A stretch of DNA of 64,000 nucleotides, taken from Macrostomum lignano (lineage: Eukaryota). A model generated the notes under the pieces. It was not told the origin of the DNA, ran no database searches, and saw nothing but the letters and a program-made list of their open reading frames with translations. Position numbers and translations under genes: made by a program. The stretch covers positions 806,001 through 870,000 of the forward strand of contig NIVC01000412.1 of assembly GCA_002269645.1 (NCBI GenBank), written 5' to 3'. This document shows positions 1 through 64,000 of the stretch, one piece after another; within the stretch, counting starts at the first letter, position 1, and every line of letters starts with the position of its first letter.

Positions 1-1071
1 GTGGCGAATTTTTAGCTTTTGCACGCACATGCACGATCTCTAGTTGTTAATGAAAAAATTACATTTCTTAAATTTACGCAATTGAATGTTTGGGTATAAC
101 AAATTAATATTGTAGAATTAAGGGATTGTTTCTGAAAAAAAATTTGAAGTTCGAAAGTGGCAAAATGACAAAATTTTATAGAAATTGATACAATTGAAAC
201 TCGTGATTGAGCATTTAGTATGAACTTTCTGTTTCGATGACAACGCTGTTCAACTTCTTTTCCAGAATTTTCTTAACTGGAAAACTGGATTATATTCTGG
301 AATTTTCTTTCTGGATAAATATGTCAAGCATCAGGTGACACTATTCTATTTGTCTACACAACACTATTATTTTTTGCCGTTTTGACAACCGGCTAAAGTT
401 TTCACTTATTTTAGCTTCGAAGTATCTATTTATACCTACTTGAGTTAATTTTCCACAATATCGGTAAAGACACTCGATAGATTCGATTTGCGAGTATGTC
501 GCGCCGAGCCGAAGCAACATTTTTTACTTTCAATTTTAAAAGCTAGATTTAAAAATAAGTTTAAGTTAAGTTAAGTTAAGTAGGCCCATAAGCTCAACTT
601 TAGGTTTAATCTCAACAAGTAATCTTGTTAATTTGTCCATAGCATTTGTCATGTGTAATACTTAGCTTGTGTATCATTATTTTGCGTTTTTATTATTTTA
701 GTATATTATTACATCATATTACATCAGAGAGGCCATAAAATTTGATTTTTAATACAAACAGTATAAGCTTCGTGAAAAAGAAAAAAAAACTGGATATTTT
801 TTGTCATTTAGGATTATTCTACAATATAAAGTCTGGTTATGTTTATTGACAAGTGGCTTTGAGAAATTGTTTCAACTTAAGGTGAATTTTGAGAGAAATA
901 TGACTGGTTATTTATAAAATAGAAAAGTAATTTTTGCTTTTTGCCCTTATTTAACTTTTTAGTCTTTTGCTATAAGGACAACCAAAATATGAATTTCAAG
1001 TATGACAACAGAATTAAAAATTTGAATTTAATTTCTTTTTCAGAGCTTGACACTTAGCTAGACACTCGACA

Positions 1072-2683
1072 ATGGTGTACAACTACACAAAACCCAGAGG
1101 CCCCATCGCCGCCATGTACAGCAGCCCGGGGCCAAAGTACATGCTGCCCAGCCTGGTTGGCCAGCCGCATCACGACCCTCGCTCCGTGCACAACCGCGGC
1201 CCGGCCTATCCTTTCGGCCTGAGGCACGGCAAATTCAAGGACGAATCGAGCCCGGGACCTTGCTACCTGCCGCTGACCTACAGAGACGGCAAAGATGGTT
1301 CTCCGCATTATTCGCTGTACGGCAGGCCAAAGGATGGCACCCTGTTCTCGGCCCCAGGTCCCGGCGCCTACAAGCCTGAGAGCACCAACAAGGAGGTGTA
1401 CTCAAGGGCACCGGCCTACAGCTTCGGCCTGAGGCATCATCAGTTCAGGACTGACAATACACCGGGTAAGGGAATGAGGCATTGCGGGCCCTCGACTGCG
1501 GCAGTACGAAATCTGTGGGTTCTGCTTCGTTACTTGCTGAGATTCTCAGGGTTGGGATTCTCGATTTTGGGATTCTCGATTTTGGGATTCTCGACTTTGG
1601 GATTTTTTACTTTGGGATTCTCGACTTTGGGATTCACGGTTTTGGGATTCTCGATTTTGGAATTCTCAGAGTTGGGATTATCAGGGTTGGGATTCTCAGG
1701 GTTGCATGGGATTCTCAGGGTTGGGATTCTCAGGGTTTGGGATTCTCAGGGTTTTATTTCTCTGTGTCGGGGCTCTCAATTTTTCTATTTAAGTTTTTTT
1801 GAATTAATGCGAAAAGAATACAGAATTCCCCAAAACGCAGCGGACTTTGCACTCCACCGCAGGTCCCAACGCGTACACGCCGGACCCCATGCTGGGCAAG
1901 ACTTTGCGCAGCGAGAAAAAAGCCGCCCCCAGCTACACATTGGTCGGCCGCTCCAAGGTCGGCGGCTTCCATGAGGACCTGCAGAAGGTGAGGATCTGAC
2001 AGGGGTTCAAAGGAGGGATCTGAGAGGGGGTCAATTGAGGGATCTGAGAGGGGTCAACTGCAGAGGGATCTGAGAGGGGGGTCAACTGAGGGATCTGAGA
2101 GGGGTCAACTGCAGAGGGATCTGAGAGGGGGGTCAACTGAGGGATCTGAGAGGGGTCAACTGTTTAAAGTGCATGTACCTGAAGTACATGTAGGAGAACT
2201 GAAGGAATATCACACATACATGTACAGCAGCGATCACCTACATGTATACCAAAGCTGCCACCCAAAACCGACCTCTGCAGACCCCGGGTCCAGGCGCCTA
2301 CAGCGTGGTACCGGCGGGCCGGTACAGGCACAACCCGCCGGCTTACAGCCTGACCAGCAGGAACTCGATGCCGGGTGACAGCACCACAAAACCGGGTCCT
2401 GGCGCTCACTCGCCAGAGACTGTGAGTTCATTTCTCAAACTTAAAAATTTAACAATTATATATGCAACTGCAATTGCAGTTCAGAATTTTGGAAAAAGGT
2501 ACATGTATTAGACTAACAAAAACGTTTTACACAACATATCGGCGATAGTATTTGATAGTACTTATCGACCTTTAAAACCTGCAGAATTTCTACCGCATGA
2601 AACGGGCGGCCCCAGCGTTCAGCTTCGGCATTCGCCATTCGCAGTACAAAGGCGAATTCATCACCGACGCCGATATGGAGTAA
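1072..2683 (+). CDS. ODF3: Outer dense fiber protein 3 / SHIPPO-1 (PGP-repeat) ciliary protein, 4 coding exons, ~252 aa
   Basis: join(1072..1465,1863..1987,2281..2421,2585..2683). All introns are GT-AG and phases are consistent (759 nt). Repeated PGPGAY / P.YSFG.RH motifs; N-term MVYNYTKPRGPIAAMYSSPGPKY; C-term APAFSFGIRHS. Confidence 0.92.
1549..1755. repeat. Minisatellite (GGGATTCTC-core, ~15-bp units) in ODF3 intron 1
   Basis: Tandem gggattctc(g/a)..tttt units; explains the spurious GFSILGF ORF extension. Confidence 0.85.
1990..2160. repeat. Minisatellite (GAGGGATCTGAGAGGGGTCAACT-like) in ODF3 intron 2
   Basis: About 6 degenerate 23-26 bp units starting directly at the donor site. Confidence 0.85.
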
Positions 2684-3369
2684 CATATAAAATATTGTTG
2701 ACAAAGTGCTGCTGCTACTTTTTCTCTACTAACAGTAGCATGACGCAGAATACGAACCTAATTTAAGCGCACGTGTTGAAAATAGTTATAATGTACTCGT
2801 ATGTTTTGCGCGCTTCTAATGAATATAACAAATTTTGTAACGCGCTTTTTATTTCAGTAGAAAAAATTGAAGTACCTTATTTATCGTCTCTGAAAATTCT
2901 AATCTAGTTTTCTGTTCGGAAGTTTTTTTATAAATTTACAACAATTTAGAATCTGAATGTGCAGTGAATTCTACAAAGCGATAAGTTTACACTGGTACTG
3001 TAGTACATTAATTGTGTAAGCGAGTTTAATGTAATGCGGATTTTTGTAGTCGTATTATGCCAGTAACATTTTATTAATAGAAGAATGCTACTCATTTTTT
3101 CCGCTATACTTAATTGGAACCATAGTAAAAAATGCTGCATAAATTATCTGAGTATTTTTGTTATCCAAAACATTTGCGCTTTAATTTTTTAAAATAAAAA
3201 TGTACACGAGCTGCAGAGCTTTCGGGATTTTTGAATTCTATTTTTATATAACAAGAATTCAGGCCGAATGTGAATCCGTCTGAGCTTTACCGTTTTATAA
3301 TTTAATACTACATTAAATAGATCTACCACATTGTAATGGCAGAAAAGTGGTGTAGACGGTTGAGACAAG

Positions 3370-4320
3370 TGTTCAATGAGGATAGAGACGGGTGTTTAAT
3401 GAGGCTAGAGCTGTTTCTAATGAGGGTAGAGACAGGTGTCTAATAAGGGTAGAGATAGCTGTTTAATTATGTTAGAGACAGGTTTCTGACTAGGGTAGAG
3501 ACAGGTGTCTAATGAGGCTTCAGACAGTCCACTAATGAGGGTAGAGACAGGTGCCTAATGAGGGTAGACAGGTGTCAGAGGCGGATGAGGACAGGTGTCT
3601 GAGGAGGGTATAGACAGGTGTCTGAAGAGGGTATAGAATGGTGTCTGAAGAGGGCTGAAGAGGGTATAGACTGAAGAGGGCTGTCTGAAGAGGGCTGAAG
3701 AGGGTATAGACTGAAGAGGGCTGTCTGAAGAGGGCTGAAGAGGGTATAGACTGAAGAGGGCTGAAGAGGGTATAGACAGGTGTCTGAAGAGGGTATAGAC
3801 AGGTGTCTGAAGAGGGTATAGACAGGTGTCTGAAGAGGGTATAGACAGGTGTTTGAAGAGGGTATGGACAGGTGTTTGAAGAGGGTATAGACAGGTGTCT
3901 GAAGCGGATGAGGACAGGTGTCTGAAGAGGGTAGAGACAGGTATCTGAAGACGGTATATAGACAGGTGTCTGAAGAGGGTATATAGACAGGTGTCTAAAG
4001 AGGGTATAGACAGGTGTCTGATGAGGGTTTAGACGTGTCTGAAGAGAGTACATAGACAGGTGTTTGAAGAAGGTAGAGACAGGTGTCTGAAGAGGGTATG
4101 GACAGGTGTCTGAAGAGGGTATAGACAGGTGTCTGAAGAGGGCTGAAGAGGGTATAGACTGAAGAGGGCTGTCTGAAGAGGGCTGAAGAGGGTATAGACA
4201 GGTGTCTGAAGAGGGTATAGACAGGTGTTTGAAGAGGGTATAGACAGGTGTCTGAAGAGGGCTATAGAGGGTATAGACAGGTGTCTGAGGCGGATGAGGA
4301 CAGGTGTCTGGAGCTGGTAG
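3370..4320 (+). repeat. 22-bp minisatellite (GAAGAGGGTATAGACAGGTGTCT / AATGAGGGTAGAGACAGGTGTCT); left arm of an inverted pair
   Basis: Tandem units visible; reverse complement of the array at 9655-10045. Confidence 0.9.
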
Positions 4321-5082
4321 ATAAAAAACAAAAAGGAAACTATGAACTAACACTCAATATTGATACAATTTATACAAGGAATGAACGAAAAAGAACTTAT
4401 ATTAAATAGGTCATGTTTATTATAGTATCACCAAATTAAAACTGAAATAATTTGCCAGAGCAGCCAGCCTTGGGACAGTTGGTGGTTAAACACAGAAAAA
4501 CACGCACATAGATGACTTGGCATACATAACGCATGTACTATAACATACTGTATGTTATTATGTCGCACAACACAAGGAAATTTGAGTTCTTCTGTACCAA
4601 AAGCTTGTTAAAACAAAATAGAAAAAAAACACAGCAGAAATGTAAAAGCAGGAATATTTATGCAGTTAATAATGCACGATAGATAGACAAATAAACACAA
4701 TAGTTAAATGGGAAGACAAATTAAAACAAAATTTAATAGAAGTAGGAATCGCACTAATAAACCAGTGGAATAATTCGATAAATTTGTCAACCGAATTTCA
4801 AGCGTCAAAATTTAAATATGAAAAAATAGTAATAATTTATAAAAACGAAAATTTCCACCCGATACAATCCAGCAAAGGTTGGGAAAAATGGCTAGTTTGC
4901 GCGGGCTGCGCTAACTGGCGTTTGTGTACGCTGCCCACCCCTGCCCCTCCCCCGCGGCTTTCCCCCACCCCCGGTGTTGGGGGGGGGGGGTTGCGTGGCG
5001 GGGGGTTTTATACCCCGCGGTTGGCTCTTTGGCCTCGCTGTCGCATTGCAATTGAAAAAAAAAATTTTTATGCTGCTGAGTC

Positions 5083-6114
5083 ATGTCACACGATTCTCTG
5101 ACGGTAAGAGAACTGCGCATGGCATTGCGTGCTAAAGGCTTGCAAACCGTAGGCAACAAGCGCACCCTATTGGAGAGACTTCTGCAGTCTCAAGGCTCAG
5201 TGGACACGGGACCCATCGATGAATCGGACACCAGCAATCCATCGAGAAGGCGAGGGCCCGACGACGGGACGGCGGCGGTCGGCGGCGGCGAGGCGGCAGG
5301 AGGGACCCACGGGACTGGCGACCTGGACCGGGACCTGCGGGAGGCAGAGAAGCAGCTGCGCTTGCTGACAATTCGTCGGGACCAAGCGCGCCTGGAAGCC
5401 GAGATCCGTCAGCTGGACCGCCGTGCCGATGAGCCGCAGCGGCGACCTGCAAATGCCTCAGTGCCCGGTGAGTACTCAAGCCTTGAGGATTTAGTGCTGG
5501 GACCTACTGTCAGAGTGCCGGATGAGGTGCAGCAGGCGGGGCAGCAGCACCCGAATGCGTACCGGGTGCCGGAGTTCATCAGCGCTCGCAAGCGGCTGGC
5601 GCTGAACAAGTCAAGTCAAGCCAGCAAGCAGGCCGCCCTGGACAGCCTCTCGGTTGGCGACTGGATCACCGGAAACGCCAACGCGCTGATGCAGATGCTG
5701 AAGGACGGCAGACTCCTCGTCCTCCGTGATGGCGCTATCGACATGTCGGAGCTGCTGGAGTACCTGAAGCACACGGCAAAAATTGGCGACCTCCTCGATC
5801 TCGGATTCGACCGCGGCCGCGTTTTGCGCTATGATGATGAGTACAGAGCGCAGCAGGCTGAGGCCGGCGCCTGGGACAGCTCGGTGACCGACCTGGGTCT
5901 GGTGGCGGCACACCTGATGGCTCCGAATCTTCAACTGCAGGCCGGCTCAGCGGGCAGGTCATCAGCAAAGCGACCGGTCTGCTTCGACTTCAACAAGGTG
6001 TCCGGCTGCCAGCGCAACCCGTGTCGTTTCGCACACAGTTGTAGGCGCTGCGGCCAGGCGCACTCGGAGGCCTCCTTCCACAGAGCGGAGGGCGGCCAGG
6101 CGGCAAAAAACTGA
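5083..6114 (+). CDS. Gag-like ORF1 (343 aa): N-terminal SAP domain, coiled coil, C-terminal CCCH + CxxC zinc-finger region
   Basis: LTVRELRMALRAKGLQTVGNKRTLLERL (SAP consensus); CFDFNKVSGCQRNPCRFAHSCRRCGQAH. Confidence 0.88.
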   Translation: MSHDSLTVRELRMALRAKGLQTVGNKRTLLERLLQSQGSVDTGPIDESDTSNPSRRRGPDDGTAAVGGGEAAGGTHGTGDLDRDLREAEKQLRLLTIRRDQARLEAEIRQLDRRADEPQRRPANASVPGEYSSLEDLVLGPTVRVPDEVQQAGQQHPNAYRVPEFISARKRLALNKSSQASKQAALDSLSVGDWITGNANALMQMLKDGRLLVLRDGAIDMSELLEYLKHTAKIGDLLDLGFDRGRVLRYDDEYRAQQAEAGAWDSSVTDLGLVAAHLMAPNLQLQAGSAGRSSAKRPVCFDFNKVSGCQRNPCRFAHSCRRCGQAHSEASFHRAEGGQAAKN

Positions 6115-6186
6115 TGGACGGGGTTCAGCGGCAGGGGTCTCTTAACATCGAGTCGCCCGCCCCTGCCGCTGCTTCTGTCGAACCCC
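6105..6186 (+). promoter_or_regulatory. Candidate -1 programmed ribosomal frameshift signal (A_AAA_AAC + 8-nt spacer + GC-rich hairpin)
   Basis: Heptamer 6105-6111 is in the gag reading phase and the -1 frame is ORF2. Stem 6120-6126/6180-6186 (7 bp) plus 6127-6137/6160-6170 (11 bp). Confidence 0.65.
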
Positions 6187-8087
6187 AAAAGGAGGGCGAC
6201 TCAAGCGGGACCCTCTCCACCGACTTGCGCCTTGAAGCCTGGCGCCTCGAGCTGGCCGACACGGAGATGCCAACGAAGCTCGCGCAGTTCGTTTTGAGCG
6301 GTGTGAAGGACGGTTTCCGCATCAGGAACGTCAGTAGTCCGGTGGACTCTGTCGAGCAGGAGAACTACGGCTCCATCGGTCAGCATCGAGTCGAGGTTCA
6401 GGCCCAAGTCCGCCGGGAACTGCAAGCTGGAAGATATCGCGTTAGCGCCAAGCCGACTATTGTGAGCGCGCTGGGCGCCATTCCGAAGTCCGGGGGCGGC
6501 ATCCGGCTCATCCATGACTGCAGCCAGCCCCAGGGTCGGGCCGTCAATGATTTGTTTGCTTGCCAGCAGAAGCTTCGGTTTTCTTCGGCGGCTGCCTTTG
6601 CCAGGAAGCTGCGCCAGGACATGTACATGTGTAAAGTCGACCTGAGCCAGGCCTACCGGTCTTGCGGCATTCACCCGGACGACCACTGCCTCACCGGTCT
6701 GAAGTTCACGTTCGAGGGCGAGGCGGAGCCGACCTACATGGTGGACACCCGGCTGCCGTTCGGAGCGGCAGCATCCGTGAGCAGCTTTTTCCAGATCAGC
6801 AACGCCATTCGGTTTATGATGCTCAAGCGCAGGTTCTTCAACTTCGAGGTCTACATGGACGACTTCGGCTTCGCGGGTTCGCTGACTGAGTGCTGGCGCT
6901 TTTACAACAAGCTGACGCAGCTGCTGCAGAGCCTGGGCCTGACTGTCAACTGGAAGAAGTGCGTGCAGCCGACGCAGGAGATGTGCTTCCTGGGCATTCA
7001 GTTCAACACGCAGTCGGGGCTGATGAGTCTGCCAGAGACGAAGGTCGAGGAGCTGCAGGCCTGCCTTGACCTCTGCTGCACAAAGCGGCGGATCTCCAAG
7101 CACGAGTTGCAGAAGCTGGTGGGCAGGCTCAACTGGGCCTGTCAGGTGGTCTGCAACGGCCGGCCGTTTCTGCGAGACCTGATCGACCGCGTCAACGACT
7201 TGTCGAGCCCGAAGGATCGGCTGTTGGTGGATGGCCAGTTCAAGAGCGTCCTGAGCTGGTGGAAAGTTGCTCTGCGGCAGCAGCCAGGTCGCGAGCTCTG
7301 GCCTGCTGCCAGGAGGCCGGTTGCCATGGAGACGGACGCCTGTCTGGTGGGGGCAGCGGCTGTTCTGAGAGATCCGGCTGGTTCTGACTGGTGCTATCTG
7401 CAGTGGGAAGTCGACGCTGGGAGCGAGTTCAGCGATTGCTGCATCAACTACAAGGAGGCTGCCGCGGTGCTGCTGGCGTTGCTGCACTGGCGCCGTCAAC
7501 TGCACAACTGCCGGATCGCTGTCTACTGCGACAATGCTGCAGCCTGCGCGATTATCAACAAGGGGTCATCCAGGGAGCCCCGGCTGTTGCGGCTGCTGCA
7601 GACTGTTGCTCTGCTGTGCCTAAAGCAGAACATTGTGGTCACCGCCCACCATGTGCCCGGCCGGTTTCAGCTGTTTGCCGACGCCGCCTCCCGCCTGCAT
7701 TGCCGGCAGGAGTTGCTGAATTTTCTGTTGCGAGCCTATGCAACCGCCTCTGTTTGCCCGCATGAATTTGCGGGACATGCGCTTAGCCCTGCCTCCGCCG
7801 CCTTTCTTTTTTTACAGGTCGCCTCCCTGGGTCTCTCGACGCTGCCGCCGACAAACTGCTCCAGCAGGCCTACGCATCATCGTCCAAGAGGTCGCTGTCA
7901 TCTGCTGTCCGCTCCTGGCAACGCTTCTGCCGAGAGCGGCGGCTCGACCCACTCGGCTGTCGGGCGGAGGATCTCGCAAACTACGTCCGCCAGCTCGTGG
8001 ACGGCCGGCTCAGCTCCTTCGGCAGCGTCCGCGTGCATATCAGCGCTCTGTCCGCCAGTTTCCGACTGGCGGGAGTGCCGGACCTGA
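6114..8087 (+). CDS. Reverse transcriptase / RNase H ORF2 (657 aa) of the YR retrotransposon
   Basis: RT motifs IRLIHDCS, KVDLSQAY, LPFG, YMDD, FLG; DIRS-type RNase H motifs ETDAC, INYKE, CDN, ADAASR. Confidence 0.95.
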   Translation: MDGVQRQGSLNIESPAPAAASVEPQKEGDSSGTLSTDLRLEAWRLELADTEMPTKLAQFVLSGVKDGFRIRNVSSPVDSVEQENYGSIGQHRVEVQAQVRRELQAGRYRVSAKPTIVSALGAIPKSGGGIRLIHDCSQPQGRAVNDLFACQQKLRFSSAAAFARKLRQDMYMCKVDLSQAYRSCGIHPDDHCLTGLKFTFEGEAEPTYMVDTRLPFGAAASVSSFFQISNAIRFMMLKRRFFNFEVYMDDFGFAGSLTECWRFYNKLTQLLQSLGLTVNWKKCVQPTQEMCFLGIQFNTQSGLMSLPETKVEELQACLDLCCTKRRISKHELQKLVGRLNWACQVVCNGRPFLRDLIDRVNDLSSPKDRLLVDGQFKSVLSWWKVALRQQPGRELWPAARRPVAMETDACLVGAAAVLRDPAGSDWCYLQWEVDAGSEFSDCCINYKEAAAVLLALLHWRRQLHNCRIAVYCDNAAACAIINKGSSREPRLLRLLQTVALLCLKQNIVVTAHHVPGRFQLFADAASRLHCRQELLNFLLRAYATASVCPHEFAGHALSPASAAFLFLQVASLGLSTLPPTNCSSRPTHHRPRGRCHLLSAPGNASAESGGSTHSAVGRRISQTTSASSWTAGSAPSAASACISALCPPVSDWRECRT

Positions 8088-8794
8088 CCAGGCACCCGCT
8101 GCTGCACCTGGTTCTGCGGGGAGCCAAGCGCGAGCTGGGGTCGGAGCCGAGTCACAAGCTGCCGGTGTCGCCAGACCTTTTGTCGAGACTGCGGCTGCAA
8201 GTCGACAGCTCGAATCCTGTGCAGGCGGCCTGCTGGGCTGCGGTCATGTGCGCTTGGTGGGGGATGTTCAGGAAGTCCAGCCTGCTGCCGCGAGGGCGCG
8301 CCGATCCGCCAGTGCTGCGACTGAGCTCGCTGGCAAGATGCCCCGAAGGCCTGCTTCTGACGTCCAGCTTCGGGAAGACCAACCAGTACGGTCGGACGCA
8401 TCGCGTGCTGCTGCCAGAGTTGACTTCGGGCCACCCGCTCTGTCCAGTGGCGGCACTGCGAGGCCACCTGCGCTGCAACCGGCTGAAGCAGCGGCAGCAG
8501 GGCCTGTTTTCATTCAGCAGTGGATCGTCCGGTCACGCATCTCTGACGTCCCGGAGGCTCGATGTACAGTTCAGGTCGTGGCTCGGCAAGGCGGGAGTGC
8601 CGGCGGCCGGGTTTTCTGTGCATAGCCTGCGGCGAGGCGCCGCCACCTGGGCGGCCCGGTGCGGCCTGTCAGTGCGGGAGATCCAGTGCGTGGGTGACTG
8701 GCGCAGCGACGCAGTGAGCGTCTACCTGTCCCGCGATGACACGGCTCTGCGTGCGGCGCGCAAGCTTGCTGTTGCGGCGCTTGACCAAACCTGA
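7818..8794 (+). CDS. Tyrosine recombinase ORF3; frame is open from at least 7817, with no in-frame ATG before the catalytic domain
   Basis: Catalytic motifs FRKSSLL (R), KTNQ (K), HSLRRGAA (HxxR), VGDWRSDAVSVYL (W, Y). N-terminal arm AYASSSKRSLSSAVRSWQRFC lies upstream of the ORF-track GTG start at 7997. Confidence 0.92.
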
Positions 8795-9654
8795 CGTGTT
8801 TCGCGGTTTTTTTGGAAGAAAGGTTTTGGGCTCCTTTTTTGTTTGCTTGTCCGCTTTTGCTTGCCTCTGCTTGGTCTGCTTTTGCTCTAGTCTGTTTTCT
8901 TGCTGCTTTTGGTGTTGGGGGGAGTGCATGGCAGCCTTCCCTGTCCTCCTCGCTGTTCCTGCGCCATTTGCTGCTCTTGAGCTTGCTGCGTTCGTCTTCT
9001 GGGGTGGGCAGTGGGCACTAATGGCTAGTTTGCGCGGGCTGCGCTAACTGGCGTTTGTGTACGCTGCCCACCCCTGCCCCTCCCCGCGGCTTTCCCCCAC
9101 CCCGGTGTTGGGGGGGGGGGGGGGGGGGTTGCGTGGCGGGGGGTTTTATACCCCGCGGTTGGCTCTTTGGCCTCGCTGTCGCATTGCAATTGAAAAAAAA
9201 ATTTTTTTTCGTATCCTGTCACTCTTTTAATCCTGCTTTGATCCGTTCTAACTGTTGTCAATAATGCTTTAATATTTTCTCGTAATCGGTCTGAAATATA
9301 CGGGGGGGAGTGCATGGCAGCCTTCCCTGTCCTCCTCGCTGTTCCTGCGCCATTTGCTGCTCTTGAGCTTGCTGCGTTCGTCTTCTGGGGTGGGCAGTGG
9401 GCACTAATGAACAAAACTTACAAAAATAGAATTTACAATTAATTTAGCGCGTCAATTTCATAGAAGAAACTGAGATAATGTCACAGAAAGCAGACAAACA
9501 AAAATTATCTGTTGTTTACACAGATTACGGTGGATAGTAGTTCAGGCTCCCAGTAGCATAAGTAGTATGTAAAGCAACTAAAATAGAAATTTCTATCTTA
9601 CAGCAGTTTGAATGAAAACTTATTAATTAAATTTAACTTAGAGGTCCTCACCTC

Positions 9655-10045
9655 TAATTGTCCTCATCCCGCTTCAGACACCTGTCTATACCCTCTTCAA
9701 ACACCTGTCCATACCCTCTTCAGACACCTGTCTACCCTTATTAGACACCTGTCTCTACCCTCATTAGACACCTGTCTCTACCCTCATTAGGCACCTGTCT
9801 CTACCCTCATTAGACACCTGTCTCTACCCTCATTAGACACCTGTCTCTACCCTCATTAGACACCTGTCTCTACCCTCATTAGACACCTGTCTCTACCCTC
9901 ATTAGACACCTGTCTCTACCCTCATTAGACACCTGTCTCTACCCTCATTAGACACCTGTCTCTACCCTCATTAGACACCTGTCTCTACCCTCATTAGACA
10001 CCTGTCTCTACCCTCATTAGACACATGTCTGTACCCTCATTAGAC
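9655..10045 (-). repeat. 22-bp minisatellite (TAGACACCTGTCTCTACCCTCAT); right, inverted arm
   Basis: Reverse complement of the 3370-4320 array, with mirrored order of unit variants. Confidence 0.9.
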
Positions 10046-10077
10046 AAATTACCGACTTGCAATGATCTCATACTCAC

Positions 10078-11520
10078 GAGTCATGATGCAGGCTAATGAG
10101 CTCATTCTCATGAACCATGATGCAGGCTACTGAGCTCATTCTCATGATGCAGGCTACTGAGCTCATTCTCATGAGTCATGATGCAGGCTACTGTGCTCAT
10201 TCTCATGAATCATGATGCAGGCTACTGAGCTCATTCTCATGATGCAGGCTACTGAGCTCATTCTCATGAGTCATGATGCAGGCTACTGAGCTCATTTTCA
10301 TGAGTCATGATGCAGGCTAATGAGCTCATTCTCATGAGTCATGATGCAGGCTACTGTGCTCATTCTCATGAGTCATGATGCAGGCTACTGTGCTCATTCT
10401 CGTGAGTCATGATGCAGGCTACTGTGCTCATTCTCATGAGTCATGATGCAGGCTACTGAGCTCATTCTCATGAGTCATGATGCAGGCTACTGTGCTCATT
10501 CTCATGAGTCATGATGCAGGCTACTGTGCTCATTCTCATGAGTCATGATGCAGGCTACTGTGCTCATTCTCGTGAGTCATGATGCAGGCTACTGTGCTCA
10601 TTCTCATGAGTCATGATACAGGCTACTGAGCTCATTCTCGTGAGTCATGATGCAGGCTACTGAGCTCATTCTCATGAGTCATGATGCAGGCTACTGAGCT
10701 CATTCTCATGAGTCATGATGCAGGCTACTGTGCTCATTCTCATGAGTCATGATGCAGGCTACTGTGCTCATTCTCGTGAGTCATGATGCAGGCTACTGTG
10801 CTCATTCTCATGAGTCATGATGCAGGCTACTGTGCTCATTCTCGTGAGTCATGATGCAGGCTACTGTGCTCATTCTCATGAGTCATGATGCAGGCTACTG
10901 AGCTCATTCTCATGAGTCATGATGCAGGCTACTGTGCTCATTCTCATGAGTCATGATGCAGGCTACTGTGCTCATTCTCATGAGTCATGATACAGGCTAC
11001 TGAGCTCATTCTCTTGAGTCATGATGCAGGCTACTGTGCTCATTCTCATGAGTCATGATACAGGCTACTGAGCTCATTCTCGTGAGTCATGATGCAGGCT
11101 ACTGTGCTCATTCTCATGAGTCATGATGCAGGCTACTGAGCTCATTCTCATGAGTCATGATGCAGGCTACTGTGCTCATTCTCATGAGTCATGATGCAGG
11201 CTACTGTGCTCATTCTCATGAGTCATGATACAGGCTACTGAGCTCATTCTCGTGAGTCATGATGCAGGCTACTGTGCTCATTCTCATGAGTCATGATACA
11301 GGCTACTGAGCTCATTCTCGTGAGTCATGATGCAGGCTACTGTGCTCATTCTCATGAGTCATGATGCAGGCTACTGAGCTCATTCTCATGAGTCATGATG
11401 CAGGCTACTGTGCTCATTCTCATGAGTCATGATACAGGCTACTGAGCTCATTCTCGTGAGTCATGATGCAGGCTAATGAGCTCATTCTCGTGAGTCATGA
11501 TGCAGGCTAATGATCTCATT
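10078..11520. repeat. 34-bp satellite (GAGTCATGATGCAGGCTACTG[A/T]GCTCATTCTCAT), ~40 copies
   Basis: Period 34 read directly from the sequence. Confidence 0.95.
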
Positions 11521-11745
11521 CTAGAAAAATGTGATTTCAAAACTGAAATTTAAACAAAAAAATGTATTTTTCAGTAAGTTACTTGGATACTTATGAGAAG
11601 CATTAGGGATGCCTCTACATCACGTGATGTACACCTATTTAAAGTTCATAAGGGTTACAACATTTCATACTTATACATTGAGATATCAACAATAAATAAA
11701 CCAGATTAAACATAATTTAGTAACCAGTTTGATAAACAATATTAA

Positions 11746-14700
11746 TTACACAGGATTAAGATCGGTGAAGGCAATAAGCCGCTCGATGCCGATAAGCCTG
11801 AACAGGATCGGGCAGGTGTACACAACGTTGAACGCTACAACGCTGTAGGTAACGAATTTGTAGGGCAATTCAACTTTCAACAGTTGCAGGTTCTTAGCAT
11901 TGCCCGGCTCGAGTTTGTACAGAAAGCACAGGCAGTGGTAGGTGATGGACTTCATAGCGCTGCGAGTGGCAATCAGCACTGTGCCACCCAGAGCCATGCG
12001 CATAGCCTGCGGCGCGCGGGGTGAGGATGGCTTGTTGAGATTGAGATAGAGTGTAATATATGGGGTATAGATCATCTACTAGAGTAGACCAGAATATCTA
12101 GTAGAATAGAATAGAAAATCTAATACAGAATAATAGAGCATCTAATAGGGCAGAGTATAACATCTAATAGGGCAGAGTATAACATCAAATAGAGCAGAGT
12201 AGAACATCTAATAGAGCAGAATAGAATATCTAATAGATCAGAATAGAACATCTAATAGATCAGAATAAAACATCTAATAGATAAGAATAGAACATCTAAT
12301 AGAGCGGAGTAGAACATCTAATAGAGTAGATTAGAACATATATCATCACAGAACGCAACCGCACTCACCGTGCTCCCAATGAACTCAATATCAGGAAATT
12401 TCACCGCATACGGCGGTGGCTCCAGAGGCCGATCATAGAAGCCCTGAGCATAGGCCAGCCAGGAGGCAACTGAGACGCCGCACATCACAGCCAGAGTCAT
12501 GGTGGAGTCGCCGCGGGCGGAATTCCATTGGTCCAGTCTGGGATAGGCGTAGGACAGCAGCAGCAGGCCGGTTGTGATGAGGAACGGCGAGTACGGATGG
12601 GTCAGCTGGAAGTTGTCCATGGCGTCCAGGAACGGGTAGATGAAGGCCAGGAACACCATGCCGAATAAGGCGCCGCTGAGTACGTCCTGAAAGTACATCG
12701 TGTTCTTCAGTATTGGCTTTGGGAAGCGGCTTTAGCTTACAGTACTGAGTATTTAACCCAGCAACTGAGGATCTGGGAGGCTGGCCTAGCAACTGAGGAT
12801 CTGGGAGGCTGGCCAAGCAAGCAACTGAGGATCTGGGAGGCTGGCCTAGCAACTGAGGATCTGGGAGGCTGGCCTAGCAACTGAAGATCTGGGTAGCACA
12901 CCACATCTTAAGAAAGGCAAGTGTGCAACGCTATGCCATTTGACTTCACTGTTATGCGCAACATCTATGACCCAAGGGTCACACGGTTATTCCTACCGGT
13001 TCATTTAATCAAAAGCTTCGAGAATCTCTTATCAGCTGTTACGTAAGCTGCTATCAAGTTGAACTCAGCAGGCACAGTGTATGATTGATTAATTAAAATC
13101 TATGTGGCATAGCGGGCTTTAAATAGGAAGGCTGTTACCAAAAGTAAACATTGGTCCGCATATTTGCTATAGATAACGGGCCATTCCAATTAAAAATCAT
13201 AAACTCACCAGAACGCTGTGCATGCCAAGGTAAATTCGACTCAAACAGACCAGTAGGCTCCAGAATACGCATAATATGAAACCCAGTTCAGTTGAGAACT
13301 GCAAATGAAATGCAATATGGTTATTGGGACTGAAGAGACACATTAGACACAGCATATCGTATTTACAGACAATAGACACACAGCACATCATATTAAAGAC
13401 ACAATTAATAGACACACAGCACATCATATTACAGACACATTAGACACACAGCACATCATATTTCAGACACAATAGACACACAGCACATCATATTAGACAC
13501 AATAGACACACAGCACATCATATTAAAGACACAATTAATGGACACACAGCACATCATATTACAGACACATTAGACACACAGCACATCATATTTAGACACA
13601 ATAGACACACAGCACATCATATTAGACACCATAGACACACTGCATATCATATTACAGACACATTGGACACACAGCACATCATATTTAGACACAATAGACA
13701 CGCAGCACATCATATTACAGACACAATAGACACGCAGCACATCATATTACAGACACAATAGACACGCAGCACATCATATTACAGACACAATAGACACGCA
13801 GCACATCATATTACAGACACAATAGACACGCAGCACATTATATTTCAGGCACAATAGACACGCAGCACATTATATTTCAGACACAATAGACACGCAGCAC
13901 ATTATATTTCAGACACAATAGACACGCAGCACATCATATTACAGACACAATAGACACGCAGCACATCATATTACAGACACAATAGACACGCAGCACATCA
14001 TATTACAGACACAATAGACACGCAGCACATCATATTACAGACACAATAGACACGCAGCACATTATATTTCAGACACAATAGACACGCAGCACATCATATT
14101 ACAGACACAATAGACACGCAGCACATTATATTTCAGACACAATAGACACGCAGCACATCATATTACAGACACAATAGACACGCAGCACATCATATTACAG
14201 ACACAATAGACACGCAGCACATCATATTACAGACACAATAGACACGCAGCACATCATATTACAGACACAATAGACACGCAGCACATCATATTACAGACAC
14301 AATAGACACGCAGCACATCATATTACAGACACAATAGACACGCAGCACATTATATTTCAGACACAATAGACACGCAGCACATCATATTACAGACACAATA
14401 GACACGCAGCACATCATATTACAGACACAATAGACACGCAGCACATCATATTACAAACACAATAGACACGCAGCACATCATATTACAGACACAATAGACA
14501 CGCAGCACATCATATTACAGACACAATAGACACGCAGCACATTATATTTCAGACACAATAGACACGCAGCACATCATATTACAGACACAATAGACACGCA
14601 GCACATCATATTACAGACACAATAGACACACAGCACATCATATTTAGACACAATAGACACACAGGCAGAGCACATCATATTACAGACACAATAGACACGC

Positions 14701-15529
14701 AGCACATCATATTACAGACACAATAGACACGCAGCACATTATATTTCAGACACAATAGACACGCAGCACATCATATTACAGACACAATATACAACATTGG
14801 CACAAAACAGTCAGGGTCACAGAGTGCACAACATACCAGATAGCGGTTGTGAGTCAGGAAGAACAGCGAGAACGGTATAGTGACGGCAATGGTGGCGTGA
14901 GTAGATGGAAATCCATACTCAAGTTCGTAACGCTTCTCCAGCTTAGCCACAGGCGGACTGGCCGGCCGGGGACTCCTAATAAGATCCTTGATAGCCTGGC
15001 CGAACCACATGGAGAAGCCCCAGGCTATGACCACACGCCGACAAACGTAGCCATCAACATTCCAGAACCAGTAGGGGAAAAATGTACAGTTGAATTCCTC
15101 ATTGCCCAGCATAGCGCCAAAGGAGAACAGATGGTACAGGAACAGGTTCTTCACTTTATAATCGACATTGTTCTTCATTGAATAGTCCATCAGCGAGTGC
15201 TGCACGCGACTTTTCACGCTCTGTTTCCATTGGTCGTCGCTGCGCTGCCTCCTGTGTCGAAGGTGCTGCGGTCTGCCCTGCTGATGCTGCTGTTGAAGAG
15301 GCTTTCCAGCTGTCACAGATGGCTGAATCCGGACATCTTGCTCTGTTCCAGAATCATTATCGCTGCAGTTTGATAGCTCCATCTTGTCCGGCTCATTGTC
15401 CTCGTCCTCCTCGTCCATGGAGTTCAATCCGCTGTCCTTGAAGCCGATGTCCAGACCGCATAGGCTTTGAAATCTTGCCACCAGATTAGGATCGTTGAGT
15501 TGAGAGATGAGACTCTTGACCCGATACAT
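11746..15529 (-). CDS. SGPP: Sphingosine-1-phosphate phosphatase (PAP2 family), 4 coding exons, ~453 aa
   Basis: complement(join(11746..12006,12369..12686,13209..13298,14837..15529)); all GT-AG, phase 0, 1362 nt. PAP2 motifs KDLIRSPRP, GFPSTH, SRIYLGMHSVLDV. N-term LNDPNLVARFQSLCGL resembles the SGPP2 N-terminus. Acceptor at 15541 just upstream of the ATG. Confidence 0.93.
12095..12325. repeat. ~20-bp minisatellite (AGAACATCTAATAGAGCAG) in SGPP intron 3
   Basis: About 10 degenerate tandem units. Confidence 0.8.
12763..12893. repeat. ~29-bp tandem repeat (GCAACTGAGGATCTGGGAGGCTGGCCTA) in SGPP intron 2
   Basis: 4-5 units. Confidence 0.8.
13335..14790. repeat. 32-bp satellite (AGACACAATAGACACGCAGCACATCATATTAC) filling SGPP intron 1
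   Basis: Period 32; occupies about 95% of the intron 13299-14836. Confidence 0.95.
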
Positions 15530-18097
15530 CGGTGCAGTGGCTGTAGCAAGAGAGTTGATTAGGCCAAGTAAGAGCAGTGTCAGACTCAAACTACCGACAC
15601 CCTAGCCACACCTTTATGCATAAAAAACGTCTCAGATCGAACGCAAGAAAGCAAGCGAGCGAGTCTTGCTAATAATAGGCTTGAGGACGTGGAGGAGGGG
15701 TGGCGGCGGAGAGGACGGAGCGGTGGCGCGATGGGGTGGGTCCGCAGCCAATATAATGCCAGGGCATGTACTGCACTGCACTGCGCAATATTGTGTGTAA
15801 CAGTACGAGCTCAGGCAGAGAAAGTAGAATGAAAAAACTAACATAGAATCTTAATTTTCTAAACGAGAAGCTTTATGAATATCAATAGAACTATAAAAAA
15901 GGCACAACATATCAAAATATGAACATTGGGTCTGCTTCCTATTAAAAGCAATAACATTTTTTTTGTGCTGAAAATGAAAAATTCCTATCTCCGTAGTGTA
16001 TTTTTAGGCGAAAAGTGGCCTTCAAAACTTTTTCCTTGAAACGTGAGTGTCGCATCCTGTATATATACGTTGCTTTAGTTGTCTTTGGTGGAAACCTTAT
16101 CAATCTTATAGCTCCTTTAGGAAGATTTAGATTGAGCTTTAGCGCTATAACTATTAAGCTAACTCCAGAGTAACTAGATAACTAGATAGACAGCGGTCAG
16201 CCAGTGAGAGAGTTTAAGGCTAATAGCACGAGTCCAGCGCGTGTACAGAGCAGACTTGGTCCACAGAATTTCTCTCTCAACAAATAGGCAAAAAAGAGGC
16301 AGTTACACCCAACAGAACAGAAAAGCTTGGGTAAGAGAGTAAAATGGTACTTATATATAGAAGTATTTAAGAAACGCAGCTCGAGTCTAAAGTTTTTTGC
16401 TAGGAAACGACCTAGAGAAATAATAAAGTACTCCTCGCGTAATTAGGGTTTAAATGCGCGTGTATGACCTGCAAGGGAATGCAGGGGTCGCAAAAGTTGT
16501 TTAATTTCCCCTTAACGGCCAGATAGAGAGGCTAGCGCATGACCACGGGGACAGAGAAGGGGAGATAGGAGAGAGAATAGAGCAAAGACAAGAGAGATAG
16601 GAGAAATGAGAAAATGATAGGAGACGAGACGAGAGGAGAGGAGAAGAGAGGAGAGAAGAGAGATTAGAGAAAGGGATATTAGAGAGGAGAGCTAAGAAGA
16701 GACCAACCTAGAGCTATTGTCGCTTGTTGCTATTTTCAATTTTAAAAGGACCCGAGAGCTGGAGCTTTTAGTTCAGCTATTCCTATTGGTTTGCAAATAT
16801 ATTTCACTAAATTTAAATGAAAATAAGACAAGCTTACTGCAAACACCTGTACAAAATGGCCCCACCTGTGTCTGTGTAGGCGGGTCAGCTGGAGAATACA
16901 AGCAGCCTGGGCAGAGCAAGAAATCCATAAATAGAAACTTGGATTGCAATGCTTTGAGATTAAGATTGATTCAATGTGAACTGTGGACCACATGGTATGG
17001 TATGCTTACAGTGTATAGTCCAGTTTCAACCTAGATAGTCTAGATTAGTAATGCAAGCAAGCATTAGCTAAGTGAAAACTGCTGGCACGCACTGACACGA
17101 GTTCTGTAACTTGTAAGCTAAATCGGGAAATTACATTAAGTACACAGCGAGTGCATGGCAAGCACAGTAACACTTGAAAGAGAAAACAGGGCTACATGAC
17201 CTAACTTATAGGCTTATCAAATACAAGTTATACTTATTGAACTCAATGATCCTCAGAGGTTTTTTCTGATACCTTCATGAGACACTTCATATCTTTGACA
17301 GATTGGAAGACCTATACATTGCAGAAAGAATATAATATGACGAAGAGAAAGTGGGGCTTGTATGCAGGAATATTGGCCAAAAGAGGGTTATTATGCAATT
17401 CACACCATGAGGGCCAATCCCCAGGGCACAGAGTGTACAAGTCTGACGATTAGAAAGTCACAGCCACTGTAAACCTCAGGAGTCAGCAGAATGGACAACA
17501 GCATCTCAGTGCTACATGCATTTGTGGGATGATGGTGCCAAAAGTATTATTATTATCACAATATAGACTTCTACTTGAAAAATCCTACTTTTAATAGATA
17601 ATTCATACTTTTAATTAAATACATGTGCAAATAAAGTAGATATAAATAGAAAAAATTAAATTGAATAGTTTTTATTATAGAAATAATAAACTTTAACTTT
17701 ATCAAAAATCTTTTTATTGTATACTTTGTCTTTGATTATGCCATGAAAATATTTTGTCTAAGTTTAAATAAAATATCTATAGCTACTATTGCTCTATTTA
17801 AGCCAAGGGATATTCAAATTCATTGACTAAGGCTTAGTATATTTAAGATAATATATCTTATATTTAGATAATACACTTATCTTATAATTATAATTATAAT
17901 AGGGCTTTTAGACCTAAATTTTTTTCAACTTCTTTTTTGTTAATTTATTGATTATTACTCATTTTTATATTTTGGATAACACTCTTAAGATAGCTTTTCA
18001 ATATATATCTAGCTGATAGATCTAAATTCCTAAGATTTCAAATAGGTTAAGGGATGCAACACATTGTCATTACATTTATCAATCTATATAATATGTT

Positions 18098-18854
18098 AAT
18101 ATAGCATTTTGCAGCCCATTTGGGCCCACGCGCATTCAATTTAATCCAAGATACATTTGCCAATGTAACAGAGCTTTTGTCTATGGTAGCAAGGCTCGCG
18201 CAGTGGAATTTAATTTGGTCCAACAAGCATCCATTTGGTCCAAACACTCGTGAGCCATTGGACAAACTCTTCTTGCCTTCTCTCAACCATCTGCAGGTTG
18301 TTGTGCACCACTGGAATGTCAGTGTCTCTACCAAAAGTTTTCAGTTGCTTTTCCAGAGCTCTGCTGATAGTCGAAATCTGATAACCAACTGGAGCTGTTC
18401 CCTCAACTTCTGCTGCATTTCGGCAATGTCAACAAAGGGTTCGTCTCAACTGCATCGAGTAGCAATTGGACCTGAGGCTCTTGAGCAACTTTCCTTGGCG
18501 ATTGCCACCCTTTTGCAGGCAATCTCTGCCGGCAAAGTTTCAATGCACTGCTGGATGCTGTAAACCACCTTTTATTTTACATTCAGCAACCTTGCAATGT
18601 CCTTTGGGTGTTCACCTCCATCAAGTGCTTCAATCACAAGCCAATGACATTTGTTCAACAGCCTAGCATATGGTCCACAATTCTGGGACTGAGCTGCAAA
18701 TGAACTAAATGGACCAAATTGATGCTTGTTGGACTAAATTAAATGCCGCTGTGCCAGCCTTGCTACCATAGACAAAAGCTCCATTACTTTGACAAACATA
18801 TATTGGATTAAATTCAATGCGCGTAAGCCCAAATGGGCTGCAAAAAGCTATATT
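18098..18854 (-). mobile_element. Degenerate non-autonomous DNA transposon with ~145-bp TIRs and a Tc1/IS630-like HTH remnant
   Basis: 18098-18245 is an imperfect inverted repeat of 18709-18854. The minus strand encodes frameshifted LLDAVETNPLLTL...EMQQKLREQL...ISTISRALEKQL. Confidence 0.65.
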
Positions 18855-21800
18855 GAAATCCCTTTAAACAAAGTTATATTAACTAATATACACAATGAGT
18901 GGATCTGGTTTCATCACTTTGTTATCAATTGCCCAATTTCAGTTGTAGTAGCTAAAAATGTGGTCACTTTGTCAATTGTAAATATTCATTCTTATCAAAA
19001 GTTTCTATGCTTTTTGATGCCTATGCTTTTTGGTATATATCCTAGATTGCTTTTCCAATGCCCCAATTTATGATGCCTAAACAATAAAGTAATCTTAAGG
19101 TCTATAACAATATAAAAAATGTTCTACAAAACTTTTAATTCTCCTAATAAAAGTAGTATCAACTTTGTTAAACTGGCATGTTTTTTTATTTTGAAAAATC
19201 TATTTAATTGAATTGCATTTGCTATATATAAATATTGTATACAAGGCTACACTTAGAATGCATGCTAAGAATACTTAGTTAGGTAACAATGATATTTACC
19301 AATGATGCTACATATAGTTTTAATAAAAATGATGAATCATGACGAATCCCTTTTAATAAAAATTTAAATGAAATGAGAGACTTTTTCATAAAAAGCAACA
19401 GATCAACTTAAGAAAATTAATAATATCTTAAGTTATTTAAAGCAAGGATATACTGCAAAGTATTGTTAAATTAGGGCTTATTATTTTTTTCTTATTCTAC
19501 TTTATAATTTTGGTATTGAAAATCCAATCAGCCCAGAGAAAACAGTGCTGGCAAAAAGCTGGCAAAATGCTAGCTGGCTAGCAAAAGGATAGCAAAGTTT
19601 TTTCTGCTTTTTCTCATTTAAAATGCATATAAGAAGATCAACTAGTATAATTATTGTGTTTTGCAATAATTTTATAAGCTTCAGCAAAAATTTTTCGTTG
19701 GCAAATTTTTGCTAGCATTTCTTAAGCACCAACGCCTATTATTTAAAAATAACTGCATGTATCCATGTATTTTCTACTGGTTTACATCCTAACCAATCTG
19801 CACATGCTGAGCTGTAATTTTATGGAAAATTATATATATTTAGTCAAAAATATGGTTTTTTGTGCAAATGGGTGTGAATAGCATCCTGGTCTTAAAAATC
19901 GCACCTTGAAATTTGACTCAGGGTGCAAAAAGTGCACCAGAATTTTTTGCAAGGATGTGATGTGGATTTTACAATTTAGTGTTATGGACATGCAGCGCAT
20001 CCTGGTCTTGAAAATTGCACCCTGAAATCTAGCACAGGGTGCAAAATTGCACCCAAGTTATGGACGAAAAAAAACGCAGTCAAAAATCCTGATTTACATC
20101 ATTTCCCACAGCAAATCTTTATCATTGGCAAATCTCAATCAGCCATTTGCTAGCTTAATTTAGCTAGGATAAAGTTCAAAACCTTGTGCGATAAACACTC
20201 CTCTATCTCTTTTTATTAGGAATACAAAATAAATATTAAGTTTATGATTTAAATATGCATTAATACAGTTTACAATTTCAGTATTGGAAGTAAATTACAA
20301 ATCAAAATTAGTCTACATTTAGAAAATATGCTACATTTTTAGAAAGCATTTGCTCAATTTTGCCATTTCAAGTTCCCTGCTGTGCCAGTGGTATAACTGA
20401 CAGTTTGCATTTATAGAAAAGTCTGCCACTAGAGGTACCTAGTTCTGGTTCAAGTTCTAATTATAATTATAATTTATTGCTTCAAGCAAAGCAACTCAGT
20501 AAGTCTATGCTTTAGGCTATAGATAGTATTATTATTAATGTGTATGTAGTATGGTATAATTGATTGGTAATCTCATTAATCATGTTATGTCTTCTGAATT
20601 TTGTGCTATTTTCATGTCATTTTTTGTGTCTAGAGACTTGACAATACAAAATTATAAGATATAAGATAGTAGTATAAATAGTTGTAATTGTATTATACAT
20701 GCATGAAACTTGAAAGAAAGAAATATTGAAATTTATACTTTGCTGTGTCATATCTACTATGCCTTAAATAGTGACATTATTTGGCTAAGCTCATAACTAT
20801 AACCTATATTCAGATTTTATTTACATTTTTTATCATTGCTATGATTGCAGCCTTTATAAAACAGTTTAAAGATTATTTACAGAGTTCCTCGCTTCTTAGG
20901 AAATAACAGGCAAAATATTAAATTGCTTTGGTGGAACCTTTGGAATTTTTGGTGTTGGGACTGTCAAATGAATATGTCAACTGTTTGTATGAAAAACCTT
21001 TGGTCATTGCCCTGTAGATGTCCACTAGCTATGGTCAAATTATTGACAATAAGATGTTTTCTTATCTTTTTTGAACTTATCCTATATATATATTATTTTA
21101 AGTTTGTCTTATGGGCTCCATGTTTTTCCTAAAAGAAGCAGTCCAAAAACCCCCATCTTAATGCTTCTGAAAGTGACATCAAGGACCTAGTGTGGAAATG
21201 CCTAAAGGGGGCCAAGCCCAAGAATTGTGTGTGGTACAAGTCATACAAAAGTGCCTCCAGCTGCAATGTCAACACCTCCCAGGCAATTGAGCCAACAAGG
21301 AGAAACTGCTGCCAGATTAGCAAGCATCCATACTAGCAGCTCTTTATCTGTTAGTGATAGTAGCCATAAGGACTCCAATGATGAAGTATGAATTTGGTTT
21401 TTGTATTAATGATGTAAGCTACAATGTTGCAGGTATAATTCATTCTTGCTTTTAGCTTTCTGTTATTACAATAACAAAATGATATACGCTTAGATTATGA
21501 TTATGATACATCATACAGCTTGAAAATCATGCTGAATTACAACTATTAGCATAGTCTTAAATTCTTCCTTCATGCAGGGAGTACCAAATATATGGCTGAA
21601 TTTAGTGAACTACATCTTTCCAAAATGTTTTAGCCACATTTAAGGATAGTGCTTTTGATATGTTGTCCTACAAACTTTTACCAAACTGAATTTGTGGATA
21701 TATATTCATCTCTAACTTAATATCGACGTCTAAATGTTATGCAGGACATTGAATTGAATAGTTTTTACTGCACAAAATAGTATAGGTTTATTTGGCTGAG

Positions 21801-22328
21801 AAGAAAATATTTTTACTAATATTAGAAATTTCTCAAAACTCCTGTCTTCTATAAAACAATATGGTTCTTTATGTTATTCAGTCTATTATGCAAGCAAATG
21901 CTACAGTTGCTGTAGTTGGCTTCCTGTATCATATTTTTCACACCTAAAATCATGCCTATATCTTATAATTAAGGCAGATCTGGTTGTTCCCTATGCAAGT
22001 GCCATGTATATGGCTTGATATATTTGGCTTGGCAAGTGCTAAGTGTTGCTACTATAATTTTGTATGATTTATATGCTTAGTGTGCTTTGTATATGCTAGT
22101 TATACTATAAGCAATAATTGAATGTGCTTAGTGCAAGTCATGCTATAATTTTATATATGCTTATACTCATTGTGCTTTATCTTTCCCAATTATAATACTT
22201 TCATTAATTAATTGATTGTATATAAAGAATAAGTTGACATTTAATGATACTTGAGGTAAGGTAGCACGCTTTAGCAGGCAGAGAAATACAAAAGTTAAAA
22301 CCAACATAGATTATAATAAATTCTTTCT

Positions 22329-22366
22329 TCCGACGCATTTCGGTCCAACAATGACCATCTTCAGGG
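22329..22366 (-). ncRNA. Minimal hammerhead-ribozyme-like motif (Penelope-like element type), possibly degenerate
   Basis: Minus strand reads cc-CUGAAGA-u-ggtc[attgttg]gacc-GAAA-ugcg-UC-gg. Stem I is only 2 bp. Confidence 0.45.
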
Positions 22367-22706
22367 TCTGGTGTATTTTTAACTCACACAACAACTTTAT
22401 AAGTGAACAAATGTTAACCGTACAGTCCTGATTAGAACTGATTTTAGGCTCAACATACTTGAATCCATGTACATTAAAGACCAAAAACCTAATCTGAATA
22501 TTCAGCTCTCCTATAGTGGTGTCTCCCATACATAGCCATTTGCTCAAGGTATTCTAAGTAAAGGCACTAGTCTGAACAATGTACTTGCAATCTATGCTTA
22601 ACATTTTGGAAAATTCTGTCCATGACATGCCTTTTGGACTGTACAGTTAACATTTGTTCACTTATAAAGTTGTTGTGTGAGTTAAAAATACACTAGACCC
22701 TGAAGA
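22358..22706. repeat. 71-bp inverted repeat (22358-22428 / 22636-22706) with ~207-bp spacer
   Basis: Two mismatches by eye; the outer ends fall in the CTGAAGA core. Confidence 0.85.
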
Positions 22707-23234
22707 CCCTGAATACTGACTGATTATTAAATACAGGCTCAGGCAACAGGCAATTGAGTCAGAATTCATCAATTGATATGACCGTCTTTTTGGCCTTTAA
22801 AAAATGCCATAGGCCTATAGAGTCAAATACATTATTTACTATAATGCTTTATTAGCTGGTCATGATATTTAGACTCTTGCAATGTATTTAATAATCAGTT
22901 GGAATAAGAGTTGGAATATTCCAACCATTATTCATACTTGTAATTTAACCACATTACGAGTTGGAATAAGAATGACGGTCGGAATATTCCAAGTCGGACA
23001 AAGTTAAAAAGGTAGTTAGGTAGGCCCTAGGCCTAGCCTTAAAATAAGTAAGAAAAATATGCAAAGTCGTTGTTTTTGTCAATAAATAATATTAGTTAGG
23101 CCTAATTAGTGATACTGATAACTTGCAGTCTGCGACACAGCGACTGGGACTACGTTAGTCATTCTTGTGCACTCTCGCCGCTGTATCGCCCCATTTTTGC
23201 ACTGTACTCACTCACACAAAGTACATTAAGAAAG

Positions 23235-24650
23235 TAGTAGTAGTAGTAGTAAGTTGGCTCAGGCAAGAAGCCTGTTTGGCCAATATATTTCTATGTATTT
23301 AAGATTGCTTCAGGAATAGGAGACAATATTTTAGCACTAGTTATTTAATTATGATTAGTACGAGTTTTGCAAAATGGTATTTGAAAGAACGCGGAAAAGT
23401 TATTAACGATACTTGGACGACTAACGAAGCGAAAGAAAAAGCAAGGAGTTAAAAAAAGTATTGCAGTTAATAAAAGTAAAAACGAAAGAAAAATGAACAA
23501 AAACGAACTTCGAAGGGACTTTACGTTAAGCGAATGACGACGATTTAAATAGGTATTAGATAGGAAACTAATTAAATACTAATTAAGTGCTAATTAAGTA
23601 GGAAATTAAAAATGGGAAAGGCGGATTTATTTCACTGCTGATATGTCTGTTTCAGTTTGCATAACTGTTTTAGCTATTCATGACTTCATATATTTTAGCT
23701 ACACCAGTGAGCTCTTTTCTGACTCTTTTTTCATTTGTAGCATATCCTAACTTGTGTACTTGCTTGTCATTTAGGAGGTACTGACAGAAGTATTTTTTTC
23801 TGAACTTTTCGGTTTGTGGACATTCGGTCAAGTAGTGTAGGATATCGGAACCATTTCTCGCTCCACACAGTCTACATGGTTCATGAGAGAGAATGTTGGG
23901 TGTAATTTCGCATTTCAGTTTTAGGAGGGTTGTTAGGAATTTTTTGTTTCTAAAAGTGCATGGAAAGTAATCTGAAAGGTCAGGCCTGCAGATTTTTTTG
24001 TAGAGATAGGCGTTTTTATAGAGTTTAATATGTTGCTGATTCTCTAGCTTTTGGCTAAGTTCTCTTTCTCTGTGTATCTTGAGGTGCTTTTTCACTAGGT
24101 ATTTCTCGTTATTAAAGCTTTGGGAAAGTTTATCTTCAGTTAGTGCTTTTAAGTCTATACTTTCCAGTTTCTTTAGTATATTTGTTTTCCATGGATTTTT
24201 TTGGCTGGTGTTTGAGTAGAAAATTTCTAGTGTCGTTTGGCAAAGTTTTTGATGTCTAATCTTCAGCCAGTAGGTAAGATAGGTTTTAGCAATTCGTTGG
24301 GAGATTGGAGTAAGCTCAAGTTCTGATGATATCACACTGTTGCTAGCAAATTTTGGTAGATTGAGGAGATATTTGTAGAATTTCAGCTGAATGTTATCAA
24401 TAGCTTTTGTTTCAGAAATGGTAGCCAGAGGGCCCCAGAGCTCACAGCCGTACGTGATAACGGGGGTGACAAGCGCGTCGAATAGTCTGCGAATGAGTGT
24501 GATGTCCAGGGACGTATTTTTTACCTTGTGGAGTAGGGAAAACATAGCTGAATAACCCTGCTTAGTTTGATGTTCAATACATTTTTTAAAGCTGTTTTTT
24601 GGTTCAAAAATAATTCCCAGGTATTTAAATTCATTATCAAGTGAGTGACA
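23235..24650 (-). mobile_element. 5'-truncated non-LTR retrotransposon (ORF2 RT C-terminus + CCHC knuckle, (TAC)n tail)
   Basis: Frame open 24659..23670: EFKYLG (RT domain 7), LFDALVTPVITYGCELWG, CRLCG...HYLTEC. (GTA)n on the plus strand at ~23235-23250. Confidence 0.85.
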
Positions 24651-25343
24651 ATTTATTGATCATGTACAGTGCTATTTCATAGAAATTTAAATGTTTTTTT
24701 GATTTTACTGAACAACTACTTTTGTAAAAAGGCATTATTATAGTAATTTAAAATCTAATTTTTTTTATTAGTTGACAAATTGCACTAGAGTATTTGTTAT
24801 AGCATTTCAACGAACGTATTATTACACCGTGATAATCAGTTGCATTGCAAGACACAGTTGTTCTGTATGTACAAGTAAGTATAAAAAAATAACAAGCAGA
24901 AAACTTGTATTATTTGAACAGCTCTGACTTTCTACATGTATAGATTTTGTTTAATGGTCACCCATGTCACTCACTTCAGGCATATTCGTTTGATTTGAAA
25001 TGCGAAAGCTGTTAAATGTCGATCACGTACATTTCTTTTGATACAATTGTGCATGTACAGTAATATTCTGCTGCCGTATAACTCTGAAATGCATGAACTT
25101 TTTTGATGCAGGTTGTTGATGTAAGTTATATTACCGGCAGGCTTATAGTGCGGCCCACATGGAGAATAAAAAATTCTGCGGCAAAGATCGAGGACTCGAT
25201 CGCGCGGCCCCTGGCCGCGACCAAAGGTTTCATCCAACTGTATCAGGCGGTTTCATATAGAACCTCCGGATTTTCAATTTTGAGTTGTCGACGTTCATCC
25301 ATCCCAAAACTACAGGGAGCGACATCTCTAGACTCGACGTACA

Positions 25344-25708
25344 GGGGGGCCGTAGCCCAGCGGTAGCGCAGCTGCTCTGGTGTGCCAGCGACCCAGGCTC
25401 GATTCCAAGTGCAGTCACATTAATTTGGGGCTGAATTGGAATCTCGGCTTGGCTCTGCTCGTGCAATTAACGGCCTTGAGAGCCAACCCCCCAAGGCGCA
25501 GTGAAGTGTACATGCCTAACGATAATATAAAGTTAGGGCCGCTGTACACTCCTGTGTGAGTGTGTGCCTGCGTACGTATCCGCGCGCTTGTATGCCTGCT
25601 CAGCGGAGTCGGCGGAATGGGCAGTAATGCCTCTCGCCGGTTGTGTGCCCATGTCGCTTAAAGTGCGCCAGGGTGCACACAACCCCCCTGCCTCTAATAA
25701 AAAAAAGA
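25344..25708 (+). mobile_element. tRNA-derived SINE-like element, copy 1
   Basis: A-box TAGCCCAGCGGTAG, B-box-like GGCTCGATTCC, A-rich tail; ~300 bp homologous to 36535-36856. Confidence 0.65.
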
Positions 25709-25894
25709 CTCGACGTACTCGGGTGCTGCTTCTCGCGCGGCCCTTTTGAGAATGGTCACTAGCAATCTTCGTCCCCCGATGGGGGACATCTGGATAGAAT
25801 CTCTGTTCTTTACAAATAACAAAAAGACAGCCAAAAGATCCTTCACAAAGACAACAGACAAACTGCTCAAATGAAGTGCATTGCAATAATAAAT

Positions 25895-26400
25895 CATCCC
25901 AAGACTGCAAGCATCCCCCAGATAGCAAACATCCCACAGATAGCAAGCATCCCCCAGATAGCAAGCCTCCCTCAGATAGCAAGCATCCCCCAGATAGCAA
26001 ACATCCCCAGATAGCAAGTATCCCCCAGATAGCAAGCATTCCCCAGATAGCAAGCATCCCCCAGATAGCAAGCATTCCCCAGATAGCAAGCATCCCCCAG
26101 ATAGCAAGCATCCCCCAGATAGCAAACATCCCCAAGATAGCAAACATCCCCCAGATAGCAAGTATCCCCCAGATAGCAAGCATCCCCCAGATAGCAAGCA
26201 TTCCCCAGATAGCAAGCATCCCCCCAGATTGCAAGCATCGCCCAGATAGCAAGCATCCCCCAGATAGCAAGCATCCCCCAGATAGCAAGCATCCCCCAGA
26301 TAGCAAGCATCCCCCAAATAGCAAGCATCCCTCGGATAGCAAGCATCCCCAAGATAGCAAGCATCCCTCAGATAGCAAGCATCCCCAAATAGCAAGCATC
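25895..26400. repeat. 18-bp satellite GATAGCAAGCATCCCCCA (array 1)
   Basis: Direct tandem units. Confidence 0.95.
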
Positions 26401-26489
26401 CACCAGACAATAAGTAGCTAGTGCAACAATTTCCTTAGCTTTATAGTGGCTCCTTTATATTGGCATGGCGCTTTATACCTTTACATTTG

Positions 26490-27375
26490 AAATAGTATAT
26501 CTTTAATGTTTGACATGGTGGCTCTTTTATGTTAGACATGGCTCTTTTATGTTAGGCATGGTGGCTCTTTAATGTTTGACAAGGTGGCTCTTTAATGTTT
26601 GACAAGGTGGCTCTTTAATATTTGACATGGTGGCTCTTTAATGTTTGACATGGTGGCTCTTTTATGTTTGACATGGTGGCTCTTGTATGTTCGACATGGT
26701 GGCTCTATTAATGGTCGACATGGTGGCTCTTTAATGTTCTTCATGTTGGCTCTATTTTGTTTGACATGGTGGCCCTTTTATGTTCGACATGGTGGCTCTT
26801 CAATGTTTGACATGTTACCTCTTTTATGTTCGACATAGTGGCTCTTTAATGTTCTACATGGTAGATCTTTTATGTTCGACATGGTGGCTCTTTAATGTTC
26901 GACATGGTGGCTTTTTAATGTTCGACATGGTGGCTCTTTAATGTTCTTAATGGTGTCTGTTTTATGTTTGACATGGTGGCTCTTTAATGTTTCGACATGG
27001 TGGCTCTTTAATGTTCTTAATGGTGTCTGTTTTATGTTTGACATGGTGGCTTTTTAATGTTCGACATGGTGGCTCTTTAATGTTCTTAATGGTAACTCTT
27101 TTTTGTTGTTCGAAATGGTGGCTCTTTTATGTTTGACATGGTGGCTCTTTAATGTTTTACATGGTGGCTCTTTAATGTTTGACATGGTGACTCTTTTATG
27201 TTCTACATGGTAGATCTTTTATGTTCGACATGGTGGCTCTTTAATGTTTGATAAGGTGGCTCTTTAATGTTCGACATGGTGGCTCTTTAATGTTCTTAAT
27301 GGTAACTCTTTTTTGTTCGAAATGGTGGCTCTTTTATGTTTGACATGGTGGCTCTTGTATGTTTGACATTGCGCT
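26490..27375. repeat. ~23-bp satellite TTGACATGGTGGCTCTTTAATGT (array 1)
   Basis: Direct tandem units. Confidence 0.92.
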
Positions 27376-28094
27376 TCTTTTATGTTTAGCAGTCTTTGTT
27401 TTTAAGGTGTTTTAATAAAAAAATCATTTTGCGCTACCAAGATTCGAACCCAGGTCGCTACATTAGCAGTCCAGTCTGTTCGCATCTAGGCTATCTTTTT
27501 TCAATTGGAGCACATGAATTGTGGCCCTTATAATTCAATTCTTGCAGCAAGTCGGTTAGAGTAAAAATTTATGACATAATCAATTTCTCAGTCAGCCAGT
27601 ATCAGTCTTAATTTAAGTTAGCAATATTGTTACGCAATTTTAATCAAGTCTTGTGTGCGTTTCTGTGGCACTGTTTTCACCTTGTTGTGATGCAATCTTT
27701 ATCACAATTGAAATTCAGCCAGTCAGTTTTTTCTCTAGCATTCTTACAATGCATTTCAAGTCGAAATTTTTGCTTGACCTTTGCAAAAAAGCATGTTTTT
27801 CGAATATTTAATCCCTTTAAAATTGAGCAATTTCTTAGCCAAGATGCATGTACCGTCCCAGGAAAATTTCTGATCGAATGGTGCAAGTTTGAAGAAAATC
27901 GGTTGAGCCATTTTTTCCGAAATCTATCGCATACCTACCCACATACAGACAACTCATTTTTAGTATATAGGACTAGCAATCTTTGCCCCCCGATGGGGGA
28001 CATCTGGATAGAATCCTTGTTTTTTACAAATAACAAATAGACAGCAAAATAAAGCCTTCATAAAAAAACAACAGACATTCCCTCTTAAAAACAA

Positions 28095-29830
28095 AACATC
28101 CCAAGACAGCAAGCATCCTCAGACAGCATTCAAGCATCGATCCCCAAATAGCAAGCATGCCCCAGACTGCATGCATCCCCCAGATAGCAAGCATCCCCCC
28201 GATAGAAAGCAACCCAAGATAGCAAGCATCCCCCAGATCGCAAGCATCCCCGAGATAGCAAGCATCCCCCAGATAGCAAGCATTCCCCCAGACCCCAGAT
28301 AGTAAGCATCCCCCAGATAGCAAGCATCCCCCAGATCGCAAGCATCCCCCAGATAGCAAGCATCCCCCAGATAGCAAGCATCCCCCAGATCGCAAGCATC
28401 CCCCAGACAGCAAGCATCCCCCAGATAGCAAGCATCCCCCAGACAGCAAGCATCCCCCAGATAGCAAGCATCCCCCAGATAGTAAGCATCCCCCAGACCC
28501 CAGATAGTAAGCATCCCCCAGATAGCAAGCATCCCCCAGATCGCAAGCATCCCCCAGACAGCAAGCATCCCCAGATAGCAAGCATCCCCCAGATAGTAAG
28601 CATCCCCCAGATAGCAAGCATCCCCCAGATCGCAAGCATACCCCAGACAGCAAGCATCCCTCAGATAGCAAGCATCCCCCAGATAGCAAGCATCCCCCAG
28701 ATAGCAAGCATCCCCCAGATCGCAAGCATCCCCCAGATAGCAAGCATCCCCCAGATAGCAAGCATTCCCCCAGACCCAAGATAGTAAGCATCCCGCAGAT
28801 AGCAAGCATCCCCCAGATAGCAAGCATCCCCAGACCCCAGATAGTAAACATCCCCCAGATAGCAAGCATCCCCCAGATAGCAAGCATCCCCCAGATAGCA
28901 AGCATCCCCCAGATAGCAAGCATCCCCCAGATAGCAAGCATCCCCCAGATAGCAAGAATTCCCCCAGACCCCAGATAGTAAGCATCCCCCAGATAGCAAG
29001 CATTCCCCAGATAGCAAGCATCCCCCAGATAGCAAGCATCCCCCAGATAGCAAGCATCCCGCAGATATTAAGCATCCCCCAGATAGCAAGCATCCCCCAG
29101 ATCGCAAGCATCCCCCAGACAGCAAGCATCCCCCAGATAGCAAGCATCCCCCAGATAGTAAGCATCCCCCAGATAGCAAGCATCCCCCAGATCGCAAGCA
29201 TAACCCAGACAGCAAGCATCCCCCAGATAGCAAGCATCCCCCAGATAGCAAGCATCCCTCAGATAGCAAGCATCCCCCAGATCGCAAGCATCCCCCAGAT
29301 AGCAAGCATCCCCCAGATAGCAAGCATTCCCCCAGACCCCAGATAGTAAGCATCCCGCAGATAGCAAGCATCCCCCAGATAGCAAGCATCCCCCAGACCC
29401 CAGATAGTAAACATCCCCCAGATAGCAAGCATCCCCCAGATAGCAAGCATTCCCCAGATAGCAAGCATCCCCCAGATAGCAAGCATCCCCCAGATAGCAA
29501 GCATCCCCCAGATAGCAAGCATTCCCCCAGACCCCAGATAGTAAGCATCCCCCAGATAGCAAGCATCCCCCAGATAGCAAGCATCCCCCAGATAGCAAGC
29601 ATCCCTCAGATAGCAAGCATCCCGCAGATAGCAAGCATCCCCCAGATAGCAAGCATCCTCCAGATCACAAGCATCCCCCAGACAGCAAGCAACCCCTGAT
29701 AGCAAGCATAACCTGGATACAAAGAGACCTTATAGATATCTAGCAACCCCCTCTCAGATAGCAAGTACTCTCCACCCCCAAGAGCAAGCATCCCCCTGAT
29801 AGCAAGTATCCATCCTTAAATAGCAAGCAT
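28095..29830. repeat. 18-bp satellite GATAGCAAGCATCCCCCA (array 2) with periodic GACCCCA insertions
   Basis: Direct tandem units. Confidence 0.95.
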
Positions 29831-29939
29831 CCACCAGAGAACAAGTAGCTAGTGCAACAATTTCCTTAGCTTTATAATGGTTCCATTTTGTTTGGCATAA
29901 CTCTTATTTTTATGTTTGAAATAGTGTCTCTTTTTTGTT

Positions 29940-30770
29940 TAAAAAGGTGGCTGTTTAATGTTTGACATGGTAGCTCTTCTATGTTTGACATGGTAGCTCT
30001 TTTGTGTTTGACATGATAGCTCTTTAGTGTTTGACATTGTGGCTCTTCTATATTTGGCATGGTAGCTCTTTAATGTTGACATGGTGGCTCCTCTATGTTT
30101 GCCATGGCGGCCCTTTTACGTTTGAAATGTTGTCTCTGTTATGTTTGACATGGTGGCTTAGTTGTTTGACATGGTGGCTCTTCTATGTTTGACATGGTGT
30201 CTCTTCTATGTTTGACATTGTGTCTCTTCTATGTTTGACATGGTGGCTCTTTTGTGTTTGACATGATAGCTTTTTAATGTTTGAAATGGTGGCTCTTTTA
30301 TGTTCGACATGGTGGCTCTTTAATGTTCGACATGGTGGCTCTTCTATGTTTGACATGGCGGCCCTTTTACATTTGAAATTGTGTCTTTTTATATTGGGCA
30401 TAATGGCTCAATAATGTTTTGACATGGTAGCTCTTTTATGTTTGATATGGAGGCTCAATAATGTTTTGACATGGTGTCTCTTTTATGTTTAATGTTTGAC
30501 ATGGAGTCATATATATGTTTGACATAGTGGCTCTTTTATGTTTGAGAGGGTGGCTCTTTAATGTTCACCATGGTGGCGCTTTTATGTTTGACATGCAGTC
30601 ATATATATGTTTGACATTATGGTGCTTTAATGTTTGACATGGAGTCACGTATATGTTCGACATGGTGGCTCTTTAATGTTTGACATGGTGGCTCTTTAAT
30701 GTTTGACATGGTGGCTCTTGAATGTTTGACATGGTGGCTCTTTAATGTTCGCCATGGCGGCCTCTGAAAT
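29940..30770. repeat. ~23-bp satellite TTGACATGGTGGCTCTT (array 2, more degenerate)
   Basis: Direct tandem units. Confidence 0.9.
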
Positions 30771-31556
30771 GTTGTCTCTGTTATGATGTAATAAGATAAT
30801 CAAGACAACGATCAGGCCTTAAATTTGAAATAGCTATAGCTGCGGAAGGGGCCTAGCAGCGACATGAACATCTAACCAAACAATACTTAGGTGGAACAAA
30901 CGCCTGCGGCGTTTGCAACAGATGGGTCACGTGTGTATTTGTGTCGAGTCTTCTTGACAAGCCTACAATTAAATTATATATAGCACTATACGTCTTTCAT
31001 TTAGCTGCTGCTCACCAATTGCTGGCCCCGTTTAAGGAAAGACCATACATGCAGGCACCAACCTGTCGACGTGCGATGATTTAACGAGCAACAATAAATG
31101 ACAATAAAATAGAAGAATTCTCTGCTAGTAAAATAATAAACTAGAGAATTAGGAATTTTATTTTGAGCGTTTTAAATAGGAAGCAAAATATATTTATGGA
31201 AATATAATAACCAGAAAAATATTTGTTGGAATACATGTATTCTGCAACACGAGATTAAATAATTCGATTAGCAAGATATTTTTTCAGAATACATATAGTG
31301 CACACGTCTAAAGTCTAAAGAGAAATAAAAGCCCGGATTATTTACATTTTAAATTTAATTGATTTAAATGAGACGATAGTTACAGTATGCAAAATATTTC
31401 TGGAAGAGATCGTATAGCCAGCTGAGATGACTACTGGAAATATTTTACTGCGAGAAGTAAGATGAAGTAAATGTATAGATAAAAATATATTGAATATTTA
31501 CATGTATATCGATATTACACAAACTTTTTAAGTCCAAATGATTTATAATTTGAGTC

Positions 31557-32330
31557 CATGAGAATTGCCTGCAGACGAATTGCCCGCAAGAGAATTGCCC
31601 GCCGAGTTTTTTTCCCGCCAAGGTTTGCCCACAATCGCATTTGGCCACGCGGTAGATTTTGTCTGCATTGCCTCCCCAATGCTTAGTAAGTCTTAATAAA
31701 GAGATTTACCCGATCGAACGATTTGATGGTAACTGCATATCAAATGCATATTTTGGGGGGGGCAGTGCAGACAGATCGAATTTGGCTGCCAAATGCGCTG
31801 CAGGAAAAAAGCATTGCAGGCAATTCTCCTGCGGGAATTTTTCTGCGGGCAATTCTCCTGCGGGCAATTCCTGCGGGCAATTCTCAGCTGCGGGCAATTC
31901 TCCTGCGGGCAATTCTTCTGCGGGCAATTCCTGCGGGCAATTCTCAGCTGCGGGCAATTCTCCTGCGGGCAATTCTTCTGCGGGCAATTCCTGCGGGCAA
32001 TTCTCAGCTGCGGGCAATTCTCCTGCGGGCAATTCTCCTGCGGGCAATTCTTCTGCGGGCAATTCTTCTGCGGGCAATTCTCCTGCGGGCAACTCTCCTG
32101 CGGGCAATTCTCCTGCGGGCAATTCTTCTGCGGGCAATTCTTCTGCGGGCAATTCTCCCGCGGGCAATTCTTCTGCGGGCAATTCTTCTGCGGGCAATTC
32201 TCCTGCGGGCAATTCTTCTGCGGGCAATTCTTCTGCGGGCAATTCTCCTGCGGGCAACTCTCCTGCGGGCAATTCTCCTGCGGGCAATTCTCCTGCGGGC
32301 AATTCTCCTGCGGGCATTTTTCGTGCTCCC
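31557..32330. mobile_element. Foldback/MITE-like element with asymmetric arms built from a 15-bp unit (TGCGGGCAATTCTCC)
   Basis: Left arm 31557-31680 has ~3 inverted units; right arm 31752-32330 has ~33 units. The non-repetitive inner arms (31635-31679 vs 31753-31798) are also inverted. Confidence 0.65.
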
Positions 32331-32677
32331 GATTAATTTCATTAAAACTTCTATTGGTTTTTATTATCAGATAATTATAGTAAGTCCTCTCACCTACGTA
32401 AGGGGTTGTAGCCTGCCTGCTAGTTTAGAGCGTCGGAGTCACAATTGAGAAGGTCGCAAGACATTCAACTCTACATTGCAATTCAGTAGTTCACTCAGCT
32501 ACAAAATGGGAGGCTTCATAAGACATCCGTCGAAAACTCTGCTTGGTCGAGGGTGCATGTGGAGACCCCCCCCCCAAGTCCTTGGACTGAACAGCCAACG
32601 CAGCCTTCAGTATAGCGCCTGTATATTATTATTCTTATTGTTAATGTTCCACCTATATGTACCACTTGCATCAAAAT

Positions 32678-35600
32678 CTACACATGGCTAATTGTTAAAT
32701 ATGACGACTTCAAAGACGACGGCTGGCTCGGCCGCTTCGAATCGATCATTCTGGAGCACGAGCGGCTTTGCGCCAGCGGCTCGGCTGCGTTCATCATCGA
32801 TTGGCCGCTGCTGCTGGCGCCATCGGCGTTAATCCTTGGCCTGGAGACGCAGCTCGGCACCTGGAACTGGAACTGCTGGCAGGCCATGTAGCCCTCACTG
32901 CCGGAGTGATGCGGCGGCAGAGGCTGGGTGAGCTCCTGGTAGGCTGCCCGCTGGTGCTGCTGACCCTGATAGTGCAACAACAGCTGCTGCTGGCTGCGGT
33001 AGTTTCTGCTGCTGCTTGAGCTGATGACCTTCGTAGCTGAGAGGGCATCATTGTGGCGAATGAATGCGATGACTTACCAGTAGCATAGGAGGTGGCTTTC
33101 GTATTTATGATAAATTTACAACCTTTATCCCATACATGTACGTCTCTGAACCCCACACCGCTAACCCCACATCGCTAACCCCGCATCGCTAACCCCACAC
33201 CGCTAACCCACACAACTAACCCCGCACCGCTAACCCCACACCGCTAACCCACACAACTAACCCCGCACCGCTAACCCCACACCGCTAACCCACACCGCTA
33301 ACCCACACCGCTAACCCCACACCGCTAACCCACACCGCTAACCCCACACCACTAACCCCGCACCGCTAACCCCACACCGCTAACCCCACACCGCTAACCC
33401 CACACCGCTAACCCCACACCGCTAACCCCACACCGCTAACCCACACCGCTAACCCCACACCGCTAACCCCACACCGCTAACCCCACACCGCTAACCCCAC
33501 ACAACTAACCCCGCACCGCTAACCCCACACCGCTAACCCCACACAACTAACCCCACACCGCTAACCCCACACCGCTAACCCCACACCGCTAACCCACACC
33601 GCTAACCCCACACCACTAACCCCACACCGCTAACCCCACACCGCTAACCCACACCGCTAACCCCACACCGCTAACCCCACACCGCTAACCCCACACCGCT
33701 AACCCCACACCGCAGACACGATTAGGTGATAATTCTCTTTTAATCATTATGCGATAATTTTCCAGAAAAAGAGCATGATCGACAACTCACGCATCGTTCT
33801 GCTTGCGTTTGCTGCAGCGGCCGCGGCGGCGGCGGCGACGGCGTCTGGATCATCTTCTACAGAGCTGAGGTCGTCGCCGTTATTCAACGAGGCGTTGCGG
33901 TGTCGCTGCGGATGCCGGTGCGGCTGTTGCCTGCCGAGGCTGTCATATCGATGCGAACCACCGCCTCCTGCGCCTGGCATCGCTACCTGCGGAGTGACAG
34001 GCACCGAGACTGATACTGGAGTGACAGGCACAGAGACTGATAATGGAGTGAACAGACACCGAGACTGATACTGGAGTGACAGACACCGAGACTGATACTG
34101 GAGTGACAGACACCGAGACTGATACTGGAGTGACAGGCACCGAGACTGATACTGGAGTGACAGACACCGAGACTGATACTGGAGTGACAGGCACAGAGAC
34201 TGATAATGGAGTGACAGGCACTGAGACTGATACTGGAGTGACAGACATGAAGAGCTCTGCTCACCATGGCATACTGTTTATCAAGCAAGACTCTCTCTGA
34301 ACTGCTCGCGGGAACATCCATGGGAGACAGGCAGCCTATTGACTGTTGCAGCTGCCTCTGCTGATTCTGTTGAGTTGACGAACTCTCCACCGATGTGCCC
34401 TGTGTTCTTGAGCGATTTTCGTCTGAAATTTGACAGGTTGATGTAGTCAGGCGTAACCGAAATTATTGACACAAACGATGATACAATCTTATCTTTTAAT
34501 TAATCATCGAAAATGTTTAAAATAAACAAAATTGCATTGATATTTCATTTTACTAAGACAAGAAACCCACTAAATAAGATAATCTGCCCCATCTGAATCA
34601 AGGCCCCCGACTATCCAATGCAGCATTCCGCATAGCAGTCTTGGATTAATGTGCTCAGTCGTGAGCTCAGCCGTTAGCTACAGCTGCTCAGATGAGCATT
34701 ATTCAGAAAATCCTTCTTTTACTTACCGCAAGAATTGCTCATTTTTTCCACTTCTCTCTCTTCCTCTCGCTCGGTGTGACTTGAGTGCATTGGAAAAAGA
34801 CCACAACTGATCAGGCAGCTTACAAAAGGCAGATTCACGAAAAAAGAAAAAATCGATGGCAATACTATAGTACGAGTATAAGGCATGCTTCTTCTAGGAC
34901 TTTTGATACTAAAAAAATTAACAGAAAAACTAATTTTTCATTGCGTCAGCTTCAGGCTTCAGGCTTTCATAAATTCGAAAGTTAAAGTTTATATAGTCAA
35001 ACTCCACAGTGTTGAAAGGGCCATTTAAATAGAGCTTTTATAAACGTCAATATTTAGCTTTTTGAAGTTATAGGCTTCAGAAGTTTCCAACATTACTACC
35101 TGTAATACCCGAATGCTCAGATATAATCCTATTTTCTATTTTGGCTCCTCATTACAATTTCCGCTCTTGTTGGAACAGAATATAAAAGTATGACTGTTTT
35201 GGACACCCTGGCGCAAAGCCTTCGACGATATGCTCCCACAACCAAGAGCTCTTATCGTTGAGGCGTCACTCACTAGGTGCACTTTTACGACGGTGACCCG
35301 CGCACCAGCGCAGCAGAATAATCACCGCCAAAGTGGTCAGGCCCACCAGAGCCACCAGGAACACGATTAGCACCGAAGCCAGCACTGCCGGCTTGGCATC
35401 TCTTTCGCTCCCGTTGAAATTCTCGCCGTCAGCGGCGCTACCTCCGGCTGACAGTGTCGGATCGTTGCCGTGGCCTGACAGCCACCGGTTGTCATTAGCA
35501 GCGACTGAACTGCCCGGTCGCCGACCGCCGCCCTCGAAAGTGACGATCACCAGCTTCCGACTGACGCGGCCGCGCGGCCTGTCCTTGTCGAAGACCTCCA

Positions 35601-38600
35601 GCTGAAATCGGTAGACACCGGCGGTGCACAATTTCGGCGTGGAATTCAGGCACACGTCGCCGGAATTCGAATCGATTTGGAAGGTGTGCAACTGCGAGCT
35701 CGAACCCCGGTCTACTAGCCGGTAGCCCATTTGACGGTGCTCAGCGACGGCGTCAGCATCGTTGGCCGCAACGTCATCAGCAGTCGTCAGGCAATTACCT
35801 GTCAAAGCTCGGTCGCAGCTGACGTTGAGCCTCAGTGGCTGCGTGTGCACGAACTCTGGAAAGTTGTCGTTTACGTCGGCCAAGCGGACAATCAGGCTGG
35901 CTGTGCCCGTTAGCCGTCGCACCGTTCCGCTATCCACCGCCAGCAGCTCCAGAGTGAACGAGCTTTGACCATGCGGCATGTCTGCGTCAAGTTGACGGTT
36001 GAGCAGCACCTGACCGGAGCCGTCCACACGAAAGGTCGGCGAGCCACGCAGCCTGTACGTCACAGTACCGTTCAGGCCCAAGTCGCCGTCAATGGCAGCG
36101 ACTTTTGTCACTATCGAGCCGATAGTGGCATTTTCTAGCACGGTGACTGGCGGTAGCCATTCAGGCAAGCCTTGTGAACTGCAACCAGCAACTGCCTGTG
36201 GATCACTTAGATTAATCAGGAACCTCGGATAGCAGTCATTGACGTCGAGAATTCGAACGGAGACGTTGGTCTCAGCCTGGTGGATGACGGCTCCATCATG
36301 AATTGCATCAATGTCCTGGACGACAAGGCTAAAACTGAAAGCGTCTTTGGTCTCGCGATCAAACTTATCCGTAGTAGTGAGCGAATAGCTGTTGTTGCGG
36401 TCGTAGTCAACTTGGAATTTCGATGCGCCGTCGCCTCGGATTTCAAAACGACGATTGGCCCGGTTCTGACCGTCGTAATCAGGATCGTGGATGCGGAACT
36501 GCGGAGGTTAGGGTTATAAGTTTATTTAATTGGTGCATTTTATAGCCAGGGAGCTGTGTGCACTTTAGGCGACATTGTCACACAACCGGCGACAGGCATT
36601 ACACAACTGCCCATTCTGCCGACTCTCCTGAGAGCAGACACACAAGCGCGCGGATACGTACGCAGTCATACGCACAGGCACACACTCACACAGGAGTGTA
36701 CAGCGGCCCTAACTTTATTTAACCTTGAAGGCCGTTAATTGCACGAGCAGAGCCAAGCTGAGATTACAATTTAGCCCCATATTATGGCGACTGCACTTAG
36801 AATCGAGCCTGGGCCGCTAGCATATACAAGCGAGAGTGCCGCGCTAGACGGCTAAGTTGCAACCAAGGACCACTAAGAAGTTACCGTTGTAATTTTGAGT
36901 GCAACTGAGATACAGAGTTGTGAGCAATGCAAAGCTGGCCTTCAAAATATTTTACAATATTTACGACTGTTACGTACGATGTACGTACAACGGTAACTTC
37001 TAGTGGTCCTTGACTGCACCCCAATTAGTTAGGGGCGCTTAATAACCTAAAATTTTTATGCTCTGGAATGACAGAATCTTTTACAAGCCAGGACTTGCTA
37101 AGTAATTTTTGCCAACCCACAACTCAAACGATTTGGACAATGTGAAGTTCTGAGCTCATTAGTATATCAAGTTTACTGTCCTCAACGAAATAAATTTAGC
37201 TCGTAAAGCTGTGAAAAGCGACCCATTCATGCAGTTTGCAGTTTTTCTTATAAACACTTACATTATAGACTCGGGACGACTCTTTCGTGTCCTCTGAAAT
37301 GCTAAAGTCGATTGGCGTCACCTCAAACTTGGGCGCATTGTCATTCTGATCCAGCACTGCAATGTAAACTTCCCGTGTGCTTGTTTTCTGCGGAGTTCCA
37401 CCGTCGTAGCATTGAATCCCCACCACGTAGCTACTGCGTTCTTCTCTGTCTAGCGAGTAGGTTGCATTCAATTCGTAGGACACCGGCGATGACGGAGCCG
37501 AACTGCTGGTCAGTAAAAACCTGGGCGGGTTAAACTCGTCCGGCCGCAGCGAGCAGGTGACAATGCCTCCAGCGCCGGTGTCTAAATCGCTGGCTATAAT
37601 GCTGAGAATGTGAAGTGGTACTTTATTGTTCTCAGTGATGGACACGTGATAATTTCTGTTTTTAATCTGAGGCGGGTTGTCATTCTCGTCTAAAACAATG
37701 ATCGTCACAGTGGCCGTTGCGGACTTTGGCGGCTTTCCGTTGTCCACTGCCGCGACCACAACGCGATGCTCCTTGATCTGCTGATCATAGTCCAACTCAC
37801 TGGGGTTCTTCAGCGTCAAACTGCCGCGTCTGGTGAGGCTGAAGAGGTTGCTTTTATCCGACACTAACGTGTAGTGCACCTGGCCGTACTTCGAGTCAGC
37901 GTCGGTGGCATTCAAACGCAACAGCGGATTCGGCGGATTGGTCTCCGACACGCTGACGTTAAATTTCTGGTTGGGGCTCCACTTAGGCTCATTGTCGTTG
38001 ACGTCAATGACGCGGACGCTGACGGTGAGGCTGGCAGTGTGACGCCCGTCCGAGGCAATCAAACAGTAGGTGTACTGCTCGATCTTTTCCCGGTCAAGTC
38101 CGTCCAACAGCTTGAGATACACGTCCCTGGGCCCGCCGTTGCTGTTGTTTTGCAGTTCGAGAGCAAAAGTCGGGTCGGCCGGCTTGCCCGGAGTGCACGA
38201 CTCCAGACGGTAGCTCAGGTGGCAGCTGGCGAAGCCTCTCTTATCGGCGTCCTCCGCCTTCGGCAGGCTGAGCTTTTTTCCGTGTTCAGCGCTCTCCTGC
38301 ACTTCCACCTCCTTCTGGTACGGACCGAAGTTCGGCGGCGAGTTGTTCTGATCGTCCACCTGGATTTTCACGTCGACAAGCTTGGGGACCCTCTGCTCCC
38401 TGGAGTTGCTCATGAACACCTCGGTCTTGATCTGGCAGACGTCCTTGGCTGTCTCCTCGTCACAGTTTGGATTGCTGTAAGAACTGCAGGCTGTCTCGCG
38501 GATTAAAGGTCCGATAGAAGTCAAATTTCCGCCGGAGTCCACCCGGACAATCTCATCAGCCTGCGCTATCTGGTACGTTACGTCACTCCAGTCATCCGAA

Positions 38601-38767
38601 AATTTATCGGCCAAGCTTTTGGGCAGCTTGTCGCGTAGCAAACCGAAATGGACCGATTTTTTGTCGTCCTCCATTGCGTAGAACTGAATGTCTGATTGCT
38701 TTGGCTGGCTGGCAGAGACCACAGCCATCGCTAGGAACAGAGCTGCTAGCCGGCACAGGTGCGGCAT
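32678..38767 (-). CDS. PCDH: Protocadherin-like adhesion protein: signal peptide, 7 cadherin repeats, TM helix, low-complexity cytoplasmic tail
   Basis: complement(join(32678..33036,[33078..33095 optional],33791..33986,34265..34422,35274..36498,37262..38767)); GT-AG, phases consistent. DxNDNxP, LDRE and DxD motifs; TM VLASVLIVFLVALVGLTTLAVIILL. Tail exons are less certain. Confidence 0.88.
33150..33712. repeat. 14-bp telomere-like minisatellite (CACACCGCTAACCC)n in a protocadherin intron
   Basis: About 40 units containing CTAACCC. Confidence 0.92.
33990..34245. repeat. 27-bp minisatellite (GAGACTGATACTGGAGTGACAGACACC) filling protocadherin intron 33987-34264
   Basis: About 9 units; the terminal unit supplies the acceptor ...actccgcag. 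Confidence 0.92.
36535..36856 (-). mobile_element. tRNA-derived SINE-like element, copy 2 (protocadherin intron)
   Basis: Reverse complement aligns by eye with 25350-25700 (ggctcgatt..agtgcagtc; cttggctctgctcgtgcaattaacggcctt; aaagttagggccgctgtacactcctgtgtg). Confidence 0.65.
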
Positions 38768-38924
38768 GTCAGATCTGATGAAGATTAGTCAATTAGTTCA
38801 TCATGATTATTCTTTAAGTGTCAAACAATATCAGATGTGACTTATTTATAAACTTTTTTACATCTAAATCCAAACACAGAGATTAAATGATTTTTTCTGA
38901 GCTATCTGGACAACATTGTGCTCA

Positions 38925-40935
38925 TCAAACCTGAGATTATCTAGTCATCATCACACCTGAGTTTATCAGTCATCACACCTGATATTATCTAGTCATCGCA
39001 CCTGAGATTATCAGTCATCACACCTGAGTTTATCAGTCATCACACCTGAGTTTATCTAGTCATCGCATCTGAGTTTATCTAGTCATCACACCTGAGATTA
39101 TCTAGTCATCACACCTGAGATTATCTAGTCATCATCACACCTGAGTTTATCAGTCATCGCACCTGAGTTTATCTAGTCATCACACCTGATATTATCTAGT
39201 CATCACACCTGATATTATCTAGTCATCACACCTGATATTATCTAGTCATCACACCTGATATTATCTAGTCATCACACCTGAGATTATCTAGTCATCACAC
39301 CTGAGATTATCTAGTCATCACACCTGATATTATCTAGTCATCACACCTGATATTATCTAGTCATCACACCTGATATTATCTAGTCATCACACCTGAGATT
39401 ATCTAGTCATCACACCTGAGTTTATCAGTCATCGCACCTGATATTATCTAGTCATCGCACCTGAGATTATCAGTCATCACACCTGAGATTATCTAGTCAT
39501 CACACCTGAGATTATCTAGTCATCACACCTGAGTTTATCAGTCATCACACCTGAGATTATCTAGTCATCACACCTGAGTTTATCTAGTCATCGCATCTGA
39601 ATTTATCTAGTCATCGCACCTGAGTTTATCTAGTCATCGCATCTGAATTTATCTAGTCATCGCACCTGAGTCTATCTAGTCATCACACCTGATATTATCT
39701 AGTCATCACACCTGAGATTATCTAGTCATCACACCTGAGATTATCTAGTCATCACACCTGAGATTATCTAGTCATCATCACACCTGAGTTTATCAGTCAT
39801 CGCACCTGAGTTTATCTAGTCATCACACCTGATATTATCTAGTCATCACACCTGAGATTATCTAGTCATCACACCTGAGATTATCTAGTCATCATCACAC
39901 CTGAGTTTATCAGTCATCGCACCTGAGTTTATCTAGTCATCACACCTGATATTATCTAGTCATCACACCTGAGTTTATCTAGTCATCACACCTGAGATTA
40001 TCTAGTCATCACACCTGAGATTATCTAGTCATCACACCTGATATTATCTAGTCATCACACCTGAGTTTATCTAGTCATCACACCTGAGTTTATCAGTCAT
40101 CGCACCTGAGTTTATCTAGTCATTGCATCTGAATTTATCTAGTCATCACACCTGATATTATCTAGTCATCACACCTGAGATTATCTAGTCATCACACCTG
40201 AGATTATCTAGTCATCACACCTGAGATTATCTAGTCATCACACCTGAGATTATCTAGTCATCATCACACCTGAGTTTATCAGTCATCGCACCTGAGTTTA
40301 TCTAGTCATCACACCTGATATTATCTAGTCATCACACCTGATATTATCTAGTCATCACACCTGATATTATCTAGTCATCACACCTGATATTATCTAGTCA
40401 TCACACCTGAGTTTATCAGTCATCACACCTGATATTATCTAGTCATCGCACCTGAGATTATCAGTCATCACACCTGAGTTTATCTAGTCATCACACCTGA
40501 GATTATCTAGTCATCACACCTGAGTTTATCTAGTCATCACACCTGAGTTTATCTAGTCATCGCACCTGAGTTTATCTAGTCATCACACCTGAGTTTATCT
40601 TTTCATCACACCTGAGTTTATCTAGTCATCACATCTGAATTTATCTAGTCATCGCACCTGAGTTTATCTAGTCATCACATCTGAATTTATCTAGTCATCG
40701 CATCTGAATTTATCTAGTCATCGCACCTGAGTTTATCTAGTCATCACATCTGAATTTATCTAGTCATCGCATCTGAATTTATCTAGTCATCGCACCTGAG
40801 TTTATCTAGTCATCGCACCTGAGTTTATCTAGTCATCGCACCTGAGTTTATCTAGTCATCGCACCTGAGTTTATCTAGTCATCGCACCTGAGTTTATCAG
40901 TCATCACACCTGAGTTTATCAGTCATCACGCCTGA
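38925..40935. repeat. 23-bp satellite ATCACACCTGAG[A/T]TTATCTAGTC, ~2 kb
   Basis: Period 23; lies upstream of the protocadherin acceptor at 38775, so probably in a 5'UTR intron. Confidence 0.95.
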
Positions 40936-41604
40936 CAACAGAATCAGAATTCTGCAGTTCATTACTGTAATATCTGTTATCATAAATCTCCATATTGAGA
41001 GGTTCAGCCTAAATGTCAATATCATCTTTCATGCTTCATATAAATCAGAAGATTTTGGCCAGGCAACGGATACAAAACACAGAAAGAAATGAAAAACAGA
41101 TACGAGCTAAGTGGCTTCGTTGAAGCTTGCAAGAAGATTTAAGAGGCTTAAGATGACAAGATCAGCCACTGATCACAGGCATTGATATAACCAGCATAAA
41201 ACTGATCGGCACAGTCAACCCATGGATTCGATAGACAGGTTAATTGCATTATTAAAACAAAAATTCCTTAGTTAATTCGTGCTTCTGAATCTAATTTAGT
41301 TTCTAAGTGTTCCAATTATCAGAGAAGAAATTCACCCGTCTTTGTCTGCCCAATCTCGTTTGAGTCACCTCCATAGGCCGCTCCTGTTACTTTTGAGTCC
41401 ACTATTGAAATGTGTGCTCAGCTGCTCAGGCCACGACTGTTTTCACTGGGGGGCAGGGGCAAGGGGAGGCAACCGGACTAACGAACCCCACACTCTGGCT
41501 TTGACAGCGACTGTTCTGAGCTGTCTAAGGCAGCCCTCAGGCCGAGTCGACATTTTTTGGGAGCTTTCTGAATGCAAAGATTCTCCCTATCGTCTTAGTG
41601 TCTT

Positions 41605-41980
<376 letters not shown>

Positions 41981-42619
41981 TCCATATGCTCCATTTTAAT
42001 CTCGAAAGATTTTTTAGCAAATTTATTAGGACTCCAGAATTAAAACACAGTTCCACAAACCATAAATGATTTATAAATTATCATCAGTACTCCAGCTGTG
42101 CTCACCTCATTTAGTAGCCGATTGCTTAAAATAGTTAACCAATTTTCGTGAGTCGTTGGTTTTAAATTTCCACTAAATCTGTAGATCTTCTGTCTGCAGT
42201 GCAGAGCAAGATCGAAAGCCCTATATTATAGACTGCTGCTTCAATCATACGCAGAAACTCGCATAGTTCTATATTCTATAATTTTTCTTATTGGCTGACA
42301 ATTTTACAAATTCCCAACCTGCGCAGTAGCTACGGGTTTCTTGCGCTTGCGCCAGTATTCCGACTGGGGAGGCGGGGGGGGGTTATTCTTGGCGCCTGTT
42401 GCAATGCCGCGTCCCGTGTGCGCCTCGTAGTTCGCGATTGAAAGCGCTTGAGCTGTCAGACCAGGGAGAACTAAATGCATTGAATCTGGAAGAGTGCCAA
42501 CTCGCTCTACTGGTCCAAAAAAACTCGTGCGTGTTAGAACTTGTAGGAAGCTATCGCAGTCTGGTCCAGTGACGTCTGGACGCATGACTCTTAATTGGAG
42601 GGCGTGTCTTGGTTGACCC

Positions 42620-43480
42620 CCTGTCTCTAGGTGGGCGCCCCTGTCTCTTTGGTTAGCGCCCCTGTCTCTTTGGTTAGCGCCCCTGTGTCTTTGGTTAGCG
42701 CCCCTGTCTCTTTGGTTAGCGCCCCTGTGTCTTGGTGGGCGCCCCTGTGTCTTGGTGGGCGCCCCTGTGTCTTGGTGGGCGCCCCTGTCTCTTTGGTTAG
42801 CGCCCCTGTCTCTTTGGTTAGCGCCCCTGTGTCTTGGTGCGCGCCCCTGTGTCTTGGTGGGCGCCCCTGTGTCTTGGTGGGCGCCCCTGTGTCTTGGTGG
42901 GCGCCCCTGTCTCTTTGGTTAGCGCCCCTGTCTCTTTGGTTAGCGCCCCTGTGTCTTGGTGCGCGCCCCTGTGTCTTGGTGGGCGCCCCTGTCTCTTTGG
43001 TTAGCGCCCCTGTCTCTTGGTGGGCGCCCCTGTCCTTAGGTGGGCGCCCCTGTCTCTTGGTGGGCGCCCCTGTCTCTTGGTGGGCGGCCCTGTCTCTTGG
43101 TGCGCGCCCCTGTCTCTTGGTGCGCGCCCCTGTCTCTTGGTGCGCGCCCCTGTCTCTTGGTGGGCGCCCCTGTCTCTTGGTGGTCACATCTGTCTCTTGG
43201 TGGTCGCCCCCTGTCTCTTGGTGGTCGCCCCCTGTCTCTTAGTGGTCGCCCCCTGTCTCTTGGTGGTCGCCCCCTGTCTCTTGGTGGTCGCCCCCTGTCT
43301 CTTGGTGGTCGCCCCCTGTCTCTTGGTGGTCACATCTGTCTCTTGGTGGGCGCCCCTGTCTCTTTGGTTGGCGCCCCTGTCTCTTTGGTTAGCACCCCTG
43401 TCTCTTGGTGGGCGCCCCTGTCCTTAGGTGGGCGCCCCTGTCTCTTGGTGGGCGCCCCTGTCTCTTGGTGGGTGCCCCTG
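42620..43480. repeat. ~20-bp GC-rich minisatellite (GCGCCCCTGTCTCTTGGTGG)
   Basis: Direct tandem units with variants. Confidence 0.93.
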
Positions 43481-44374
43481 TCTTTTGAAGATTCTGTGTC
43501 TCCCATGGATACTTTCAAATGCAGCCTGTTTGATCAGAAGCAAAAAATATTCGCAGGAGGGCTGCTGGCACCCCACACAATCGGCGCTGAGGCAATTCTG
43601 TTCATTCCGGTGACTTCTGAGCACATATAAGCTTGGTACAATACAAGCCCTCGTACACACGCTCACACAGGGGGCCGGCCCGATCATGGGTGTGAATCAG
43701 GACCATCAGATTCTTATTCTGAAGCATTCACGGGGGGGCGCATGGAAGGTGCACTGAACGTGCGTGCGCGGGTGAAGCTTAGGGGTGACTTTGAGGTCGG
43801 CTGCTCAAGGAACTGTCAAAGAGGTCCGGCACTCTCTCTCTCTCTCTCTTTCTCTCTCTCACACACACACACACACACCCAACCCCTAGAGCTGGGCTGA
43901 TTGTGTGATCACAGCTGTTTTCCCCGCACTCCCCTTCTATCCTACTCAGCTAAAACACAAAGCTCTCGCAGTCATGAGCGCGGGTGCAGGATCTATACTC
44001 AATAGATAGTCAGGCAGCAGGGAGTTATATCATTCAGCTCACTCACTCAAGCTTAGTGGGTCTTGAATCCCTCTCCAGTCATGCAACTAGCTTTATACTA
44101 AATAGTAGAGTTACAAAATTAAGCCGGTTGGACAGAAGGAATTTCTCTAATCTCGCTTCCCAAATAACAGCTCCGCTTAGGGACGCTTATGGTTTCGAAA
44201 TGAACAGGTGGTACGTCGCATGTTGTGCTCGCAAAAATATTTAAACTATGGTACATAACTGGAACTGGCTTATGGGCTGTCTGTCACACTTCCTTTGCTG
44301 TGATTTTTGATGATTTTTTGCATCGTCTCTATGTATTCTTTGTCTTTTTGTGGATGCAACCCTACAAAATCAAA

Positions 44375-44640
44375 GTCAGTCAAATCAAACTGAGTCAAAG
44401 ATCAATATAAATCAGGCAAACTGAATCAAAGATCAATCAAAGTCAGTCAAACTGAGACAAAGACCAATCAAAGTCAGTCAAACTGTGACAAAGATCAATC
44501 AAAATCAGTCAAACTGAGACAAAGATCAATCAAAGTCAGTCAAGCTGAGTCAAAGATCAATCAAAGTCAGTCAAGCTGAGTCAAAGATCAATCAAAGTCA
44601 GTCAAGCTGAATCAAAGATCAATCAAAATCAGTCAAACTT
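44375..44640. repeat. 31-bp tandem repeat (AATCAAAGTCAGTCAAACTGAGTCAAAGATC)
   Basis: About 8 units. Confidence 0.88.
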
Positions 44641-44827
44641 TTATGCACTTTTATTTCAGGCACCGATATCCTTTAGCGCAGGGATTTAGGCATAGTTTAT
44701 GGCCTAAAAAAATCGAGCTTCGATTTCTTGTTCACTGTCCTCTCCATATGAAATATCAATAGAACTCGCATCGAGCAGACGCATCAATCGATTTTACTCA
44801 GCTCAAAGCAGAGGTTGACCTTTGAAA

Positions 44828-47800
44828 ATGCGCTCAATGAAAAGGTAAGTAGATCTTTGAGTTTTTTGTCATGCTTAAGCCTTAGTAACACCATGGCATT
44901 ATTTGGTTTAAAAACTACTCCAATACAGCTGCCCTGCCGCGGCGACATCAAAGTACGCAGGCGCTAACAATGCACTTTGGTTGAGTCTACCAGGCAAAAC
45001 TGATAACCAACAACAGCAACAACAAGACGCACCGCCTGCGTTTGATGGCGAAGCAATCGATCGCGTGATCCAGCCAACACTGCGATTGGACTTTCAGACA
45101 AACAATAACAAAAATGAGAGGTGAGGCTTTAAATTGGGGACCTATCTGAACTAAATACAGATCGTTAAGCCTAGGTCCATGCCAATGAAAGACGTGGCCC
45201 TTCAACTAATATCTCCGAATAAGTTAATGCAGGATTACCTGTGCGTGTTTTAATGTTCCGAAAACGCAGCCACAGTGCCGCAGCGGCTGCATCGAAGAGC
45301 TCAAGCGTTTCCGGATGCCTTTGGATGAACTCGCCCAGCCCGGAAGCCGAATCGGACGCTGACGCATCCACGTTCGGCTCGATTGCTCGAGCTGTCACTC
45401 GGATAGACTCGACTTTACCAGCCAGTCATAAAGGCAAAGTCGCTCGTCGAGTCGCATTCGATGCTTCACCGTCGGACGCGACGCAAACCAACAACAGCCG
45501 GAGGGGCAGCAGGTGGGCGGCCGACCGCAGCGACGTCAGCAGCGGCAGCTCGGGCGACTACGAGATCGTCTCGGATTTGACCGAAATAAACAGTGAGTAA
45601 GCTGGGGAGTTATTTTATGATGCAACAGCGCGCAACAATAAAATAGTGCATCTGCGCTGTCGGTGAGACCAAGTTATAGACCGAATCCCAGTCGCCGGCA
45701 GCGCGGATGATGCTTCTGTCACGAACAGCTGGTGCTGCGGTGTTGCACAGGAAGTGACGTCTGACTCTCGCCCTGGTGCGACTCACAGTCATTGAGGGCC
45801 AACCTCCAGAGCGCCTAGAGTGTACGAGTGCGTGCTTGTGTACAGTATTGGCGTGCTTATGTGTGCTCAGGTGTCACTCAAGCTGAACTGCTCAGTGCTG
45901 CTCTGTGCAACCGGTCGCTTGAACCAACCAGTAAATTAAAAATCGGACTAATAGATGTTTATATGGATGCACTATAAGTCTTTGAAATAAGAAAAAATAG
46001 AAATTAGGATTTTATCATCGAAATTTTCGTCGGATTATTTGAACGTTGTGTACTACTACTAGTAGAAATGCAGCAAACTTGAAATATGTAATTACTAACC
46101 AGCTCAAACTATAATGCAATATTACAGGTCTGGAGAATACCAGCGCACTCGCCAGGGGTGAGTGAAGACTTCCCTGATTAATTTATCCCTTAAGTGCATT
46201 CGATTATTTTTACTTACAATAACTGATGACATTTGTTCCCTGCTCCCGGGCTCCAGGCGCCGATGCCATGGTGAAGAGCGCGCTGTCTCGACAAACTGAG
46301 ATTATCGACACATCCAAGCTGGTGGAGGAAGGCAAAGTGTCCACTGAATACATCGAAGAACCCGAGATATTCGAAGATCAAGGTAAGAGCTGGATGCACT
46401 TGCCTACAGTGTGTTTCGACGGCAGCTCAGAGCTGCTCACAGTAGGGTGAATATTATTGCATCTCACCTAGCGATTGGTCCAATTAATCCTAGCGTACTA
46501 ACCGCGGCTAACTCAGCTTAACTTGTGGTAAGCGATACTTGTGGTCTGTCAGTTGGCGACTTGTATTGCCAATCAGCGTCATCCCAACCAGCGCCACCCC
46601 AACCAGCGCCACCCCATCAGCGCCAATCCCAACCAGCGCCACCCCATTAGCGCCAATCCCAACCAGCGCCACCCCAATCAGCGCCAATCCCAACCAGCGC
46701 CACCCCAATCAGCGCCAATCCCAATCAGCACCAATCCCAATCAGCGCCAATCCCAATCAGCACCAATCCCAATCAGCGCCAATCCCAATCAGCACCAATC
46801 CCAATCAGCGCCAATCCCAATCAGCACCAATCCCAATTAGCGCCAATCCCAACCAGCGCCACCCCAACCAGCGCCAATCCCAATCAGCGTCACCCCAACC
46901 AGCGCCACCCAGCCAGCGCCACCCCAACCAGCGCCACTCAACCAGCGCCGTCCCAATGAGCGCCAATCCCAACCAGCGCCACCCCAACCAGCGCCATCCC
47001 AATCAGCGCCAATCCCAATCAGCGCCACCCCAACCAGCGCCACCCCAATCAGCGCCAATTCCAACCAGCGCCACCCAACCAGCGCCGTCCCAATGAGCGC
47101 CAATCCTGACCCCACTTCAGACCGCAAAATGATCGACGACTACGAGAAAACGTTCGCTTACGCCAGGCGCCTTCGCGCCCTGCTCAACATGAAGTTCAAC
47201 GAGCTGGACAAAGGCACAGTGGACACCAACTTTCTGTTAATCAAAGCGCACGAGCACCCAACTCAGAAAATTATCGATCGCTGGCGCAATGTCGACTATG
47301 GCTTCTCGTATAACGACCAAGTGAAAATGAAGAAGCTAATTGAAGACTATCGTAATAACGCCGTCAAGAAAAAGGAAAAGAAGGGCGAGGAGTCCGAGCC
47401 TCACTATCCCGACTTTATCCGTTTCACCGTCCGGTTCAGGAAGGAGAATTCCGAGAAACGCTGGAACGATTATCTGGCTTTTCGGAAGAAACAGAAAAAA
47501 CTCACGGGGAAAAAGGGCGCCGGACCGGTGCCGAAGGTCTGTTTGGATTTGATGTATAGATTTGGTTGGGGTTGATCTATAGATTCGGTTGGGGTTGATC
47601 TATAGATTTGGTTGGGGTTGATCTATAGATTCGGTTGGGAGTTGATGTATAGATTCGGTTGGGGTTGATCTATAGATTCAGTTGGGGTTGATCTATAGAT
47701 TTGGTTGGGGTTGATCTATAGATTCAGTTGGGGTTGATCTATAGATTTGGTTGGGGTTGATCTATAGATTCAGTTGGGGTTGATCTATAGATTCGGTTGG

Positions 47801-49845
47801 GGTTGATCTATAGATTTGGTTGGGGTTGATCTATAGATTCAGTTGGGGTTGATCTATAGATTCGGTTGGGGTTGATCTATAGATTTGGTTGGGGTTGATC
47901 TATAGATTCGGTTGGGGTTGATCTATAGATTTGGTTGGGGTTGATCTATAGATTCGGTTGGGAGTTGATCTATAGATTTGGTTGGGGTTGATCTATAGAT
48001 TCGGTTGGGAGTTGATGTATAGATTCGGTTGGGAGTTGATGTATAGATTCGGTTGGGAGTTGATGTATAGATTCGGTTGGGAGTTGATCTATAGATTTGG
48101 TTGGGATTTGATCTATAGATTCGGTTGGGATTTGTTCTATAGATTCGGTTGGGATTTGTTCTATAGATTCGGTTGGGGTTGATTTATTGATTTGGTTGGG
48201 ATTTGATCTATAGATTCAGTTGGTTGGGAGTTGATGTATAGATTCGGTTGGGAGTTGATGTATAGATTCGGTTGGGAGTTGATCTATAGATTTGGTTTGG
48301 GGTTGATCTATAGATTCGGTTGGGTGTTGATGTATAGATTCGGTTGGGAGTTGATGTATAGATTCGGTTAGGAGTTGATCTATAGATTTGGTTTGGGGTT
48401 GATCTATAGATTCGGTTGGGTGTTGATCTACAGATTCGGTTTGGAGTTGATCTATAGATTCGGTTGAAATTTGCTCAGTTTGAGTGGGATTTATAGATTT
48501 GAATGCATAGAAATGCTTAGCTACTCATATTTTAGTAAAGTCTATTGACAATTATCATATCTACAGAACAAATCCTACCCCAGCAAGTCCATAGGCCTGA
48601 ACCGCATTCAGAAAGTACCAGTTGAACCAAGAAAAAATCAAATTTATCAACAACTCTCTCCCGCATTCTCTGCAGCCCAACGACAAGTACGTGTTTGCAT
48701 TCCAAGACATCTGGTCCTTCTGCATCGCTGTGTACGCGAGGCCTTGGGCCACTGTGAGAGACATCATTGACCCGGTGTTCGCTCGGATCGGTCTGGATCG
48801 TCGAGCTGACTTCTTATTCACCATCGGCTGCTTCAATTACGATAAACGAGCTGGCAAAGCCAAGATTATGGGCGTGCCGAATCGTGAGTCATGCTGCTTT
48901 TCGGCGCTTTGATCAATGACCAATTTTGGCGTCTGTCACTCTTACACACTTGTTTTTGTACTCAAACACACCTGTTTGGGTAACTCGTGCACACCTGTTT
49001 TAGTAACTCATACTCATACACACCTGTTTGGTTAACTCGTGCACACCTGTTTGGGTAACTCGTGCACACCTGTTTTGGTAACTCATACACACCTGTTTTT
49101 GTAACTCATACACACCTGTTTTAGTAACTCATACACACCTGTTTTTGTAACTCATACACACCTGTTTTAGTAACTCATACACACCTGTTTTTGTAACTCA
49201 TACACACCTGTTTTAGTAACTCATACACACCTGTTTTAGTAACTCATACACACCTGTTTTGGTAACTCATACACACCTGTTTTTGTAACTCATACACACC
49301 TGTTTTAGTAACTCATACACACCTGTTTTTGTAACTCATACACACCTGTTTTAGTAACTCATACTCATACACACCTGTTTTGGTAACTCATACTGATACA
49401 CACCTGTTTTAGTAACTCATACACACCTGTTTTGGTAACTCATACTCATACACACCTGTTTTAGTAACTAATACTCGTACACACGAAACCCGCAGTCGCT
49501 GAGGAGCTGACCACCCGAGAGATAGCCAGCGACCTGTACAAGAAGAACTGTACAGAAATCTACGTTAACGACAATCGCTGCGACATGTTCCGCATATTTC
49601 CCGATTATTACACCCGTAATAAGGGCTATATGCTAAAGGAGAAGACAAAGGGTAAGAAGAAAAAGAAGGGCAAGGACGCGAAAGGGGCGGGCCCGAAGAA
49701 TAAAAGCAACACGGATGCTGTAGCAGCAGCTGTCGTACCGGATGTAGCAAAAACGGAAGACGCGTTCGAAGCGACATCGCCAAAATCACCTTCTACTCGA
49801 CGTCTCAGCGTTGTTGAGGAGACATCAAGAGAGAGCATGTCCTGA
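44828..49845 (+). CDS. Uncharacterised multi-exon protein, ~571 aa (disordered N-terminus, Lys-rich middle and C-terminus, possible small ubiquitin-like fold in exon 7)
   Basis: join(44828..44844,44929..45120,45270..45592,46128..46157,46257..46382,47121..47536,48622..48883,49496..49845); all GT-AG, phases close (1716 nt). First two exons are tentative; alternative ATG at 45253. Confidence 0.72.
46575..47105. repeat. CCAA(T/C)CAGCGCC-based minisatellite in intron 46383-47120
   Basis: Tandem 16-17 bp variants running up to the acceptor. Confidence 0.9.
47545..48465. repeat. 23/24-bp satellite TGATCTATAGATTCGGTTGGGG in intron 47537-48621
   Basis: Begins right after the donor; each unit contains the palindrome ATCTATAGAT. 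Confidence 0.93.
48960..49480. repeat. 23-bp satellite AACTCATACACACCTGTTTTAGT in intron 48884-49495
   Basis: Direct tandem units ending near the acceptor. Confidence 0.92.
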
Positions 49846-51152
49846 GCACCCAGCCAGTCCCCTCTTCTGATTCTGTCGTCATGGTAACTGCAGGTTTAAC
49901 GCGTTAAGAAAATGTTTCTAAACACAGAGGCAGAACTACTTTGAAGACTCTGAGTTGTTGCAAGATTTTTTTCAGAGCCAGCCGTGCTGTAAAAACCTGA
50001 AAGGTCATTGGGTCTCATTCTAGCATAGGAGCAGTCCTGTGTAAAGATGCTCATGTGTTTGCACGTACTCGCTTGTCCGCGTACGTTGCAGAGAAAGGCT
50101 TCTTCGCACTACATAGATATTCTGTTAACTTATTTTCGATAAATATTTCAATATGGAAGTTTTGTTTAAATACTGCTATTGTTCTCTTACCTACAAAACA
50201 AGGTTTATTTCTTTCTTTTAAATTAAGCTCGGTTATAAATAGTTGCTTTTATTTAGCACGAACTCATTTTGTATGCAAAAATGTTTAAATGTATTTTCTT
50301 GAGTAAGTTTTCGTTTTTGACATTGCACTTTTGGTATGTTTAGAAGTTGTTATAAACTGTAATGGTAAAGCCTGTAATAAATGCAGTATTCAGCGTTTAC
50401 AGAAAATGGAGAAGGTGCTTCCAGTCAGGCTTTAGGGGGCGAACTCCCAAACTATTGACTCTGTGTTGGTTTCTTGTTTCTGTTCTTTGGCTAATGGGAT
50501 TTGCAGGTCACATCCGTGATGATATAATGGAATATGATTAGCTAAAACAGTAGATTGTGATGATATTGGTAAGACGATGACGTTAATACTGCATTGGAAA
50601 TCATCATAGCTGTTTTTTGGTCTGAAGTCTGATGACCAAACTCTGTATGATCCAACCGTAAAAATTCACACGTTAGATGCTCGAATGACGTCAAAAACTA
50701 TGATGCATATCAGAGTTGCTGCACAAATAGAAATTTTCCCTTGGCTTGTCGATGAAACCACCAGCTTCACACATCTTCAGTGAATTTTGTGACATTTTTT
50801 TCTTTGTTCCACTCCTTTTCTTTCATTGGGGAATGTTCAACTGTACAAGTTTACTAGCGATCGTGGGGAAAACGAAATTGTTTTGGGAAGTTATTAAGAC
50901 GCAAAAGAAGGTTGAATTCGAATTAGATATACCAGTATTAAGATACTAGTATAGAAAAATAAACAAAAATATAGTCTATGCCATAGACCATTGTCAGCAT
51001 TTACGGAGTGGACAGGTACGCTCTCGCAGATTTATCACAAAAACAGCAGATCATGATAATTTATAGCCTTTTAAGAAGAAAGCACTAGTTATTAAACAAG
51101 ATCCATCAAAACAGCTAAAGTAAGGCTACAAGACAGATCGGCTTGCCTCGCG

Positions 51153-54148
51153 ATGGCCGATGCACGAACAGGACCGTTGTCAAGTTCAAATCAATCTTCA
51201 AAGTTGCGCAGCCGCCGCAAAGATAGAAGTTTCTCAACCAATCATTTCGATCACGACACAGAGTCCAGCGAGTCACAGGTGGTGAAGGAATCCGACGCGA
51301 GGACGTTTTACACCGACGGCAGCAATCGTAGATCGAAGTCTTCCGGCCTGCGCGCTTTGCAAGAGCTTGTATCCGACGCCAGAACGATCCTGTGCGAAGC
51401 GAGGTCTGCGCGGCTGCCCAGCCGACTGCCGCAACCGATGACGCAAAAGCCACCAAAGCATTCGCAGAAGCCGTCTGCAGTCTCGGCCGCCAAACAGTCC
51501 GACGATGACTTCGCCAAGTATCTGGGGCTCTCTGACGCTGCGGGTTCTACGGTGAAGCGGTCGCGACATCGAAGATCAGAGCATCGTCGGTCGTCAATGG
51601 TGAGTTTGTCAGGCTGCACAAGCATTGAGTGAGCAGGTTTACTGATAGATCAGAGAGGCTTTTGGGCAACTTTTGAGCCATCGAGGTAAAGCAGTTATCT
51701 AGGCTTGTAAACAACAACACTTCAGGGCTCTTTAGGGGTTAATCGTACGACAAGACCAAAGATAATTTGGCCGCGTGCAGAACCTTCTCTGTAGGTACTG
51801 CGGTGCGAGAGGCAGACATGTTAATCTCAGCATTGGGCCGAGAGTTGACGTACATGAACAAAACTGCCAAGCCTCCTTCCCTGATCATTTTTATAACAAC
51901 CCGAGAGGAGAGAAGAGCTGTCCTTCAGCTTGATCCTCAAATCCCGACCACCATGCGACCACCATTCTCAGGGACATACACTGTAAGAGCACAGAAATTG
52001 TCCTAGGACTTGTCGTACGGTTCATACTTTGAAGGTTTAACTTCCAGAGCATTCCCGACAATTAGAAAGTTAGGACCGCTGTACTCCCTGTGTATGTTGG
52101 TGTGACTGTGCATTAAGGATTCTTTCTGCGTGGGAGTTGATTGTCGCCTTGGTAGTGCCCAAAGCTGCTATCAAACTGAATAAATAAACTATAAACTTAT
52201 AAATAAACTATAACTATAAACAGCAACAGCAGCAGCCGCTGCCACCAGCGACATCGACACACCCAGCCCCAGAAGAAGACTTTGACGAAGAAAATAAGCT
52301 CTGCTGTCTTATTGGTTCAATGCTGGACCAAGTAGCCAAAGCAGAAGAACAAACCCGGAGACAAAGCAATTGTACGAAGCCAGCTAATCAATGCATAGAT
52401 GCTGCAGCAATCACTGAATCGTTGCATCCGTTTGTTTACGAATTTGGCGACAGAGTTTTTCGGCTGCAATTTCGAACGGCGTTCCCATTCAGCCAGCCGG
52501 AGATGCTCGAAATGTTTAACCTGCTGGCTGGGAATCAGTCTGTGAGTGTCTTTTATTTTAAGCACAAAGCTTTTACCAGCTAATATAGAAGAATGTTGCA
52601 CTTTTGAATCATAAAGTCATGCAATTTTTGCATGTCGACTTGTTTTAGTTACAAACATGGGAGAGAAAAGCATCATTAACGAAAAGTTTTCTTTATCCAC
52701 AGTCGACAAGCGACTCGGAGCTGCTGCTGCGCCAGGGTCTCGCCGACTTGCGCTCGATCCACCTGCAGATGCGCCTGTTCCTGGACACGGACGCCACCCT
52801 CGCCGAAGTTGACGACGCCGAACTGTCCAGTCTGCTGATGACATTCGCCGAGCAAGTGGACCGGGATCTCAGTTCTTCTTCGGCCGGAGGAAGTAGCTTG
52901 GGACGCCTCAGTAATGTTTCTAAATATGCGGCTCGACGAGCTGCGGTCCTCTCCGCTGCAATCGGTCGCTACGCCCGGACAGTTGAACGTCGGCGTCAAC
53001 TGGTGCTCGATCGGATGCAGAGCCTGGCAACAACAGTCGTGGGCTTCGTAGCATGTAGCCCTAGCGACGGAGTCGGTGATGGCTCACTACGCAAGACGGT
53101 TGTCACCCTGTTCGACGACATGCTGGCCTGTTTTACCTGCCTGGCCGGCAGCGTAGGGTCCGCTGGATGCGGCAATAGTAACAGCGGCGATAACATTCCG
53201 AGACCAGCCAGCCCGACGCCAGCTACCGATGGGTTGGATAGCGACGATGAGGAATGCGTCAGAGACGTCGTTCGAGGTGACACGCCTTCACGGTTGCCGC
53301 CACCACCCGCTTCCTTTTTGGAGCCAGACTTTTCATTGGAACCACAGGCTGCCATGGAGCCTGTCTCGGACAATGAAGGCACCGAACGCTTCGATGAACG
53401 CTTCAATCCCCGGCATACAACCGAAGTTGCTGAAAACAACCAGGAATCGGCCATTGAGTCTACTGTCAACTCGTTGATCGAACCGGAAGAGGCTTTTTCA
53501 ATTCAATTCATGGAGCGCCTCGAAGGTCTACTATCTAGCTTTCGACCCAATGAACGGGTTGACAACCAGGAGTTCAAGACGGCATTTAACGCTCTGTTCG
53601 AGTGGTGGCGTCGGGCCTGTAGCGGCTTCGCGAATCGTAGCTTGGAGCGCCGGGTGACGGCCATTAAAGAGAAGTTCGATAGCGCGCAGAAACTTCGAAC
53701 CGAGAGCAACGGTGTGAAGCGTTTATACAGCGAGTCGGAGACCACTTGGGATCTAATTGAAGTTGCCAAGCTGATGGTACCATCAGAAGAGCGAACCGCG
53801 TACCTTGTAGAAACCCAGACGGCGGCCGAGTACCGGGAGCCGACGCTAAGCCTGGTGGATTCGGTGCTCGCTAGGTTGTATCTCTACCAGCTGGCGCAGG
53901 ATTCCAGCGTGCTGTCTGCGCGACTGCGTTCAGATCTTCAACGCCTGATCAATCGGTTGGCTAATTGTGGTCCTGTGCCAATGCTTAACCTGCTGCGTCT
54001 GCGTCTCCTGTATATCCGCTCGAGACAGTACTCTGACCTGCTGCGCGCTCATCCTCAAGGTTGCCTGATCCTAGAGTTAACTCAAATCCATCGCGTGCTC
54101 AATCGTGATGCCTACCCGAGGGCGCAATCACCTGCCCGCTTAACTTGA
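51153..54148 (+). CDS. Uncharacterised 3-exon protein, ~736 aa (possibly ~912 aa if a 1-nt frameshift at 54109-54148 is corrected)
   Basis: join(51153..51599,52224..52541,52703..54148); phase-0 GT-AG introns, GC-rich coding composition, no family recognised. Confidence 0.7.
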
Positions 54149-54675
54149 CTATTTGCGTGCCGCTTAACGACTATAAAAAGTTTTATCAGTACGTCAAAGA
54201 TTTGCGCGTACTTTCTTTTGAAGCGCGCGCCCCGGTGACGGAGAAGAGCAGATCGCTGATGAAGACCAACTGCTTAAGAAAGATTGAAAAGTGCTGCCAG
54301 TGCAGCATCGAAGTCTTGCCGCCTGGTTGCGGCTCTGGGGCCGCCTCGGACGCGGCCACTTGCGGTGCCACCGTCAACTCGCCGTCGACTCTAGCGATAG
54401 CGCAGTCATCGGCTGAGACCGCCCAGACGGCTAGCAATCGGCGAAAACTGCAGCTGCTTGTTGGAGTACCACGGCCGACCTTCGGCTTGGTGGTGCGGCC
54501 GGATCAAAGCCACGGCCGAGCCAACGCCGCAATGCGGATGATCAGCGACACCGCGGGACAGGCAAGCATTAGTGACCGCGTCAAGTATCGCAGCTTTCAC
54601 CTGTGCCTACTAATGCCTCACAACTACAAACCAGCGACTGTGTTTAGCGATATCTCAAGGCCATTAAACTGTTAA
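54109..54675 (+). other. Coding-like open frame (-1 relative to the upstream exon) overlapping the end of the 736-aa gene
   Basis: Stop-free 54109-54675, GC-rich, reads LPEGAITCPLNLTICVPLNDYKKFYQYVKDLRVLSFE... Confidence 0.5.
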
Positions 54676-56198
54676 AATCTACAAGACTAGTATGTTGCAT
54701 CATCAGCTTATCGATTTTATTTTACTTTTTACTTTCATTTACTAGATCGTTAAAAGTCCTACTAGCTGGCAGGCACCTTCCGTGATAGTTTTACTTTGCC
54801 TCAGCTTGTTTCGTGCATTTTATAGAATTAAGTTGCGTGTAGTTACGCGATGCGTTCGCAGATTTCACTGCAGATAGAATGGCAGAGACTAACCTGACTT
54901 ACTGGCTCATGTACAGCTAGTAACAGAACAGTGTACATTACGACTCTATGTTTGAGTGCTTGTGAAAAACAAGCGTTTTAATTGGGTTGTTTTGTTTAAC
55001 TGAATATGCTTTTTACAGAATTTATTTGTAGAATTCAACTTGTATTGCGCATAAGAATACACGTATGATCGTATGATAAACCTTTAAGGTCGCAATTTTT
55101 TACGCCAGTGTACTTTTACATTCATACTATGATAATTGCCTTTGCAATATAACGGCCTGTATTAGCATTTTACATAGAATAACTTGCGTTTATTGTGGAA
55201 ACCATTTTGTAAAAATGCCTAAAATACATGAGTGAAGCAAACAGTCATATTATATTGAACGTTATATAGCTACAGTATATAAATATAGTCGAGTAAACTG
55301 ATCGAACTTGTTGTATGCGTGATATTGAAAACTGTGACCTGTCCTTGGACCTCCGTTGCCAAGCAACCCTTATGACGTAACCCGCCAGCCGCGCTGTGAT
55401 TGGACAAGAAATTCGGGTTGGACATAGCGGAGAGAAATGATTAGTAATGAAGGACTGCATAACAGGCGGGGAAAGCTTGGGGAGATAGAGGGTCGTAAAG
55501 CTGTCACTTATGATTGATCGATAAGCATGAGCATAAGTCCTCCACACAGAAATCACAGGGAGGAAGGGGAGGGTGCGCAGATTGGGTAGGCAGATCACCC
55601 CTTCGCCGCGCCTGTGGACGAGATAGGATGGAAAAAGTAAAGAAAGCTTGGAAAGAGAAGCTGGAGAGAAAGGCATGGATCGACGGAAGCAAAAATGCAG
55701 AGAATGTGTTGCCGGCCCTCTTTATACAGAAACTTAAACATGTAGTACTTTATCAGCTTAGAAATTCCGATGGAACAGCAAAAATGCTCAAAAAATGATG
55801 AACGTTATCACCCAGCAAAAGTACATTCCCTGTGCAGTAAGTGCATGAATTCTTCAAATCCATTCGAATGTACTACATGTTTGTACAATAGCATTCACGC
55901 AGATGGTCCTGCAGCGATACACATGTGCCTATTCCTTATGGCAACCAAAGTCGGATTTTTCTCTTCAGTTCAGTGGCCATGCAGTGAATACCAGCACAGC
56001 TAAGAAATCAGGAACCAATACAGACTCACTAAGTTCTTTTATTTGTGCAAGTTGGAACTGAAATTGCTATAAATTAATGTCACTGATGAGGACGCACTTT
56101 TTCCCAAATCCCGCGCTAGCACATGGGCTCTAAACTTACTTGCCTACTAACAGTGGGCAATGGGCATTTTTATCCTTTATCTGCGAATTTTCATAGAA

Positions 56199-59100
56199 TC
56201 TAAATATACTAAATCTCTAAGGTTTGTATGCTTGCTTGCTTGAATGTCCATAACGCTCTAGAGATTGCAATTCTTCACCGATTTTGATCGCGTTTTCGCC
56301 AAAAGATTTAAAATTGTCTGGAAAGAAGACGGTTAAAATTTCTTTAATCTGCTTCAATGCTAAAGGGATTAAATATTCGAAAAACATGCTTTTTTGCAAA
56401 GGTCAAGCAGCTCTTTCGACTTTAAATGCACTGTAAAAATGCTAGAGAAAAAACTGACTGGCTGAATTCTGATTCTGATAAAGATTGCATCACAACAAGT
56501 TGAAAACACTGTGCCAAGTTGAAAGACAGAAATTGCGTAACCATATTGCTAACTTTAATTTAGACTGATAATGACTGCCTGCGTATTTGATTATGTCATA
56601 GCTGCTTCGTGTGATGTTCACTCGAACAGACTTTGTGTTAGTATTCGTGTATTCGTGTAGCGCTCTAGAGATCGAACCAATTGACCAATTTTAATCGCGT
56701 TTTTGCCAAAAGATTAGTAATTATCTGGAAATAAGACAGTTAAAATTTGTTGTAGCTGCTTCAATGTTAAAGGTATTAAATATTCGAAAAACGAGTGTTT
56801 CTAATGCTTTTAATAGAAGGCCAAGCAAGGTTGAATTCTTGACTGGCTGAATTCCAATTCTAATTATGATTGCACCACAACTGCGTACTGCATATTCTCG
56901 CTATAAACTGACTCTGAGCTTTTTAGGTGGAGGCAGTGTGCCAAGCATTGCGCAGGCACTCTGGAGGGAGAGCGAAATCAGCCAGTGCATTTTAAAAGTT
57001 TTAAAATAAAATAATGCTCAGTGGCTGCGTGTGTACATACTTCTGACCTTGGCTGAACGGCTCTGCCGGCACCAAACCTGTGCACACTGAGCAGCCTATC
57101 ACTGCTATGTATTTGACCGCAACATCAAAGCATAAATGGCTGATTTTTGCGCCCTCCAATCAGTAGGCGGAATAGCCGCAGTGTAGGCACTAGGACTAGG
57201 TTTAGGCTAGGCGTAAGGTCAAAGGTTCGAGTTCGCCTCGCCGGCCGATAATTAAAATTAAATAAATTAGTTCATTTATACCTAGCGCCTCAACTAATTG
57301 AATCATTTTTTATTAATTAGTAAGCCACACTCAATGAATGATTTTTGCTATTCAACACAAGTTGCTAAACAAACTTGATTTTGTCAATTTGAATTTGATT
57401 TGATTTCAGCCAGTGCATTTTAAATTTGATTTGTAAAAAAACTGCTAAATGCTGAGCTGCGCAAAAGACTGCCGATATGTATCGAAAATTGATTAGTAAG
57501 CCCTACTAAATGCTGAGAAAATTTTCAGAATACTGAAAGAATCATTGCTGAGAAGACTCATTCATGCAGACTGCAAAGGGAAAAATTGAAAAAAACTGCT
57601 GAGGTATTCCTCCAGACTTATGAGTGTATAGCAGAGCAAGTTGTTGAGGGGATACGAGTAACTGCGGACTGCTGAGTGAATTATTGTAGTTTGCCGATGT
57701 CAATGAAAGTTTAGACAGCAAAGTGGATACTCGTACCTGCAGGCTGCTAAGAGTATGACTGCAGTCTGTTTGTGGGATTAGAAGGGATAGCTAATTTCAG
57801 GTTGTTGTGCGGATAACTGCCGATTTCTGGGGGGGGGGTTAACTTCAAGGTGCGAAGTTACTAAACTTCTAGAATAGTAAGGCTTTTAGTAGAAGGTCGG
57901 CAGTTCGAGTCTACATTGAAGCAGCGAATTTATCTTTGTGACAATAATCATTGTTTCCTATGGGAATTCATGCAAATTTTTAACATTTTTTTAATATATA
58001 CTTTCGCTGGGGCTACGCTAAGCTTCAAGAGCAGTGCTTATCTGCTGTAAGTGCTAATTTGCAAAGGGTATTGCTAATCTGGGTGAGCAGCGCTAATCGG
58101 GGAGAGCAGTGCTAATCTGACGCATATAATAAAATAATAAATATGTAAGGAGATTAAATTTACCCTGCAAGTTGCAAAAACATTTTAAATGGTTTTGATT
58201 ATGCAGAAGCAATATGGCCATATGCAAAGATTAGTGGCCATCTGCTCACTGGTTGTGCAAAACAGTGCTGGTGAACCATTGCTAAACTGCTGGTGAAGCA
58301 TTGCTAAACTGCATTGCTAAACTGCTGGTGAACCATTGCTAAACTGCAGAAAGCTATACTGAAATATTGTATTTTTTAATACAAACTTCTTTTAAAGAGA
58401 AGAAAACGCAAAGGCAAGAAAAAGCGAACAAGAATCATCATGTCAATCATAAAAAAGCGCCCTTTCGAAAGTAAAAGTCTCATTGGGAATTGCTAAGACT
58501 GTTAAGACTGCTAAGACTATTGCTACGAGCATAATGCTGGGATGGCAAATTGCTGTGATATATCAATACTCATGGAAGGATTTATAAGATATCAAGACAA
58601 AGGGGAATTGCTATAATTATGTCATTCTGGGGAGAATTGCTTTGAATTCAAGGTTCATTTGTGAAATTGCTGAAATTAATTGTTGAAATACAAGTGCCAA
58701 GATATCAAATGGTTAGTCACTCAATTTTCAGGCTCATGGGGAAATTGCTAACATTTCCAAAGCTCATTGGGGAATTGCTGAAATTCTACTGCAGGTTAAG
58801 GGTTATGGTTTTGGTTAAATTATAGAGCGATCGTCGTGACAACCATCAATGATCCATCGAGGAATTGCCAAGATTAAAGGCTCTTGGGGCGAATTACTTA
58901 AATGCTTTGGCTCTACGGGAAATTGCTGACAGGTCAAGGCTTTCGGTGAAATTCAGATTACAAACCTTATGAGGAAGTTAAATGCTGAGGCTCAAGGCTC
59001 ATAGTGGAAATTGCTAACATGCCAAGACTCACTTATGGGTAGGTTTGGGGGCTTAGGGTCAGTTTTGGTTCAATCATACGCTCGTAGATTAACCGCTGTC

Positions 59101-60750
59101 AACAATCAATTAAAGACTTGCTAAGATATCAAAGCTCATGGGGGAATAGCTGAGTTATCAAGGGTTATAAAGCGATTGCTGAATTCTTGGGAGAGGGGAG
59201 TTGGGTTGTTGGGATGTCAAGGCTAATTACTGCTTTGGGAGAATTGCTGCAATGTCGAGGCTTAATGGGGGAATTGCTGAGATGTCAAGGCTTTCTGGGA
59301 ATTGCTAAAATGTCAAGTCCTACTGGGAATTGCTAAGATTTCTATGCTTACTGAGATGTCAAGGCTTACTGGGGGAATTGCTGAGATGTCAAGGCTTACT
59401 GGGGGAATTGCTGAGATCTCAGAGCTTACTGGGGGAATTGCTGAGATGTCAAGGCTTACTGAGGGAATTGCTGAGATGTCAAGGCTTACTGGGGGAATTG
59501 CTGAGATGTCAAGTCTTACTGAGGGAATCGCTGAGATCTCAAAACTTACTGGGATAATTTCTGAGATCTCAATGCTTACTGGGGGAATGCTGAGATTTCA
59601 AGGCTTACTGGGGGAATTGCTGAGATCTCAAGGCTTACTGGGGGAATTGCTGAGATGTCAAGGCTTACTGGGGGAATTGCTGAGATGTCAAGTCTTACTG
59701 AGGGAATCGCTGAGATCTCAAAACTTACTGGGATAATTTCTGAGATCTCAATGCTTACTGGGGGAATGCTGAGATTTCAAGGCTTACTGGGGGAATTGCT
59801 GAGATCTCAAGGCTTACTGGGGGAATTGCTGAGATGTCAAGGCTTACTGGGGGAATTGCTGAGATGTCAAGGCTTACTGGGGGAATTGCTGAGATGTCAA
59901 GGCTTACTGGGGGAATTGCTGAAATTTCAAGGCTTACTGGGGGAATTGCTGAGATATCAAGGCTTACTGGGGGAATTGCTGAGATATCAAGGCTTACTGG
60001 GGGAATTGCTGAGATCTCAAAACTTACTGGGGGAATGCTGAGATTTCAAGGCTTACTGGGGGAATTGCTGAGATGTCAAGGCTTACTGGGGGAATTGCTG
60101 AGATCTCAGAGCTTACTGGGGGAATTGCTGAGATGTCAAGGCTTACTGGGGGAATTGCTGAGATCTCAAGGCTTAGCTACTGGGATAATTTCTGAGATCT
60201 CAAGGCTTACTGTGGAAATTGCTGAGACGTCAAGGCTCATGGACGATGGCTGAATTTTTTTGGGGGGTGTTAGGTTGTTGGGCGATTGTCAGATAGTCAG
60301 GTAGTACGGCTCAAGTAGCTCATGTAATTCAGAAGTGATGCTGATTTCTGCTAATAGGAAATACCAGCGCATTTAATCCTTTGCGCTGGTTTGATCCTTT
60401 GATTTAGGCTAATATAGAGAGAGAGTCTAAGGGCGTCAGGGATTTGCATATTGAGCTCCTGCTGCGGATCAGAGTATGCCCCGGCCAGCGACGATATGCA
60501 CTAAGAGTTTGTGCTTGAAAGGATAAGCACTATTTGCTGATTTAGAAAGGGTTTTGGGCTGATGAACGAAACTTTTTTGGCTAATAAAATTCGGATTAAT
60601 GACAATTTATTTCTGCCAAAATGAGAAAAGGTAATTTTTGATTATTGGAAATCAAAATTTTGGATGATTATAGTAAGGTTACTCTTGTGCCAAAATAAAA
60701 ACCAATTGGTGTCATTTTCAAGGCTCCCCAGCGGGGGGCTAAATGGCTAG
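56199..60750 (+). mobile_element. Helitron-like element C (A|TC...hairpin-CTAG) carrying a 30-bp satellite
   Basis: 5' TCTAAATATACTAAATCTCTAAG preceded by A. Hairpin GCTCCCC-AGC-GGGGGGC 60723-60739; CTAG 60747-60750. Confidence 0.7.
59250..60235. repeat. 30-bp satellite GGGGGAATTGCTGAGATGTCAAGGCTTACT
   Basis: Period 30; a duplicated ~6-unit block is visible. Confidence 0.94.
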
Positions 60751-63474
60751 TCACAATATACTAAATCTCTAAGATCTGTCTGACCGGTATTCCAGTCTAC
60801 AGCCTGAATGCCTGAACCGATTTTTTTTAAACTTGCTTTATTCAATTGCAAATTCTTGTGAGATTGTGTGGTTGTAATTGCATTGAAAAATTCGAATGGG
60901 AAGATGATTAAATATTCAAAAAACGAGTTTTCCCAATGCTTTTAATAGGAGGCTATAAAAGTTCAAAATCTCACTAACTGAATTTCAATTCCAATTAAGA
61001 TTGCGCCACAACTTTTCTCTCTTCATTGTGTAGTAGGCCTCAGTACTGGATGCAGTGTGCAAGGGAGAGAAAAATGCTCAGTGGCGGCGTGTGTACATTT
61101 TGCTCTGGCTGACTGCATAGACAATTGCTATTTATAGATTTCACTCAACTGTGCATTGGCTCTGCCTGCATACAACCTGTGCACACTGAGCAGCCTATCA
61201 CTGCTATGTATTTGACTGCAGTGCCGAAGCATATATGGCTGATTTTTGCGCCCTCCGATCAGTAGGCGGAATAGCCGCAGTGTAGGCACTAGGACTAGGT
61301 TTAGGCTAGGCGTAAGGTCCATGGTTCGAGTCCGCCTCCCCAGCGGATAATTAAAATTAAATAAATTCATTCATTAGTAGCTTGTGCCTCGACTATTTTG
61401 AGAATTGATTGATTAATTATCTATTGCCTGAGCAATTAAAATTCTTTTATTAATTACAATAATTTAATTTTGCTACTCGCACAAGCCACTAAGCAAATTT
61501 GATTTGATTTGTAAAATCTTAAGATCCCATTAATTGTTATTATCTAGGTCTATAGAAGTAGATATTACTAAACTGCAGGGGATTAAATTACTAAACTACA
61601 GACGATGCTGCTAAACTGCTGAGGTTTTGCTAAATGCTGAGTGATGCCAAAGATTGCCGATATGTATCGAAAATCGATAAGTGAGCCATAAAATGCTGAG
61701 CTAATTTCTACATTGTTGAAAGGATCATTGCAGTAGACGATGCTGCTAAACTGGTATTGCTAAATGCTGAGTTGCGCAAGACTGCCAATATGTATCGAAA
61801 ATTGATTAGTGCGCCGTCGTAAATGCTGAGCAAATTTTTAAATCATTGAAAAGATCATTGCAGTTTGCTGAGAATACTGAGGGGCCAGCTGAGAGAACTG
61901 CAGACTGCTGAGGGGATAAATGAGAATTATTAAGGAAACACTTGCTGACTGCAAATGAATTGACTGCAGACTACTGAGGGGAACTGCAGATTGTTGAAGG
62001 GATCATTGCAGACTGCAAAGGGGACAAACTGCAAACTGCTGACGTTGGTTAGTTTCTCGAGACTTGAGCGTATAAGCTGCAAACTGCCTAGGGGATAGCT
62101 GCAGACTGCTAGGATAATAATGGCAGACTTCTGAGGCGGATATCTAACTGTGAATAATTGTAGCTTGCAGAAGGGACAATTATGGGTCCCTGAGGGATAA
62201 ATGAATAATAATAATAAAAGTTGTAGAGTGCAAATGAGTTGTATGACTGCAGTCTGTTTTGCGGAATTAGAAGGGATAATTTCAGGTTGTTGTGGGGATA
62301 ACTGCCAATTTCTGGGGAGGGTTTAACTTTAAACTTCTGAGGCGATAATAGTAGTCACCTTTTAGCAGTTTGGAAGTGGTGCTAATCTGGGGAGCGGTGC
62401 TAATCTAAGGGAGTGGGGCTAATATAAAGGAGTGGGGGGGCTAATCTGGCGGATTGGGGCTAATCTGGAGGAAGTAGCGGTGCGAATTTTTGCGGAGTGG
62501 TGCAAATCTGGAGAAGTAGTGCTAATCTGGGGAGGTGAAACTATCTGGGAAGCGGCGGTAATCTGTGGAGCGGTGCTAATCTAGGCTGAGTGCTAATCTG
62601 GGCTAAGTGCTAATCTGGGCTGAGTGCTAATCTTGGCTGAGTGCTAATCTGGGCTGAGTGCTAATCTGGGCTGAGTGCTAATCTAGGCTGAGTGCTAATC
62701 TGGGCTGAGTGCTAATCTGGGCTGAGTGCTAATCTGGGCTGAGTGCTAATCTGGGCTGAGTGCTAATCTGGGCTGAGTGCTAATCTGGGCTGAGTGCTAA
62801 TCTGGGCTGAGTGCTAATCTAGGCTGAGTGCTAATCTGGGCTGAGTGCTAATCTAGGCTGAGTGCTAATCTGGGCTGAGTGCTAATCTGGGCTGAGTGCT
62901 AATCTAGGCTGAGTGCTAATCTGGGCTGAGTGCTAATCTGGGCTGAGTGCTAATCTGGGCTGAGTGCTAATCTAGGCTGAGTGCTAATCTGGGCTGAGTG
63001 CTAATCTGGGCTGAGTGCTAATCTGGGCTGAGTGCTAATCTGGGCTGAGTGCTAATCTAGGCTGAGTGCTACTCTAGGCTGAGTGCTAATCTGGGCTGAG
63101 TGCTAATCTGGGCTGAGTGCTAATCTGGGCGCAGTGCTAATCTGGGCGTAGTGCTAATCTGGGGGAAGTGGGGCTAATCTGGGGGTGTAGGGCTAATGTG
63201 GGAGAATAGTGCTAATCTGGTGAGCATTTGAAAATAATGAATAATCATAAAAGAACTATAAATGAATTGACACTGCAAAGTTTCAAACATTAAGAAATGT
63301 AACTGTTTAGAACTTTTTAGTCTCAGTAAAATTAATGTACAACTGCTTAGAGATTTGCTACTGCAGAACTTCTAGGAGATTAGTGAGATTTGCTCAGCGA
63401 CTGTGCAAAACTGCTTATATACAAGCGCTAAACTGCTAAGAAGCCACCCACCCGGAGGGGGGCTAAATGGCTAG
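60751..63474 (+). mobile_element. Helitron-like element D, head-to-tail with C and E, carrying a 17-bp satellite
   Basis: 5' TCACAATATACTAAATCTCTAAG. Shares blocks with C (e.g. ~56990-57280 vs ~61075-61370). Ends GGGGGGCTAAATGGCTAG at 63474. Confidence 0.7.
62575..63135. repeat. 17-bp satellite GCTAATCTGGGCTGAGT
   Basis: Period 17, ~33 units. Confidence 0.95.
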
Positions 63475-64000
63475 TCCTATATACTAAAAATGAAATGTCT
63501 GTAGCTATGCGATAGATTTCAGAAAAAATGGCTCAACCGATTTTCTTCAAACTTGCACCATTCGAACAGAAATTTTCCTGGGACGGTACATGCATCTTGG
63601 CTAAGAAATTGCTCAATGTTAAAGGGATTAAATATTCGAAAAACATGCTTTTTTGCAAAGGTCAAGCCAAATTTTCGACTTGAAATGCATTGTAAGAATT
63701 CTAGAGAAAAAACTGACTGACTGAATTCCGATTGTGATAAAGATTGCATCACAACAAGTTGAAAACAGTGCCGAAGAAATGCACACACGACTTGATTAAA
63801 ATTGCGTAACCATATTGATAACTTAAATTGAGACTGATTCTGGCTGACTGAGAAATTGATTATGTCATAACTTTTTACTCCGATTGACTTGCTGTAAGAA
63901 TTGAATTATAAGGGCCACAATTCATGTTCTCCAATTGAAAAGAGATAGCCCTGATGCGAACAGACTGGAATGCTAATGTAGCAACCTGGGTTCGAATCTT
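63475..64000 (+). mobile_element. Helitron-like element E (same family as A), truncated by the window edge
   Basis: TCCTATATACTAAAAATG start; closely matches the reverse complement of 27430-27972. Confidence 0.72.

What the first reader, a model, noticed from the sequence alone, without database searches (positions are those of the whole stretch)
5070..8794. YR retrotransposon appears to make its recombinase from a spliced mRNA that removes gag-pol
Seen: the YR frame is open from 7817 and contains the N-terminal binding arm, but its first in-frame ATG is deep in the catalytic domain. It is preceded by a strong acceptor (cctttctttttttacag|G, AG 7816-7817). Near the 5' end there is a strong donor (ACG|GTAAGA, 5103/5104). 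An ATG at 5070 (weak context, 13 nt upstream of the gag ATG) gives 34 nt to the donor, which is exactly the phase needed. The product is MLLSHVTRFSD-G-RLPGSLDAAADKLLQQAY...YR, 336 aa (1011 nt). In unspliced RNA the same ATG is only a 21-codon uORF, allowing leaky scanning to gag (G at -3). A TATA-like TTTTATA at 5006-5012 would put the start site upstream of 5070. Inference: an env-like subgenomic splicing strategy, which I do not recall being demonstrated for DIRS-order elements; novelty is unverified.
Basis: partly seen in the sequence, partly recalled or inferred. Interest (0 to 1): 0.85.

Follow-up and report, generated by a model that had tools for sequence, protein, structure and literature searches.

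The report
Spliced Gag–recombinase message in a retrotransposon

Summary
The element spans 4889-9409 and is an intact split-direct-repeat retrotransposon: gag, RT/RNase H, tyrosine recombinase (YR). The YR frame has no usable ATG. The AG at 7816-7817 scores best of 257 AGs in the gag-YR span.

The best donor in the element is CCG|GTGAGT at 5467|5468. It leaves one base of a split codon, as the acceptor requires, when read from the gag ATG (5083).

A homologous gag donor and a CAG| acceptor at the RNase H/YR boundary, both in that phase, occur in all 13 related elements examined. The pol-to-YR frame offset varies among them. NCBI gene models in amphioxus and a limpet use exactly this one intron.

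The likely product is a 453-residue fusion of the Gag N-terminus (SAP domain, coiled coil) to YR. A -1 frameshift site at the pol/YR junction exists only here and has no downstream structure. By contrast, gag/pol frameshifting is well supported.

No RNA data could be consulted. I found no published description of this splicing.

The parts
4889..9409 (+). Whole element (4521 nt): split-direct-repeat YR retrotransposon, single copy in the window, with all three reading frames open
   Evidence: Repeat map; self-BLAST and tblastn show no other copy; frame map
4889..5069 (+). Repeat A1. It contains a G12 run (4979-4990) and the TATA-like TTTTATA (5006-5012)
   Evidence: about 95% identical to A2
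5070..5135 (+).
   Evidence: no upstream ATG in the 40 nt shown before the gag ATG in L001, L007 or L008
5083..6114 (+). gag ORF (343 aa): SAP domain 5095-5187, then a coiled-coil region, a conserved core, and a C-terminal Cys/His cluster
   Evidence: Pfam SAP, E 5.7e-07; gag alignment
5104..5109 (+). Second-best GT in the element. Leaves no split codon when read from the gag ATG
   Evidence: not conserved in position
5468..5473 (+). Conserved splice donor CCG|GTGAGT (exon 1 ends at 5467 = first base of gag codon 129, GGT)
   Evidence: Rank 1 of 188 GT sites. Homologous NGT|RAG donors in 13 of 13 elements. The codon is GGT wherever the residue is Gly (11 elements), although GGT makes up 6% of Gly codons in this gag
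6105..6111 (+). A_AAA_AAC slippery heptamer in the gag frame, directly before the gag stop (6112-6114): likely gag-pol -1 frameshift site
   Evidence: also present in phase in L001, L004 and L014
6117..6179 (+). Stem-loop 5 nt downstream of the gag/pol slippery site
   Evidence: -41.2 kcal/mol, z -2.56; kept in L001 and L004, with 4 pairs showing changes on both sides
6045..8087 (+). pol frame (open from 6045; ATG at 6114 overlaps the gag stop). RT 6480-7004, RNase H 7311-7601. The stretch after 7817 is not conserved as protein
   Evidence: Pfam RVT_1 E 1e-13 and RT_RNaseH E 2e-05; the pol-frame tail diverges or stops early in relatives
7800..7817 (+). Splice acceptor: pyrimidine tract plus CAG (AG 7816-7817); exon 2 starts at 7818
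   Evidence: Rank 1 of 257 AGs. CAG| at the RNase H/YR boundary in 13 of 13 elements, always leaving two bases of a split codon
7808..7814 (+). T_TTT_TTA heptamer in the pol frame (rival: -1 frameshift into YR). It is part of the acceptor's pyrimidine tract
   Evidence: In phase. Absent from L001, L003, L005, L007 and L008. No downstream structure, z +1.24
7818..8794 (+). YR coding exon. The frame is open from 7787 and the first ATG is at 8246. Catalytic Arg at 8270-8272, HxxR in HSLRRG, Tyr at 8723-8725; stop at 8792-8794
   Evidence: the catalytic residues are invariant in the alignment
8917..9023 (+). Repeat B1
   Evidence: 100% identical to B2
9022..9207 (+). Repeat A2 (G19 run at 9110-9128)
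9303..9409 (+). Repeat B2 (3' end of the element)

Best explanation
The element is an intact Ngaro-like tyrosine-recombinase retrotransposon.

Unspliced RNA would encode Gag (5083-6114). A -1 ribosomal frameshift at A_AAA_AAC (6105-6111) would extend Gag into Gag-RT/RNase H.

The recombinase frame lies one base behind the pol frame (-1 offset) and has no start codon of its own. It is most likely expressed from a spliced subgenomic mRNA. The donor is CCG|GTGAGT (exon 1 ends at 5467, the first base of gag codon 129). The acceptor is tttttttacag|GT (exon 2 starts at 7818). The 2350-nt intron removes the gag core and all of RT/RNase H.

Translation would start at the gag ATG (5083). The product would be a 453-residue protein: Gag residues 1-128 (SAP domain and coiled coil), a Gly codon rebuilt across the junction, and the complete YR.

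Shown here: the signals, their phases, their rank within the element, their conservation in relatives, and their use in public gene models of relatives.

Inferred: that the splice happens in this host, and that the shared Gag N-terminus brings the recombinase to Gag/nucleic-acid complexes.
For: 1. The YR frame has no ATG before 8246, which lies 8 codons before the first catalytic Arg. All catalytic residues are intact.
2. AG 7816-7817 is the best of 257 acceptor candidates. GT 5468 is the best of 188 donor candidates in the gag-YR span.
3. Phases fit. 5083-5467 is 385 nt, or 128 codons plus 1 base. Base 7818 is the second base of a YR-frame codon.
4. In 13 of 13 related elements a donor sits in gag upstream of the conserved core, and it leaves one base of a split codon. 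In the same 13, a CAG| acceptor at the RNase H/YR boundary supplies the other two bases. The elements are the window, L001, L007, L008, L009, L011, L013, L014, L015, L017, L019, L020 and L021. Among the 12 whose pol frame can be read, the pol-to-YR offset is -1 in 5 and +1 in 7.
5. The donor is kept at the nucleotide level. The split codon is GGT in 11 elements, TGT in one and AGT in one. The amino acids differ (GE, CE, GK, SM, GN). GGT makes up only 6-35% of Gly codons in these gag genes, and the product of those shares is 1.3e-08.
6. The two codons before CAG vary in amino acid (FL, HF, HS, SL) but stay pyrimidine-rich.
7. NCBI gene models XP_019639177.1 (Branchiostoma belcheri) and XP_050388701.2 (Patella vulgata) are Gag-N-terminus plus YR proteins. 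Each has a single GT-AG intron at the homologous donor and acceptor.
8. A host cadherin intron in the window uses ordinary GTAAGT...CAG signals.
Against: - No transcript data for this host or for the closest relatives could be consulted. No protein with a Gag-N-terminus plus YR architecture turned up among close relatives.
- The NCBI models may be partly ab initio, in which case they rest on the same sequence signals rather than on independent evidence.
- G-[E/K] may be a conserved Gag dipeptide.
- F-L-x-x-Q is a conserved Pol peptide, which would favour a pyrimidine-rich stretch anyway.
- A GTRAG that left two bases of a split codon would create an in-frame stop. Inside an ORF, donors can therefore only leave zero or one base, so the donor phase alone is weak evidence.
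- The 13 elements are related, so their agreement is not 13 independent observations.
- One relative (L006) has RT-RNase H-YR as one continuous ORF.
- This copy also has a second good donor (5103|5104) and an in-phase slippery heptamer.
Confidence: 0.66

Rival explanations
1. One reading: transcription starts upstream of 5070 and translation starts at the weak ATG at 5070. Donor 5103|5104 is spliced to 7818. The product is a 336-residue protein with 11 leader residues followed by YR.
For: All signals exist and the phase fits. The donor is the second-best GT in the element. L008 has CCC|GTAAGG 13 nt after its gag ATG, also in a phase that reads into YR.
Against: The ATG at 5070 is absent from L001, L007 and L008, and its context is weak. 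An early GTAAG is found in only 2 of 8 elements. Read from the gag ATG, this donor leads into the non-conserved pol-frame tail rather than YR. The gene models of relatives use the downstream conserved donor.
Confidence: 0.08
2. A -1 ribosomal frameshift at T_TTT_TTA (7808-7814) carries ribosomes from the pol frame into the YR frame. The product would be an RT-RNase H-YR fusion from unspliced RNA.
For: The heptamer is canonical and in phase. It lies 21 nt after the YR frame opens, between the last conserved Pol residues and the first conserved YR residues. The element appears to use -1 frameshifting at gag/pol. One relative (L006) encodes RT-RNase H-YR as a single ORF.
Against: No slippery heptamer occurs at this position in L001, L003, L005, L007 or L008, although L001, L005, L007 and L008 share the -1 offset. 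No stable structure lies downstream: -21.1 kcal/mol, z +1.24. Seven relatives need +1, not -1. An in-phase heptamer is a one-in-three outcome once a T7A run exists.
Confidence: 0.08
3. A short intron within the end of pol, or spliced-leader trans-splicing at 7818, provides YR expression.
For: L005 has a perfect G|GTGAGT 56 nt upstream of the same acceptor. Removing those 56 nt would join Pol to YR in frame. Macrostomum models P0011 and P0127 join pol sequence to YR. The acceptor resembles a trans-splice site.
Against: In the window, none of the better-scoring GT sites in pol (7347, 7119, 6462, 6959) leaves the single base that the acceptor needs (worked out from the coordinates). Near the acceptor there are only weak GTT-type sites. 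L008 has no in-phase GT there, and L007 has only weak ones. A spliced leader would still leave YR without an AUG until 8246. A leader ending in AUG would read the pol frame, not the YR frame.
Confidence: 0.04
4. The splice-like signals are by-products of conserved coding sequence. YR would be made by some unrecognised route (non-AUG or internal initiation), or not at all from this copy.
For: The G-E/K and F-L-x-x-Q peptides are conserved. There is no RNA evidence.
Against: Gly is always encoded by GGT at the donor, against codon usage. The acceptor persists in L013, where the pol stop lies inside the pyrimidine tract, so it is not Pol coding sequence there. YR is conserved as protein from the first codon after CAG|. 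Initiation at 8246 would lose the whole N-terminal domain.
Confidence: 0.1

Closest known systems
Ngaro-like YR retrotransposons (DIRS order; Goodwin & Poulter 2004, as cited in PMC2632668 and PMC3266345)
   Same: Gene order gag, RT/RNase H, YR. Split direct repeats A1...B1A2...B2. No protease, DDE integrase or methyltransferase domain. The YR ORF may share the RT-RNase H frame or be shifted from it (PMC3783388).
   Different: None of the papers I could search describes how a frameshifted, ATG-less YR ORF is expressed. Here a conserved intron and a Gag-YR fusion are inferred.
NCBI RefSeq models XP_019639177.1 (Branchiostoma belcheri, LOC109481127) and XP_050388701.2 (Patella vulgata, LOC126807879)
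   Same: A single intron runs from a donor in gag, upstream of the gag core, to a CAG| acceptor at the RNase H/YR boundary. The donor leaves one base of a split codon and the acceptor supplies the other two. The product is the Gag N-terminus plus YR: 482 and 452 aa, against 453 predicted here.
   Different: These are annotated as uncharacterised host proteins, not as retrotransposon products. Their N-terminal modules differ (no SAP domain). Pol identity to the window element is only about 35-40%.
Retroviral env-type subgenomic mRNAs; in avian leukosis/sarcoma viruses the donor lies a few codons into gag, so Env starts with Gag residues (own knowledge)
   Same: One promoter and one gag AUG, with a donor in gag and an acceptor in front of the 3' gene. 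Unspliced RNA serves both as gag-pol mRNA and as the template.
   Different: The 3' gene is the integration enzyme, not an envelope protein. A whole 128-residue Gag module, rather than about 6 residues, would be carried over. The element is a YR retrotransposon without LTRs.
Spliced subgenomic RNAs of Ty1/copia elements (Drosophila copia, own knowledge; Arabidopsis, PMC5580714; BARE, PMC3735527)
   Same: Partial splicing of a retrotransposon transcript sets the ratio of its proteins.
   Different: There, splicing removes pol to over-produce Gag. Here it would remove the gag core and pol to express the downstream recombinase.

Membership tests
Ngaro-like YR retrotransposon (DIRS order) | Encodes RT, RNase H and a tyrosine recombinase; no DDE integrase or aspartic protease | tested here: met
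   Pfam hits RVT_1, RT_RNaseH and Phage_integrase only. The R, K, HxxR, W and Y catalytic positions are invariant in the YR alignment.
Ngaro-like YR retrotransposon (DIRS order) | Gene order gag, RT/RNase H, YR (in DIRS1-like elements YR precedes RT) | tested here: met
   Frame map and domain positions.
Ngaro-like YR retrotransposon (DIRS order) | Split direct repeats A1 ... B1 A2 ... B2, rather than inverted terminal repeats plus an internal complementary region | tested here: met
   A1 4889-5069 and A2 9022-9207 are about 95% identical. B1 8917-9023 and B2 9303-9409 are 100% identical. B1 and A2 abut with a short overlap.
Ngaro-like YR retrotransposon (DIRS order) | No methyltransferase-like domain after RNase H (this distinguishes Ngaro from DIRS1-like and most PAT-like elements) | tested here: met
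   No Pfam hit beyond RNase H, and only about 70 codons lie between the RNase H match and the YR junction.
Ngaro-like YR retrotransposon (DIRS order) | RT/RNase H groups with reference Ngaro elements in a phylogeny | not tested
   No named reference Ngaro sequences were available from the tools. The closest named relatives are unclassified proteins of Macrostomum, Oculina, Saccoglossus and Branchiostoma.
Retroelement subgenomic splicing (how it works, not family membership) | A donor in or near gag and an acceptor in front of the 3' gene, phase-compatible with an upstream AUG | tested here: met
   5467|5468 and 7817|7818 are both top-ranked, and together they rebuild one split codon. The pair is conserved in 13 of 13 elements.
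Retroelement subgenomic splicing (how it works, not family membership) | The spliced RNA is actually observed | not testable with these tools
   No RNA-seq access. The only indirect support is gene models in two other phyla.
Programmed -1 ribosomal frameshift at gag/pol | X_XXY_YYZ heptamer in the upstream frame, a spacer of 5-9 nt, a stable downstream structure, and conservation | tested here: met
   A_AAA_AAC at 6105-6111. Stem-loop at 6117-6179, z -2.56. The heptamer is present in L001, L004 and L014. The stem is kept in L001 and L004 with compensatory changes.
Programmed -1 ribosomal frameshift at pol/YR | X_XXY_YYZ heptamer in the upstream frame, a stable downstream structure, and conservation | tested here: not met
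   The heptamer T_TTT_TTA is present and in phase in the window only. There is no downstream structure (z +1.24). It is absent from the relatives compared, four of which (L001, L005, L007, L008) have the same -1 offset.

The most novel reading that the evidence does not exclude
A lineage of animal Ngaro-like retrotransposons, found here in material from flatworm, amphioxus, mollusc and probably coral sources, carries a conserved intron spanning the gag core and RT/RNase H. Removing it produces a chimeric Gag-N-terminus-recombinase protein from the gag start codon. This would be the normal, and so far undescribed, way these elements express their integration enzyme. The shared N-terminal module (here SAP plus coiled coil) would tether the recombinase to Gag assemblies, much as Gag-Pol fusions do in retroviruses.
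Probability: 0.4. Interest if true: 0.78.

Novelty: new variant of a known kind. Interest (0 to 1): 0.7.

Why it matters
How DIRS-order elements express a recombinase ORF that is frameshifted, overlapping and lacks an ATG has been noted but not explained (PMC3266345, PMC3783388). A conserved gag-to-YR intron would answer this for one large animal lineage.

It would also:
- add a third kind of retroelement to those that use partial splicing to balance their proteins;
- predict a recombinase that shares an N-terminal DNA-binding and oligomerisation module with Gag;
- show that 'uncharacterised protein' gene models in several animal genomes are retrotransposon products.

The prediction can be checked directly against existing RNA-seq data.

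Tried and rejected
- **-1 frameshift at pol/YR.** I first favoured T_TTT_TTA (7808-7814), because gag/pol has a matching A_AAA_AAC. I rejected it as the general mechanism: the heptamer is unique to this copy and has no downstream structure.
- **Short intron fusing Pol to YR.** This works only in L005, where a 56-nt intron is possible. From the coordinates, the window has no pol donor in the right phase.
- **L004 as a spliced cDNA.** It looked like one, but its breakpoint lies about 45 nt past the acceptor. It is an internally deleted copy.
- **Spliced leader supplying a terminal AUG.** This would read the pol frame, not the YR frame (coordinates).
- **Searches that found nothing.** The metagenome-contig scan with the YR alignment found no relative. 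The word-index protein search with Gag residues 1-128 found nothing. The YR search found only 6 proteins, none with an N-terminal extension.
- **Literature.** Searches and reads found no description of splicing for Ngaro or DIRS YR expression. Goodwin & Poulter 2004 is not held.
- **Scoring caveat.** The donor and acceptor scores use a simple matrix built from textbook metazoan splice-site frequencies (own knowledge). They are rankings only.
- **Exon joining in relatives.** To locate the exon junctions in L013 and L014, I joined exon ranges in memory only, to reproduce the public RefSeq proteins. Nothing was printed or saved.

Full report
**What is there.** The finding lies in a 4521-nt element at 4889-9409. 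It has the repeat layout A1 (4889-5069) ... B1 (8917-9023), A2 (9022-9207) ... B2 (9303-9409). A1 and A2 are about 95% identical; B1 and B2 are 100% identical.

The element has three open frames:
- gag, 5083-6114, with an N-terminal SAP domain;
- pol, open 6045-8087, with RT and RNase H;
- a tyrosine-recombinase (YR) frame, open 7787-8791, with all catalytic residues intact.

There is no protease, no DDE integrase, and no room for a methyltransferase domain. By structure it is a Ngaro-like member of the DIRS order. None of the three frames is broken, and it is the only copy in the window. The host is an animal: cadherin, SHIPPO-repeat and PAP2 exons flank the element. One host intron shows ordinary GTAAGT...CAG signals.

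**Checking the observation.**
- the ATG at 5070 and the gag ATG at 5083;
- ACG|GTAAGA with the exon ending at 5103;
- the pyrimidine tract and AG at 7816-7817;
- the 34-nt first exon, which leaves one base of a split codon as required;
- the 336-codon product and the 21-codon uORF;
- TTTTATA at 5006-5012.

There are two small corrections. The YR frame opens at 7787, not 7817. Its first ATG (8246) lies just before the first catalytic Arg.

**A first rival, frameshifting.** Both ORF junctions carry canonical -1 slippery heptamers in phase: A_AAA_AAC (6105-6111, directly before the gag stop) and T_TTT_TTA (7808-7814).

At gag/pol the case is good. A stem-loop starts 5 nt downstream (-41 kcal/mol, z -2.6). 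It is kept, with compensatory changes, in two relatives. The heptamer recurs in L001, L004 and the limpet element L014. Five other relatives have an in-frame stop between gag and pol instead.

At pol/YR the case fails. The heptamer is unique to this copy. Nothing stable folds downstream (z +1.2). Seven relatives would need a +1 shift, not -1.

**The acceptor is conserved.** I recovered relatives through protein searches and their contigs. In every one, the boundary between the last conserved Pol peptide (H-A/M-x-S...F-L) and the first conserved YR residues is a pyrimidine-rich stretch ending in CAG|. The next two bases complete the first YR codon.
- The two codons before CAG change amino acid (FL, HF, HS, SL) but remain pyrimidine-rich.
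- In the amphioxus element the pol stop codon lies inside the tract, so the tract is not Pol coding sequence there.
- With a simple scoring matrix, this AG ranks first of about 210-260 AGs in the window, L001, L007, L008 and L011.

The ATG at 5070 occurs only in this copy. A GTAAG within the first codons of gag occurs in only 2 of 8 elements.

The best donor in the window is CCG|GTGAGT at 5467|5468, which ranks first of 188 GT sites. It lies between the Gag coiled coil and the conserved Gag core. Read from the gag ATG, it leaves one base of a split codon: 385 nt, or 128 codons plus 1 base. That is exactly what the acceptor needs.

A donor at the homologous place and in the same phase exists in all 13 elements with enough sequence. 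In most of them it is the top-ranked GT.

It is conserved as nucleotides rather than as protein. The split codon is GGT in 11 elements, TGT in one and AGT in one. The dipeptides are GE, CE, GK, SM and GN. GGT makes up only 6% of Gly codons in the window's gag and 14-35% in the others; the product of those shares is 1.3e-08.

The donor-acceptor phase match holds although the pol-to-YR offset is -1 in 5 elements and +1 in 7. One further relative, L006, encodes RT-RNase H-YR as one continuous ORF.

**Independent annotation.** A profile search of 1.84 billion proteins with the YR alignment returned proteins with a Gag N-terminus fused directly to YR.
- XP_019639177.1 of Branchiostoma belcheri (482 aa) belongs to a cluster of five gene models, two of them 482 aa.
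- XP_050388701.2 of Patella vulgata is 452 aa.

At their loci (L013, L014) the models have a single GT-AG intron. It runs from the homologous gag donor to the CAG| acceptor and removes the gag core and RT/RNase H. A Macrostomum lignano model (A0A1I8G0Z6) also joins upstream sequence to YR exactly at this acceptor. I could not see whether RNA-seq supports these models.

**Most likely mechanism.** Unspliced RNA gives Gag and, by a -1 frameshift, Gag-RT/RNase H. A fraction of the RNA is spliced from 5467 to 7818 and translated from the gag ATG. The product would be a 453-residue protein made of Gag residues 1-128 (SAP domain, coiled coil) and YR.

The signals, phases, conservation and gene-model parallels are shown. 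The splice itself in this host is inferred. So is the idea that the shared N-terminus recruits the recombinase to Gag complexes.

My confidence in this mechanism is 0.66. The rivals are:
- a -1 frameshift at T_TTT_TTA, 0.08;
- a short intron or a spliced leader, 0.04;
- signals that are coding by-products, 0.10.

**Caveats.**
- The 13 elements are related, so they are not independent observations.
- Inside an ORF, a GTRAG donor that left two bases of a split codon would create a stop. The donor phase alone is therefore weak evidence.
- G-[E/K] and F-L-x-x-Q may be constrained as peptides.
- The scoring matrix is generic.
- Several relatives are damaged: L003's pol has three frame changes, L007's gag has one frameshift, L021's pol has one frame change, L020's pol has one in-frame stop, and L004 is internally deleted.

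**Novelty.** Partial splicing is well known in retroviruses and in copia-type elements (PMC5580714, PMC3735527). For the DIRS order, the papers I could search say only that the YR ORF may overlap or be frameshifted (PMC3266345, PMC3783388). None proposes splicing or a Gag-YR fusion. The founding Ngaro paper is not held, so prior description cannot be excluded. I rate this a new variant of a known kind.

Noticed in passing
window 6105-6179: gag/pol junction: A_AAA_AAC lies in the gag frame directly before the gag stop, the pol ATG overlaps that stop (TGATG), and a conserved stem-loop starts 5 nt downstream. This points to a -1 frameshift. Five relatives (L007, L008, L009, L011, L013) instead have a single in-frame stop between gag and pol, which suggests readthrough.
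   Followed up: yes
window 5074-5085: The 12-nt motif TGCTGAGTCATG, which ends in the gag ATG, is nearly identical in four elements whose Gag proteins are only 46-64% identical in the gag alignment (L001 the same, L008 TGCTTAGTCATG, L007 TGCTGAATCATG). It starts 5 nt after the end of repeat A1. Its function is unknown.
   Followed up: partly
L005 193-248: This relative has a perfect G|GTGAGT 56 nt upstream of the conserved acceptor. Removing those 56 nt would join Pol to YR in frame. It also has an ATG in the YR frame within that stretch. Different family members may therefore use different routes to YR.
   Followed up: partly
L006 3869-6361: One distant relative (ENA contig) encodes RT-RNase H-YR as a single continuous ORF. 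The acceptor-like CAG is still there but falls in a different codon phase. A related Oculina protein (P0053) ends shortly after the same point.
   Followed up: partly
L004 (whole locus); P0127: L004 is an internally deleted copy: end of gag, the first ~127 Pol residues, then YR. The Macrostomum lignano UniProt entry A0A1I8G0Z6 ('SAP domain-containing protein') is a gag + Pol N-terminus + YR model of a related element.
   Followed up: partly
window 4979-4990 and 9110-9128: The G run in repeat A differs in length between the two copies (G12 in A1, G19 in A2). It accounts for part of the A1/A2 divergence, whereas B1 and B2 are identical.
   Followed up: no
window 9653-9800: A tandem array of 21-23-nt units (AGACACCTGTCT...) starts about 240 nt downstream of the element.
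   Followed up: no
window 1072-1974 (+), 14771-15589 (-), 35269-38788 (-): Host-gene exons: SHIPPO (sperm-tail PG-rich) repeat, PAP2-like, and large cadherin exons. The host is therefore an animal, and the element sits in gene-bearing DNA. One cadherin intron (about 37262 to 36500, minus strand) has GTAAGT...CCGCAG.
   Followed up: partly
L015-L023: Nine contigs carrying these animal retrotransposons are deposited as parts of bacterial MAGs (Sedimenticola, Candidatus Thiodiazotropha, Flammeovirgaceae and others). They are almost certainly host-animal contamination of the bins.
   Followed up: no

Follow-up and report, generated by a model that had tools for sequence, protein, structure and literature searches.

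A predicted -1 ribosomal frameshifting signal at the gag-RT junction of an Ngaro-type retrotransposon in Macrostomum lignano

How is the reverse transcriptase (RT) of a retrotransposon translated when its reading frame is offset by -1 from that of the gene before it? The question is raised by a stretch of 64,000 nucleotides from Macrostomum lignano (contig NIVC01000412.1, positions 806,001 to 870,000; hereafter the window, in whose own numbering all coordinates are given). It holds a single copy of an element with a gag-like frame, an RT/RNase H (RT/RH) frame and a putative tyrosine-recombinase (YR) frame, all on the + strand. For retroviruses and LTR elements, programmed frameshifting between gag and pol is textbook knowledge. 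A first, sequence-only reading of the window had proposed -1 programmed frameshifting at the gag/RT boundary of a YR retrotransposon, and the comparative evidence supports it: with a probability of about 0.85, a -1 programmed ribosomal frameshift signal would set the ratio between the ORF1 protein and a Gag-RT/RNase H fusion. The signal can be taken as genuine and canonical because diverged relatives keep a slippery heptamer, its codon phase, an abutting TGA and a downstream structure that shows compensatory changes; slippage itself, judged from sequence, is most likely. The occurrence of slippage, its frequency and the coexistence of three helices in the RNA are what we infer from these features.

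The element spans about 4889-9409, as delimited by its repeat pairs and termini, in the order A1, gag, RT/RH, YR, B1, A2, B2. The split direct repeats A1 (4889-5069) and A2 (9021-9207, with the repeat match running from 9020) are 95% identical to each other, and B1 (8917-9020) and B2 (9303-9409) are 100% identical. A unique stretch of 95 nt lies between A2 and B2, and ATG/AATG is common to both termini of the element and to the B1-A2 junction. Its GC content of 55-62% exceeds that of the flanks and of the host genome (about 40-45%). (The host is an animal, as shown by the cadherin exons and the sperm-tail repeat gene found in its genome.) The gag, RT/RH and YR frames are each free of internal stops and frameshifts, and the only changes of frame are two -1 offsets between the ORFs, both of which are also found in the relative L007. 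The split direct repeats have the A1...B1 A2 B2 arrangement by which the Ngaro type is recognized. No Pfam match to a methyltransferase domain after RNase H was found in the element, and only about 60 residues separate the RNase H domain from the start of the YR frame. With a gag-like ORF, RT/RH, a putative YR, split direct repeats and no methyltransferase, the element is, as read from its DNA, of the Ngaro-type layout; its RT relatives are metagenome or run-assembly contigs, and named Ngaro reference elements are absent from the search results.

ORF1 (5083-6114) encodes 343 aa with an N-terminal SAP domain (Pfam E = 5.7e-07), a coiled coil, a helical core and a C-terminal Cys/His finger-like motif. 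In an AlphaFold model with a mean pLDDT of 61, the SAP domain alone matched solved structures, and capsid homology of the helical core was not detected by sequence or fold searches. Since the sequence and fold searches with ORF1 recognized only the SAP domain, "gag" is used here as a label of position. The RT/RH ORF (6114-8087) matches Pfam RVT_1 (E = 9.7e-14) and RT_RNaseH (E = 1.9e-05), both above the Pfam cut-offs, its closest solved structures are the Ty3 and foamy-virus RTs, and its protein is 66% identical to P0001. Relative to gag it is offset by -1 and starts with the ATG at 6114-6116; the pol frame as such stays open over 6045-8087 and therefore across the heptamer described below. 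The YR frame (7787-8794; first ATG at 8246) is in turn -1 relative to RT/RH, which it overlaps by 301 nt, an overlap of identical length in L007. Its match to Pfam Phage_integrase (E = 1.6e-04) scores 21.9 bits and so falls below the curated cut-off of 27.1, and H-x-x-R and Tyr motifs are visible near the C-terminus of the translation. (A T_TTT_TTA at 7808 was considered as a second slippery site, for the RT-to-YR offset, and was set aside because it is absent from L007.)

At its 3' end, gag reads GCA AAA AAC TGA. The heptamer A_AAA_AAC thus formed (6105-6111) is the sole XXXYYYZ heptamer in gag that stands in phase with the gag codons, and AAAAAAC occurs only once in the entire element. It is named among the heptamers most prone to shifting on eukaryotic ribosomes (PMC5009743). 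The gag stop, TGA at 6112-6114, directly abuts it, and the last base of the stop is the first base of the ATG at 6114-6116. A check against the sequence bore out every coordinate that had been proposed for the heptamer and its X_XXY_YYZ phase. A -1 slip here had also been said to reach the RT frame and to give a fusion of about 1001 aa, and both the frame and the codon arithmetic agree: 343 + 1 + 657 codons make up a Gag-RT/RH protein of that length.

What lies downstream of the heptamer? An 8-nt spacer (6112-6119) leads to the first helix, S1a, in which GGGGTTC (6120-6126) pairs with GAACCCC (6180-6186). The second, S1b, follows directly on the 5' side, with AGCGGCAGGGG (6127-6137) pairing with CCCCTGCCGCT (6160-6170), and on the 3' side the two are separated by a 9-nt bulge (6171-6179), which has the same length in the relative L001. 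The hairpin is closed by a loop of 22 nt (6138-6159). A structure that begins 8 nt after the heptamer falls within the range of about 5-9 nt expected of frameshift stimulators. The fold of 6112-6195 has an energy of -40.1 kcal/mol (z = -3.15), equalled in stability by 1 of 200 shuffles, and a 75-nt segment gave z = -4.36, with hairpin energies of -38 to -40 kcal/mol overall; three control segments inside pol gave z values of +0.2 to +1.2. The hairpin of 7 + 11 bp, the 8-nt spacer and the 9-nt bulge that had been noted from the letters are all present, arms and coordinates included. That account of the stimulator was incomplete, however, since it overlooked a third helix, S2, in which GAGTCGCCC within the hairpin loop (6150-6158) pairs with GGGCGACTC (6194-6202), 7 nt past the end of S1a. 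S2 consists of 9 bp of perfect complementarity, attained by 9 of 5000 dinucleotide shuffles, and its duplex energy is -20.3 kcal/mol. The predicted stimulator is therefore a three-helix pseudoknot and not simply a hairpin with a bulge. Relative to the 18 bp of S1, a linker of 7 nt is short, and the helices would coexist only if the 9-nt bulge acted as a hinge. When only nested pairs are allowed in a fold of 6112-6226, 6208-6214 competes as the partner of 6120-6126. An Rfam search with the cassette matched no family.

These parts suggest how the junction would work. Most of the ribosomes that translate gag would terminate at the TGA at 6112-6114. Some, however, would be held up by the folded RNA 8 nt downstream while the Lys and Asn tRNAs occupy A_AAA_AAC, and both tRNAs would then re-pair one base back, in a tandem -1 slippage stimulated by the pseudoknot. 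Translation would resume in the pol frame from 6111, yielding the product of about 1001 aa beside the 343-aa ORF1 protein.

Is any of this shared by other elements? The closest comparison is with the subfamily of SAP-gag elements for which the DNA can be read, seven lineages in all: the window element, the L001 group (four near-identical copies, counted once, with a gag 64% identical to that of the window), L006, L089, L090, L091 and L092. In all seven, gag ends in AAAAAAC-TGA and pol is in the -1 frame. The heptamer, the stop and the pseudoknot together are common to the window element, L001, L006 and L089, whose gag proteins are 45-64% identical to that of the window. The three helices are kept in these relatives at spacers of 8, 10 and 11 nt, respectively, and across lineages the pseudoknot starts 7-11 nt past the heptamer. 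The cassettes of the window and L001 share 85% identity, against 70% by blastn over 3.5 kb for the window and L007, a near-identical copy of L001.

Covariation of the stem across element copies had been named in the sequence-only reading as a way to check the proposal, and compensatory changes are indeed found in S1a, S1b and S2. Across the window, L001, L006 and L089, compensatory pair types occur at 6 of 9 positions in S2 and 4 of 12 in S1b, and the comparison of the window with L001 adds 2 of 7 in S1a. This makes 12 pair positions in total, with no broken pairs within the helices as defined; the pairs were counted by script, and the helix homology of L006 and L089 was anchored by hand because MAFFT and covariance-model alignments placed their helices in other registers. 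In the alignment of the window with L001, which contains four double changes, 96% of the cells are paired, compared to 30-51% when the partners are slid by one to three columns. A covariance model built from these two sequences only detects the site in L006 (E = 5e-05) and in L089 (E = 7e-04), and S2 duplex energies range from -16.5 to -20.7 kcal/mol across the four lineages, which come from a handful of samples and constitute the evidence base for the pseudoknot. The compensatory changes alter amino acids in the pol frame, and selection has therefore acted on the RNA and not on the protein. The remaining close lineages, L090-L092, have other, weaker hairpins in place of the pseudoknot, which is thus confined to a single clade; the heptamer has the wider distribution. 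In more distant lineages with a -1 junction, the downstream folds are not consistently significant (mean z of -0.83 vs 0.07 in controls, p = 0.02).

Could the ribosome instead stop and start again? The TGATG at 6112-6116, to which the sequence-only reading had drawn attention as an alternative, is certainly there, and it is shared with the L001 group. Termination at the TGA (6112-6114) followed by a restart, or by scanning, at the ATG (6114-6116) would give a separate RT/RH protein of 657 aa, and as ORF2 starts with this ATG, independent initiation would be permitted in the window copy. However, only two of the seven close lineages have the overlapping ATG; it is missing from L006, L089, L090, L091 and L092, all of which have AAAAAAC-TGA. 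Measured from the gag stop, the seven lineages have their first pol-frame ATG 0, 0, 36, 138, >320, 159 and 81 nt downstream, and L089 and L090 encode the conserved pol motif SSDLRL..W before this ATG. The absence of the ATG from five of the seven lineages and the conserved residues that precede it in L089 and L090 make reinitiation improbable as the explanation for this junction. Neither would reinitiation explain why a pseudoknot that covaries should be found 7-11 nt after the heptamer, nor why the heptamer should recur in a fixed codon phase in 15 of the 18 -1 loci of the wider family.

That wider family came from searches at the protein level, in which the gag family proved small and the RT family large. 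Metagenomes scanned with an alignment of RTs gave 80 loci at 31-46% RT identity. When the gag-pol junctions were classed by script, with near-identical copies collapsed and only those loci counted that have a long gag ORF, 18 loci had a -1 overlap, 18 a single in-frame stop and 7 a +1 overlap. Of the 18 -1 loci, 15 have AAAAAAC within the final 60 nt of gag, in every case in phase 0, and it is absent there from all 18 in-frame-stop loci and all 7 +1 loci; its background frequency is 0.19 per kb. Two further -1 loci carry the canonical heptamers T_TTA_AAC and G_GGA_AAC. Lys-Asn is the C-terminal dipeptide in 19 of 151 gag-family representatives and by far the commonest one. (Gag-alignment scans of metagenome, prokaryotic-genome and viral contig collections returned no gag relatives, and a search for the cassette by gapped DNA pattern gave only chance matches, in contigs from bacteria and viruses that encode neither gag nor RT.)

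The same loci bear on whether the frame might be shifted before translation, by an RNA polymerase that adds an extra A in the run of six at 6105-6110 and so joins pol to gag in the RNA. In other systems polymerases are known to slip on runs of A, and a six-A run is what the site offers, but A6 is short for efficient slippage by a cellular polymerase. (The topic of polymerase slippage is covered in PMC5009743.) Transcriptional slippage has no requirement for codon phase, yet all 15 of the AAAAAAC occurrences share a single phase; the relatives with T_TTA_AAC and G_GGA_AAC lack a long homopolymer; and no conserved structure at frameshift-type spacing would be needed. The strict phase, the heptamers that are not homopolymers and the conserved structure together leave slippage by the polymerase less probable still than reinitiation. 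Least credible is that the junction has no function, the offset being a decay mutation of the window copy and the heptamer and hairpin a product of chance: GC-rich coding sequence does fold easily and the window has a single copy, but the offset, heptamer and helices recur in lineages with just 45-64% gag identity, the repeats are 95-100% identical, the three frames are free of internal stops, and shuffled sequences seldom match the fold (1/200) or S2 (9/5000).

Programmed -1 frameshifting at A_AAA_AAC thus stands as the preferred reading for the window element. What of the relatives with other junctions? In L002, L003 and about 18 further relatives, gag and pol share one frame and are split by a single TGA or TAG. 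L002 and L003, which have an in-frame TGA, are sister to the -1 clade of the window in an unsupported neighbour-joining tree, in which each of the three junction types keeps to clades of its own, interleaved with those of the others. These observations lead to a broader and more tentative reading, to which somewhat less than even odds should be given: that this is the first covariation-supported frameshift pseudoknot in tyrosine-recombinase retrotransposons, and that the gag-pol junction has repeatedly switched, within one RT superfamily, among three clade-specific modes of recoding. The modes may be -1 frameshifting at A_AAA_AAC, readthrough of TGA or TAG, and +1 frameshifting at an in-phase TTT_CGT. 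If so, with each mode specific to a clade, the family would represent a natural experiment on the interchangeability of recoding signals.

How does the junction compare with known systems? As in the gag-pro and gag-pol sites of retroviruses and LTR elements, and in PEG10, the structural ORF comes first and the enzymes follow in the -1 frame. The signal has the same parts as the retroviral and LTR sites, namely an X_XXY_YYZ heptamer and, after about 8 nt of spacer, a stable pseudoknot or stem-loop. By sequence, the RT of the window is of the Ty3/foamy type. On the other hand, the element has neither a protease nor a DDE integrase, unlike retroviruses and LTR elements, and where LTR elements have their LTRs it has split direct repeats, together with a putative tyrosine recombinase. 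The site itself also differs from the retroviral and LTR sites: the zero-frame stop adjoins the heptamer in all of the close lineages, helix 1 in the window falls into two parts around a 9-nt bulge, and the first loop, at 11-12 nt, is long. Readthrough of the gammaretrovirus type would serve an equal purpose, via an in-frame stop, in L002, L003 and their roughly 18 relatives. In the window, pol is in the -1 frame, and stop-codon readthrough therefore cannot join the ORFs.

In its architecture, the element resembles the Ngaro type of the order DIRS, with the order gag-like, RT/RH, putative YR, no methyltransferase, the repeats A1...B1 A2 B2 and a length of about 4.5 kb. The Ngaro type was reportedly first described by Goodwin and Poulter in 2004. 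Elements of this type have been described in PMC3783388, PMC3266345 and PMC9210276; they are usually without ORF overlaps (PMC3266345), and Ngaro-like families in Xenopus have overlapping ORFs for which no mechanism is given (PMC9210276). Compared to these, the window element has -1 overlaps at both of its ORF junctions, the first of them with a conserved recoding signal. For DIRS-order elements, the accessible literature mentions only "overlapping ORFs". A link between Ngaro-type elements and programmed frameshifting was not found in that literature, to which the founding Ngaro paper does not belong, and a prior mention is possible.

Why would it matter? The conserved heptamer and the covarying pseudoknot predict that retrotransposons with a tyrosine recombinase control their Gag:Pol ratio by a translational trick of the retroviral style. 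For annotation, it follows that ORF1 and ORF2 should be modelled as one fused product instead of two genes or a "frameshifted pseudogene". The clade-wise alternation of -1, readthrough and +1 junctions, moreover, provides comparative material on how recoding signals are exchanged in evolution. The mechanism, then, is a familiar one from retroviruses and LTR elements; the type of element that hosts it is less so.

The -1 arrangement of gag and pol in the window element (gag being a positional label for ORF1) is one of several among its relatives. In the neighbour-joining RT tree, which carries no support values, its sister clade consists of L002 and L003, two related loci in which gag and pol share a common frame. 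How is pol reached in such elements? In these two and about 18 further loci, gag and pol are separated by one stop codon (L002 1107-1109; L003 1533-1535; also, for example, L016, L026, L035 and L065). Where this stop is TGA, the next base is mostly C, as in the TGA CTA G of L003; where it is TAG, the next base is mostly G. The one-stop junctions and these following bases suggest that stop-codon readthrough replaces frameshifting in the same-frame relatives.

A third arrangement, with pol in the +1 frame, is confined to a single clade of the same unsupported RT tree. Six of these seven relatives, counted after near-identical copies were collapsed, carry an in-phase TTT_CGT in the gag/pol overlap, 12-51 nt upstream of the gag stop (L018, for example at 1282-1287, and L020, L030, L037, L041 and L042), and in five of the six it takes the longer form CGT_TTT_CGT. 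The background frequency of TTTCGT is 0.31 per kb. As a candidate site for a +1 shift, the motif belongs to the type in which a Phe codon is followed by an Arg codon.

Downstream, the window element changes frame once more, the YR frame being again -1 relative to RT/RH (junction 7783-7840). The open recombinase frame begins at 7787 and shares 301 nt with RT/RH, an overlap of the same length as in the related locus L007, and the first ATG in this frame lies only at 8246. A T_TTT_TTA at 7808 stands in RT phase and is absent from L007 at the compared junction. A pyrimidine tract ending in CAG (about 7790-7816) lies inside the block conserved in L007, and looks like a splice acceptor. P0133, a protein of 758 aa from the representative protein library, is encoded by a single ORF in which the N-terminal part of gag and the finger motif lead directly into the N-terminal motif of pol, with the recombinase C-terminus last. 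This length cannot accommodate a full RT, so P0133 derives from a related element either through deletion or through processing of that element's transcript.

The element is flanked on both sides by arrays of a 23-nt tandem repeat (3358-4268 and 9676-10046), which are inverted relative to each other and 81-86% complementary. Further long arrays, whose units measure 34 nt and 32 nt, lie at 10063-11522 and 13336-14793. A larger repeat structure may enclose the element. Nearby host genes include long cadherin-domain exons (35266-38767, minus strand), a sperm-tail PG-rich repeat protein (1072-1974, plus strand) and a PAP2-like ORF (14771-15589, minus strand); these genes identify the window as DNA of an animal. 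ATG/AATG is common to the two element ends (4889-4891 and 9407-9409) and the internal B1-A2 junction between the split direct repeats (9018-9020), and such sharing is consistent with an element that recombines at a short core sequence and produces no target-site duplication.
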